The notes under the pieces are model-generated. The model saw only the letters and a program-made list of their open reading frames with translations. It ran no database searches and was not told the DNA's origin. A stretch of DNA of 61,355 nucleotides, filler included, from Dugesia japonica (lineage: Eukaryota): the NCBI GenBank assembly GCA_001938525.1. It is 4 parts of 4 records of this genome, joined end to end, with 100 filler letters (N's around TTAATTAATTAA, not from the genome) between each part and the next. Parts side by side here need not be neighbours in the genome. Positions count along the whole stretch, not along the records: positions 14,204 to 31,043 come from MQRL01585027.1; positions 31,144 to 46,225 come from MQRL01500791.1; positions 46,326 to 61,355 come from MQRL01531295.1; 1 more part is not named here. One strand, 5' to 3'. Below are positions 1 to 61,355 of the stretch, in pieces. Within the stretch, counting starts at the first letter, position 1; each line of letters begins with the position of its first letter. The translations under genes were made by a program, and so were the position numbers.

Positions 1-919
1 TTTGTGCGGTGTGTGGACGAGCTTTATCTTGATGAATGACAATAACCTTTCTGTTGACCAGTGCCGGGCATTTGGCTATCAAAGCTTCACATAACCAATT
101 GATGACAAAAGATGTCAGCAGTCACAGTCTGACTCATCTTAAGCACTTCAAATAAATCATTCCATTGAGATCCTACCAAACACAGATCAGTGCCTTTTTT
201 TGGTGAAGTCTAGGTTTTGCGGTCTTTAATGGCTTCTCACCACAAGATAGCTATTGTTTTCTGCAAACAGGGTTTTCATACAAAATCCATTTTACATAAT
301 CGCTAACAAAATTTTGAAAAAACTGTTCCTTTTCGGGTCTTAGACGCAATAAATTGCATATAGAAATTTGATGTAATTTTTTATCTTCCGTTAATTTATG
401 TGCAACTCATTTTCCGTCTCTGTAATGGTTTCAAATAGCTATTAGGTGCGCTTAAACGGTGGCCCATTTGTTCCTCAGTGACTGGGTCATTTCTACGATT
501 GTTTGACTCGACCAGAGCTCTCAAAGCATCGTTGTTCGACAAAGATAGTCGTTCATACTTTGGTTTATCCTGAAAACTGTAGTCTCCTGATCGGAATCGA
601 GGGAACCTCTGACATTGACGGACACTTAATATATCTCCATATACATCACATATATGGATAATTTCTGTGGATTTTGGTTGCGTTGGAATTCTTATTATAT
701 TTTGTTGGAAGACAATCTCTTAAATGAGTCAAATCGGGAATGTAGTGACTCATTGTCTGAAAATAGCAAAAAAATATGTTTTGATCAAAATTGTTGTTAT
801 ATAAATGTACTTCAATTTATGTATCGAATAGATTTCCAAGCAAAGGCCAATATAATATAAATTACGTTGAAAATATGTACATATTAAAAACGATCTTTCT
901 TTCGGGTACACCTGATATA
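1..919 (-). mobile_element. Degenerate mariner (Tc1/mariner) element, truncated by window start
   Basis: Minus strand of 1-68 reads PALVNRKVIVIHQDKARPHTAQ (mariner HDNARPH motif). A mariner-type TIR start, TA-TATCAGGTGTACCCGAA, lies on the minus strand at about 900-919. Many stops and frameshifts. Confidence 0.8.
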
Positions 920-1005
920 ATCAAAAATGGCTTTTTTCGATTAAGACAGTACAAAACTGTCAAAATAAACTCTATTATCGATTAGTATATTAACTAGCTT
1001 AAACA

Positions 1006-2169
1006 TAATGGTGTATTCCATAAAAATAGGCGTTTTTGCTATAATAACTTAAATTAAAAATAAACAGATTTTCTGAATAAACAAGTAAATTTTATTTTTA
1101 CTGTCATTTGTTTTAATTTGAACTTTTTAGCGTCAAAGATGACAGTAAAATATGAAATTTTGGTAATTTTATTACATTGGAAACGAAAGATGTCTGCTTC
1201 TGAGCTACACGTTTTATCACAGAAGTTGAAGTTTCAGATGAAATTAAAGACAGCACTGCAAGATGGTGATTCGTCAAATTCAAAAACGGTGGCACACGCG
1301 TCGTCATTCTCTATTAGAAGAAGGCGTCTTGCGGGAGCATGTAGAATCCGACTTGTCTCTTTCTACATGTCAATTGACAGGTAGATTTGACTCTTTAACA
1401 TCAACATTCATCTTCATCTCCGCACAATGGGCAAAAAGTATAGAGCTTCTAAAATAGATCTTCGTGAACTGATTTACCAAACGTCTTCAAATGTCTAAAA
1501 TGCTATATAATAACCCATAAAACGAACGGTTTTTTAAAATAATTGTTGCAATAGGAGAAAGGTGGGTATTGTTAAACAATCCCGACAAAAATTGGCAATG
1601 GCTGTTCCCAAATGAATCACCTATACCATATTCTAAAGTCCGTCAGTTTGAAAAAACGGCCAGGATATCCATTTTTTTGAATTGTGATGACATCTTTTTT
1701 ATCGACCTTTTGTTAGATGGTCAAAGTATAAACTCCAATATTTACTCATCAGAGTTGAAAACACTTCATTTATTGAACCGAAAGAAAGTTTTGTTACAAA
1801 TGCTATATAATAAGTCTCGCGAATATCAACGAAAGCAATCAACAGTCTTTATAGAATTGAGATATTAACGCATACATCATATTTGCCAAAACTTGCGGAT
1901 TCAGACTTTTATCTGTTTTGATCGATGACACATTTTTTCGGGGGCAGCGCTTTGAGAATAGAGAAGACCTTCAGTATAATTTCACAATGTTCTTTGACTC
2001 CAAACCTCGGATTGGTACAAAAAATAACTAAAAAAGTGGAATCCATAAAATTGCCAAACGTTGATCCCTTGTTTGCCAAAATGATAGATATAAACTTTGT
2101 TTTGGGAAATAAAATTTAATTGAAATTTCTTATAGCAAAAACGGTCATTTTTTATGGAACACCCTAATA
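1006..2169 (+). mobile_element. Degenerate mariner element with both TIRs
   Basis: Imperfect TIR pair: TAATGGTGTATTCCATAAAAATAGGCGTTTTTGCTATAA (from 1006) vs reverse complement of 2130-2169 (TATTAGGGTGTTCCATAAAAAATGACCGTTTTTGCTATAA). Internal fragments resemble a mariner transposase (GEKWVLLNN-like, ADSDFYLF, GIGTKNN; YSSELKTLH). Length about 1.16 kb. Confidence 0.8.
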
Positions 2170-3197
2170 GTTTTGGTAGCAATTACTAAATAATTTGTTT
2201 TGTCAATAGAATCTCAATTTTAATATTTTATCAAATTTTTATAATCATTTCATTCCATTTTTAGTTAAATTTCTAAGTTTGACAGTATTCATACTTTATG
2301 GGATTCTTTAATATCGGTATGAAAATTAAAGAGAAATAAGCATTTTCTGAGTCATTACGTAAATAAATTTAGTCATTATTGTTAAAGTTTATTGTAAAAG
2401 TATTCGTAAATTTATTGGCTTAGAAATAAAATTTAACACCAAAAATAATTAAATTTATTAAAACAATAATATTCCAATAAATTTTGAGATCAGTTATCTT
2501 TGGAGATTTTTTGTAAAAAAATTTTCAACTATACAAAAATTCTTAAAAAAAAATTTTATAATTTATTTAAATTTACGTTTTACATTTATAATGAAAGTTT
2601 ACATTATAAATTTAATAAATCTAATTAATATAAATTTTATTTAAAACTACTTTCATATTTAATTTCAATATTATTTTAATTTTATCTAAGATTGTTAAAT
2701 TCTATTTCACCAATCTCACAATTATATTATAATATTATAATTAGTTTGTTTATTTTCTTGTTTTCTTCTTAACCATCAAATTTAAAAATGAATATATATA
2801 TATATATATATATATGTAACAAAAAATATTGAACTACACAATAATAAAAATATTAATTCATTTTAAAATATTTTTGGAAATACATTTACTCTATCCTAAT
2901 TAGTTTTGCTACTTTTATTAACTTTATTTTAATTTATTTTACTTTTAAATATTAATTCATTTTTTTATTTTTAATTTAACATTTCAAAACAGATATTCTA
3001 ATTGCATTTTTATTTCTGAAAATCTTAGATATATCATAATAACGACAGGAGAACTGACAAGCAATTTTAAATTTTTAAGCAATGATGTTCAAAAATTGTT
3101 TTTTAAATTTATGCAACTCGTTTTATCTTTTGATTACGAACAGAAGTGAATTCATTTTTTACAGCAAAGTACTGAAACACGAATTAAACTTGAATCG

Positions 3198-3198
<1 letters not shown>

Positions 3199-3245
<47 letters not shown>

Positions 3246-3272
3246 ATTATTATTATTATTATTACTATTATT
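3199..3272. repeat. (TTA)n microsatellite running into assembly gap
   Basis: Direct reading; followed by an N run. Confidence 0.95.
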
Positions 3273-4838
3273 NNNNNNNNNNNNNNNNNNNNNNNNNNNN
3301 NNNNNNNNNNNNNNNNNNNNNNNNNNNNNNNNNNNNNNNNNNNNNNNNNNNNNNNNNNNNNNNNNNNNNNNNNNNNNNNNNNNNNNNNNNNNNNNNNNNN
3401 NNNNNNNNNNNNNNNNNNNNNNNNNNNNNNNNNNNNNNNNNNNNNNNNNNNNNNNNNNNNNNNNNNNNNNNNNNNNNNNNNNNNNNNNNNNNNNNNNNNN
3501 NNNNTTTTTTTTTGATTTAGTCCGAGTAAAAAGAGAAATCCTGGTGCTCCATTCACAGTGGCTTCTTATATGCAATGGGTATCATTTTTATAAAAATTTA
3601 GAAATGATAAATTGAATTGAATTTAATGATCTCTAAAGTTATTATGTAAGTAAATACCGTCAAATTTATGAGTAGTTAAACTTGCCCTTTCCAATCCGTG
3701 TCTATTTTGTTATGTGTGCTGCCATTTTAAAACCTAAATTCTGTTGTATAAGTCTTTATTACATTGAAAAATCGCATTTATTGTTAAATACATTAATTTG
3801 ACATAAAACACACAGCATATATTTATAAAAAGTTTTTAAAGTTGTGTTTTGGTTTAATAAAATTACATTTTACGGTATTTTGTTTTCCAAATAAATGAGA
3901 AGACATTTTATTGATTTCCTTAAATTTTTTGAAAATACTTCTAATAATATTTAAATTAGAATTATACATTTGCTGCTCATATGGATTTAAAATATCAAAG
4001 TCATTCTGTGAATAGATGATACAGAGTAATGAAGAGTTTTTTTCATAACTACTGGTAATGTACTAGTGCTTTTATAATTACCATTCACTTGTTCTTTTAT
4101 TAGTGTCTGAAACACGTTCTAGGTAAATACATATTGATTAAAAGCTAGCTAAACTCCAACTTTAAGAAAAAATTTAAAAAACTGCTTTCTGCATTTCATT
4201 GGAACATAAAATTAAAAGAATAAAAATTTTAAGAAATTATGAATTTACTGAGAGATTTTCTTGAGATTTTTGTATTTAAGCAATTATGAGAATATTATAT
4301 TGTTATTCTTCGTCTTTAACATTATAAATAAACTAGAAAAATAGAAAGGATTATATTATTTATAAATTATAAGTAGCGAAATATTAATAATAATAATTTG
4401 TTTCTTGAAAAAATATTAAATGGTTTTAATTAATTAGTAAGGCAAGACGAACGATGGAATTAACTGACAGAGATAATGTTGTATATAATTTGTTAAAAGT
4501 TGTTTTTCAAGTAAATATGAAGTTCGTTTTAAACAAATTTTTTTACACTTATAAAGATCAAAATTTAAAAAACGTAGTTGTAACTTTTTTTAATTAATTT
4601 GAATTTCTTAATATAAATAATTAAACAGACCGAAATTATTATGTAATATAAATACATCATAAAGTACCGTATAAATTTTAGAAGTTTTGTGTAACAAGCA
4701 CATTTGACACAGTGTATTTTTTGGTTGGATGCAACTAGTTCGAACCAAATTATTTTTGCTTGCTAAAACTGCTATTTCTGGAATATGTTTATAAATTTAT
4801 CCATAAAATTTTAATAAATGATATTTGGAATTTCTCAG

Positions 4839-5088
4839 TTATCCGATCAAGAAAAGGCATTTATGGACGACGAAGATGATGAAAACAAAGATTCAAATTA
4901 TCCTCTCAGTGGTAACGAAACAAGTATTAACTACACAGATCAAAATAAATTGAAATTCAACAGCACTTACTTTCCACAAACATCTAATAACAATCCATTA
5001 ATCAGTAATGTACCAAATAATTGGTGTACCTTTGAAGATAAAATAGAAATTGGAACTGAAGGTCAACTCACAAACGATCAGTTAACAG
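4839..5088 (+). CDS. AP1AR/Gadkin-like gene, exon A (5' end of gene not resolved)
   Basis: Acceptor tttctcAG at 4838; open frame LSDQEKAFMDDEDDENKD...QLTNDQLT; phase-1 donor G|gtaaag at 5088/5089. Confidence 0.7.
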
Positions 5089-5146
5089 GTAAAGTTTTGA
5101 TACATTCCTTTAAATTTAATATTTTCGTTTTAAGGTTATTATCTAG

Positions 5147-5413
5147 ATGAATTATCTCGTGATATTACTCTGACACGTGATTTGGCTGATCCTAATGATC
5201 CTGTTCTTTATGAAGAAGAGGAAATTGATGGGCCAGAATTAGCCAGACTTATTAGAAGAATGAGACCAAGAGATTTATTTCTTACTGGGGGAAATAGAGA
5301 TATTTTAACATCTGCTCATTCTACAATTCTTATTGGTAATTCGTCAAGCCTTCTCGATAAAGATTCAAGCATTGCTAATTTATACACAAAAATACATCAG
5401 AACCTCATGAAAG
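5147..5413 (+). CDS. AP1AR/Gadkin-like gene, exon B
   Basis: 58-nt intron (5089-5146, GT...atctAG) joins in frame to DELSRDITLTRDLADPNDPVLYEEEEIDGPELARLIRRMRPRD...HQNLMK; phase-1 donor G|gttggt. Confidence 0.75.
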
Positions 5414-6871
5414 GTTGGTAAAATGTGTATCATTTGTAATCGATAATATCTTTTTTCGATAGATGAACGTTTTTAAAATTTATTATCCATACATTTTTGG
5501 CAATTATTCGTTTTTATACAAATCTCCTTGTTCAATTTTTTTAACAATTATGTGTCACTAGTCAAAAATGACGGTTTGTAAATGAAATTTTAGTAGTGTA
5601 AAAATTCCATAATGGTCTGAAAAAAACTCTTAATTTTAAAAATTGATTTCTAATTCAATAATTCATCAATAAAAACATTTTTCTGTTACACTTTCATAAT
5701 TTTTTATAATTCGATCCAAAACTTTATGACATATTTATTATAAAAATAACGGCCAGTTTTTAAATTTAATATATTTTTCTGTCACTAAGACGTTTTTACT
5801 CTGTCATATCATCAAAAGGTTTACAATTTCTATGAAATTAACGGCCATTTAAACTTTAAATTCATACCTCTAAAACTTGCATACACTTTTTAATTATTTA
5901 ACAAATAATTTTGTACCATATTTAAAATTTCAATAAAAAATACAAAATATTATTTATTTTAAATACTTGAGTGCTACAGAGATATATACATACAGATGCA
6001 AANNNNNNNNNNNNNNNNNNNNNNNNNNNNNNNNNNNNNNNNNNNNNNNNNNNNNNNNNNNNNNNNNNNNNNNNNNNNNNNNNNNNNNNNNNNNNNNNNN
6101 NNNNNNNNNNNNNNNNNNNNNNNNNNNNNNNNNNNNNNNNNNNNNNNNNNNNNNNNNNNNNNNNNNNNNNNNNNNNNNNNNNNNNNNNNNNNNNNNNNNN
6201 NNNNNNNNNNNNNNNNNNNNNNNNNNNNNNNNNNNNNNNNNNNNNNNNNNNNCAATTCTTGAATTTTTCAGACCACTAATACTTATTTTCAAATAATAAC
6301 TAATTATACTTTTCCAAAGTAACTTTAATGCAAAATTTGTATAGCCCAATTTGATGTCAAATTATTTTAGTTTTAATAGTCGTAAAAGTTCGTAATCAGT
6401 ACAATACACATCAAATACGATGTATACTAGGTATTTTATGAGTAGCAAGCCGCCCTGTGATAAAAAATGCGCATAGAAAAAATCATTTGCTGAATATTTT
6501 TTGAATTAAATTTTTTTATGCATCATTATAGTTTTACAAAGGAATAGATAAAAAGATACATACTTACCATCGAAGTGGCATTCAAATGAGGTCTACTAAA
6601 AGAGCTCATCATTTTTGTCTTTATGACCGTGAACTTTTGGGACAATCTAATATTATTATTTTCAATAATAAATAATAGTTTTATAATATGATTTAATCGA
6701 TTTATAAGGACAAAATTATTTCTTATTTCGAAAAATTTTTTTCCATTATAATTTTACGAATGTAAAAAATATTTTTATAAAAAGAATGATATTAATNTTT
6801 TTAATTATTATCTTTTAATTAGATTTATAAAAAAAAATAATTTTCAAAATATTATCTTCTTTAACTCATAG

Positions 6872-6949
6872 GAATTCGAGACACGCGTAGCGTGACAAAC
6901 AGTGAGCGTGACCATTCATCAGTTGATCTTGATTGGGATCATGAACCAG
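6872..6949 (+). CDS. AP1AR/Gadkin-like gene, exon C (not in ORF track)
   Basis: Acceptor catAG at 6871; reads GIRDTRSVTNSERDHSSVDLDWDHEP; phase-1 donor G|gtaatt. GC-richer island within AT-rich intron DNA. Confidence 0.75.
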
Positions 6950-8057
6950 GTAATTTTATTATTATGAAAATTATCATTTTAAATTTAGCAATATTAAATG
7001 ATTTTAATTGTCAATAAAAACCACATTTTATTTTTTTTATTATTTTTTAANNNNNNNNNNNNNNNNNNNNNNNNNNNNNNNNNNNNNNNNNNNNNNNNNN
7101 AAAAAATTATAAATTATGAATAAATTATAATTTTTGAAAAAATGAACTTTTTTGACTATTTTGAATGGTGAAATTTCCTTACGTGATAGAAAATTATTCC
7201 AATTGATTTGATGAATTTTTCTCTTGGTTTCTCAATAAGTTTAAAATTATCCAATCAAGTATTCTAAATTGATTCTAGTATTGATTCTTCAGGGAAAACT
7301 ATCTTATTCAATCAGATTACGTTGAAATCAAAATCTGGAAATTCATGAAATATTTTGCTTTTTATTATTTTTTTTCTATTTTCAGTTATTTTCGTTCACA
7401 GTTAAACTTTTAGTTTTACAAATATATAACAAGTGAATTTTTAAATTTTCAAACATTTGATTAATGTTTTTTATTCTCTTACTAGTATAATAAATTTTTT
7501 GATTAAATTTATTGAAAAAAAAAATATTGAATGAAATTCTCTGTTTGGATTATTGGATTAGATAGATTACTAATTTGTCTCAAGAGATAAATAAAATCAT
7601 ATTTTTTCATTGGGTATTTTAGATAATTTCTTTGAAATCCAACAAAGTCGGTAGCTATTATTTCAGCGAAAACGTTTTCTTTTTTTGAGTTTACAAAATG
7701 TTATAATTTTTATTGTGATATTTTCTAGTCGCTTTTATTTATTGATAAAAATATGAACACATGGTTTTTGTATTTCTATTATTTGATTTATTTTGATAAA
7801 TTGTTATTATCAACCGATTGAAGATGGAAATTTTGTTTGCAATACAATATTTGTTTAAATAATTAAATTAAATTAATTAAATAATTTTTATTGAAATTAA
7901 AAGTTTAGGAAAGTTAGGATAGAACACGAAATTTAAAAATAATAAATACAATTTCAAATAGTTTAATTATGTTTAAGAATATAATTTTAAGGTGGTTCCG
8001 GTTTAAATAAAAAAAAATTAATAAACAGTTAAAATATCTCGTAATTTGTTAAATAAA

Positions 8058-8530
8058 CTAGCAGATAAGCCCGAAAGATCGTGCGGTTTTTGTTTATCAA
8101 ACTATGAAAGTCAAATAAAATGTAAAATATAAATCAAACAAAAGATTGTATACATCGAAATAATCACTGTTAAAATAAACAACTTTTTCTTAACTGGACA
8201 CAAGTTTGAATATTCCATTTTTAAAAAAATCTCTGTCTTTTGAGATTAAAAATGTCTTCAATATTTTTGAAATGTTTCCTTTGGAGAATCTGTAGAATCA
8301 ATTTTGGTAAGTTCATTCTCTTAGTGTATTTGGTCCAAACGCTAAACAGTTCCTACGGCATGTCTATGTAGGGCTTGAACTTAGTTTATACTCATAAAAC
8401 AACCATGGTCGTATTTTAACAGATTTGGCAGACATTCCGAAATTCAAAATAAGACAAATCGTTACATAAAATGATTCATTATAACAAAATTAATAAAGTC
8501 TATATAAAAACTTTCATTATATATGTGTGT
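8058..8530 (-). mobile_element. Possible non-autonomous Helitron-like element (in intron)
   Basis: Minus strand ends in a GC-rich imperfect hairpin CCGCACGATCTTTCGGG, then CTAG and T (8058). The other end resembles a Helitron start (ATATAATGAAAG) next to a (CA)n tract. Confidence 0.35.
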
Positions 8531-10828
8531 GTGTGTGTTTATGTGATTTTATACAGCATACTCAAAAATCGCACGAACTTTTGGGTTTACTTGATAAAAT
8601 ATTGTCATGTATTGAAAATCTGGGTGGTCATGTATTACTTGGATGGTACTTAAATAAAAATCTGATAGTGAGTTAAGAGTTTATGGAGATCATTGGACTC
8701 TAAATGGCATAACTCCCAAAGAAGTACTCTATTCTAATTATGGTATATATATCAAAAACGTATCTATGATTGATCTAAATTGACAAAGTAATATACCTCA
8801 TTTTAAAAATATTAAAATCTATTTAACCTACATTTGATAATAAATACTTGTCGGTTTACGAAATACATTATTATTGTTTTCCGAAAAATTGTGGACAAAA
8901 AGTCAAAAACAACAGCATAATCGCAAAATATGGATCATTTACTTAATGCAAGTATAAAAACGAAGTCAAATTGATAATAATCTAAAAAAACAATCCTTCT
9001 TAAATGTGTGAATTCGAAGAGATTGATATAAATTTCTTGGGTCATATTTGAAACTTGAATAAAAAATCGAAACTGTTATACATTTGATATTTTCTCAACT
9101 AAACAAACAACGTAAACGATTGATCGATAAGATCAACTTTTATTATTAATATTTTCTTAGACGCTCGTAAATATTGACTCATTTTAACTATTTAAGTGAC
9201 ACAAAGATAAAAAATATTCAAGGCACTAGAGAACAAATCAAAATTTTTCGTTTCAAATTACATCTGTCAAAATCAATTTTAATGGTTCATTCAGATTAAA
9301 ATAAAATCTCTCTTGAACATTGAATGTATCGAATGTTGCTACTGAAAGTGCATCATTTCATTTAGCAAAAATTGTCTATTTATTTTTTCCAAAACATTCT
9401 AACATTATCAAATCAAATCATTTTCACTACAAATATTATACATCCATAAAACACTAATATGTTCATCGAATATTGATATTAATGCATGATAAATATCGCA
9501 TTTTTCTATCGATTACGTGCATCTATTAGATCTTGCANTTCTTATATAATAAAGAAATGTTTTTAATTTTATTGTTTGTGTAGACAACCCACGTGTTATA
9601 GATGTGGAAATATAGTAATAGGAAAACCTGCAGTGAGTGTATATGTTCAGGAAAATTTTGCATTAGCAATTTGAGGACCACAACTTGTGATAATCACTGA
9701 TAATATTCAATTGTTATATTGATTCAAAAGTAGCAATATTTTAATTTTCAATCAATGATGTTTTAGGAAGTTTTTAATGTTGGCTACTTTTTAGATATTT
9801 AGTTCTTTTCTAATAAAAATTAAGTTCTAAGGTTATTACATTTTGAAAGGTACGTAAGAAATTCTGCATAACTTCGTGATATGACCACTAAATAGTGAAG
9901 CCAAAACAAAATCAGAAAAATTTCTAGAAATAAGAAAAAACATGTCCTCAAAAATTGGATTTATTAAATATATAAATTTTTCTAAATAATATGTCATAAA
10001 TAATTTTACTGTCAACTCACAATAATAGACAGAATCACAAATCGGTTTTTGCTAAAAGAAACAACGCAAGAACTGTGGAACACCGATAGAATACACCATT
10101 TGAATTGTAAGTATTTATACTTTTGTGTAACAATTGTAAGAGAAAATATAGAATTAAATATTGCATTCTTTTTAGTTAAAGTATCTAAATTTCAATAAGG
10201 TATTAGAAATTAAAAATAAAGTCGAAATCTTTCTCTTTCTAAAATTATTAAAGTGATATGCGTAAAATCAATGTAATAGTATTGAATAGCAACCTAACGT
10301 CAATCAAGAAAGTTGAATATTCAGAAATTTTTGAAACAAAACTTTATGAGAACTACAACAACAGATAAACTCAACGAAAATTAAAATATATACATAATAT
10401 AAATATGTAAAATTTCATATTTTACTTGGATATGTAACAAAAAAGTACCATACCATTTTGAAGAAATATGTAAAGGTTTATTTACAATTCCATGCACCTA
10501 TTTCGTAGTATGGTAGGGAAAGTATCGTGAGAATGTGTTGTTTGATTTCTCTTGTCTTTTTTTTGTTCTGCAAAAAAAAGAACAGACTATAGTCTTTGAT
10601 CTTGCCTCTTGACACAGTATGAAACCTTACATTTAATCGAACATTTGTCTCCGTTTTATTGGACGTTGAAGTCGGGTGGTTTTCTTAAAAATATTCTTTT
10701 AGTTGATCGCTTAACAGTTTTATGAACTTCAAATATCTATGAAGACACTTATTCCCTGCTTTTTTACAACTTTATACAATACAAATGCATTTATAATCCT
10801 TTTCCAGTCCCCAGAAAAATAACCATTG

Positions 10829-10830
10829 TG

Positions 10831-10897
<67 letters not shown>
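10829..10897. repeat. (ATT)n microsatellite running into gap
   Basis: Direct reading. Confidence 0.95.
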
Positions 10898-12747
10898 NNN
10901 NNNNNNNNNNNNNNNNNNNNNNNNNNNNNNNNNNNNNNNNNNNNNNNNNNNNNNNNNNNNNNNNNNNNNNNNNNNNNNNNNNNNNNNNNNNNNNCAATAG
11001 AAATAAATCGATAAACAAAGAGTCGGTGAAATTAATTGTTTTACAGATAAAAATAGTCACTTACAAAGTAATGAATTAATTATTATTTATGAATAAAATA
11101 AAGGAAATCACTATAATAGTGATGGTAATTATTTAATTTAATTTTTCAATACCCTTTGCCATTCATTATTTTGAAATTTGAAATCGGAAAGAGTAAAATT
11201 ACTATATAGAAATAATAAAATATTAAAATTTTCGAATTAAAGATAAAATTGTTCAGTGAAGATTTATAAAATTTTTAAAACATTTTATATTCGTCTTAAT
11301 TTTTGATTTCTTGGTTATGATAATATGAGAGAATATTAAAATTTTTGGTAATCAATCAACTGTTAATTAAGCCCTGAGCGATTATGAGATGATTGGAAAA
11401 GTATATCGTGATTTTATATAATTTTTCTCACATTAAATTCAAATGAATTGCCTCTGCTACTTTAAAAATGTTAATATTTTCAAAACTATTATTAGATTAT
11501 TGTAAATATAATCAAGTTTCTTTAGTTTCTATCTGCTTTCTAAGACTGCATAAACTGAGTTTATGTTTGATTGTGGTAGTGAATAAAATATTACCATTGA
11601 ATTAATAATTGGTGAGGGGCCTCGAGCTTATAAGAAAAATCATTTTCAAAAGAATTCTACTCGGTAAACCTAGTTGGTTACAGCAACAATCAAGCATCAA
11701 AATAGAACATTTTTCACAGATATTTTAGAAAGCTCACTTCAAAATATAGATTAGAAAAATTCCCATTTATCGTATTAGTATATCAAAACAAATCAAAGCG
11801 TACAAAGCATTCTAAACTCTGAAATAGAGAGATCCGGGGCTCATTGTATGTTTTATATTGGCAAAAGATTGGTACCTTTGCATTCAAACTTAATATTTAA
11901 TATTTGACGAGTTACTCAGAAAAGTTCGAGTAGTGAAATAACGAGTAACTTGAATTGGTCTATTGCATCTGAATTTATTTGGAGAGTTCAACAAACCATA
12001 TTGAAAAGCCATTAGTTCGTTTGTAAAAGAATCCAATATCACAAAATATTCGTTCAGAAATGTTCATCAGATATAAGTCTTGTATGAAGAGGAAATAACA
12101 ATTTAATTCAGATAAATATAAAAATAATCACTTAATCAGATGATAAAAACTTTAAAACAAATTTAGAAATACGACAGATTAAAATATATTCTTCGACTCG
12201 TAAAACTATGACCAAGATTAAAACGTTAATTGATGAAACGATAAATGTCTATGCAAAGACTTTTCTGAGATCCCAAGAGTTATGAAATTGTTAGCAATGA
12301 AGGACATGTGATATGTTCTTTCCTCTTTTCATGAGGTCATAGAATCAACTTTACTATCGATATTAATGTTCTGGAAATAATTGTTAATCCCTGGATTAAC
12401 TGTATACGAAATATATACTGCCTTATCCTTTTCAGAAAGATTCTACACCATCTAATAAGGATCTAATAAAGCTGCAATAGATGACTGAAAATTTCAATGA
12501 ATACATAAATCCGAGCATTTTGTTATCTAATTCTCCAGACGTATGAAGCGTCATTAAAATGAGATCAATTTACGTTCTCTTAACACCAAAGAATCTTTGA
12601 AAGTCATGATCATGTTTATATGAATTTGAATTATTTAACTTAAGCATGTGGACAAATTAGTTATTTATGTCTTCAAATGTACATTATGGAATAAATACTT
12701 TTTTCTACTAATCAAATCATAATATTAAGCACAAAAACCTTCTATAT

Positions 12748-13330
12748 AGTTATGAAAATTTAAAGAGAGTTGTTTGAATATAACCAGCTGATATTTTAAT
12801 TAAATAAATATTTTTATTATTATTATCCGATCATGAAGATAGATGAAGATGTTTTATCTGGTGACTACGCCAAAAATATGAATGCTGTAACGAGACAACA
12901 ACAAAAATTAATTTTGAATGCTCTAACAAAGAAAGCATATGAATTGATCAATTTAGATAAAGCAGCAGAGAAAATGGTGGATTTTGAGAGAGAGACGCAG
13001 TCAAAGATATTTCAATATGAGAGAGTGGGTATTAGTGCATTTAGAACCACAAAAGAAAATAGGACGATTTTCAGTATGAAGAGCCATACTAGATAGTAAG
13101 GTTTATGTCAGCACATCAGGTATAAATCAAGTTTCCAAATAGTTTGAAAACTAGGAGAATAAAATGGCTAAAAAGATCGAAAACGTTTTGATGGAGGGAA
13201 AAGTTATGAAAATTTAGAAAGAGAGTTGTTTGAATAATAGTTATAACGAACAGATATTTTAATTAAATAAATATGTTTAGTATTTGATTATTATTATTCG
13301 ATTATGAAGATGGATGTAGATATTTTTAAC
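12748..13330 (+). repeat. Imperfect ~110-130 bp direct repeat flanking an 87-aa ORF (12833-13096)
   Basis: AGTTATGAAAATTT..AGAGAGTTGTTTGAATA...GATATTTTAATTAAATAAATA...ATGAAGAT.GATG.AGAT occurs at about 12748-12860 and about 13202-13330. Confidence 0.7.
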
Positions 13331-13482
13331 TAATATAAATATGCAGAAATTATATGTGCATAATACAAATTATCTTTATTTAGATGTTGTATTTCATTGA
13401 CATTCTTATAGACTATTTTTATTTGGTATATAATAAATGTTTGAAATAATTTCCTACGTTATCATGAATATTTGCATTTCAG

Positions 13483-13892
13483 GTATGAATCCATCTTTAG
13501 CGCTTGTTCACAAGCGAACAGACACAGAAGAAGATTTAATTAAACGTCTTAATTCGGAAGAAATCAAAGAAACAGAAACATCAGCAATAAAAAATTCTAC
13601 GAATCCATCTAGACTTCATAATTTGAATACTACAGACAGTAATCCAATAAAAACAGAAAAAAAACAATTAAAAATATCGAATATCAACAAAGAAAACAAT
13701 TATAATTCATCAATTTTATCTCCAATGGATTGTACGGATGAATTAGTTTGGGACATGGAGGAAGACATTTACACTGGTAATCCAAATCAATTTTCAAATG
13801 CCAACCAATCTCATCATCCAGTTTATTTATCCAGTTTTTGCTCATCGAATTCAGTAGTACCTAGTGATAAACGTCATTTGCTTTCCGACTGA
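13483..13892 (+). CDS. AP1AR/Gadkin-like gene, terminal exon D
   Basis: Acceptor tttgcatttcAG at 13482. The in-frame join gives SVDLDWDHEPGMNPSLALVHKRTDTEEDLIKRL, which resembles the recalled vertebrate AP1AR segment SLDLEWEDEEGMNRMLPMRERSKTEEDILRAA. A second acidic-Trp motif, DELVWDMEED, follows; stop TGA at 13892. Confidence 0.7.
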
Positions 13893-14147
13893 CAAAAATT
13901 GAAATTACTGAGAAAAAAAATAAAAGATTTAAATCAACCAAGTGAATTTATTTTTTTCAATTAACTTTATCAAAGATTTCAAATGACAAGTTTCAAAAAA
14001 TTCATATAAAAAATTCATTTAAGAACTCTGTACATTATTTGAGATTATTTGTCAAAGATTAATTTCCAAATTGAATAAAATAACAGTTTAACTAGATATT
14101 TTTNNNNNNNNNNNNNNNNNNNNNNNNNNNNNNNNNNNNNNNNNNNN

Positions 14148-14159
14148 TTAATTAATTAA
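14148..14159. other. Assembly linker TTAATTAATTAA between N runs (also 31088-31099 and 46270-46281)
   Basis: Identical 12-mer with stops in all frames, embedded in near-equal-length N runs, occurring three times. Confidence 0.9.
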
Positions 14160-14203
14160 NNNNNNNNNNNNNNNNNNNNNNNNNNNNNNNNNNNNNNNNN
14201 NNN

Positions 14204-14640
14204 AAAGAGTAGTGACACATGCCAGTTTGTCAGCATGTCACCACCTTAATTCAGTACTTTTAAAATCATAATTAAAAGAAGTATATGCATGTGATAATGA
14301 CAATCCTTGGATCGTTGGACTTGCAAAAGCTTGAGAAATATAACTGCTATCTCAGAATTTTAATTTGATGTGTTATTCACGAGTTATTTAGGATTTAAAA
14401 TTTTAAAGTTTGAAAACCGTGCCAGCCTCAAATTTTTATCACCTGACATTGAATTTTATACTATTAGGTAGTCAATTAAAAACTATTTATTTATTATCTA
14501 AAAAATTAGTATGAGAAAATGCATACCTTATAAGAAAATCGAAAAATGAAATACAAAAATTTTTTAAAAATATTTTTTAAAAATGGATTTTCGACATTAT
14601 TTTTTAATCAAAATGTATCAAACTTGATTAACAATGAGTA
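14204..14640. repeat. Interspersed repeat, related inverted copy at ~49189-49700
   Basis: GAGTAGTGACACATG...GTCAGCATGTCACCACCTTAATTCA matches the reverse complement of TGAATTTAGGTGGTGACATGCTGACATGTCTCACTACTC (about 49229-49268). GAGTTATTTAGGATTTAAAATTTTAAA is likewise shared. Confidence 0.65.
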
Positions 14641-15400
14641 TATTCGCAAATCAGATTGCAATGAATCATATGTCAGTCTTCAATTCAAGGTGAAGAATTT
14701 AGAATTGAAATCGGTTTAGATTTCAGAACATGTGAGAAATCAGGTTAAAGACGAGGTCAAGAAATTTAAATTTTCTAAAGTGCATTTTGGAATACATGTA
14801 AAATTTTAAGAAAATGATTTTAATGAAGGAGAAATTAAATAATGGTCGTGGTTACACAAGGCTAGATAAAATAACAGAAAAATCAAATGCTGAAATTTCA
14901 ATGTATTCAGATCTTAGCAGTGGATAAAAGATTATAAGAATATTAGAGCTATGATTTATTTTGACAAAATATGTCGCAGTAATTTATCTATCCGTTTGAT
15001 CATATTTTCAGAGTTTTACAGAATTAAATCGATCATATGCTATAGTTAATATTCATGATATGGAAAATAAATACTTCATATAGCATACGTGCAGTGCTTA
15101 AGTATGATTTAGTTAATAATAATCGGGATTGATCACAAAAATATAACAATTTTATAAATAAAAGATTAGATATATGATGAGCAGAAGATGCCAATGAAGC
15201 TCGTTAATATTCCAAAATTTGAACATCAAAACAATTTATCTTTCACAGTGCTTAAATATAATCAAACTATTGATAACAAAGTAAATGAAATTTTATACAA
15301 AAAAACCGCATGTAGACATCATTTTCAAAACAAAATACCAAAATGGTGTTGGAAAATGATCAAGAGTTTCATTATACTTCAGTGGTAAATTTCGATTGAC
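14640..15400 (+). pseudogene. Polinton/adintovirus-like protein-primed PolB N-terminal remnant
   Basis: KVHFGIHVKF (compare KIQFGIHVEF at about 34590), MPMKLVNIPKFEHQNNLSF (IPKFExQN motif) and ENDQEFHYTSVVNF (compare KFHYTAIVNL at about 35200). Heavily degraded. Confidence 0.7.
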
Positions 15401-15913
15401 AGTTGAATTTATACGATCGAACCCAGAAAATTCAAATAATTATTTAATTTAATTTTTTAATTTAATTTAATTTACTTAATTTTTTTTATATAAATGTAAC
15501 AACAAAATATTCAAAAATTTGGAAAATTATTTCAATATCAAATTTAAATTACTGCTTTTTCTTCTAAATTTATTTTTAATTTTACTTTTTATTTATTTTA
15601 CATCTGAAACTTAGATTATAAGTAAATTTGATAATTACTTTTGAAAAATTGATATACTGTTAAAAGTTTAATAAGTTTTTAATCTTATATATAGTCGAAA
15701 TGTGTGTATTTATGCGTGTGCTTGGTGTGTAATATTTTTTCTTACCTTTTTCTATAATATAATCACTTATTAAACTTTAAGTAAGATTTTATACATATAA
15801 ATCTATNNNNNNNNNNNNNNNNNNNNNNNNNNNNNNNNNNNNNNNNNNNNNNNNNNNNNNNNNNNNNNNNNNNNNNNNNNNNNNNNNNNNNNNNNNNNNN
15901 NNNNNNNNNNNNN

Positions 15914-16430
15914 ATAAGATCCTACCTTTATAAATATTGGATAATACATCTTTAGCCTGAGCTGGTCTGTCGAACTCAGCGATGTATCCTCCATAGCTTT
16001 TACACATTGCCGATGCACCTCCGAAACTGTGAACGGTCTCTATAGCGTAGTAGTGGCCATACTTATTTAACGTTTGGTCATTTCGTATTTGAATTTTACA
16101 CTGAAGTTGCGGGATTTTCGGTACTTTTGTTGATGTATTGTTTAAAATTTGTTCATCAACTTGCAAGTAAATTCCCATTTGGTTACTTATTCTTTTCTTG
16201 TTAAAAATTAATATACATTGAAATGTGTTTTCTCTATATTGCACTTTACAACACAGAGAAAATTGGCACTGTCCAATACAATCCATTAAATCTCTTTCAC
16301 CAATATCTAACTCCGATAAATCACATTCATTAGTAAATTGTTCAACAGGTTTCCAAAACATTTCCGTTTTTAGTTTCTTAGAAAAGACATAAATCATTAT
16401 TAGAAAAATATTTCTTGTTTGAATCATCAT
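15914..16430 (-). CDS. Secreted protein with Cys-rich PAN/apple-like segment and start of a C-type lectin domain (3' end lost in gap)
   Basis: Intact ORF. Hydrophobic N-terminus (NIFLIMIYVFS); DCIGQCQFSLCCKVQYRENTFQC (PAN-like spacing); GHYYAIETVHSFGGASAMCKSYGGYIAEF (typical CTLD start). Confidence 0.65.
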
Positions 16431-17126
16431 TAATGCGAATAATTTCAACTTTGCATTTTCGATGAATTTAATATTTCAAATAATCCAATAGAATTTCAAC
16501 AAATAATTCCCGAATTTATGTTTCGTTTTTATACTGTAAATAATAATCGAACTGTTAAACATTATCTCTTCAATCATTAAAAAAGACGTTAATTAAGACG
16601 GGATAATTTACATTATTTCTACCACAGTTTTGTGTAGACCTGTTTCGACCAAAAAGTATCTTTTGAGATGCAAATAATTACCAAATTATCAGTTCAGTAT
16701 AGATAATTTATTAGAGATTATTTATCAAGTTTTCTAAATTCTAGCTTAATTCATCAATCTTTGAAATATAAATGGTATTTTTGTCAAAATACATAAACAT
16801 ATTTATAGAATTTATAAAATAATTAAAAGTAATTGTGGAATTTATAGAATACCTAAGAAAATAAATATACAAAAATTAATTTAAAAACAATTAATATAAA
16901 TTAATTGTTTAACAACTAATTACAAAAATGTAATCAAACATGCTTTACTTCAACAGGAATAATAATTAAAAAATATTATCTTCTTCATTTTGTATTTTTA
17001 TTAAAAAGATAATCAAACATTCTAATATTAATAACTTAACAAACCTTCAATCTCATATATAAAAATTCAGTCTTTGTAACAAAAAAAAACAAATCACAAA
17101 AGCAGCATTGTAATGAAATTCTATCC

Positions 17127-17375
17127 TTATTCAATACCACAGTTTTTACAAATCAATCGTTGCGCTACTAAGCACTTTCCCCGCGTATACTTTTCATACT
17201 TCAAACATATTCCTGTTGCTCTATTATCCGAGCAATACTTTATTTGTCTACTTGGAATGGATTGGATTTTTCTTGAGACTGATGAAAGTCCTAGACGTTT
17301 TTTTAGATACCACTGCAAATTCTTCTCCTAACTGGAATAAGAAATCTTTACGTGAAATATTTTCATTTGCCTTTT
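17127..17375 (-). pseudogene. piggyBac (PGBD-type) transposase C-terminal remnant
   Basis: ENISRKDFLFQLGEEF, then Cys-rich tail QIKYCSDNRATGICLKYEKYTRGKC...CKNC. Confidence 0.7.
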
Positions 17376-19439
17376 ATTTGTATGATTTTTCGTAAAAATT
17401 AATTTAAAAAAGAGAAAATCAACAGTTTTATTACTTACAATACTCATTACAACAATGGTTCATCAAATTTTTTATGAACGAAAACAAACTTCAAGTGTAT
17501 CACTACCAAATTGGAGAAAAAATGCGTTATTTAGTTTTTAGAATAAGTCACTGTAATGATCTATACTAAAATGCAAGATGGCGAGAAACAAGCGAATATC
17601 AGAGTTATTCAGTAACTCCTGTATTTTATGTTACAACTGAAATCAGGATTCTATAATCTGATTATAATTGATTTGATGCTGTAAAATCATGTTATTTATA
17701 TGTAAAATGTTTAAAATTATAAACCAACATGAATTCGTTGCGATGTCAAAGGACACCTCATGATAGAAATAGGTATACCATGTTCACATTTTTAGATTCA
17801 AAGAATGAGCTGGAGAAAAATGATATTGCTGAAATTATTTAACAACTACTTGGTTTAGTGTACAGAAATTCTCTATGAGTTCACTATAATTTCACAAAAC
17901 TGCAAGCGGAATGTTGATTTGATCTTTGCTATGAACGTTTCGGCAACCCTTGAGACATTCAATTTTGAAAGCGAATCGTTACGGAGATGACAAATACGTT
18001 AATTATCTCAAAGAATACTAGAAGTGATTGACAACAATGGATTGTTGTACAATGGAGAGTACTTTAAAGAATGACTATTATTTTGTTCACGAATTCTTTG
18101 CTATTGAAATCATTGAATTGAACCGTTACTAACTTTTAATGTAACCTTGTCGTAATCAAACCATTAGCCTCTAGTAGAAGGCAAATCAATGTTCAGAATT
18201 GAATTTAAAATTATATTTCTACATATATCTCAACATAGAATTTTGTATAATTATTAAAAATATTTATTGTTTTTCCTGATTTATATTTCCGTATTATTTA
18301 TTTGGCGGAGATTTCTGGTTTGATAAGTTATCATTACATTATTTCCGGTGAATTATTTGAAAATATAATTTCTTTTTTCTGAATTAATTTATTAATATCA
18401 ATAGGTTTTACAGCGTTAATTAAAAAAGTAAAAAATTTGATAGAAAACATTAAAATTCTCAAAAGATCGAATGTGATCCTGAAAGATTGTATCGTTAAAC
18501 TCTTTCTTTCCAATAACGAAAAATGAGAACTTTGATCGTTCAAATATAGTTTGTTACATTTATCAATCAATCAGTTTCAACATCAAAAGTTACAAATTGT
18601 GAAATCAATGATTTTCCAGTTAGATTTAGAACATATTGCAAATATTTGTAAAAAGAGGTAGACATTGTCATCCAAAGACTATCAATAGTAGAGAATAAGA
18701 GGGCATTGAGTCACTCCATTTTACTCCTTACTTAAGTAATTTTAGCGGCTTAAAAATTTTATGTTTTTTGTATGACGATGAACATTACATATTCAGTGTG
18801 CGATAAAAATTAGTGTAGAAACCGATTACGTAACTTTTGCTTGTATTTGTTGTATGTCTAGTTCAATTGTTTTCAGTTTCTTATTGATTTTATTTTAATT
18901 TATCTAAATTTAATTTTCTAGATTATTTTTAAATTTGGTGGTTAATTTTAAATTTTTTTGATTTATTTATTAAGTTAATAAATAATTAATTATTAAGTTT
19001 AATTGCATTTGCTTTGTTATCTCAATATTGTTTATTTTTAGCATTAATTTTAAACTTTTAAATGTTTAATTTAATTAAATTAACTTTCAATTGATAAAAT
19101 TTAAAAAACACATAAATTACAAATAATTTTGAATACAAATTTATAAGCACAATTGATACAACTTAAAATAATAAACCATAAATAATTTTAAATACAATAA
19201 GACAAGATTTACAAAAAGAAAGACATTTAAAACACAATTAAACATATAAAAACTGGGAAAATTCCCAGCGAAAATTAAAAATTCCCTTCGGTTGATATCA
19301 AAATTTTCCCTTGATATATAAAAATTAGATTCCTCGCGTAAATAGAAAAATTTTCCTCAGTTGATATTACTATTTGAATTTTGATTTTACGTGTTATATT
19401 TATTATTTAGACGGCTACAATAATGTTTCAAATGTTATA

Positions 19440-19512
19440 AGCACGTGACACTTAATCACCAAAATTTAATCATCTACATGATGGACATTTAATCATGCGA
19501 CAATTCAATCAT
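19440..19512. repeat. ACTTAATCAC-type short tandem motif (same family as 52680-52800, MULE-terminus-like)
   Basis: GACACTTAATCACC, GGACATTTAATCATG and GACAATTCAATCAT repeats. Confidence 0.5.
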
Positions 19513-19804
19513 TGTTTGTGGCCCTAAAGAGAATTGTTTGATTCTCATTGAATTATTGGTACATACATTTATTATAAATTAAAAAAAACATTTCAATAAA
19601 TATTAAATATAATTAAAATAAATAAATTTTATATTTCTAATAATATGTATATAAATTTTGTGGAAATTATTTAATAATTATTTGTATAATATTACGTTTT
19701 ATAGTATCTGATTAAAAACTTGGAAATACTAAAGGATTTTCGAAACCGACAGCAAACTTAAATTACCAAACAACTACATATATCATTGAGTAACTTAATA
19801 GCTT

Positions 19805-20132
19805 TACCGTATTTTTCCGAAAATAAAACTGTTATTCTTTCGTTTTTAGTCTAAAATACGTGTTAGTGCTTATTATCGGAGGATATCTTATTTATCAAGT
19901 TATACTCGTTTAATAGTCATTTATATATAAGAATTTCACATTTATTACTTTTATTTTAACTAACCTATGTACATTTTATGTAAATTTAAATTTATTTGAA
20001 TACAGTAATGTCATCTTCTTCTGGAACATCGTCATAACTTATAATACAAATGAAAAATTTAAAATGTTTTTTTGATAATTACAAATTTTTCACATTTTTT
20101 TGACTAAGGCTTATTTTCGAAAAAAAACGGTA
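19805..20132. mobile_element. ~325-bp MITE, Tc1/mariner-pogo (CCGT-end) type
   Basis: TA-CCGTATTTTTCCGAAAATAA at left; TTATTTTCGAAAAAAAACGG-TA at right (imperfect TIR, TA duplication). Confidence 0.75.
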
Positions 20133-22270
20133 TATATAGTTTCATGTTCTTCAAATTGTTATAAAGAAATTAAGTAATAATAATTAGATTAACTCGTTAA
20201 CCCCCAATTTAATTTTTTTTAAAGATTATTAATGCAAAAATCATAAACATGGCTTCTTAAAGTTTAGAAGCGAATAACACAAACACTAAAATACATCTGA
20301 TAAAAGCAAAACATGACAAGTGTAGGCATATTATTGTTTATTATTCTTATTCTAAAAGTAGAATGGAAAAAGGTTTAGGTAGAGTACTAAAAAAATTATA
20401 AAGCGTCTCCTCAAAAAAGGGCGCTAGATGTTAATGAGTTAATGGATATTTTATTTAAACATTCTAGTTCAGTTGTCAAAGAATTTCAATATAACATAAA
20501 ACTACATAGTAATACTTTGAAATGACACTGTGCTGCATCGTAGGATCTGCAATTCCGATTTTTGCTCAAATTTATTATATACTTTTCGTTGTAATTCTTC
20601 AATATTTAAATTTAATCTTCTACTTACAACTTTTCAGTAACTGATTTATAATAAAAGAAGTAAAAAGATTTAAATTTCTAAACAAATTTTCAATTCCATT
20701 TTGTAAGTAGAAAAAATGTTTAACTGTTTAAATTAATATTTTGGCACAGTCAATTAATTCGTCTATAACAACCAGATTATGACAAAAAACAATAATTCTT
20801 TACTAATAATAAAAACAAATTACAGAGAAAATATAATTTATGGCATAAAAATCCGGAATTATTAATAATTTCAAACAATATCAAATTGATAATCTAAAAT
20901 ATTTCACCCAAACAAAAGGGAATTCTGAAATATGTAAAGCAAATCTTATCAAATGAATCAATTAATAAAAACAGTTGAAAAACAAAAAAAATCCATTAAT
21001 AAAATATATGAAGCATTAAATGATAATGTTAAACAACAAAATATAAACAAAAACTAAAAACCAATCAATCAACAGTCGAGATAAATATATAATATTTAAT
21101 AATTTAACTATATTAGAAATTCTATTTCATTAATATTCACTAATTAAGCACAAAATTTATTTTCATATTCAAATGAATTATTTAAAAAAAAAATTCTCTT
21201 CGTATTTATTTTCACACAACAAAAAGATTAGTTCTCGGTTATCGAATTCCCAAAATATTTGTGCCAACTAGTCAAACGTTGAATAGTGTTAATAAAAGTG
21301 CCAAATTTAGAAAATTCGCATCAACTTACCAAAATTAAAAAGCAAGCATTGTACGATTCATTCACTTCAAATTTACAGTAAAAGAACTATACAAATCAGA
21401 ATTAAATAAATTAATCAAAAAAATAAATTTGAAAATTGAATTATCTATACTTAATTAAAGTTATTACACGAAATTCTAATTTAGAAAATAAGTTGTTTAC
21501 CCAAAATTCACCTTAACTAAGTGAAAATTTAAATAAAATAAATTACGTAGTATTAAAATGGAAAAAAATCAATTTGCTAAACAATTATGGATTTCATAAT
21601 TAAAGTTAGAACTTTATTATTATCGTCAGTAGTGCGTTTCAAGTTATGCTTGCTATACATTGTTGGAGTTGATTATTTAGCGTGACCGCAAAATAGAATT
21701 GCGATGTATTTTTATTTAATAAATTATATGATAGTAGGTAAATTGAAGCGCACTGTAACTAAGACATTGTCTACCTCCCTTCCCATAAACAAAGTGTTCT
21801 AGAAATTTGGTGTTTTACAAATTTTGTCTTTGTTGTAATGTTGGACAAATAAGTTAACTAAATTTGCGAGAATAGTGAACTACGATAGTAAATTGGGAAA
21901 TTGGAAATTAATAGATCGATTAATTTAATAACCTTAATAAATTGAAATTAAGAAGTAATAAATATTAAAAGGAATTTAATGTTAAAGCAAAAAAAATGAG
22001 CAACTTGTAAAACAAATTAACATCAAAACGAGTAACTGAACCGGGCCGAAATATTACTATTTATAAAATAAAACCATGATGCATGAATATTATTAGTTAC
22101 AGGTATAAATATTTATAAAAGTAGATGCATAATAAGAGTTGAATTGAGAAAATAAAATATGATTATTTTGTAAAGCTGTGGAAAAGAAATATATTATTCG
22201 TAGAAAATATGATAGGAATTATTAGCTAATAATTTAGGAAATAATCAATTAATAGGTTTTTTTGGCTTTA

Positions 22271-22390
22271 TTAAGGGCCATCCATAGAGTACGTCACGCT
22301 AGGGAGGAGAGAAGAGATTTAAGAAAGTGTGATAGTTTGTGAAACGGAGGGAGCGCAAAGATCATATATGACGTCATAAAAATGTGACTA
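22271..22390 (+). mobile_element. One end of a non-autonomous DNA transposon (TTAA-GGGCCATCCATAGAGTACGTCACGC)
   Basis: GC-rich terminus after TTAA resembling common invertebrate DNA-transposon ends, with an internal ACGTCA/TGACGT inverted motif. Partner end not found. Confidence 0.4.
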
Positions 22391-24559
22391 AAATTTAAGC
22401 TGAATTCAATTAGTTTTTTTTGAAATAGCTCTACTGCTTTTTCAGCCGGGCAACTGCCATAAATACGGACTAATCCTAAATTTTGTTGTTTTCCATCACT
22501 TTCGTGAATATTTTAATCGACCACTCATCTAACGTCAAATTAATTTTTTTTCTTTTATCTTATTATAGTTTGAAAATATTCAGCCAACTGTTTCTTTTTT
22601 TTCGTTGAAAATTCCATTACTAATTTTATTAAAGTTTTATTATTTTTGAGTAAAGAGTAGCCATGTCGTGAAAATTATTCTCGTATAAAAGAGCTCTTTA
22701 CAACACTACTTAACCGAAATTCCATATATTGCGACCAATTTTGGTAAAATTTCAGCCATTTATGGTTTTTTCAAATTTTTTTTCATTAATCCCTGTGTTT
22801 CTATCTTTTCCTTTTTTGTTACAGGTATGTATGTTTCTGATGATGTGCCTGGGTTATTGTTTGTTACATTTTAGTCAACAGATTTTCTTTTAATCTTATG
22901 TATATTTTCCAAATTTCAAATTAAACTTGATGTAGTAAATAAAATTTTGTTGCCTTTACTACAAGTTGCTCTTTCCTCTGCACAGTTTATTTAAAAATAT
23001 TTCCAAACCTCGGATTCCATCTCAAGGACTAAAAAATATATATTTAATTGTAATTAATTAAAACACAACTATATGAAATATTACTACCTAGTAATTCAAT
23101 TCTTTGCACTGAAATTGATTTCATTTTTAAATATTATGTGCATATGGAAAAATTAGACAGAAAATTGAAAGGAAAACTAAAATACTTGTAAAAAGGAAAT
23201 TACGTAACTAAAAAAATATTAAACTTTAGCCGTCCTGTCATCGGTAGTTGAAGTGATAGCAAATGTGGATAGTAATGTTCTATAAAGAAATTTGAATTTT
23301 AGAGCTTTTGGTTTGTGTTTACGTCAAGTTCCAGTTGAATATGAGCTAAATTTATTTTCTTTTTAGCTGGAGCTTTTGCAAACAGAAACTCGAGCTTTAT
23401 TTGTTACATTTTCGACGATTAAGCTCGAGCTGCCAACTCTAAAACCAATGTATAATTTATATGATTAAATGAATAACCTATGTAAATTAGATGAATTTGG
23501 TTATAACAGACTGTCTTAATCTTATTTGGTTAAACAATCCTAAAATAAATATAATNTACAATAATTAAACTAAATAATTAAATATAAAATAAGAATTAAA
23601 ATTAACCAAATAAAAATTTGATAAAAATAAATTATTTCAAAAATTATTACTATTATAAACATAGATCTTGAATAAATTAAAAAAGTAAATTCCTGATGAA
23701 GACAAGGTCAAAATATTGAATTGTTATTAAATATCAATAAAAAAANNNNNNNNNNNNNNNNNNNNNNNNNNNNNNNNNNNNNNNNNNNNNNNNNNGCTTT
23801 TATTTTAAATGAATTCTGTAAAACGATCAATGGTTATTTCCAACAATTATTCTCGCAATAATTGCAATTTTTAAACTTATTGTCCAATAAAATAATTCAG
23901 TTAGTTCCAGATAATTGCAATGGTGTCTTTACTAGTATCTCTAGTTGTTTTTAAAAGCGAATTAAAATTTTTTGTATATATAATATTTTAATTAAATCAT
24001 TAAAGAAATTTGTGAAATAAACATAAAAGTTTATGTAATTAAATGTTTCAAGAAAAGAAATTTTTAAATTTATAAATTAATTAAAACGAATTTATTAATA
24101 AATTAAAAATTTATAATTTATAGTTTATATTTAAAATTTATAATTCGTAGTGATAAATAATATATATTTCGGAAATTATTAAATTTCTTGCTAATTTTCT
24201 TTACAAAATATTTTTATTAGATTTTTAAATTTTATTAATAAAATATTTTAATAAACCAATTTTTTTATTTCCGACCCATTTATAATATTTTTAAAGTTTG
24301 TTTGAAAAGATAAATTTATATTTTGTGCTGTTTTTTTGTCTTGTATTTGAATAAAGTTTGGAAATGAAAAGTGTTGATTTTTTCAATGCAACGATGAGAG
24401 TTACAGGTTAATCTTACATGGTACATTCATATTGTTCAAGATCTTCAATGATAGAATTTAATCAATCAAAACCAATAACTATAAATAAGCTGATATTCGA
24501 AAAAGCAGAAATGAAAAGATAGAATCCTGATCAGAAAAAAGTATGCCACAAATAAAAAT

Positions 24560-25810
24560 CAAGTTATAAATATAAAAAAAATGAATAAAATTCCAGGTTC
24601 AAAATAAATTTAAAGCGTTGAAATATTAACCACAAAATATGAAATTACGCAGATTCTCAACTACGCAAAGGATGCCTCAGCTTTTGGACCAGATAAAATA
24701 AATTAGAAAATTCTTAAAAACCTTGATACTGAAGGAAGAACTCTAGGATATCTTTGTAAAATATTTGTAGAAAATTATAACGTTGTAAAATGCTGGAAAA
24801 CTTATAATACTCTCTTAATTCCAAAGAGCGATAAAGACAAAATTAATTATTGCAAAGTTGACAATTGTAGACCTATTTCTATTTTATAACATGTCTTTGT
24901 AATCAATTATTCAAATGGCTCGAAAACGATCAAGTAATTCAGAAGATTACACAGAGCATAATCTAACTTGGATATTTCTATTTGAAGAATCTAAAAGACT
25001 AAACTCAATATCAATATTTTCTTCACTGGTTTAGACGGTGCCTTTGGTAGTGTTACACTTGAAGTCATTATAAGTATATGAGTATATAAGTATATGAGAA
25101 AACTGATACAATAATATCATCAAATGAATTGAACCTTTTCCCTTGAACGGAGGAGTCCAACAAGAATACCAATTATTAATGTTGCTTTTCAATGATGTCA
25201 TTAACTCAGTACTTTGCGAAGTTAATCTGATTAATTTCACCGATAAGATTCAACATTTTGGCTGATTTGGTAATCATTCATAGAAATTCAGAAACATTGA
25301 TCAAACAAAATCATCACTTTGGCTTGAATGAAAATAAAATCGTCTAAATGTGCAGTAATATCAATTGAAGAAAAAAACCAATAGAGTATTTTATCAAAAA
25401 TAATGAAATCACCAACATTCAAAAAAGATCCAAAGAAATAATACAAATATCTGGGTATTGGAAGATTCATTATTCACAATTCCCATGATGTATGCTCGAA
25501 AATTCATCAAAGTAATCTAAACTTTTGTCTTTAAAAAAGAAGATGAAACTTTATCTGAGTTGAATCCAAAACAAGTTTTCATAACTTCTGAAATTCAGAC
25601 AAAAAATATCGATTTGACAAATATTCCAAGTCGTAAAAGTAATAAAAAAAAGATAAAAAGAAAAAAATCTCCGAATAAGATCCTGATAAAATAAACATCA
25701 ATTTTGAAAAGAAAACGAGATATGATTGCCGATGTGACAATAAAGAAGAAGATAATATTGAAAATACTAAAAGATTTCTATATGAATTGAAGAAAATTGA
25801 GAAATATGGT
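24560..25810 (+). pseudogene. Non-LTR retrotransposon reverse transcriptase remnant (R2/R4-like)
   Basis: Ordered motifs: SAFGPDKI (about 24675), CWKTYNTLLIPKSDKD, NCRPIS (about 24862), AFGSV (about 25040), GVQQ (about 25152), KYLGI (about 25445). Many stops. Confidence 0.75.
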
Positions 25811-25899
25811 ACAGCCATGTTATTCAAATTCTTCAAAGATAAAATTAAATTGCTTATAGTGCTTAAAATGTTTAAGAAAATTTAATAGATTTAATGCAT

Positions 25900-27070
25900 T
25901 AAAAACTTTGTAAAACAATCAACGCGTAGAAAATAAAAAAAGAATAAATTCGATGAAAAAACTTCGAGTACAAAGAAACAACAATACTAAACCAACAGTT
26001 TAGAGAATAATCTTATACTTTCGCCACAACAGATACATCATCAAACAATGGAAATGACTTAACAAAGAATTGTGCACAATGTGAAAACCCGTTTAGGTAA
26101 TAATATTGACGGCAAGTAGACCAAATTTGTTTTAGTTGTTTGACAAAAACTCGGCAAGAAGTAAACGTAATAACTACAAGCTGTCCAGTATGTTTGGATA
26201 AGGTTAAGAGAATGATAAATAACATTTTTATTAGAAGAAAAGAAAAGATATTAGATGTTTTTAGACAACAACGTTACAAAGGTTATTCCGAATTTACAAT
26301 TAGACTTACGCAGATAGTTATCAGTATTACGAAAAGTACTAGTATGAAGAGCGTAAAGGAAACTTTTTACTATGACTATAGAACCAACATATTCTTGAAA
26401 TGGTACGAAGAAGAAAACTAATCAATTTATTCATGACAAAATAAGAAGCTCGTGTAATATATCATAATGAGACGTTAGTAAAGACATATTGAAAACATGA
26501 TAATGAAGACAATGCGAGTCGGGAAAAGAAGATTTACATCGAAGCAAAGAAGATTTACAAAGAAAATAACATCACAGAGTATCATTGTAAAAGAAAAAAA
26601 GAAAATGATGAATACGAAAATCGATATGGTTACTATTGTAGACAAAAAGAAACTGTGATCAATTAAACTATAAACAGAATAAATTACATCAGAAAACAAT
26701 AAGGTGAAAATAAACGATTTAACATATTGAAAAAAAACACTAAAAGGCAAGACAACAAAATTTCATCCGTTATAATTGATACAAGACGAGACCACAAGTT
26801 AGAGATTACTTGTTAACATTAAAAACATGTTTCACATGCAGAAAGCGAGGGCATGTAACAAAGCATTGTTGAGATGGAATGGAAAGTCCAGATGAACAAC
26901 CAAAACATAGTGCATCTAGAAAATGTATAATTAACGATAAGGATGTAAAAATGTTTCAGACGTAAGGGGATTGAACAAAACAGATCGTAGGACGATTGGA
27001 TAAATCATGGACGGGTATGGGCAGATACTCCTAGACAGTCTAGCAATCAATAGAAAAGAAATTATTGAAT
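25900..27070 (+). pseudogene. LTR-retrotransposon gag (CCHC zinc knuckle)/protease remnant
   Basis: KTCFTCRKRGHVTKHC at about 26822-26870 (CX2CX4HX4C). A QILLDS protease-like motif follows at about 27022-27040. Upstream are CXXC pairs (CAQC, CFSC, CPVC). Confidence 0.6.
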
Positions 27071-27730
27071 TAACTAATAACCACCAATAATAATAGAATT
27101 ATAATAAAGCTTATAATAAATTTTAAAATACTTATTAAAAATAAAGACTAAATTGAATTTTTTTTGAAAAAGTTTCTTAGAAATAAAATCAGAATTGTTT
27201 AAATTGGCTAATAATCAAAATTTATTTGCAAAATTTATTGAAAATAAATAAATATTTTCAATAAATTTAATGTTATAATTAATAACTAATGAAAATTGAT
27301 TTTAATCAGATTAATTTGAGTTGTGTTTTTATTTCAATTATTGATGAAAGCATAGCCGAAATATTGAACAATCCATGAAAATAGAAGAACAGCAATTTTA
27401 ATCTTAAATATTTTTTCAATAAATAATTTTTTCATAAAAATTAATTTATTCTAGTGATTACTTTTATTTAAATTTTTAATTAAGCATTGTATTATTAAAT
27501 TTAAAAGATAAGCTTTTGATTATTGTAAATTTATTGAATAAATAAATTATATTAGTAATATTTTGAATTGGTATTTTTTTTTATACATAAATAGTATTGA
27601 ATAGACAATATAGTTATTTAATGTTATTATATTATCGTTCGATTCATATTTAACCTTAGAAAGATAATTTTAAATTGAGGAGTAACTTCGTTTTACAAAA
27701 TTTTGTCAAATATCAATAAAGACTGGATAG

Positions 27731-28060
27731 AATTTGGTTTCTGATGATGGGTCTGTATGCCTAACACCTAACAATGGATATAAAACAAAATATTTAAAAT
27801 TCTACGGTGAGTTTTACAGACTCACTTAAACAAATTAATTTCATTTAAATCTCATTATGACTTTCAATATTTTTTGTTTAAAATTATTTATCTTTTTTCA
27901 AATAAAATTAATTCAATCTTCATTAACAAACATAATTTACAAAAGGTGTGCAATTAAAACAATTAGACAATCTCACAATTAAAATAAATAAATAATATTT
28001 TTTATTTAAATTTCAGACAAAAATGGAATAATTTTATAGAAAGACTAACTGTTGATTGGT
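27731..28060 (+). CDS. Candidate host exons (27731-27806 and from 28017), product unknown
   Basis: tAG|NLVSDDGSVCLTPNNGYKTKYLKFY, a strong phase-1 donor G|gtgagt, then tttcAG| giving in-frame DKNGIIFIERLTVDW. Confidence 0.35.
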
Positions 28061-28559
28061 TGAGAAACTTTTTTATTTTCTTGAAATGAGTTATTAATAA
28101 AATATTATTTGAAAATCTGGCAAACTTTAACTAATTCACTATGGTATGAAGTAATTTACGGCCCCAAATAATATTATTAGTCAAACCAAGATTGATTGTT
28201 AATCATCGAGTGTTAAAAGATTCTTATAAACTACATATCTACAAGCTTTCTTTATACTCAATAATAATAATTATTAAAACAAAATATTCTTTTTTTTAAA
28301 TTAATTTTAAAATCAATTATTTTATTAAAAATAATCAATAAATACATAAATTTAAAATCCAGAAAAATTTAAAATAAACATTTAAATTAACAAAAGATTT
28401 CAATATTTAATTCGTTATCATAAAAAATACAAGTAATAAAATCAATGAAAAAAATTAAATGCTGAATGCCTAACTAGCGTAATAAAGTTTGAATTAATAC
28501 TGATTAGCCTATTAAAAACCGTAATAACCTGAACATAAAATAGGTGTTTTGTTCTCATA

Positions 28560-29120
28560 AATATCATCTAAAACAAGAGTGATCTAATATTCAAGCCTAT
28601 CGAGAAATTTGATATTTGGATTGCACATGAATTGAAGAAAATTCATTTAATTGAAATAATCAACATTTATGACATAATCAGACCAATGCCTTTTCGAAGA
28701 AACTCATAACTGGTGATGAACAATGGATTGTATAAAAAAATGTTAAACGTAAAAGTCAATGTGAGGTATCTCAAACAACACGAAAGGCTGAAACTTAACA
28801 GAAAAAGGTCACATTGCCAATATTATGAGATTATAAGGAAATCGTATATTTTGAGCTGTTTCCAGTTAACACTACAATCGACTCGAATGTTTACTGTCAG
28901 TAATTAAACAAATAAAAAGATGGCTTGCCACAGAAACATGTAAAATTAGTAAATTGTGCTTTTTTCCATCCTGACATGACAAAATTATAATACTGTTTGT
29001 TTCAGTCTCTGAAAAACTCTTTGACTGGAAAAACCCTTTACCTTAAATGACAATATCAAAACGTATCTGGAAGCATTTTTTTGGTAAATAAAGTTAGAAA
29101 TTTTATGAAAAGTGAATAGC
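28560..29120 (+). pseudogene. Mariner transposase remnant
   Basis: WIAHELK (WVPHEL motif, about 28617), KKLITGDEQWIV (about 28697), LFQSLKNSLTGK (about 28997). Confidence 0.8.
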
Positions 29121-29359
29121 TCATTAAAAGAAACTGTTAGAGATTAAAGATAAAGATCTCAAACAATTAGCGAGAAGGGAGATTTTCATTGCTACCAGCT
29201 CATTAGATCTATATGATGCTACATAAAAAATTAATGACGAAAAAATTAACAAAAGAATAAATTGGTTTACTCATATCAGCATTCAATTATTTTTTTTAGA
29301 AATAGACAAGTATTTATGTTCGCTAATAACATAATTTCTCTTGTTTTCTATACCTCAAT

Positions 29360-30960
29360 TAGGGTTTATCATTTCTCGAAGTATTTTAATTCTCGAGAAT
29401 CGCGAAATTATTCCCGTAATTCTCAAGAATTCTCGAGAATTTTGGAATAATATAAATTTGCAATTTTAAAATAAATACAAGTCAATTTGTTTGAATATTT
29501 TTAAATATTTTATTTCTTAAAATGATATTTCAAAAAACATAATATATTTGCATATTTATCCGATAACCAAGTTCTAAGTTTCGTAATAAACGTTGCAGAA
29601 GTTGAAAAATTACGTTCCTTTTGTGTTGAGGTATGTCTTATTGTTAGCAGCGCATCAAATAATTGTTTCAAATTTTGATTAATATTTCCAGTACATTCGT
29701 AAATATTTAATTATTTGTCAATGACAAGAATATTTCACTATCTTCGTGAGGCTTGGTCGTATCTGTATACATAGATATTGAACTTTGTAATTGGTCATGC
29801 AAAGTTTTTTGCAATAACATTTTTAGTTTCCACTTGATATATAAATTCTAATTTAACACTATCTACACCATCGTTAATTTTATAAGTAAAAAGTCTTATC
29901 ATTAGTGATTTTGCTAGTTTTAACATTTCTGATTTATTTGATGCTTTAAAAAGATAGTCATTTTCTTGAGTGAATTTTCGATTGCTTAATAACTTTAAAA
30001 GTGAAACTAGTGGTATGTTGCGAAGTTTAAATATATAAGCTTCCAATTCATCTAACAGCCCATTGGCCATGCTGTTATTTTGAATTTTTAAGTTATTAAA
30101 CAGAAAATAAACAATATCTTCCCTGATCAATAGATTTGCATTATGATTCCAACAAATTTATCATTTCTTTACAAACTGTTGTATTTTCTTTTTTCCACAG
30201 ATACGATAAGTTTATTTCATTTAAAGCTTTAATGGTAGGTTTTTCAAGCTTCATAAATTGAACAACCATATTTATTAAGCTATTCCAGCGAGTTTTACAA
30301 TCGAGAATTAACTGCAGTTCTCTTTTTTGACAGAAACAACTTTTTTTTTAGAAAAATAGAATTTTTCACTGGTGAGTTTTGAAAAATTTTACAATTTTCC
30401 AGACAGCATCAATAGCTTCACGAACAGTTTTTACTAAAACTAGTTCTGCATCTGACTCAACGACATCTTCTTCAATATCGTATATAGAATAACTTTCAAT
30501 ATTATCATCATCTTCATCGTTAGAAAGTGATTAAAGGTTAGCTTTTCAAGTATAAAAAAGTTTTATAACCGCAAGATGAATTTTGTGATTATAACATAGT
30601 TGCTAAATGGAAGGAGATAATTTTCAAAATTTCTTCATTACCACTGCGTCATCACTTGTTACAGCAACTACGTCTTTTTTGAATGATAATTTAAATGCTT
30701 TTAACATTTCGTCAACTAAATTTAAAGCCATTTCGATTCGAAACTGCTCACTTCCCGTATTCATAATCGGTGCAGCTGATTGTTGGAATCAGAATACTCG
30801 AACCTTTCTTCAATCAATCGAGCTAATCACTGCTCGAGTGTCTACAAGACATTTGAACACATTCCCCTGATTAGATACTGTTACACATCGTCTTCTTTGT
30901 AATTTATGGTAAAAAATATTTGTATTCTGCTCTTCTTTGAATGTTTCAATTCACTCAATT
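29360..30960 (-). mobile_element. Degenerate hAT DNA transposon
   Basis: Minus strand: AVTSDDAVVM, LCYNHKIHLAV (CxxH motif), ILDCKTRWNSLINMV (about 30300-30265) and the C-terminal dimerization motif TSTQKERNFSTSATFITKLRTWLSDK (about 29630-29558). TAGGG terminus with TTCTCGAGAA subterminal repeats at 29360-29445. Confidence 0.85.
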
Positions 30961-31255
30961 TTTCGAATTATTCACAAAACATTTTCTTCTATTTAAACTC
31001 TTTTTTTAAAAAAATCTTTCTACTGATCAATAATAATAATAATNNNNNNNNNNNNNNNNNNNNNNNNNNNNNNNNNNNNNNNNNNNNTTAATTAATTAAN
31101 NNNNNNNNNNNNNNNNNNNNNNNNNNNNNNNNNNNNNNNNNNNTTATATTAAAATAAAAAACTTTAAATTAAAAATATTTTTTTTAATTTCCCGCCAAAA
31201 AAAAATTCTTAAAAAAAGGTAAAAAAAGGTAAAAAAAAAGTTTAAAAAAAAGGTA

Positions 31256-31364
31256 AAAAAAATTGATCCCAAAAATTTGATCCGATCAAAAAAAATCTGA
31301 TCTGATCAAAAAAAATTGATCCCAAAAATCTGATCCGATCAAAAAAATTGATCCCAAAAATCTG
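31256..31364. repeat. Tandem repeat of GATCCCAAAAATCTGATCCGATCAAAAAAAATT-type units, continuing into gap
   Basis: Direct reading. Confidence 0.85.
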
Positions 31365-31531
31365 NNNNNNNNNNNNNNNNNNNNNNNNNNNNNNNNNNNN
31401 NNNNNNNNNNNNNNNNNNNNNNNNNNNNNNNNNNNNNNNNNNNNNNNNNNNNNNNNNNNNNNNNNNNNNNNNNNNNNNNNNNNNNNNNNNNNNNNNNNNN
31501 NNNNNNNNNNNNNNNNNNNNNNNNNNNNNNN

Positions 31532-31750
31532 GTGCGGGCAGTGCGCCACTATCCATCTACTGAATATCCATGATTTAACTTTGTATTTGTTCTTAATTTC
31601 GTTATTAATCAGAACCAATTGCCCCAACAAAGAAATATGAGATTGGATATCAAGTTTGGAATTGCACTGACTATGCTTGCATATGTATTAATTTATGGAG
31701 TATTTGAAAATGAAATCCAAATTACATCGGACAGAGCTATACTAATGTAA
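31532..31750 (+). pseudogene. Polinton/Maverick major capsid protein (double jelly-roll), C-terminal part
   Basis: From 31562: EYP*FNFVFVLNFVINQNQLPQQRNMRLDIKFGIALTMLAYVLIYGVFENEIQITSDRAILM*. This matches the recalled Maverick MCP C-terminal pattern GNLRLELKF..AL....IVYAEFDN.IEID..R.V. Confidence 0.7.
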
Positions 31751-31820
31751 ACAATCTCATTGTTATGAAAATAGTTATTCATAATGAAGTAAGATTTGAA
31801 TATTGCTTTGATATTACTTT

Positions 31821-32177
31821 AATAGTTCAATTCAGATAAATCAAATTGCTACAATATTACTTGGATCAGAGTTTCTCAGTGTTTATCCATTGGACAAGCT
31901 TCCATTAATTTCAATTAATAAAGCCATAATTTTCAATACTCAATCATAAAATCTCGGAAGAGAGCATTGGTTAACACTTTACAATAAACCAGAAAATATA
32001 CTGGTATTCGATCCATTTGGATTTTATTATCCATCAATGTTGATCTCTCATCTATCAAGATTATCAAAACCAATTGTGTACAACAGAATTCAATATCAAC
32101 AATGGTTAACAACAACTTGCAGACAGCATTGCTTATTAGGGTTGAGATTAGACTACTGTATTAATAGGATTAAATAA
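31821..32177 (+). pseudogene. Adenain-like (adenovirus-type C5) cysteine protease of a Polinton
   Basis: NSSIQINQIATILLGSEFLSVYPLDKLPLISINKAIIFNTQS*NLGREHWLTLYNKPENILVFDPFGFYYP...VYNRIQYQQWLTTTCRQHCLL. The HW, FDPFG and Q-x5-C motifs are in the correct order; one internal stop. Confidence 0.85.
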
Positions 32178-32234
32178 ATGTATTTGAAAATATGTTTCTT
32201 ATTTACTTTGTTATTTACTTGGTTGATTTTATTG

Positions 32235-32500
32235 TTTTATATTGCCCCGAACAATGTTAATATTTTTCAGGTAATATTGATGTACCCCGAAAATATTAAC
32301 ATTTAATTTTAATGTGCCCGGTAATCTTAATATTTAATGTTATTATGCCCCGGCAATAATAATATTAAATATAAATATACCTCGTCAATATTAATATTTA
32401 ATGTTAATATGTCCCGGCAATATTAACATTTAATAATAATATTATTGGTTCACCTACATATTAACAAATCCAGACAATATTAATATTATTGTACCTCTGA
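32235..32500. repeat. Degenerate ~30-35 bp tandem repeats with CCC(G)G cores; probable Polinton subterminal region
   Basis: Repeated AATATT...G/TCCCCGG/CAATATTAA units directly after the protease. A similar array lies at about 53835-53990. Confidence 0.6.
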
Positions 32501-34019
32501 TAAATTTAGCTTCAATATATATGTTAAAAGTTTAATAGTATAAGGTTTACAAGTTTTAAATTATCAGCTTAAAATTTATCATTTTAAAATTAATCAGTTT
32601 ATAAATATCAAGTTTAAAGTTCATACATTTTAAATTCTTTAATTTTAAATTTAAAACCTAAATTTGAAAGTTTAAATTTAAACAGCATAAATGTCTTAAG
32701 CTTTTAAATTAATACGTTTTAAATGAATGTTTTAAAACTATAAAATTTATAATTACTAAGTTTTTGAATTTATAAACCTTAATTAATTAATTAATCCTTG
32801 TTTAATTATTTTAATTAAATATGGTTGACAATTATTAATTAATTAGAAAAATATGACCTCTAAAAAGTAAAGTGAAAATAGCAAAGCCTGACTTTGAAGT
32901 AGAATTACATACTTGAATAATTGATTCACTTGACTTATTTCTAACCATAACCATCCGAATTCTGGAAAAATTATCGAAACCAAAATATAATTAAAAGAAT
33001 ATTAAAAGATTGCTCAAAATCAAATATAGCCTACTCAGCAGAAATATGGAAGTTTCACAAAACTGGATTTAGAAACAACAAAATAACTTCCAATATTGAA
33101 GAATAGTATTTAAAGAATTGAAGAAACATGTGCGGGTTCCATGTAGAACTAAAAAACAAGACTGTTTGTTTATTCAAATTTGTTATTTTAAATAAATTTT
33201 ATTATTATCTAATAAAACTTTTATGACAAACGGATTTACTTATGCAACTAACCGATTTATGTCTAATGGAATACAATCAAGTATGACTTTAATTTTATAA
33301 GTTTGATTTAAAGTAATAATTCAAAGTTAATAATTTTTATGTATTTTAATTTAAGTAATTTTAGAATATATTTTATGAAAAATGTATNTATTCATTTATA
33401 TTTTAAATTTAATTATGATTATAATTTTATTACATTTTTTCCAAATGTAATGATTTTATTTTCAATGTTAAATTAATTATTATTATAATTTTTATTGTAA
33501 TGATTTTAAACTCAAGATAATATTATCAATACTTTTTTTAATGTAATAATTAGTTAATTTCATTATAATTTTTATTCTAATGATTTTATTTATATTGTTA
33601 ATTTAATCATGATTATAATTTTATTGTAATGATTAAAACTTAATACAACATTATCAAATTAAATTTAATGTTTTTAAATTTATTGAATTAACTAAATGTA
33701 TGATGAATATTTTTATAAGTTATAAGTAATTTGTAAATTTTAATTAATTACTAAGACTTTATTTATTGATTTAATTTGATGCATACAACGTTAGTGATTT
33801 TAATTAATAACAATGACTTAATATAATAATCGATTTTAATTAATAACCATGATTTAATAATTTTAACTAATGACCTTAACTTTTCAATGACCTTGACCTT
33901 TTAAATGACCTTGGCCTTTTTTATAACAAACGTCTATAAAAAATTAAAAAATAACTTTATTTATTTAAGAAACTTGCAAAATATATACGAACTATTGTGG
34001 AAATTCAAGTCATAACAAA

Positions 34020-35700
34020 AAATGTCACGAGATAATGAAAAATTACTACAGTCTTATTTATTGCGGGAAAAAATATTATCTGTTTATCATTCACTGCATT
34101 ACGGTTAGATAAATACACAGAATTTTATAAGGCACATGTACATCACTTGTCTCAATTTTTTGAAAAGAAGAGGATAGTACTGAAGAAAATTCTCCAAGAA
34201 TCTCCACGTAAGACGTTTTAAGCAGAATCAGAAGTGAAAGTCATAGAGAATGATATTAATATAAAGAACAAACCAGTCAAACCAGAGGTTATAGTTATTG
34301 AGGATGATATTGAAGAAGAAATGGACTGGAATAATATCCAAATAATTGAAGAACTAAATCAAGAAGACCTTGTTGATGAAGATGATGCAGAAGAGGTACT
34401 GCAAAATTATTTGCAAGAAGAAGAAACACAAGTTGGTGGATCCATAGACGAATCGATTATTGAAACAGACTTGTACAAATGTCACCAGATCTTGAAATTA
34501 GATGTTTCAAGATTTAACATGAGAGAGATAATTTTACCAGTTTCTTTGGTACAAATACTAAAAAAATAATCAAAGAAATGAAGGATATAAAAATACAGTT
34601 CGGAATTCATGTAGAGTTCATGCGAGATCCTGAAATAAAAAATTTTCATTTATCTAAGAGTGCTGTGCTACATAGTTATAAGTTTTTCAAAGATGGAATT
34701 AGGGTATTGAATGAGAAATTCGTTTTAAGAAGCTATTTATGAAGCAGCTAGACACTTAGTAAGATTTTGGGAAATAAATTTCAAAATAACTAAAAATAGC
34801 AAAATAAGTAGATTTTCAAGCCGTAGTTAAATCTCCACGCCTTAAAATCTTGTAAGGAAACCAGCAATTGCTAACGTTAAAAACAAAGATGATAAATGTT
34901 TTCTGTATATCATTCTCACTATTCTTAAAGGCGATGTAGTAGGAAGGAATAAAAACCGTGCAGAAACATATAAGAAATACATAGATGACCTTAGATTGGA
35001 TGAAAATGATATGAGTGAATATTCCAAAATTTGGAAAACAAAACCCNNNNNNNNNNNNNNNNNNNNNNNNNNNNNNNNNNNNNNNNNNNNNNNNNNNNNN
35101 NNNNNNNNNNNNNNNNNNNNNNCCGAACATAGATATATTTCATGGATCAAAAGTTGAGGGTGGACAAAAGATAAATTTATTATTACTTGAAGATAAGGAT
35201 AAATTTCATTATACTGCCATAGTTAATTTGAATAAACTTATGAACAGAAATATTAAAAATAAAGGTGTACAAATAAAATCAAAATGGTGTTCCAATTGTC
35301 TGAATGAATTCAGATATAACAAAGCTTTCGAGACCCATGAACTTATTTGTGAGAAGATGCAGAAGGGATCAACTCTTTATAGAATTCCTACAGAAAAAGA
35401 ATTAGTATTTACAGATATTTTAAAACAGTGACTCAGCCATATGTAATTTATGCTGATTTCGAATCAGTATTGGAGAAGGATCTTGAACATTACCAGAAAC
35501 ATTTGCCTAAATCAGCAGGTTTTTCGTTAGTAAATAATTTTACTAACGAATATCAATACCATCAATTTATCGGATCAGACTGTGTTTACAATTTTTTGAC
35601 TATGATTAAAAAAATTACCAGAAGAAAAAGATGAAAATCACACAAGAAGAATATTCTTTATGAGTGTTTATTATGTAACATAGTGACTACTAGCAACTGA
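34020..35700 (+). pseudogene. Polinton/adintovirus protein-primed family B DNA polymerase, N-terminal half
   Basis: Acidic stretch ending QVGGS; KIQFGIHVEF; NVKNKDDKCFLYIIL; IPKFGKQN; INLLLLEDKDKFHYTAIVNLNKLM; CSNCLNEF..AFETHELIC; ExoI motif YVIYADFESVL. Confidence 0.85.
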
Positions 35701-36448
35701 TCACTCAAATTTCATGAAAAATGATTACCAAATAGACATAATCAGCTTATGTGTTGCATAAATAAGAGTTGTTATTCATCCCTTTCCAGAAAATATACAT
35801 CGTTCATCATCAGCTGTGCACCCCACTACTTGCTCCTCCTTCTTCTACTCGTCTGTCCCTCTGCTTGAGCATTGGTTTTCTATGTTCCTTCCTTTCTCTA
35901 GATACTAAATAGTCAGTCTAATTGTTAACAAAATCAATATACTGTTGCATGTCTTCATCTTTTGACTATAAATTGAAAATTAATATATATGGTTTTCTGA
36001 GTATTCTAAAAGCTTTTTCGATACTCGGCGGTTTAAGTTTCAGCAAATCAATGAATAGAGAAAATTAGTGTATATAACTAGTTGTATTTGATCACAGTAC
36101 TAGATCAAATCAGTCAATTAAACTAAATTATTGCATTAAATTTTAGACTGTTAATAGAATCCAGACCAATTATGATCAAAGAAAGATACAATATGATTTG
36201 AAATAAATCTTGTAATTTAAATTATATGCATGATGTTAGAATTATTTTAATGTAAATTGAGTTATTTCAAAGTTTCCAAATTTTATATTGTTAATTTTAA
36301 TAGTAAAATAGCTTTACGATGGTCAATAGAATAAATTTAAAATAATTTCAATATTTAATTAATTAATTAATTATTAAATATTATTTCTTCTTATTATTAT
36401 AATTATTATTTATTAATATTATAATTTATTATTTATGATTTATAACTA

Positions 36449-36620
36449 AATGGTAGACAGATAGGTCCGATCGATAACAGTACCCCCCGCCTTTTTATAA
36501 GGTCAAATGTGACAGATTTCAAGCGTTTTGATTGGACGAATTTTTTTGTTTTTTAAGGTTAACTGCGACCGATTTTAAGCATTGTGATTGGTCGAATTTT
36601 TTTTATTTATTTTTTGTTTT
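36449..36620 (+). mobile_element. Putative Polinton-like terminus (TIR start)
   Basis: ATGGTAGACAGATAGGTCCGATCGATAACAGTACCCCCCG aligns with the reverse complement of 54240-54278 (ATGAGTAGGTAGATAGGAGCCGACTGTAACAAACCCCCTG). It lies just downstream of the minus-strand PolB end and carries two ATTGG boxes. Confidence 0.5.
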
Positions 36621-36834
36621 AATTGATGTATTTAAATGATTTATTATTGTTTTTTTTAAATTAAGTTCATTTATTTATTTTTTTCGTTTTAATTAGGTAA
36701 AATTTATTGCTTTTGTTTAAATTAATTGAAATTAATGATTTCTTGTTTAAATTAAGTGAAATTAATATTATGTATAGAAATTAAGTAAAATTAATGATTT
36801 TTAATTGATTGTTGTTGTAACAATTTAGATACAA

Positions 36835-37870
36835 CTGATGTGTTAATTCAGTATCTTTTAATGTTACCCCCTTAGCTTTCATGCTGGTCTTTTTGCTAAG
36901 AAGACTGTAACATTTCAGTCTCAGAAAAACCTATTCCTTGTATCTTTTACCCTTGCTTTCGCCTATGAATTTTCCTACAACGAAATTTGCTTGTTATTAT
37001 AAAGCGGATGTTCTGAATTATAATTTGAAGTGTCCAAAAACTCATTTTTAACAGTCAGTTTTAACAATCTTTCCAATCTAATACATTTCACTTCCAAGAA
37101 AAAGCTGTCGGAATCTCCTGCCACTATATTAATGATACATTTTTCATCTTTTCCGAATTTTGTAAGCTCGATGTTTTGAAGATGATAGATTCTTAGTTTA
37201 TTCAAGTCTAACACTGTTTGACCAATATAGGTAGGACGGTTGAGACAAACTTTATTTGTATTCAGCAATACAGAAATTAAATCCTGGTATATTTTAACTG
37301 TTTTCCTAAACCTAAGCTTCTACGCGTATGTAATAAGCTTTTTGGCTGAATTGCGCAGTCTGAGATTCATCTGTTTCTTTAGATTTTCTACTGTTTTTCT
37401 GACTGTTGTTTTAAAGCTTATAATAATTTTTATCTAAGTCTGATGTACTTTTCAGTCTTAGCTCAGTATTTACATCTATATACTTCTTTAAAATGTAATC
37501 TTGTGTGAACTTTATAGGTCTATGTATTTTAGCAATCGTAACACCTATCCGCATGTACAGTTGTAATAATTTACAATGTACAACATAATTCAGTTTGGTA
37601 GTATGTGTTAATAACAACTTGTTTACCTTACATCCTAGTGTGCTCTGATATTCAGCTCCAATGGGTAAATCGCTTAAATAATTGTTCAGCTTGTCCGGTA
37701 TTTTAATATCAACTTCTAGTATGCACCCATACGGTAATGAGTCTAGATCTAATGTTATACATTCATCTAATATTTGCTCTAATACAATATGTATCCATTG
37801 AAAATCCTTATATGGCAATTTCTGGCTTAATTTCGATCCATTTAAGTTATTAATATCGATGTACAAAAGC
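36835..37870 (-). pseudogene. Polinton/adintovirus PolB, C-terminal polymerase half
   Basis: LYIDINNLNGSKLSQKLP (motif A, DxNxLY), KNYYKL-NNS..K (motif B), RPTYIGQTVLDLNK, AGDSDSFF (motif C, DTDS), MKAKGV. Confidence 0.9.
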
Positions 37871-37873
37871 TAA

Positions 37874-40800
37874 GTGTTTTCGTCCGATTTCATATTGTTT
37901 GTTGTAAATTCGAATTGGATGATATCAAAGATCAAAGGGCTGGAACGAAAAAGAAGAGTTAAAGGAAAGTTCGAAAGAATAGAAATAAAAGAGTCAAATT
38001 TCAAAGTGGCAAAGAAAATAGTAGTATCATGGGGAACGATAATCCAAATAGTGCTGAAGGTAGTACTGTAACAAACACTGAAAATATTATAAGTAGTTGA
38101 CACGCATTAATACCAATGGGGGAGTGAACCACCACCCGTGACGATGCAATAAGGTAATACATTTCAGAGACTATGCTCAATAAAACCAACGTATCAATTA
38201 CAGCCACCCTGTTATCCAACAAGTCTATTGAAAGAAATGAAGCCAATTGAAATTAATAGAAGTATGAATGATAATGAACTAATGGATGCGGAAATAGAAA
38301 GACGGAACATTATGGGATTACCAAGTAACTATGTTTTGATAACCATAGCAAATTTAGGCAGACAACCAAAAATTGTAATACAGCTTAACGGAAAAGCCAT
38401 AAATGCTATTCTAGATACAGGGTCAAGTGTTACTATAATATCAGAGGAAATAGTGAACCTAGCTGCTTTGATAAATTTGGCACCTACTGAGGAAATTATT
38501 TGATCAATGTCCAAAAATGCACTTAATATAATTGGAATGATTAAAGTAGAATTGAATATTGGACGCAGAGAAATGAAGCACAATGTATTAGTGATGAGGG
38601 ATAGTCCAGTATTATGTTTTATTGATATAGACTTGTTGGAACAATTAGAAGGAGTAGCAATAGATGTGAAAACTGAAAATCTTATATATCGTCCTACAGG
38701 AGAAGTTTTTCATAGAGCACAAAAATTGTTTCTTAAACACGGCATTACTATACCAGCAAGACACAGGATGGTTTACTATGCGAATACGATAAACAAATCG
38801 GAAGAAGAATTTCTTTTTGAACCTTATGATGAATTCATGGAAAAGCACAAATTACCAATGTGTAATGGTTTAGTTACAGTGGTAGATAAAAAGTTACTGG
38901 TACGGTTCGTAAATTTCAGTGACAGACCACTGAAACTAAAAGCTAAAACTCGAATTGGACCTATCACACCGGTAGAAAAAATAATAATGAATCAATAATT
39001 ATCGCCTCAGGTAAAAAGATACAACAAACCGCTTGTCAAAAGTGAGAATCTTACTGAAAAGCAAAAACAAATTATGAATGAACTGTTTGAAAAATATGAA
39101 TGTGTATTTGCCAAACACGAATATTATCTTGGAAGAACTCATGTAATTAAAAAAAACAGGTGAATTAAGATTGTTCGTTGATTATCGAAAATTGAACAGT
39201 GTCACAAGGAAAGACACTTATCCATTGCCAATACCACAAGAGATTTATGATAGAATTAATCCGGCAACCCTTATATCAGTAATAAATTTAATAAGCGGAT
39301 ACGAGCAAATTGGAGTAGCGGAAAAATGCAAACAAATGACTGCTTCTACTGATGGAAGAGGATTTTATGAATGTACTACCATTTGGACTTACAGGAAGAC
39401 CAGCAATATTTCAACGGACCATGAATTATATCTTAATTGATTCAGATCATACGTTAGTATATATTAATGATAGTGTAGTATTCTCAACAAGTTTTGAAGA
39501 GCATTGAAAAGATTTAGAAGTGGTTTTTAAACGGTTGAATTAGCTAATATAAAAATTAAACCATCAAAGTGTGAATGGGCTAAAGAACCTGTGGTGTATG
39601 TTGGACATGTTTATCAAAGAATGGTATCAAGCTGAATCCAGATTATGTAATAAAAGTGCAGAAATTCCATACACCTAAAAATGTAAAGCAGGTTAGACAG
39701 TTTCTGGGATTAGCCAGATACTATAGAAGATTCATTCGGAATTTTACACAAATAGCCGAGCCATTGAAGAAGTTACTCATGTTTGAAAATAAATTTAAAT
39801 GGAGTCAAAAACAGCAACAAACTTTCGAAATATTAAAGAATAAATTGATATAAGAACCTATACTTAGACATCCAGATATGTCAAAACCATTTATTCTCAT
39901 GACGGACGCAAGAAATTATGCTATAGGAGCAGTATTGGGACAAAAAAATGAGGGAGAAAAAGATCATGTTATTGCGTATGCTAGTCAACTAAATAAACAT
40001 GAGAAAAACTATTTAACGATCGAAAAGGAAGCGCTAGCTATTATTTTTGCAGTACAAACTTACAGACATTACCTGATTGGTAAAAAATCTATCTATATAC
40101 AGACTATAGTCCATTACAATGGTTAATGACTCACCGGAATACAGCAAGTAGATTAATTCGGTGAGCGTTAAGTCTACAAGAANTTGACATTGAAATTAGA
40201 TACAGAAAGGGAAAGGAAAATGCCAATGCATATGCGTTATTGCGAATAGTAGAAGATAATATTGAAGATGAAAAGATAGTACTGGCCCTGATTAGACAAT
40301 CTACTAACATTGATGAGCTTAGAAAACAACAACGAAGGGATAAAGAGATAAATGAATTAATTCAAAAAACACCTACAGCAAAAACCAATCAAGGAATTAG
40401 TCAATTAATAAAGAATAAACAAAAAGATTTTGTGCAAGACGGAATTTTACAATGCATTGTGGGGAAATTGTAGAATTTGTAAAACCAGAACATTTGAAAG
40501 AAGCAATAATGTTACAATATCATGATGGAACCTTGGGAGGTCATCTATCAGCCAAAAAAACTATGTCGAGAATTAAAACTAAATATTTCTGGAAGACTAG
40601 CGAACAAGGTTTAAAAGAATGGTGTAGAACATGCGAGACATGCTTAAATAGGAAAAATACGGATACCAAAATTAAAATACCTTTAAAACCCATGCCTGTA
40701 CCTTCAGCACCCATGGAAATGACTGCAATGGATATTATTGGGCCACTGCCAGAAATAGTGAATGGGAATAAATATATACTTGTATTTTGCGAATATTTAA

Positions 40801-41520
40801 TTAAATGGCCATAAGTCTTTGCGTTACCAGATCAAAAGGCAGAAACAATAGCGCAAGTATTCGTTGAAAATATTTTATTTCGATACGGTACACCTCAAAA
40901 ACTATTGACGGATCGTGGAACAAATTTCACTAGCGATTTATTTAAAGCAATCACGGAAATATTTAAGATCTTAAAACTGACAACGTCACCATATCATCCA
41001 CAAACAGATGGATTTGTGGAACGATTCAATGGTACATTAATTAACATGTTGGCGTCTTATACGAATCGAAAACAGAAAGATTGGGATCTATTTATTGATT
41101 CATGTTTACATGCGTATAGAAATAGCGTACATTTTGGTGCAGATGAAACACCTTTTTACTTGACATACTTAAGGAGGAATAATATGCCAATAGATTTAGA
41201 ATTTCAACCACTGACAACTCAATACATGGAAGTACCTTACAATAAAACAGTAATGGTAGAGCGTGTGCATCTGAACATTAAGCATCAACAAGAAAACTTT
41301 AAAAGCCATAATGATGAAAACACTAAACATCATGGAATTAAAATTTGAGATTTAGTTTACTGAAATAAACCAGAACCAACGAAGGGCTTGATGCCAAAGT
41401 TAGAGACCATACAAAGGACCTTATGAAGTATGCGGAATAACTTATACAAATTTACAGTTAAAACCAATTAAAAATAAAAAGGCTGAACCAATTATTGTAC
41501 ATGCAAATATATGCAAAAGG
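37874..41520 (+). mobile_element. Degenerate Ty3/Gypsy LTR retrotransposon internal region (gag tail, PR-RT-RH-IN)
   Basis: PR: AILDTGSSVTII (about 38405). RT: FVDYRKLNSVTRKDTYPLP, PFGL...FQRTMN, LVYIND. RH: LMTDARNYAIGAVLGQ, IEKEALAIIFAV. IN: H-DGTLGGH..CETC, MDIIGPLP, TDRGTNF, YHPQTDGFVERFN, and GPY (about 41416). Gypsy domain order; stops and frameshifts; no LTRs seen. Confidence 0.95.
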
Positions 41521-41572
41521 CTCACGGAAGTGGATGCCCAGATATATCATTTAGATCAAAACAAAAAGCTAA

Positions 41573-42613
41573 AATGAACGGGACAATAAATTTCACAATT
41601 AATGCAAATGTGCAGTCGAAAAATGCATTATTACCCACGTTATTCGTAATCGGATGCTTAGCTAATGTATTAGGTCAGAATATTAGTCTGGGAGACAATG
41701 TTACAAAATTGAAAATTATGGACAGGATGACAATTATTACAAGATATAGCGTAATATTATGGTATTTCAAAAGTAATTCTGATGAAATGTGTTTGATTCG
41801 TAATTTGAATATATCATCAAGGTTTACGAGTTGAATTATAGAATTAACAAAATAATCATTCGAAACTTAAAAATTAACAGTGAATATGCATTTAAAATTT
41901 ATTATTTTGTCATTGAATATGTGGGTAAAAATACTACTAGTAAAATAAAAATGAAAGTTTGGTAGACAAGAATATGGACAGAGAAAATTAAAAACACGAT
42001 TGAAATTGAACCGCTTGATAATGAAATTCGTATTTATTGGAAACCAATTAATTATTTAAAGGTTACTATTGAATGTTTTAACTTAAATGCAGTGATTTTA
42101 GATACCCTGAATTGCCATAAAAGATTTATACGCTATGAAAATTTACAATCAAATATCGAGTATCGTATAAATATGATGTACTGGGAGAGGTACATCGATA
42201 AAAAGTTTACAGTGACATCTAAAAGGTGGGTTGAAATTGATAATATAAGCAAGTCATTAAACTAGTTTCGAAGAATAATAAAGTACAGATTGTGACACAC
42301 CCCAATTCTATAAAAGTGCAGATTAAATGGTTTACATCAGCGAATTATAGTAATGTGTATATCAGGAAAAAAATGATATTGCAACACTCACTAATGAACA
42401 TTCACAATATGAATTTAAAAATTTAAATTCTAATGAAAGTTATTATCTCAAAGTTAAATATTATGAAAAATCTAAATTGGAAAATCAATGGATACTATAC
42501 TTAGTAGAAAATAAATATATTCAATTAAATAAATCATTTTATGTTTTAAAAAATGACTCTTTCTATTTTAGAAATAATTCTACACTATCTAGTAAAAATC
42601 AAATTGTGCAGAC
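41573..42613 (+). pseudogene. Env-position ORF: signal-peptide-like segment plus about three fibronectin type III-like repeats
   Basis: LLPTLFVIGCLANVLG hydrophobic segment, then three roughly 90-100 aa units, each with an early Trp strand and a late NLxxNx(E)Y motif: SVILWYF...IRNLKINSEYAFKIYY; EIRIYWKP...YENLQSNIEYRINMMY; SIKVQIKWF...FKNLNSNESYYLKVKY. A few stops and frameshifts. Confidence 0.6.
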
Positions 42614-42846
42614 TACAGTAGAGGTATAAAGGCGCGAATGAGCTTGGACCCCCGATACCCTCAACTTACTGCAAATAAACATGAATTTCAATTTCGGGTA
42701 CTGCCAACGATGAATTTTCAGTTTTGGTCAATTCTTGAATAAAAATGAAAAATCATCATTTGTAGTTGTAAAAAATCAGAGTTTAACTGTTAATAATAAA
42801 TGATAAATGGGATAAAGCATCACCCCGCCTTTATACCTCTACTCTA
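42614..42846. mobile_element. ~230-bp MITE (TA-CAGTAG ends, Tc1/pogo-like)
   Basis: AGTAGAGGTATAAAGGCG (from 42617) and perfect inverted CGCCTTTATACCTCTACT (42826-42843), flanked by TA. Confidence 0.85.
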
Positions 42847-42864
42847 ATTTAATTTTTAAAAATC

Positions 42865-43680
42865 TAGTGGTGATTGATTATTAAAAATATTGAATAAAAA
42901 CTCTAATGGTTAATTCAACATGATTATTCAAATCAAGTATTTTTAATTTTGCTGGATGATTATTTAATATGATTATTGAACATGATTATTTTAACAAGTG
43001 ATTGATTATTAAATATAATTAATTTAACAAGTNNNNNNNNNNNNNNNNNNNNNNNNNNNNNNNNNNNNNNNNNNNNNNNNNNNNNNNNNNNNNNNNNATT
43101 ATTCAAAATTTCTAAATACTTTTAATCTTGCTGAATGATTATTTTAACAAGTGATTGGTGAATGATTATTTTAACAAGTGATTTTAATTCAACTTGAATA
43201 ATTTTCAGTTGGTGATGGATAATTTTAATTTAAAATTCTAGTGGTTGAATGATGATGGTGATTGATTATTTTAATTCAACATTTTAATTCAACATGGTTA
43301 TTCAACATATTCGATTGATGATGGTGATAGATAATTTTAACAAGTGATTGGTGATGGATAATTTTAACAAGTGATTGGTGATTGATTATTTAACAAGTGA
43401 TTGGTGATTGATTATTTAAATTTAATATTTTAGTGGATATCGATAATTGATATTGATAATTGATATTGATAATTGATANNNNNNNNNNNNNNNNNNNNNN
43501 NNNNNNNNNNNNNNNNNNNNNNNNNNNNNNNNNNNNNNNNNNNNNNNNNNNNNNNNNNNNNNNNNNNNNNNNNNNNNNNNNNNNNNNNNNNNNNNNNNNN
43601 NGATATTGATAATTGATATTGATAATTGATATTGATAATTGATATTGATAATTGATTATTCAACATGGTTATTCACATTA
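42865..43680. repeat. Compound tandem-repeat region incl. 13-bp GATAATTGATATT array
   Basis: TTTAACAAGTGATTGGTGA-type units at 42865-43430; (GATAATTGATATT)n at 43441-43655 spanning a gap. Confidence 0.85.
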
Positions 43681-44115
43681 TTTTCCAATTCTTTAAAAAA
43701 TTCAGTTTTATTGTTTTTTAAAGAAATTTCATTGGAAACCAAGTTAGAACTAGTTGAATATTTTTTTCTTTATGTTTATGCTTTTTTCCAAGGTTCTAAA
43801 AACGAAGTAAATGTAAATGTTCCTGTTACATTTCTATTTTGAGTTATATTTCTTTTTTTCTTATTATATGGAATATTAAAGTGATTCAAGTATTTTCTTA
43901 TTGTTTATTCATTTACATCATTATCTTTAGCAAATTTCTAAACTGAGTTATTTACAAAATCATAGTCTAGTAATTTTTTATAAATATTATCGAATGTCAG
44001 AGACATTTATATGAAGTAAAATACTGTAATCCCTACTGTAATCCGTACTGTAATCCATACTGTAAACTGTATACTGTAAACTGTAAACAAAAGTTTTAAA
44101 TAATCTATATATAAA

Positions 44116-44475
44116 ATGGATAATGAATTATGTAAACAAAAACAGAGTTCAAAGTTGAAAAAAGAATTTTCTTTAACATTAACAACTTTATTGGAAACTT
44201 TAAAAAATGTACAAAATATTGAAAAATTTAGTCTAGATGATATTAATGCTTTAAGTGAAATTCCAATAACTAAAGAATTTGAGGAAAATAAAATGTTGAC
44301 ATTAGAAGATTTAACAAAAAAATTAAAAGGGGCTTCTAAAGATGAAGAAAGTATATTTAAAGCATGTTTTACTATTATAATGGCTAGTGATACAAGATCA
44401 GGATGTATTGAAATATTATATGATGATTTGAGTACAAGGTATAATGAAGTATCAGAAATGTATAAAAAGCAATGA
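44116..44475 (+). CDS. Hypothetical 119-aa helical protein, probably adintovirus/Polinton-like
   Basis: Intact ATG-to-stop ORF, intronless; its stop overlaps the next ATG (ATGA); upstream of the capsid gene. Confidence 0.5.
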   Translation: MDNELCKQKQSSKLKKEFSLTLTTLLETLKNVQNIEKFSLDDINALSEIPITKEFEENKMLTLEDLTKKLKGASKDEESIFKACFTIIMASDTRSGCIEILYDDLSTRYNEVSEMYKKQ

Positions 44476-44795
44476 ATGAATTGCAAAAAGAGCGGGATGA
44501 GCATAATAAATTAAGGAAAAAATATAAAGAGACATTGAAACCAGAAGTAGCAAGCTTGGGTGGANNNNNNNNNNNNNNNNNNNNNNNNNNNNNNNAAAAA
44601 CCAATATTGGCTAAAGATTATGTAAAAATACATAATCAAATACGACAGGTTCATGGAGATTTAAAAGAAGGAAAATTTACACGAGTGGCAGTACCAGATG
44701 GAATAGAAAATATTAGTAGAATTTATCTTAAACCAGCATTGGAAGATTCGGTTGAAATAAAACCATCAAAGGGTAATGTTGAAAAATTCAAGTAG
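44472..44795 (+). CDS. Hypothetical basic/coiled-coil protein, probably adintovirus/Polinton-like (contains short gap)
   Basis: ATGA overlap with the previous ORF; ends 27 bp before the capsid ATG. Confidence 0.45.
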   Translation: MNELQKERDEHNKLRKKYKETLKPEVASLGGXXXXXXXXXXXKPILAKDYVKIHNQIRQVHGDLKEGKFTRVAVPDGIENISRIYLKPALEDSVEIKPSKGNVEKFK

Positions 44796-44822
44796 GACTG
44801 TTTTAAAATATTTCTATGAAAA

Positions 44823-46041
44823 ATGGATCTAGATTATAATTATAAATTTGTTCATGTACAAAATAAAGTAGATGTATTAAAATTTTCACCAATCTCTGGT
44901 TCAATGGTTAATTTAAACAAAGCAGGAGAAGTAACATTTCAATCTTTACAAAACACAAATCCATTAGACATTCGAAATGAAAAATTGTATTACAAGATTG
45001 AAATTGAACCAAAAGATGCTATACTTGAAAATGACTGGTTTCCAAATTTGTTTAGTAGGATCATCAACTATAGAAAGTATTGAAAACCCTGGAGTGGCTT
45101 CTACAATGTTGAATTTAATTTTGATTGACGAATCTTGTTTAAAATCAGCAAGTGCATATAGATGGGTACCTGATGTTAAAAATGGAACAGCTGATGATTC
45201 TAGTTTTGAAGTTAGAAAAACCTTGTTTTCATCGGGTTTTTTTCCTCTATGTGATTTGTTTGGTTTTGTTCAAAATTATAATAGATTATTATTTATTGTT
45301 TTTATACAATTGCATTTGAATAGAAATGTACAAGATGAATTAATATTTTTTAATAAAACCAAGATTGAAATAAAAACTTTGGAATTACACATACCAGAAT
45401 GGACTTTAAATCCTAGATCAGAATTAAACTATTTGGAAAAACTAGCAACAAATAAAGGAATCCAAGATTTATTTCTAGAACGAGATTTAAATAAAAATTC
45501 AAATTCTAATGGAACAAACTTTTCAATAAAGATGGGAAATTTATCCTATAGACCAAGACTTGTAATTGTTGGATTTGATGTAAATAATAATTTATTTTCC
45601 TTGAGTAGTTTAATAACTAAAAAGATTACAGATCCAGCAGATGCANCAAAAAAGATTGATAAAGTGTTTATATATTATTTAAAAAGTATACAAATACAAT
45701 TGAATAATACATATTATCCAAATACTAGAATAGAATTTGATGACAAGAATACAATATTTCCATATCAGAATTATATAGACATGTGTGTAGCATTTAATTG
45801 TAGGCCTCAATTATCAATAAAACAATGGACTAGTTTGTATCCAATATTTTGTTTTGATACTTCTGCTCAAGATGATAAAACGACCATCAACAATGTAGAT
45901 GTAACATGTCATTTAACAAAGGATACAGAATTAACTGGGGATTTGTATTGGTTAATATTACAAGAAAACCATGTTGAATTTAAAATATCAAATGGAAAAG
46001 TTATGTTTGTAGAAAATATACGAGGGAGTGATGTAAAATGA
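44823..46041 (+). CDS. Double jelly-roll major capsid protein, adintovirus/Polinton type (one frameshift at ~45060)
   Basis: PISGSMVNLNKAGEVTF; PNLFS / IESIENPGVASTM...WVPD; PLCDLFGFVQNYNRLL; RPRLVIVGF; LKSIQIQLNNTYYP; LYPIFCFDTSAQ. About 400 aa and beta-rich, as in invertebrate adintovirus-type MCPs. Confidence 0.85.
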
Positions 46042-47199
46042 CCANCTGACTGATATTAAATAAGACTGAATGACTTAAAAGTGTTTATAAAAAATGGAGA
46101 CTTTTAAATGTCCAAAATGTAATTACAGCAAGAGCAAAAGTAACAAGTCACGACACTTGAAATATTGTAAAGAGAGCTCCCAAACAGTAAAAAATGTTAT
46201 TGGAAATTCTATTGAAAATGTAAATNNNNNNNNNNNNNNNNNNNNNNNNNNNNNNNNNNNNNNNNNNNNTTAATTAATTAANNNNNNNNNNNNNNNNNNN
46301 NNNNNNNNNNNNNNNNNNNNNNNNNATTTCAAAATAAAAATTATAACCATCATTATTTGTTTATTGAAACAAATTAAAACTATATGCTCTAATCGGAAAC
46401 TATTTTTCACAAATTGGAAAATTTAGATTTAAAACTTGATTTAAATTAATTTGAAAATTTACAGGAAATAATCATTTTTTAATAACATCCTTTAAAATTT
46501 TCACAAAATTTTAAAACAAAAAATGATCGTTTGTTAATAACATATTCTTTTAAAATTTTTACAAAAACTTTCATAAAATTTTCAAAACAAAATCACCTGC
46601 TATTAAATTATCATTTTAAAATCTTAACTTTCAAAACAAAATTGTCATTTCCAAAAATTTTAATTTTAAATTAATTTGTGATTTTTAAAAAAAAAGATTT
46701 TTCAAAAAAACAATTTTCAACCATAGCACAAAAATTTTAACTCGCTTCTAAACCACTCACACAGACTAACTTAATTCGAACTTTCTTTAAATTATTTTAA
46801 TCTATCAATTTTTTAAGATTGAAAGTTTTAATCATTTCTGTAAAATTATGCTAGTATTGATTAATTTGAATAAAAATAATTATACAATCAACCAAATTTA
46901 TGTGTTACTATAAAACCAATGAACTTGATTATTCAAAGTGTGTTAGATAATATAAAATTAAAATCAATTAAAAAATATATTTAAACAGAAAAAACAAATT
47001 ATGCTTGCAAAATATTTATTATGTAAGACTGATATGTGAAATTGTAACCTCAAAAATTTAAACGAAATGAATTTTTAACAAATTAAAAAATAATCATTAC
47101 ATTAAAAAGAATTAATAACAAATGCTAGCTGCAGTTAACAAAATTTTAAGATTAAAGTTAAGTGGAGTAATTAAAGAAAAATAAGTATGAATAATTATT

Positions 47200-47320
47200 T
47201 TTCAATTATTGCGAAAATAATTGTTGTACTTAACCATTAATCGCATTTGCTATTTCATTAAAATAATAGTTTCGATCTAAATGTTGTTTTGTTTCTTTTT
47301 TTGGTAGACATTCAAATTTA
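47200..47320. repeat. Arm of the foldback repeat family seen at 57330-57715, cut by the mariner insertion
   Basis: CATTAAAATAATAGTTTCGATCTAAATGTTGTTTTGTTTCTTTTTTTGGTAGACATTC is near-identical to 57334-57392. Confidence 0.75.
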
Positions 47321-48510
47321 TATTAGGTGTACCAAAAAGTAATGCGGATTTTTAAAAATCTATTTTTTTATCATATATGATTAAATAAATCTTATTGTTT
47401 ATATATTGTATTTTGTTGGAATATTCATTGATTATTAAGATAAACATTTAAATATTATTACTTTGTTAATATTTTTAGATTTAAACATGACAAAATTTAT
47501 TCCTGGAAAAGAGCATTTGCGTGTAGTGATGATCCACTATTTTATTATGTAAAAAACTGCTGCAGAAACATACTGCATACTTTGCAATGTCTATCGGGAA
47601 CATGCACCATCTCAGGATACCAGTGAGCGTTGGATAAAGCACTTCAAAAATTATGATTTCAATGTGAAGGACAATGAACATCCAGGTAGTACTTCTGCAT
47701 TTGAAGACCGACAAATACAAGCTTTATGGGATGAAGATGCATGTCAAACTCAAAAACAACTAGTCATGCAACTAGACGTTGCCCAGCAAACAGTTTTTGA
47801 TCACTTAAAAGCAATGGGCAAGATTTTTAAGGAAGGGATATGGGTGCCATATAAACTGGACGATAGACAACTGGAAAACAGAAAAGTAGTCTGTGAAATG
47901 TTACTGCAACGACACGAACGAAAATCTTTCTTACATAAAATTCTGACAGGATATGAGAAGTGGATTTATTATAAGAATCCCACACGCAAGAAATCATAGA
48001 TTGATCCGGGTCAAGATTAAAAACAGACTGCAAAGCAAAATCGTTTAGGAAAGAAAACAAAACTCTGCGTTTGGTGGGATCAAATGGTGTGGTATATAAA
48101 ACAAGGTCAAACTATTAATTCTGATAGCTATAAAAAACAAATAATGGAGCTGAACCAATGTTTGATTACCAAACGTGCAAAATGGGCAAAAAGACATGGT
48201 AAAATAATTTTGCTCTATGACAACGCATCGTCACATACTTCAAAAGGAGTAAAAAACATGTTAAAAGATCTAGCCTGGGAAGTACTCACCGTCAGCTATA
48301 CTCACCAGATCTTGCTCCTTCAGATTTTTATCTGTTCCGATCAATGGAACATGGACTTGCTGATCAGCACTTCAAATATTAAAAAGATGTCCAAAAATGG
48401 ATCTCTGAATGGTTCGCGTCGAAACACAAAAAATTCTTTTTATGTATCTTTTAAAATTTTCGTGTTTTGTTTTTCAAAAAAATTCGCATTACTTTCCGTT
48501 GCACCTAATA
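47321..48510 (+). mobile_element. Full-length degenerate mariner (Mos1/mauritiana-like) with TIRs and TA duplication
   Basis: TA-TTAGGTGTACCAAAAAGTAATGCGGATTTTT ... AAAAATTCGCATTACTTTCCGTTGCACCTAA-TA. Transposase MTKFIPGKEHLR (from 47488), WVPYKL, ILTGYEKW (catalytic D lost), YDNASSHT, YSPDLAPSDFYLF. Confidence 0.95.
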
Positions 48511-50379
48511 TTATTATTATAATTAATTTATATTTTAATTATAATTTTTGTAAGATTCAAAATAATTACAATTTTAAGCCATTTTTGACAAAAACAAATT
48601 TTAAAAAGTTGATTAATATATGCAAATTTGAAAGTGAAAGTATTTTCAATTGTTTTAATTTCATTTTCATCGCATTGTTAAATAGATAGCTAAATACTAA
48701 TAGTTATGTAGAATTTTAAATAGATTTTTCAATTGTAAATCATACTTTAATTAAGAAAAATATGGAGTTAAATACTGTGTTAAACTCAATTAATCTGGAG
48801 CCTCATGTCGGAAAAATTTGCCCTGTTAAAAAGGTGCAAAAATGATAGACTTCGACAATTACATAGAAACAATTATGTCCAACAGAAATCTAACAAAATC
48901 TAAGAATCAATAAATTATGCCACAAAAGAAGAATCTAATAAATCACTTGGTGTAAAGTATAGTTTTATATTAACTTTTTCGTTATGGAATATTTTCAAAG
49001 TCACACTGCTCCGAATACGTGTATAAACGTTAACCCTAGATAATAAAAATTGGAGTCTGGGCGCGATTTTTAAACTTTAAAATTTAAATCTTTACTAACT
49101 CGTGACTAACACACCACANNNNNNNNNNNNNNNNNNNNNNNNNNNNNNNNNNNNNNNNNNNNNNNNNNNNNNNNNNNNNNNNNNNNNNAGTATGTATATA
49201 ATTGTTTTAATTATTATTTTCAAAGTGGTGAATTTAGGTGGTGACATGCTGACATGTCTCACTACTCTCCTGTCCATCATTTATCGTATTGAAGGAGGCA
49301 TTTTGCACTATAACTCCTTTAGACAATGTATGAATGGTTTTCGATTCTCATTTCATTGATGGTTGTTTCAACCAAAAAATTGGAACTATCCACCGTAGAG
49401 TCAAATATTTTGTTTTAGCGATATCGTCAAGAAAACATTTATATTTAAAATTTTATTAGTGAGATATATTCTACTTTTAATTCTCTATCACGTGGTATCA
49501 AAAACTTGATGAATGTGATGCCAAAACTTTGATGTAGAACGATTTAAAAAAACATTTTAAATTTTAAATCTTTAATAACTCTTTACCCTTACATCTGACT
49601 AAAGTTAAAATAACGCCATTGTGTTTATCATCTTATTGCACATCCAACAATATCAAGTTTAACCAGAAAACATTTTTGAAGTGAACTTTGAACTATAAAA
49701 TCTATATGTACCTTTAGCCACCATTTTGAATTGGAAAGAAGCATTTTGATAAATTTTGTATGGATATGTTCCTATCTTAGTTTCTAATTTTCTATCTAAA
49801 TCTGAAAACCAGAATCCACGATCACTTCATAGGCGAGAGGAGGGGGCAACATAAGGAAACATATTCCCGATTAAACAATTATAGACAGTTTTTGATGCTG
49901 ATTCTAGTGGTGCTAATATGGTTTTGTATAAATTATTATTTCATTAAGTATAAACACTCATCCCTCGATTTACACGGTAGATACGTTCTTGAAAAAATCA
50001 TGCAAAACGAAACCGTGTATATACAGTTCATACAAAGTAGCCATTAACTATTATCATTATAGTGGTGTCGTGCGCAACATCCTTTATCTAGAGAACAACG
50101 CATTATATGACCAAAGTCCTTTAGGTAATGTATATGTAGTTTTTAATTTCCAGTTGAATGATACCAATATCGACTTGATCCGATAAAAATTGAGGTTGAA
50201 TGAGTTATCAACTTTACATCTTTAATAGCGTTTCACCATCACGCTTGATTGAACCCAGAATTGCACCATGAGATTCGCCGCGTCATTACGAATCCAACGA
50301 TACCATGATAATACCTGTACAATGAAGTATCATCCGGGAAAGTCAATATAAAAATATGAATTTATTTCTATATACAAAT

Positions 50380-50461
50380 TTCAAACGAGGTCAAAGGGCA
50401 AATCAGTATATTTCGGTACCGTGGGGATGTTGGTGCCATGCGTTACTATCTACCTACTCAT
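50380..50461 (-). mobile_element. Second copy of putative Polinton-like terminus
   Basis: CTATCTACCTACTCAT identical to 54263-54278, preceded by a GGGG tract and AGGTCAAAGGGCA. Confidence 0.45.
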
Positions 50462-51589
50462 GAGTTTCTATAATAAATTTACTTAAGCAAATTACCTCAT
50501 ATCAATGTTTCAATAAAATAATACATACAAAATAACCCATATCTATTCAAAAATATTTATCATTTAATATCCAAATACTTATCCATTAAAATTTAAACNT
50601 TAATATATTTCATTAAATTTTAACTAAACTTTAAATAAGATTCAATAAGATCCTAGGAATCCTTATAGAAACACTGAAATATAGAAATAGAAAAGAAATA
50701 CAAGAATGTGTTCCAAAAAAATATACATTTACAAAAATGTATTTTAATATTTTTACATTTTAATAAATTAAAAATTAGACCCTTATATTTTTAATCATAT
50801 ATCAAATAAAAAATAATTTTAAGAATAAATTTTAATGTTATAATAATTTTAATATACTCTGTAAAATTTAGAAATTTCCTAAGACATGCGCTATTTTTTA
50901 CAAACACAATAAATCTCTATAGAAAGTTTCTATTAGAAACCTTACAAATGCCTACAAAACTATATAAAAACCCAATAAATCACTTTAAAACCATATCAAC
51001 ACCAGATAAATCCTATAAAACCCTATACAACTTACACAACCAAACACTCTAATAAACTTTATATAACGATTAAATTATACACATGCCAATAAACTAATAA
51101 ACCCTTAACGAGGGTTCATTCATCAATACACACGCATCTTACATAACTTTTGACATGTTATGTAATTAATGACATAAAAATTGTCATATTATCTAATAAA
51201 ACATGAGCAAAATCTTCGATAGTTGCTATGTTAGAATTTTCTAAAACTTTTAAGGAATTAAATAGAATTGTTTAGGATTTTACAGATTTATAAGTTTTAT
51301 AAGATGTTCAGAATTTTATAGGGTATTCTAAATGATCAAATAGGGTATTCAGAGTTTTATAAGGTTTTATATGATATTATAGGGTTATTATGGTAGTAAA
51401 GAATTTTAGTATCATTACAAAAGTTTCATATAAATTTGCACTCTTTTTATTTAAACATACAATTTTCATTAAGACACATAAAACTGTTAATATATTATAT
51501 ATTAAATTCAATAAGTTATACATACTTTGCATTAAAACTTTTATCATTGTCAATAAATATGTATTAAGTACGATAATTCATACAACAAA

Positions 51590-51925
51590 TTAAAAGCCAA
51601 CTCATTTAAAAAACTAATAGAAAATATGCAAAATTTCTTAGCCATGACACATAAAAATTAGTAATCAACACATTAAAATTATAATCAATCACATTAAATT
51701 TTAAGCCAACCAATAAAAAATGATAGTCAACATGTAAAAATTCTAAGCCAGTATGTAAAATTTCAAATCAGCATACAAACATTCTAAGCCAACATCTTAA
51801 AATTATAATGCGTTACACGAAAATTACAATCCATCACACAAAATTGTAACACATTACACTGAAATTATAATCTGTCATACAAAAATCAAAACCAATACAC
51901 AAAAAATTATAAGTCAACATCATAT
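51590..51925. repeat. Degenerate ~20-21 bp tandem repeat (AAGCCAACACATAAAAATTAT-like)
   Basis: Direct reading of about 15 diverged units. Confidence 0.7.
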
Positions 51926-52421
51926 AAGTGTAAAAATTTACTAGATGTTGATGAAATATTTTAAAAATTTACTAGAAGTTAATAAAGGTTTGATAAAAGT
52001 AATACATCCATTAAACCAGTACATATATTAAAACCCATTTTAAAAATACACTAAATAAAATAAATATGGTTGAGAACCTAGTACACTCAATAACTTATTG
52101 TTGAAAATCCAGTAATGATTTTAAAGTTTGTCCCGACATATTAGAATTTTATTCATATTAATTCAACTATTTCATGTCAGTTAATTCTATTCTGGTAACT
52201 TATTTGATTAATTAGTTCATATTTCTCAAAATATACATAGAAATAAATATAATTTTTCATAAATTACATAGAAATTGGNNNNNNNNNNNNNNNNNNNNNN
52301 NNNNNNNNNNNNNNNNNNNNNNNNNNNNNNNNNNNNNNNNNNNNNNNNNNNNNNNNNNNNNNNNNNNNNNNNNNNNNNNNNNNNNNNNNNNNNNNNNNNN
52401 NNNNNNNNNNNNAAATATAAA

Positions 52422-52535
52422 TACAGTCAAACATCTCTATAACGTCACTTTATCAAACCCAAAATGAATTTTCCAATTAAAATTTATCTTCCTATAACAT
52501 CACTAAGTTGCGGTCCCGATAGTTGACGTTATATA
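52422..52535. mobile_element. Short Tigger/pogo-like MITE remnant
   Basis: TA-CAGTCAAACATCTCTATAACGTCAC at left; TGACGTTATA inverted at right. Confidence 0.45.
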
Positions 52536-52679
52536 TATTTTAATTTTATTTTAGATTAATCAACATGAACACTTTTAACATGAAAATAAATACAGAACAC
52601 GTAACTTAAATGACTTCTATGCAAATAATATGAAAAATGAAATTATTATTAAAACAGTGTACAAATATTTAGACTCATA

Positions 52680-53700
52680 CTCTTAATCACTTGATTTTTA
52701 ATAACACGATACTTAATCACCGACATGATTGACATTTAATCACTGGACACTTAATTACCGATATTTAAACATAAAGACAATTAATCACTAACAAATAGAA
52801 TAAATTAAGCACCAATGCACATAATCATTTTATTAATTGATCATTATTAAATCTACGATATTAAGCCACAAATATTTAACTACGTGAACGCTAATTTATT
52901 GACATTGAAAAATTATCTGTAATTCATAATGTCAACTTTTTACTGAGTTCGTTGTTCTGGCTATTCCTTCAGAAGCAGTTTTATAATGATTCCAATTTTC
53001 TATTGGGAAGACCGCTTGGCCGTAATATTCAGTATGTCCTTGTTGCCTTCTGTCTTGAATATAAGTGTGTTCAAATTAGGACAGAAGCTTAGGCATCTTA
53101 TTGTGATCTGGCATGTTGTCATCTAATATCAGAAAAGCATTAATAACATCCGGTGAAGGAACATTAAAAGATAAGCAGTGAGCAGCTGTTCGTAAACAGT
53201 CATTACTTTCATAATCAACTTTCATGTCAATTTAATTTTCTTTGCGCTTCACAGTTTGCGTAAGATAAAAATAGCAGCCTATAACATTTGAAGTTGGAAA
53301 AGCAGCTCAAGGCACTTACTATGGTACTCTCAAAATCCAAGAGTATTTTGTCTAGTATAAATGGTCCGCCTGCCAACCATAGTTTAGCTCTTGATAATAC
53401 ATCCAATAGTTCGTTACTTCCCATTATCAAAGGCCAATCACTTCTATATCCTGAATTATATAAAATCATATTTAGAAATTCTTCTGGTATTTTGAATGTA
53501 ATATCTTTTGAAGACGGTAGATATGTAGATCCTGACAGACTGTATCGTTTGGTGTTTNNNNNNNNNNNNNNNNNNNNNNNNNNNNNNNNNNNNNNNNNNN
53601 NNNNNNNNNNNNNNNNNNNNNNNNNNNNNNNGAGACTCTGATTCAATCAAGTCATTGAAATTATTTGTTATTTGAAACTATTATTTAGTAATCACATGAA
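52680..53700 (-). mobile_element. Degenerate MULE (Mutator-like) transposase with ACTTAATCAC terminal repeats
   Basis: Minus strand: IMGSNELLDVLSRAKLWLAGG, ILLDFESTIVSAL, GCYFYL, FEHTYI, FPIENWN, RTTNSV. These are typical MULE DDE motifs (DGTF, DFE, GCxFH, RTNN). Confidence 0.8.
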
Positions 53701-53834
53701 GAAACTAATCAAATCATGTAGTAATCCCGTGAATATTTTAAGCAAACTTATTTCAATTATATATAATGCAAATAAATATTTTTATTATGATTGGTCTTTT
53801 AACTAATTTTGTGTATTATTATTATTATTACTAT

Positions 53835-54278
53835 TATGTTAATATTACTCGGGAAGCAGCTAATTATCCGAGAGAGAAGTTAATTGTCCAAGAAAGAGAA
53901 GCTAATGTTAATGTTAACATTTCCGGGAAAGCAACTAATATTAATATCACCAGGAGGGAAACTAACATCAATGTTGAGGGGGAATTCACTAAACTACTTA
54001 AAAATTATGGTTAATTTAAACAAAAATCTCCTTCCCGCCGATTTTCTGTGAAAAATCCATTTAAATAATTACGTTCACTTAATTTTAAAAAAAATCAAAT
54101 TATCAATCGTTTACATAACATTATATCAATGACGTCAGTGGTGCACATCATTTACGTAATAAAATTTAAATTTATATAACACTCTGCGTGCATTACAAAA
54201 TCGGTTAAACATAATCTGATTGGCTGGCGATGGTGATACAGGGGGTTTGTTACAGTCGGCTCCTATCTACCTACTCAT
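53835..54278 (-). mobile_element. Putative Polinton-like terminal fragment (subterminal repeats plus terminus)
   Basis: AATATT/CCGGG repeat array resembling 32235-32500, TGACGTCA and ATTGG boxes, ending CCTATCTACCTACTCAT. Confidence 0.5.
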
Positions 54279-55355
54279 TATTATTTCACATTTATTGTCA
54301 TTCTATAAATTACGAGCAGTTATATTTTTTCACAAAAAATTAAAAAACCATCGACTCTACAAGTCGGTGAAAATGAAATTTCATTTTCCATTAGAAATTT
54401 TTTTAAATTTGTGATTGAATTGCTATTTTGACTTAGCTATTGCTATTTTTATAATCTTGAAATTGTCCGATATTTATTGACAAATAAATGAATTCTAATT
54501 TTACAATACTGATAGATAAGCAACTCAAATTCAAATGTTCTCCGGAAGTGTCCAAGAGAAAAATTTTGTTAAATATTTGCTAATAAATAAATTAATAAAA
54601 ATCTGAAATAGCGTTAAATCCTTTGGATTTTAAACGAATATTTAAATGATTATGTCTACGCATGGAGATTATTTGGCAGTTTAAACCCCTTTTTGTTAAA
54701 TAATTAATTTAAGATAAATAACAATAATTCTTTAAATTTATAAAACTTAAAACCTAATAAATAGTTTAATAAATAAAAAAATTAATGAATGATGAATAAA
54801 TTTTAAGATATGACATGTGTTTCCATACATAATACAAACGATCATTTCTTGCATAAAACGAGAAAGATTTTAAAATATATTATTTAAACTGTACATTTCA
54901 TCGACATTTTATTCGGGTCTGCATTTCAACAAATCAAATACGTTTAAGACATTTAAGAAATTTCAACTCAGAGAAGGACAGATTAAAAAGTAGGACATGT
55001 CCGCATAATAGAGGACAGTTGGTCACCATACACTAAATTATTACAGAGTGTACACAAATGTAATTTTTGTCGGGCTACACCCAGATATTATTAGATATTT
55101 TAAAAATTCATTTCCATTTTATAAAAATATCTGTTAATAAAATACACCCAACTGTATTTTTACATGAATTTGAAGTTACACGGTCCAAGAAAAAGAACAA
55201 ACACTTTTTTTGCACGAGTTATTTGACCTAACACGAATCTCAAATACTTATATAATTAAAAAAAATTTTATGATATCGTCCGGAAATTAAAGTAGAAGGA
55301 ACGTGATTTGTTTTAAATCCAGGTTAGGTTAGTTATCAGATTCGTTATAAATAAA

Positions 55356-55960
55356 TACGGTCAATACCGCTCTATATAAGCAAGTTCTACATAAGTAACA
55401 GTTCGTATTTCCTAATTCTATATATAGATATTCCACTCTATTACAAGTCGTCATCTAAAAAGACATGGCAAGCGTGTTCATTATTTATAGAATGATATAA
55501 ACAAGTATCTGTTCCAACTAACTCAATATCTACAGTACAAATTCCTATTAGGGTGAATTTATTGGTCGATAACGCGACTTACATGACACTGAAAATATGT
55601 TCACTAAGCATGGGAGCTTTAAGGTGATGATTTTTTCACCAAAAAACACCATTTTATTTCAACTGTTGGACAAAGTGTAGTCAAATCATTGAAACAGGGC
55701 TACAGAAAGCACCTCCTTACTACACTGGCTGCTTTCAACAGATTCAATTGTCTACGCTTTGAAACGGATTAATTTAAAGGATGTAGTAGGTTTAACTAAT
55801 CAAGCATAGAATGAGATCCCACAATCATTTAGACATTTGTTTACATCAGATGAAGAGATTCAATTTAGTAAGCTAGCTGAGTACTCTATAGAAGAAAATA
55901 GCATTCAATCACTGGTTCAATTATACAATTTAGTCTTCAGAGGTATTACAGTTATAGCGA
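55356..55960 (+). pseudogene. pogo/Tigger (DDE_1) transposase remnant
   Basis: LVDNAT (about 55562), FFSPKNT..FQLLD, VVKSLKQGYRKHLL (DQG...LK..YRK motif). Confidence 0.7.
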
Positions 55961-56895
55961 GAATGAAATTATGGTAGATCGGTCACAGCTCAACTGAACC
56001 AATCTAAAACAAATAAATTGTTTATATATTGAGAAATTTTAGTTTATTTAAAAATTATCCAGCCGAGTTGCTTGAAGAGAACGGTTACTCTTTAATTTAA
56101 TATTATTTTAATTTACGTATTATTGGNACACAATGTTTAGTTCTGGATATTAAAAAGATAAAACTGGGATAAAACCCGATTTTTTACCAAGACTTTCAAG
56201 TTCTACTTCATATATTTTTCTATTTAAATTGATTTTTTGATATTATTATTATCAAGATAATGGTTATTATAAATTTTTATTAAAATTTTAATTAAAAGGC
56301 TAAATAACATACCCCAACGAATACCAATTGGAAGAGACGAAAATAAAATTAAAATATTAGACCGTCTTGAGAGAAGGGTTAGACATTTATAATGAAGAAA
56401 TTTTTGTTGTCATAAACATGCGCACCTAACATCAGGGAGTGGTTAATAGCGACTGAGTAAAATTTGCCATTTTGTCATTTAAATTTGCAATTTTAATATT
56501 AATAAACTGGGAATTTTCTGTTTGTCATCAATTTTATTTTCGTAATTTATAATTAAAATATGTATAATTTATTAATTCATTATTAGTGTTGTTCNNNNNN
56601 NNNNNNNNNNNNNNNNNNNNNNNNNNNNNNNNNNNNNNNNNNNNNNNNNNNNNNNNNNNNNNNNNNNNNNNNNNNNNNNNNNNNNNNNAAAAAAAATCTA
56701 TCTAAAATCTAAAAAAATTCTATATAGGTGTACATCCCTCACAAAACAATATCAAGAAATTATATTTTATAAAATTTATATTAAATAACAATTAAATTAA
56801 TATAATTTTATGTAATTAATTTTAATTTATATAATTTTTCTATAATAAAACATGAACCATCACATAATTTGTAAAGAAAAATTAAAATGAATTAC

Positions 56896-56916
56896 CTTCG
56901 TTTCCTGGCGGAAATC
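56896..56916 (-). CDS. Candidate 21-nt micro-exon of a minus-strand host gene
   Basis: tttataatttAG|GATTTCCGCCAGGAAACGAAG|GTaatt; GC-rich island with canonical splice sites, length a multiple of 3. Confidence 0.45.
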
Positions 56917-57329
56917 CTAAATTATAAATAGTTTCAATTATAAATATTCACATAAAAATAAAAACAATAAAACTTCCGCAATATAATTTTATTGTTAATC
57001 AAATGATCTATAGTACCAAAATCAATTTTACCAAACAGAATTAATTAATTATAGAAACAAAATTATAATTATTAGGCTAAACTAAATTTCAAAATAATAA
57101 ATATTAGAAGTTTTAAAAATTAGTATTCCTTTAAAAAAATTGATTTTTCCAATTGTTTTTATACAATTAATACCTTTNNATTGAACATCATAGGGCATGG
57201 ATGGCAAATAAGATTTTATCAATGTACCAAAATTTAAAAATATTAACATCAATTTTTCCGATTGCTAAAACCTCATGTTTTTATACAAAGTGCAACGATA
57301 TAATTTTCTTGTAATAAATACTAAGTGTA

Positions 57330-57715
57330 TATCATTAAAACAATAGTTTCGATCAAAATGTTGTTTTGTTTCNTTTTTTTTGGTAGATATTCGAATTTTC
57401 GACTATTATATTCTTCGAGAATATGAAGAAAATTCATAAAATAAAAGCTTCGATCAAAATTTGTTTTTTTGGTTTTTGATAATAACTCTATATTTCGACT
57501 TTGTTTTCGTCAGGAATTGACTTTTTGATTCATTCAATATTTATTTTACAATATTAATTTTCTTTGAATTAATTTGTTTTTTTTAAATTTCAATAGTCGA
57601 AAATTCGAATATCTACCAAAAAAGAAATAACAACATTTTGATCGAAGCTATTATTTTAATGAAATCTTAAATGCGATCAATGATTAAGTCCAACAATTAT
57701 TCCCACAATAATTGT
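57330..57715. mobile_element. Foldback/palindromic MITE-like repeat
   Basis: About 75-bp arms 57334-57407 and 57592-57662 are reverse complements; family fragments also at 47200-47320 and about 23840. Confidence 0.8.
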
Positions 57716-59032
57716 AATTGTAAAACCAGATGTATTGGTTAATCATGCAGATCTATATTCAAGGAAAACAAGATAAACATCAAAAGTTCTTTATTCAAAG
57801 AAACTTCCATCGCTAGCAACACATTTCATTATCTTTCAGTTAATTTGTGGATTCCGTGTCATTTAGAACATTTTCTGTTTTTTCCTCGATATTTTAATCG
57901 GTAATTTCGTTATAGCGAATTTCAAAATGTTACTTGATAGATGACGTTCGTCATGCAACAATTTCAGATCACAGGCTGCAACTCCTCTTATCTTCATGTT
58001 AAACAATGTCGTAAACAATGGTTAAAGTATTTACATAGATTCGTACATATTGAAANNNNNNNNNNNNNNNNNNNNNNNNNNNNNNNNNNNNNNNNNNNNN
58101 AATTGCTTGTATTTAAATTAAAACACAAACTTATTAGTAAATAATTAATTACAAGTAGAAAGAAAACTTTCTCAATTATTTTATTGTTTCTTTGTTTAAG
58201 AAAATTTTTGCAGGAAAATTTTCCGTCGTGCCATATAATAGTCAACCGTTAATTATGTCAACAATTTTCATGAACTTTTAAACCCTCTTCCAATCTTTTC
58301 AACAACTATCAGACTTTCACTAACCCCTTAATAAGATGTTTACCCCTAACGGAGAGTTTATATTGCTAAAATATCGCATATTCAAAATCGAACAAGATAG
58401 TTGATGGAAGCGCAGCCGGATTATATGAGATAGGTTTAATTTTCAAGCAAAGAGAAGAACAACGTGAAATACTGATTAAATTACATACTACGTATAATAT
58501 ACAATTCATTAAAAACCATGGAAAGACTAACTGGATTATTGATTAGAAAGAAAATTTCACAATACTTTAATATCAAAAATAGCGAATATCAATAATCTCC
58601 CACATACATTTTCATCAACGAAAAGAAACCCAGATCCGGAACGAGTATTATCAATTCGAGCGTGTAATACGAAATCATATGAGTTATTTGTGATTACAAG
58701 ATATGCTTATACCTTTCGCTATGAATAAATGATTTTCTATTTACCAATGCTTCGAATTGTTGTTCTGAATAAACTCATTACTCTATCAAAAAGTGAAAAT
58801 CATGCTCATTTTAAAATTTGTCAATCTCTTCATCTCTTGTAGTAGCTGTCACTATACATGAAAAGAAAACACACTTCCTGTATCTTGTTGTTCCACGAGA
58901 TGAGCTATTAGAAAGAAATTTGTATNNNNNNNNNNNNNNNNNNNNNNNNNGTCTTTCAGCCAGTAGCCATTGTATAAAAAAATTGATGTTATATATGTTG
59001 AGTGGTCGGCAAACAGTTATTTTGACGTCACA

Positions 59033-59235
59033 TTAACCCATTAACGCTTGATCGTAATGTAATCTTGCGTCTTTTTTCATAAACCATTTTATTATGAAAT
59101 ATTGCTTAAATAAATAGTAATTAAACATTATTTTCACCTGAAGTTTTATTTTAGGATGTCAATGGGTGAATTATTCCCTTAAAAAGAGAGCCTAAAAATA
59201 TATTTAAAAAATAAGCGTTATCGCAAATGGGTTAA
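59033..59235. mobile_element. Possible piggyBac-type MITE
   Basis: TTAA-CCCATT...AATGGG-TTAA ends. Confidence 0.45.
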
Positions 59236-59699
59236 ATTAAAATTCAAAAATTTGACGTCAACTGATTTCATTTTAATAAATTTGAATTTTTACATTTTCT
59301 TATATAATTAATAGTTTTGTAAGTAAATNAGTTTTAATAAGCAATCAATTCAAATTTTAATAAGGATGTGTTTCTTTAGTTCACATATTAAATTGAATCT
59401 TGGTTCGATGCTCGATAAACATAAAGAACATAAAATAAACATAAATTTGACACGGTACACCTGAGAAATCACCGTGGAACACAGTTTACCGACCACTGCA
59501 TTAGTAAAATAATAAAATTTACAAATGAAGTTTTCCAAATAAAAGAATTNTTTAATTATTAATTATTTTTNGAGTTCAAAATAATAAAATACTTTCACAA
59601 ATAAACATAATTTAAAATTATAAGATTATGAAAAAATTTAGTTTAAATTTCACAAAATAAAATACGTAATTTAAAAAATAATTAATGTAATAACACTTA

Positions 59700-60255
59700 C
59701 AAAATCTTTATATTTGCTTATATTTGTAATTTTTAATTCCAAAACTCCGGTTGGTCTTGCTGGGTCATTTTCAGAATAGAAATCATCTAGATCATCATAA
59801 TATCTTGAATCATCACTTTTATTAATCGAAGAATTTCTAGTTCTTTCATAATCATCATTAAAATCATCATTTTTATTGTTTGGATTATGTTGAAATAATT
59901 GCTTTTTCTTTTTCTTATCGTTTGCTACTTTTTCAGGGGAACTGTTTGTAATAACATTTCCATTTGTTACAGAATTTTTAGATTTATCAATTTTATCAAT
60001 AGGCATGACACTCTTTTTTATATTTATATCCTCACTATCATTATTTTTTTGTTCAGATTGAGAACGACGTATTGATTCTGTTTCTTCTCGTTCGGTTCCA
60101 GGCGACACATCAAATGAATGACGTGTGCCAGGAGTTAATTGATCCGAAATATCGCCTTTATTATTTATTTTAGTTTTATTTGAATTTTTAGCTTTCAATT
60201 CCGATGAACCTGTTGTAACTTTAGCGTGTTTGCTCGGTACTCGCCCAATATTTGC
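59700..60255 (-). CDS. Large exon of a host gene: low-complexity N/S/K/D-rich region ending at a possible MATH-domain start
   Basis: Long open frame (ANIGRVPSKH...DDLDDFYSENDPARPTGVLELKITNISKYKDF), strong phase-0 donor |GTAAGT at 59699. The final strand pattern resembles the first strand of MATH domains (USP7-like). 5' splice structure unresolved. Confidence 0.6.
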
Positions 60256-61355
60256 TTGTAAAATAAATTAAAAAATCAATAAATTATTTTAGCTAAAACG
60301 AAATTATATTAAATCCCTAGTTAAACTTTTAAAGAAAAAAATAACTTTCAATATAAAAATCCTTTAATTAAACAATTTAGTTTTCATTTAATTTATTTTT
60401 AAAATTTATGAAATCAATAAATAATTCACTAAAATAATTATAAATAATAAGTTTATATTTTGCAATTGAATCATTTAAACAAATTACATTTGAAAAGGAA
60501 TTTAAAAATGAAGAACCATAAAAGTATTTTATACATTTTTTATATTTATAATTTTAGCATATATTTAATTTATAATTTTTTGACTAACCATACAATTTGA
60601 TAAAACTTTTATAATTTATTTTTCTAGTTTCGTGAATTTNAAATATTTAAAAATACCAATTTTTCGTCAATTTGAAGTTTGAATTTTATCCATCAAACGT
60701 GAAATACATTAAACTAAAAATACTATACTAAAATATTTTTTTATTTACCATTGATGACGAGAAGTTAATTCTGCTTCACAGTTTGTGATATTATACAGCA
60801 TTTGACAAAAATAACTATTAAAGTTGACCAGATTTTCGTCAACTTCTGCTTTTAACTTATCCCTTACGATTAATTTTATTTCAAAAATAGCATTTTTAAT
60901 AGGATTCAATATTTAAAAATACAGAGAATGAAACTTAAATCCGAATTCATATTGACTTGTTATTTGTAAGAGATCTGGCTTTTCAAAAAAATTTGCATTA
61001 ACTTTTAAAAGAGTTGCTGCATGGGATTCTTTCAGAATTTCATAACCTATGTCACAATTGGAGTTTAGATTTTCTTGAAATTTGTCGATAACATGTGACT
61101 GAAGGTGATATCAGTGAAGGAATCTTGTTCTTAGCCTTGTGATTTTAGATAACTTTAAAGTTGCTACAACTTAAATGAACTATACTGAAGGATTTTCAAA
61201 ACAATTCGGAAGCTTCATTGTGACATGATAGTTTTCCGATATTTCGCTATGTACCGAATTACAATACATAATAATTAATCAAGAAAATCAACAGTGACCT
61301 TTTGATTAAATCGACAAAATTGTATTGCAAACAAACAGTTAAAACAAATTGTTGT

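What the first reader, a model, noticed from the sequence alone, without database searches (positions are those of the whole stretch)
31144..46225. 15-kb cluster of Polinton/adintovirus-like virus remnants from at least two lineages
Seen: between two assembly linkers lie a capsid C-terminus plus adenain protease, two PolB halves, a second near-complete capsid gene with upstream ORFs, terminal-like motifs and repeat arrays, interleaved with a Gypsy element and a MITE. No host exons were recognised here. The two capsid sequences have clearly different C-termini (RLDIKF...YGVFENEIQI vs NVDVTCHL...LYWLILQENHVEF). Established: pPolB, DJR capsid and C5 protease are core Polinton/Maverick genes. Inference: this is a hotspot where fragments of distinct virus-like elements accumulate, either a heterochromatic graveyard or a piRNA-cluster-like archive. 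No retroviral-type integrase or packaging ATPase belonging to these elements was recognised.
Basis: partly seen in the sequence, partly recalled or inferred. Interest (0 to 1): 0.7.

Follow-up and report, generated by a model that had tools for sequence, protein, structure and literature searches.

The report
Broken Polinton remnants, two capsid families
A 15-kb piece of an animal genome holds broken leftovers of two known kinds of virus-like Polinton/Maverick elements mixed with other transposons, which looks like ordinary transposon debris and not a special archive.

Summary
The parts are real. The 15,082-bp scaffold holds:
- a 72-codon capsid tail followed by an adenain
- two non-overlapping, oppositely oriented pieces of a protein-primed PolB
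- an LTR-less Gypsy body and a 229-bp MITE
- a near-complete double-jelly-roll capsid gene (PF21738, one frameshift)

The two capsids belong to different families. The tail groups with the capsid of Polinton contig L013 (capsid then protease); the long gene groups with the PF21738/phospholipase type of L014. No ATPase, penton, Polinton integrase or terminal-repeat pair was found, so nothing here is an intact element.

Contigs of three DNA runs show that every piece belongs to a dispersed multi-copy family, roughly tens to about a thousand times single-copy depth. Co-location could therefore arise without a special hotspot. One RNA run gave almost no reads. Small RNAs and long-range contiguity were not testable, and the PF21738 unit joins the rest only across gaps inside tandem arrays.

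Best reading: nested, deleted and rearranged debris of two known Polinton lineages in repeat-rich DNA. The piRNA-archive idea is untested, not refuted. One side result: the scaffold is CpG-poor (0.71) against its neighbours (1.01).

The parts
31188..31364 (.). A-rich tandem arrays (10-, 20- and 32-bp periods); very high copy; terminal role unverified
   Evidence: summed contig depth 4e4-1e5 in the bin; no inverted partner in the scaffold
31532..31747 (+). C-terminal 72 codons of a major capsid gene of the L013 type (inferred group 1 / Terrapene-class module); one stop; 5' side lies in a 167-N gap
31812..32159 (+). Adenain (C5 cysteine protease) pseudogene, one in-frame stop, directly after the capsid tail as in L013
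32258..32444 (.). 32-bp five-copy array that is also self-complementary
33869..33945 (+). Three TGACCTT motifs and a TATA-like box just upstream of the PolB 5' piece (promoter-like; function untested)
34114..35625 (+). 5' piece of protein-primed PolB (residues 27-510 of P0010), several stops and frame changes, spans a 76-N gap collinearly
36450..36800 (-). Arrays (56-bp and 29-bp periods) with two CCAAT-like boxes and one TGACCTT, downstream of the inverted PolB piece
36778..37893 (-). 3' piece of protein-primed PolB (residues 813-1178 of P0010), two frameshifts and four stops, opposite in orientation to the 5' piece
37894..42615 (+). Decayed Ty3/Gypsy body (protease, RT, RNase H, integrase, then an extra 3' reading frame); no LTR pair found
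42616..42844 (.). 229-bp MITE, 19-bp inverted arms, TA on both sides (Tc1/mariner-like footprint; superfamily label from recall)
42910..43660 (.). 13-, 27- and 33-bp tandem arrays containing two assembly gaps; the weak link between the second capsid unit and the rest
44104..44795 (+). Two reading frames (123 and 109 codons) upstream of the second capsid; no significant Pfam match and no match to L013 or L014 genes
44820..46041 (+). Near-complete double-jelly-roll major capsid gene of the PF21738 family (L014 type; inferred group 2 / Mayetiola-class module), one frameshift near 45060
46091..46225 (+). Start of a small Cys/His-containing reading frame, cut by the scaffold end; only a weak zinc-finger hit (E 0.22)

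Best explanation
The scaffold is transposon debris in repeat-rich DNA of an AT-rich animal. Shown: pieces of two Polinton/Maverick capsid families, one adenain, two pieces of one PolB lineage, a Gypsy body and a MITE lie side by side, all broken and all multi-copy in the species. Inferred mechanism: at least two Polinton-type proviruses integrated here at different times with their own integrases (lost here or supplied by other copies). A Gypsy element and a MITE inserted among them. Deletions, plus either an inversion or a second copy in the opposite direction, then removed the integrase, ATPase, penton, ends, LTRs and the middle of PolB. The locus encodes no working virus and most likely does nothing beyond being tolerated, probably silenced, repeat DNA.
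For: Two capsid families: the tail scores 73 against P0193 (0 of 1000 shuffles reach it), 33 against the window's second capsid (221 of 1000) and at best 39 against the tails of 91 PF21738-type proteins. In a quick tree it pairs with P0193 at 97%. P0193 has no PF21738 hit, P0001 has. Both PolB pieces sit nearest the P0010 group (support 81/98 and 84/88). Junctions look like deletion breakpoints: PolB homology stops near 37890 where Gypsy-side sequence begins, and no LTR pair exists. Multi-copy: depth at sampled sites is 784-1851 times single-copy depth at 31762, 27-55 at 34398, 78-104 at 37112, 14-73 in the second capsid and 5-76 in the Gypsy. With assumed genome sizes of 0.3-1 Gb, random insertion gives 0.1-10 such two-family loci, at least 1 in 4 of 8 settings. 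A further PolB scrap lies on the neighbouring scaffold at 15079-15283 (E 4e-6). RNA run X12: 62 of 10,544,396 reads laid, 60 only partly, 3 at 99% or more. Several lineages per genome and truncated copies are published (passages of PMC11131425, PMC11244446).
Against: Three Polinton-derived units make up about a third of this scaffold, while the other 46 kb of the window hold one scrap, so local enrichment is real at window scale. The tool states that depth is no copy number; values vary widely along a gene (24-395 at 31964, 3-7 at 37054) and the genome size is assumed. No listed contig spans the stretch or the 35.7-36.4 kb and 37.9 kb junctions, and 39,033 records were not shown. The capsid-tail family rests on one reference, found with a pattern that fixes 7 of the 19 identities. 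CpG depletion (0.71 against 1.01) suggests the DNA was treated differently from its neighbours.
Confidence: 0.68

Rival explanations
1. Partly an assembly artefact: a short-read assembly joined pieces of multi-copy families, above all the second capsid unit (43602-46225), across tandem arrays, so the two capsid lineages are not neighbours in the chromosome.
For: The scaffold is six contigs. The gaps at 43033-43097 and 43479-43601 have the same array family on both sides. All parts are multi-copy and no listed piece spans the stretch.
Against: The capsid tail, adenain and PolB 5' start share one 3,515-bp contig. The 76-N gap lies inside PolB with collinear homology. Both PolB orientations, the Gypsy and the MITE share one 7,910-bp contig. 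Near-identical, low-depth pieces of the three DNA runs cover 32235-32575, 34682-35046, 35783-36147, 37371-37816, 42710-43010, 43714-44182 and 44511-44862.
Confidence: 0.15
2. A piRNA-cluster-like trap or archive: the locus is transcribed as a precursor and its Polinton and Gypsy fragments yield small RNAs that silence the abundant related copies.
For: Dense, host-gene-free mix of virus-like and retrotransposon fragments; 4 of 5 coding units lie on the + strand. Polintons are piRNA targets in a planarian (passages of PMC8532177) and are enriched in some planarian cluster types (passages of 10.64898/2026.01.28.702291). The host here is not identified.
Against: In raw RNA run X12 (about 6 in 100 of the run read) only 62 reads were laid, mostly partial, on both strands and largely in low-complexity or very high-copy bins; 13 of 30 bins had any depth. 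One PolB piece is on the opposite strand. Multi-copy families can explain co-location.
Confidence: 0.1
3. One composite or recombining element: a single PolB lineage flanked by two different capsid modules, a relic of the capsid-module exchange proposed for adintoviruses.
For: Both PolB pieces are of one lineage and do not overlap. L013 and L014 carry the same PolB class (36% identical over 1185 positions) with different capsid modules. PMC8502044 (part 2 read) proposes such module transfer. The scaffold length matches a Polinton.
Against: No terminal repeat pair, ATPase, penton or integrase. Depth of the capsid-tail/adenain unit is over ten times that of PolB and the second capsid at most sampled sites, so they did not spread as one unit. 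The second capsid unit is separated from PolB by a Gypsy, a MITE and two gaps.
Confidence: 0.07

Closest known systems
Polintons/Mavericks = adintoviruses (Polintoviricetes), group 1 / Terrapene-class virion module; example L013 (IMG/VR contig)
   Same: Capsid C-terminus of the same family (33% over 58 aa), with adenain immediately downstream on the same strand. L013 also carries the same PolB class. The group name is inferred from gene content and the papers, not from a tree with named references.
   Different: Only the last 72 capsid codons and a broken protease remain; no penton, ATPase, integrase or ends. The adenain family is no closer to the L013 protease (profile E 5.8e-9) than to the L014 protease (2.1e-12).
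Polintons/Mavericks group 2 / Mayetiola-class (Alpha) virion module with PF21738 capsid and phospholipase A2; example L014 (16,929-bp contig with inverted ends)
   Same: PF21738 capsid (23% over 347 positions to L014, E 6e-18) and a PolB class whose full-length relatives carry endonuclease VII (P0010, L014). PMC8502044 and 10.64898/2026.06.19.733378 tie the phospholipase to this class or group.
   Different: The window's capsid belongs to an unnamed subclade (42-46% to six metagenome proteins). Upstream frames do not match L014 genes; no phospholipase, ATPase, penton, integrase or ends.
HNH-bearing pPolB2 class of nematode and oomycete Polintons (PMC10748475)
   Same: The nearest full-length relative P0010 has PF03175 plus PF02945 endonuclease VII, an HNH-type domain (the link between PF02945 and HNH is recalled).
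   Different: The endonuclease region itself (residues 543-582 of P0010) falls in the part missing here. No named pPolB2 sequence was compared.
Degraded endogenous adintovirus relics (human chromosome 7 relic in PMC8502044; truncated methylated adintoviruses of Amoebidium in PMC11244446)
   Same: Pseudogenised capsid and PolB pieces embedded in host DNA; several lineages in one genome.
   Different: Here two capsid families and a Gypsy are packed in 15 kb and belong to families that still appear abundant in the species.

Membership tests
Intact Polinton/Maverick (Polintoviricetes) | Protein-primed PolB | tested here: met
   Two broken pieces covering residues 27-510 and 813-1178 of P0010; middle absent
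Intact Polinton/Maverick (Polintoviricetes) | Retrovirus-like (rve) integrase of its own | tested here: not met
   L013 and L014 integrases match only the Gypsy integrase at 40737-41192
Intact Polinton/Maverick (Polintoviricetes) | Double-jelly-roll major capsid protein | tested here: met
   PF21738. Model of relative P0001 (43% identical; not the window's own protein) has pLDDT 92.7 and matches iridovirus, PBCV-1 and virophage capsids at E about 1e-14, TM about 0.6
Intact Polinton/Maverick (Polintoviricetes) | Penton (minor capsid protein) | tested here: not met
   No hit with the L013 255-aa or L014 256-aa proteins taken as pentons by position and recall; a divergent penton could be missed
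Intact Polinton/Maverick (Polintoviricetes) | FtsK/A32-type packaging ATPase | tested here: not met
   No hit with L013 or L014 ATPases; no Walker A match in six frames
Intact Polinton/Maverick (Polintoviricetes) | Adenain protease | tested here: met
   31812-32159, one stop
Intact Polinton/Maverick (Polintoviricetes) | Terminal inverted repeats | tested here: not met
   No inverted pair between candidate ends
Intact Polinton/Maverick (Polintoviricetes) | 6-bp target-site duplication (recalled) | not testable with these tools
   No ends defined; the scaffold stops at linkers and no genome is held
Group 1 / Terrapene-class capsid module (capsid tail) | Capsid sequence family distinct from PF21738 | tested here: met
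   one reference only, found with a pattern fixing 7 of 19 identities
Group 1 / Terrapene-class capsid module (capsid tail) | GasderminX and cupiennin-like accessory genes (PMC8502044) | tested here: inconclusive
Group 2 / Mayetiola-class capsid module (second capsid) | PF21738-type capsid as in phospholipase-bearing L014 | tested here: met
Group 2 / Mayetiola-class capsid module (second capsid) | Phospholipase A2 (PLA2X) gene | tested here: not met
   No hit of the L014 phospholipase in the window
piRNA cluster | High density of uniquely mapping 24-31-nt 5'-U small RNAs | not testable with these tools
   No small-RNA run was laid; the single lay was used on X1, X4, X2, X12
piRNA cluster | Long precursor transcript, usually one strand | tested here: inconclusive
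   62 of 10,544,396 reads in one run, mostly partial, both strands; tissue unknown
piRNA cluster | Transposon fragments mostly in one orientation | tested here: inconclusive
   4 of 5 coding units on +; too few to test
Ty3/Gypsy retrotransposon | Order protease-RT-RNase H-integrase | tested here: met
Ty3/Gypsy retrotransposon | Paired LTRs | tested here: not met
   No direct repeat between 35601-38400 and 41301-44100 beyond short AT-rich matches; filed as a truncated remnant

The most novel reading that the evidence does not exclude
The scaffold is a host-maintained trap that collects pieces of different DNA-virus-like Polinton families and turns them into silencing small RNAs. Its CpG loss (0.29-0.41 in the capsid units against 1.0 in neighbouring DNA) would then record methylation aimed at virus-like DNA in an animal whose ordinary DNA shows no CpG loss. 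Such a locus could also be where one PolB lineage meets and swaps capsid modules.
Probability: 0.1. Interest if true: 0.65.

Novelty: new member of a known kind. Interest (0 to 1): 0.27.

Why it matters
As it stands it adds unnamed subfamilies of two known Polinton capsid lineages in one invertebrate. It also hints that one family is amplified to about a thousand copies, which is useful for repeat annotation but not surprising. It would matter more if small-RNA data showed the locus to be a piRNA source against DNA-virus-like elements, or if the CpG loss proved to be methylation aimed at these elements. Either would give a testable case of inherited defence against Polintons in an animal.

Tried and rejected
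- Own genome not held, so no genome-wide copy map or flanks.
- IMG/VR scans for close relatives of the second capsid, PolB (28) and the capsid tail (54) found none. The adenain scan gave one giant-virus-type contig, L008, dropped as irrelevant.
- The pattern scan gave 5 loci. L013 was a Polinton; L009, L011 and L012 looked like phage contigs; the L010 listing was partly cut and was not used. The pattern gave 0.
- The metagenome scan gave 7 short PolB loci without useful gene context.
- The Atlas gave no usable hit for the capsid tail. For P0001 it gave PF21738 clusters at 0.97, but recognition was below its stated threshold, so this is a lead only.
- The first structure model (4 sequences) was poor, pLDDT 43, and was replaced.
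- PDB sequence searches gave nothing useful for the adenain piece alone, the capsid tail or the capsid profile. Rfam: 0 matches.
- Run search: no RNA holder listed.
The group names therefore rest on gene content.
- The host lineage was not established: cluster look-ups gave no organism names. The planarian papers were read on a guess and are context only.
- Paper searches with 0 results: PF21738/DJR-like with polinton; Gypsy with fibronectin type III and env-like. 'polinton + piRNA cluster + endogenous viral elements' listed 2 papers, listing only.
- Earlier-finding look-ups by place, sequence and most word sets gave nothing.
- Rejected: the two capsids are one family; an intact element; the arrays are proven termini.
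Full report
Setting. The window is AT-rich (about 26% G+C) and is cut into four scaffolds by 100-bp linkers. The finding is the third scaffold, 31144-46225, 15,082 bases, made of six contigs. No genome is held. The host was not identified; an animal host is inferred from the element types. Near-identical, low-depth contigs in three DNA runs of 'organism A' from three studies show that the sequence belongs to that species. X1 may be the source sample.

Second capsid. 44820-46038(+) matches PF21738 above its cut-off and six database proteins at 42-46%. It is split by one frameshift near 45060. A profile of four relatives found 1,123 proteins at E up to 0.001. A 91-row alignment gave a model of relative P0001 with pLDDT 92.7. 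That model matches iridovirus, PBCV-1, Sputnik and mavirus capsids (E about 1e-14 to 1e-12, TM about 0.6). The fold is carried over to the window's gene by 43% identity, not modelled on it directly. Contig L014 is 16,929 bp with inverted ends. It holds a PF21738 capsid, phospholipase A2, ATPase, integrase, PolB with endonuclease VII and a protease, and its capsid matches the window's at 23% over 347 positions. PMC8502044 (parts 1-3 of 6 and the readable start of its supplement) makes the phospholipase a mark of the Mayetiola-class module. 10.64898/2026.06.19.733378 (passages and section 5) calls it common in group 2. The label 'group 2' is therefore an inference.

First capsid and protease. 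The tail at 31532-31747(+) has no Pfam, PDB or Atlas hit. It aligns to the C-terminus of the capsid of Polinton contig L013 (P0193) with 19 of 58 identities, E 3e-7. L013 was found with a pattern that fixes 7 of those 19 positions, so part of the match is built in. The other 12 identities are not, and neither is the shared order capsid-then-protease. The tail scores 73 against P0193 (shuffles 27.7 +/- 4.2; 0 of 1000 reach it), 33 against the window's second capsid (221 of 1000) and at most 39 against 91 PF21738-type tails. A quick tree of 38 tails pairs it with P0193 at 97%. P0193 lacks PF21738 and shows no BLAST similarity to the second capsid, although the family profile recognises it as a distant homologue (E 4e-45). 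The adenain at 31812-32159 has one stop and 63-71% identity to six relatives; their profile hits adenovirus proteases. It cannot be assigned to either module by sequence, only by position.

PolB. Against P0010 (PF03175 plus PF02945), the 5' piece covers residues 27-510 on the + strand and the 3' piece covers 813-1178 on the - strand; about 300 residues between them are absent. Both pieces fall nearest the P0010 group in separate trees (81/98 and 84/88 support; the 5' piece has a long branch). They are thus of one lineage, but without overlap it cannot be told whether they are one inverted copy or two copies. L013 and L014 carry this PolB class with different capsid modules, so PolB does not say which capsid it belongs to. 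Its depth resembles that of the second capsid more than that of the first unit, a weak hint. The opposite orientation lies inside one 7,910-bp contig, so it is not a scaffolding flip.

Other parts. A Gypsy body (protease, RT, RNase H, integrase) runs from about 37894 to 42615 without LTRs. It abuts the broken PolB on one side and a 229-bp MITE on the other. These look like deletion junctions. No ATPase, penton, Polinton integrase or phospholipase was found with L013 and L014 genes, and no terminal inverted pair. The 'terminal-like motifs' are thus unverified. TGACCTT plus TATA-like boxes before the PolB 5' piece look more like promoter elements (inference).

Is it a hotspot? Laid contigs show depth over all 30 bins in all three DNA runs. 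Relative to single-copy depth, sampled sites give 784-1851 at 31762, 24-395 at 31964, 27-55 in PolB 5', 3-104 in PolB 3', 14-73 in the second capsid and 5-76 in the Gypsy. The tool warns that depth is no copy number, so these are orders of magnitude only. With 300-1500 and 15-70 copies in an assumed 0.3-1 Gb genome, random insertion gives 0.13-9.75 loci with both families within 15 kb, and 4 of 8 settings give at least one. One such locus therefore needs no special mechanism. Against this, the other 46 kb of the window hold only one PolB scrap (15079-15283), so this scaffold is locally enriched. That is expected where insertions are tolerated, and also where short-read assemblies leave repeat-only scaffolds (own knowledge).

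Contiguity. No listed piece spans the stretch. Pieces cover 42710-43010 and 43714-44182, but the two gaps in the 43-kb arrays are not bridged, and the 35.7-36.4 kb and 37.9 kb junctions are not among the rows shown; 39,033 records and 313 joints were not displayed. The link of the second capsid unit is the weakest.

Expression and silencing. In raw RNA run X12 (about 6 in 100 read) 62 of 10,544,396 reads were laid, 60 only partly and 3 at 99% or more, on both strands. One of seven raw RNA runs was laid, and no small-RNA run. CpG observed/expected is 0.71 (194 against 274) in this scaffold and 1.01 (747 against 739) in the three neighbours. By unit it is 0.31 for the second capsid unit (11 against 35, P 2e-6), 0.41 for the first unit, 0.61 and 0.72 for the PolB pieces and 0.81 for the Gypsy. 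A mariner outside the scaffold has 0.67 and intact L014 has 0.74. A synonymous-codon shuffle was borderline for the capsid (p 0.045) and negative for the PolB and integrase frames. So the depletion is real but may be element-wide or inherited. Methylation silencing of adintoviruses is published for Amoebidium (PMC11244446, passages), and piRNA targeting of Polintons for a planarian (PMC8532177, passages; 10.64898/2026.01.28.702291, passages). Neither is shown for this host.

Comparison and verdict. Core Polinton genes are as defined in PMC4028283 (parts 1-2 of 4). Coexisting lineages, fragmented copies and high Polinton loads in invertebrates are in print (passages of PMC11131425 and 10.1101/2025.04.19.649669; PMC10748475 part 2, section 8 and passages). 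The locus fails the test for an intact Polinton and is filed as remnants derived from two known lineages. I found no paper on such a two-family cluster as a piRNA source in the searches (listings only); protein supplements that I could not read bear on the group labels. Best explanation: nested, deleted and rearranged debris (0.68). Rivals: mis-join (0.15), piRNA archive (0.10), module-swap relic (0.07). Interest 0.27.

Noticed in passing
window 41487-42614: The Gypsy carries an extra 3' reading frame, in the place of an env gene, with a hydrophobic leader-like stretch and a weak fibronectin type III / Ig-like hit (PF00041 E 0.014, below cut-off). Depth is multi-copy like the rest of the Gypsy, so it seems part of the element. 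A paper search on this combination found nothing.
   Followed up: partly
window 31144-32159: The arrays, capsid tail and adenain have roughly a thousand times single-copy depth at 31762, far above PolB and the second capsid. This could be a highly amplified family or a non-autonomous derivative.
   Followed up: partly
window 31144-46225: CpG depletion (0.71, down to 0.29 in the second capsid) against 1.00-1.02 in each neighbouring scaffold; the mariner at 47553-48460 is also lower (0.67).
   Followed up: partly
window 33869-33945 (+) and 36493-36600 (-): TGACCTT motifs next to TATA-like boxes occur beside both PolB pieces; the motif resembles a nuclear-receptor half-site (recalled). 5 of 10 window matches lie in this quarter of the window.
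   Followed up: no
window 15079-15283: A further short PolB scrap (E 4e-6 to P0010) on the neighbouring scaffold.
   Followed up: partly
window 47553-48686 and 396-1865: Decayed mariner transposases with Mos1-type HTH and partial DDE domains.
   Followed up: partly
window 35700-36450 and 32838-33230: Unidentified multi-copy stretches (bin depth 2,000-4,000) between the Polinton genes; the second may be a decayed accessory frame, no useful Pfam hit.
   Followed up: partly
window 57328-57717, 47200-47302, 23804-23876: A dispersed family of short inverted-repeat elements in the neighbouring scaffolds.
   Followed up: no
L014:1-16929: An apparently complete Polinton with inverted ends among IMG/VR contigs, carrying a PF21738 capsid, phospholipase, ATPase, integrase, PolB and protease; a handy reference for this group.
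   Followed up: partly

Follow-up and report, generated by a model that had tools for sequence, protein, structure and literature searches.

A tandem FN3-like membrane tail fused to the integrase of a Ty3/Gypsy lineage, apparently unreported, with a decayed copy in Dugesia japonica

The latest wide-ranging survey, by Chary and Hayashi, whose main text describes searches with F and gB baits, sorts every Env protein of metazoan Ty3/Gypsy elements into an F or a gB type (PMC13524379). These errantivirus-type elements combine a Ty3/Gypsy Pol with a signal–ectodomain–transmembrane protein beside pol, and in some lineages env stands before pol, in a position resembling that of a second module in one of the proteins described below, P0004 (PMC13524379). 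That main text contains none of the words "fibronectin", "FN3" and "immunoglobulin"; the survey's supplements list elements and could hold members of the clade considered here. In Atlas virus, Gag, Pol and Env form a single polyprotein, and there and in related nematode Bel/Pao elements the surface protein lies C-terminal, after the integrase, and ends in a transmembrane helix; it is a phlebovirus-like class II fusogen with FN3 topology in domain III only, and with another core and other disulfides (PMC9094657). Env-free passage from cell to cell via a small membrane protein has been described for sORF2 of the MDG1 group, a short FAST-like protein from an ORF of its own, with a very small ectodomain, amphipathic and myristoylation motifs, and a single helix followed by a basic patch (PMC11952523). 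Finally, bdelloid ORF3s, planarian Burro (with env in frame within the polyprotein) and the Oikopleura Tor Env illustrate the capture of varied extra domains by Ty3/Gypsy-like elements; the cargo treated in the main texts comprises F-like Env, small transmembrane ORFs, GDSL, DEDDy, BIR, BCL2 and MATH, and "fibronectin" occurs in none of the three (PMC5408684, PMC6431247, PMC4402516). Full-text searches, largely of openly available papers, turned up no LTR retrotransposon described as encoding an FN3 protein.

Our analysis of a planarian locus and its relatives points to a different arrangement. Judging by sequence and hydropathy, the Pol protein of this lineage very probably ends in a type I membrane glycoprotein, with the order integrase, basic RYxLR-like end, signal-like segment, one to three FN3-fold units, stalk, transmembrane helix, basic stop-transfer patch and a short tail closing in [S/T]-x-[V/L]. 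An FN3 tail behind the integrase is apparently an unreported trait of a Ty3/Gypsy lineage. Where the errantivirus-type Env of the survey's main text is F or gB, this clade has a tandem FN3 ectodomain fused to the integrase; unlike Atlas virus it has free-standing FN3 repeats without a fusion domain; and unlike sORF2 it has 100-300 residues of folded ectodomain joined to Pol. Cellular type I proteins with FN3 repeats (fibronectin, tenascin, DCC/neogenin, CD45, cytokine receptors) share the seven-strand sandwich, the L-x5-Y before strand F and the sequence of signal, repeats, helix and tail, whereas in the clade identity in structural matches is 8-19%, introns are lacking and the units reside within a retroelement polyprotein.

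The window, by which we mean the whole stretch of 61,355 nucleotides analysed, filler included, is AT-rich (G+C 17-35% per kb) and contains many assembly gaps. N gaps with a central TTAATTAATTAA at 14104-14203, 31044-31143 and 46226-46325 are linkers at which separate contigs were joined. The Gypsy copy, at about 37870-42613, sits amid a patchwork of other element remnants recognised by Pfam and ORFs: a minus-strand B-type DNA polymerase fragment ending at 37869 is followed by the Gypsy copy, a MITE, low-complexity repeats and gaps, a capsid fragment and a mariner. The features of the Gypsy copy and the MITE are as follows.

38145..38176, + strand: CCHC-like Gag zinc knuckle remnant, split by a frame change (three-frame translation, ORF 38153-38503)
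38363..38467, + strand: aspartic protease active-site region (Pfam RVP E 5.9e-5, gag-asp_proteas E 1e-4)
39147..39853, + strand: reverse transcriptase, broken (Pfam RVT_1 E 1.2e-4; tblastn with P0002 and P0004)
39854..40200, + strand: RNase H (Pfam RT_RNaseH_2 E 9e-27; P0002 88% identity over 83 residues)
40479..41403, + strand: integrase zinc-binding region and core (Pfam Integrase_H2C2 E 9.7e-18, rve E 1.6e-5; P0002 78% identity over 289 residues)
41404..41546, + strand: integrase GPY/F C-terminal module (GPYEV 41416-41430, VHANICK 41497-41517; P0002 73% identity)
41547..41675, + strand: linker, then a segment resembling an internal signal peptide, its hydrophobic core at 41628-41675 (aligned to P0002 783-865, z 33)
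41700..41975, + strand: FN3-like unit 1, with one frame change and one stop (aligned to unit 1 of P0002 and P0003)
41978..42241, + strand: FN3-like unit 2, open (AlphaFold2 with a 9-row alignment; FN3 matches by Foldseek and VIA-align)
42253..42545, + strand: FN3-like unit 3, with a frame change before it and one inside (second half Pfam fn3 E 0.014, aligned to P0003 665-741)
42546..42613, + strand: start of a membrane-proximal stalk, cut by the MITE (alignment to P0003)
42614..42846, no strand assigned: MITE with TA at both ends and terminal inverted repeats matching at 21 of 25 nt (inverted match; single copy in the window)

Elsewhere in the window, Polinton/Maverick-like remnants lie at 34222-35634 (+), 36975-37869 (−) and 44104-46041 (+). 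Pfam recognised DNA_pol_B_2 at 37411-37866 (E 2.4e-4) and a double-jelly-roll capsid at 44968-46038 (E 3.1e-7, in a fragment spanning 44968-46041) and returned no match for the plus-strand polymerase-like pieces. Fragments of Mos1-like mariner transposases occur at 396-719 (−), 1521-1868 (+) and 47553-48689 (+), a decayed non-LTR reverse transcriptase remnant, judged by eye, at about 24700-25500 (+), and an inverted-repeat family, probably another MITE, at 57328-57717, relatives of which recur at 47200-47302 and 23804-23876. Probable host exons at 15789-16475 (−) and 59671-60267 (−) matched nothing in Pfam or the PDB; the first we take to recall a C-type lectin, and the second presumably ends in a MATH-like strand.

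The window element is a dead Ty3/Gypsy copy truncated on both sides. Pfam places its domains in the order PR-RT-RH-IN at 38363-41345, and the integrase, with its H2C2 finger, core and GPY/F module, is akin to Gypsy integrases; the named proteins among its 54 database matches are Gypsy-type, from Hydra, tick and frog. Of gag, only the broken, CCHC-like knuckle at 38145-38176 was recognised, and it had no Pfam match; its second half shares the frame that leads to the protease, hinting at a single Gag-Pol-FN3 frame. No LTR was seen in the window, since the Gypsy region has no second match within it, and no long direct repeat was found.

Behind the GPY module the reading is broken into pieces A (ending at about 41800), B (41804-42262), C (about 42244-42370) and D (42354-42613). 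The preliminary description had reported a Gypsy element followed on the same strand by a region decayed by stops and frameshifts, and this is borne out by the domain order, by the GPYEV and VHANICK motifs, and by four frame changes (near 41540, 41800-41820, 42245-42260 and 42355-42370) and one stop (41963-41965, in B). The hydrophobic, signal-peptide-like segment that it had noticed was likewise located at 41628-41675 (hydropathy 2.5 over 11 residues); the counterpart of linker and segment in P0002, residues 783-865, is in frame with that protein's integrase. The FN3-like motifs NLKINSEY, NLQSNIEY and NLNSNESY are present at 41864, 42140 and 42420, and the three repeats of about 90 residues align with each other and with the relatives' units. 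In a leave-one-group-out HMM four of the five window pieces beat all 200 shuffles, and the score of the short piece u3a was reached by 30 of 200; the first half of unit 3 had no significant match in HMM tests or in alignments to relatives. The window units have an early tryptophan strand, which the relatives do not conserve. N-x-S/T sequons are mildly enriched in the window (9 among 310 residues, where shuffles average 4.1; P ~0.01), and their number reaches P < 0.05 in only one of five relatives. In Pfam, pieces A and C had no match, piece D gave sub-threshold matches to fn3 (E 0.014) and ILCR1 Ig-like (E 0.012), and piece B to an Fn3-like model (E 0.032); unit 1 of P0002 matched fn3 at E 0.21 in a whole-protein search.

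A fourth unit had been proposed to begin at KNQIVQT, before a MITE at 42614. The MITE, presumably of Tc1/mariner type, is there, with its TA ends and inverted repeats; the fourth unit is not. Piece D aligns to P0003 665-741, and P0003 has its helix from residue 773 on; the MITE therefore interrupts the window copy about 25 codons before the helix, and the supposed unit is stalk, leaving three units. Neither tblastn nor three-frame reading found the rest of the protein behind the MITE, and helix and tail are absent from the window. The terminal transmembrane helix for which the preliminary description had asked for a test is present in the complete relatives, the window copy being cut short of it.

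These relatives were found with the integrase as query among longer proteins (54 matches of 285 candidates) and are single-member predicted proteins, each read as a protein sequence by itself. All of the six best, 53-77% identical over the query, continue past the integrase in the same frame. P0002-P0006 carry in-frame tails of 196-439 residues after GPY+45, and among themselves their integrases share 58-86% identity. P0002 breaks off within unit 2; the other four, P0003, P0004, P0005 and P0006, run complete to a stop codon. For P0002, the closest relative, the label names a Turicibacter MAG, most likely through misbinning of a eukaryotic contig. By tblastn, P0002 411-871 falls on 40461-41819 (63%) and P0002 874-977 on 41822-42142 (49%), and P0003 494-651 on 41831-42337 (24%, E 1e-6); Smith-Waterman z values of the window pieces are 33-37 to P0002 and 5-7 to P0003. 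The tails diverge far faster than the integrase while keeping their layout: compared with P0002, identity is 44% for window piece A, 50% for piece B and 78% for the integrase; it is 44% between the P0004 and P0005 tails, against 86% between their integrases; and other tail pairs reach at most 25-29%.

Does the region belong to the element or to its surroundings? The window copy is decayed, without LTRs and placed among other element fragments, which would suit a piece of a host FN3 gene lying next to a single insertion or transported with it as a neutral passenger. This reading is by now scarcely credible and largely refuted: the region is open and in frame with Pol in five relatives with such similar integrases, which in itself counts against an abutting host gene, it has no introns, and protein searches found no host-gene homologue. 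The earlier concern that other family copies might lack the region is thus removed. The separate ORF first described at 41573 does not survive the same comparison. A start coupled to a stop at 41574-41577 was considered, the ATG at 41574 overlapping the stop of the GPY frame, and was rejected because the relatives read through in the integrase frame. The ATG has no counterpart there, and the alignment of piece A to P0002 already begins at nucleotide 41553, ahead of the presumed start codon. The region thus forms the C-terminal portion of Pol, and decay is the simplest source of the ATG. Of the proposal that the lineage captured an FN3 surface module, the tie to the retroelement lineage, the FN3-type fold and the transmembrane helix stand, but the module is a C-terminal part of Pol instead of an ORF3.

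An integrase tree of 52 rows (the window and 51 of the 54 matches, with P0024, P0033 and P0036 dropped as too short; midpoint root) unites the window with P0002, P0009, P0003, P0004, P0005 and P0006 in one clade (95/89); a label shuffle was unremarkable (21/500). The sequence of P0009 ends inside the integrase. The next rows are P0007, with a different, cysteine-rich tail and helix, and P0008, without a tail. Of 55 fetched proteins, P0002-P0006 alone matched a nine-unit profile, which also scored units outside its alignment, at 43 bits (P0004 1480-1551), 30 (P0002 924-977) and 29 (P0003 454-523), and more weakly at 13 (P0003 643-722 and P0004 1590-1657) and 1.4 (P0005 1256-1316). Between the subgroups window/P0002/P0003 and P0004/P0005/P0006 there was no significant pairwise tail match, and in a leave-subgroup-out HMM, with marginal cross-subgroup scores, only some units beat all 200 shuffles; from this we consider a single origin of the FN3 tail likely, not demonstrated.

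Other searches returned little. A word-based homologue search with piece B among longer proteins gave 305 candidates, none at E <= 1, and unit 2, run by HMMER against the full set of 1.84 billion representatives, had a single match, P0056, a low-complexity repeat that we judged spurious. P0003 330-821 against proteins of 1438-4105 residues gave 3190 candidates, none at E <= 0.001; P0004-P0006 fall within this range and were yet missed, so searches with the FN3 region overlook true relatives. No donor stood out in these protein searches. Genome contigs, eukaryote assemblies excluded, gave 115 pattern matches with the integrase and none confirmed, and a PHROGs search gave nothing useful.

That the units have the FN3 fold is suggested by modelling and profile comparisons, individually modest but concordant. 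Unit 2, the only one modelled with confidence, gave a pLDDT of 45.9 and mixed Ig-like matches (best Z 7.5) from its single sequence; with an alignment of nine rows (unit 2 and eight other units or part-units), AlphaFold2 predicted seven strands (8-13, 16-21, 28-34, 39-45, 50-54, 63-74 and 77-87) at pLDDT 87.5 and pTM 0.72, a beta-sandwich of about 90 residues. Foldseek against the PDB gave 16 matches at E <= 0.001 (TM 0.50-0.60, rmsd 4.5-7.5 Å), among them monobodies, Tencon/Centyrins and FN3 domains of fibronectin and collagen XX; we take all 16 to be FN3-scaffold chains. Across 48,161 chains, VIA-align gave Z 7.2-8.2 at rmsd 2.2-4.3 Å over 68-84 residues, values common for this tool, mostly for FN3 domains, with a de novo designed Ig ranked first. 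In a search of PDB sequences with the unit profile, titin, CD45, neogenin, fibronectin, DCC and tenascin came out on top (best E 0.0015), and proteins that we take to be FN3-bearing fill the first 8 rows and 28 of 39. Atlas features placed P0003 440-760 and P0005 1125-1350, hence both subgroups, in FN3 clusters (0.90-0.91), with 148-165 shared features, below the 170 typical of same-family matches; the best matches shared a family in 10 of 10, as they do for a third of shuffled proteins. Every Pfam fn3 match lies below the cut-off: two of nine aligned units match (best E 0.0081), and the best score against PF00041, 16 bits (E 0.014), falls short of the gathering score of 25, so the units are FN3-like and too diverged for that family. 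Of the presumed FN3 hallmarks, the L-x-P-x-T-x-Y tyrosine corner and a strand-B tryptophan, leucine and tyrosine are found in most units, proline only in P0006 and tryptophan only in some. The fold check called for at the outset thus came out in favour of a seven-strand FN3-like unit, and the case of no predicted FN3 or Ig fold did not arise. A homodimer prediction for P0005 1125-1345 scored 0.01 and carries no weight either way.

By hydropathy, P0003-P0006 each have a signal, an ectodomain with sequons, one helix and a cytoplasmic tail. The helix is a single 19-residue segment in all four complete tails (mean hydropathy 2.75-3.24), directly followed by basic residues and then by a tail of about 24-84 residues. 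A strong hydrophobic segment follows GPY in 8 of the 34 matches in which the motif was located (P0003-P0007, P0022, P0027 and P0032), the other 20 of the 54 being left unscored. The signal-like segments, of which that of P0003 is weak (1.63), end in small residues (VLG, VCG, SQA, IQA, IQA, VVA), in line with the cleavage rule for signal peptides. No methionine separates the GPY module from the signal segment in three of five relatives, which favours threading from a polyprotein. The complete tails end in STLV, ETIV, ETLV and ETSL: [ST]x[VIL] closes all four, against 2 of 49 other matches and a composition background of 0.03. We take [ST]-x-[VL] to be a PDZ-binding pattern of class I; given the close kinship of P0004 and P0005, it counts about three times rather than four. 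In P0006, residues 1-435 hold two aspartic protease domains and a C2H2-like finger before the reverse transcriptase.

Could such a protein itself fuse membranes? FN3 units might bind a receptor while stalk, helix and tail drive merger in the manner of small cell–cell fusogens; the env position fits, as does the basic patch behind the helix in four of four complete tails, a feature of sORF2 and FAST proteins (PMC11952523). We regard this as very improbable. The relatives' tails (337-450 residues, 4-10 cysteines) are built of 90-residue repeats, an ectodomain far larger than that of sORF2 and without a second hydrophobic segment at the thresholds used, and R-x-[KR]-R occurs in one of six tails. 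P0006 has an RRTRR site between signal and FN3 unit. All-beta repeats, the rarity of R-x-[KR]-R and the lack of an internal hydrophobic peptide differ from class I, F-type errantivirus Env, and 90-residue repeats with unit 2 as a stand-alone sandwich differ from gB-type (class III) and phlebovirus-type (class II) Env. Against a viral structure library unit 2 had no match at E <= 0.001 (best 2.7e-3); several of the best 50 matches are named FN3 proteins from phages or giant viruses and none is a named fusogen, an absence that by itself excludes nothing. As far as sequence and model indicate, the tail protein falls outside the F, gB and class II Env families and does not belong to the fusogens of class I, II or III, and it would work like an env-position surface protein.

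The place behind the integrase holds other proteins elsewhere in the tree. P0007 (about 1060-1349, cysteine-rich, sister to the FN3 clade) and P0027 (about 390-686, elsewhere in the integrase tree) have Pol-fused signal–ectodomain–helix tails without an FN3 match or a Pfam name, and that of P0007 did not match the FN3 unit profile. P0022 and P0029, the latter from a Hydra vulgaris record, have long Pol-fused tails after a chromodomain; the P0029 tail has a weak Pfam match to a rhabdovirus glycoprotein (E 0.003), and P0022, without a Pfam match, has a furin-like site and hydrophobic peptide that to us recall F protein. In P0048 and P0049 the integrase precedes the reverse transcriptase, an order that we take to be Gmr1-like. 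The other ectodomains of P0007 and P0027 would suit a host-modulating cargo, an FN3 ectodomain serving as decoy, receptor mimic or superinfection block with no role in particle transfer, and so would the matches of the fold to cytokine receptors and receptor phosphatases besides adhesion proteins, the fast divergence of the tail, compatible with an arms race, and the many non-entry extras treated in the main texts on bdelloid and planarian elements (PMC5408684, PMC6431247). The position and topology are, however, those of the fusogen-like tails of P0022 and P0029, and co-synthesis with Pol ties the protein to the replicating cell; we consider this cargo rather unlikely.

P0004 carries a further module. 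Its residues 1-250, in frame with Pol before the protease, comprise a second signal, one FN3-like unit, a stalk and a helix, with z 5.0 to its own tail, 6.7 to that of P0005 and a consistent topology; nothing like it is found in the window copy. With membrane modules on both sides, the enzymes would stay in the cytosol between them. This flanking, the fusion of the FN3 part to Pol, the variation from one to three units and their poor sequence conservation would also fit a module that tethers Pol (and Gag, if in one frame) to ER or endosomal membranes, for particle assembly at that site or entry into extracellular vesicles, with FN3 as a passive lumenal spacer. A folded ectodomain repeatedly kept and duplicated, with a PDZ-like end, is more than such an anchor needs, and we find that reading improbable.

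Viral polyproteins with internal signals are threaded into the ER, released by signal peptidase and delivered to the cell surface. By analogy, the internal signal of the Ty3/Gypsy tail would direct its FN3 units into the ER, their separation from the integrase would fall to signal peptidase together with the element's protease, and the FN3 protein would reach the cell surface, where the PDZ-binding-like tail might keep it at junctions or another polarised membrane. There, and of this step we are least sure, it could act as an attachment or adhesion factor that brings capsid-bearing membrane to a neighbouring, ideally germline, cell, uptake or fusion being provided by the host or another element. 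The cell-to-cell route that sORF2 offers is the one that we propose here (PMC11952523). From position, topology, fast divergence and tail motif we consider it about an even chance, and the best of the readings, that the Pol-fused surface protein serves attachment or the passage of capsids between cells and has no fusion machinery itself; fused to Pol, it may be made in small amounts. More tentatively, we speculate that a cell-adhesion-type FN3 receptor, anchored at junctions by its PDZ-binding tail, has taken the fusogen's place and that spread proceeds by adhesion and host uptake. The post-integrase slot would then be an exchangeable ectodomain cassette (one to three FN3 units, the cysteine-rich domain of P0007, another in P0027, fusogen-like ones in P0022 and P0029), copyable to the other end of Pol as in P0004.

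What would be the relevance of such a tail? If our interpretation is correct, the lineage adds to the two viral fusogen types a further type of protein in the Env position, built on a cellular adhesion fold, to which searches that start from F and gB baits, as described in the survey's main text, would be blind (PMC13524379). The intact natural relatives P0003-P0006 are a testable object for the function of ectodomain and tail. The finding would also bear on how retrotransposons first left cells, in that attachment may precede a fusogen or dispense with it.
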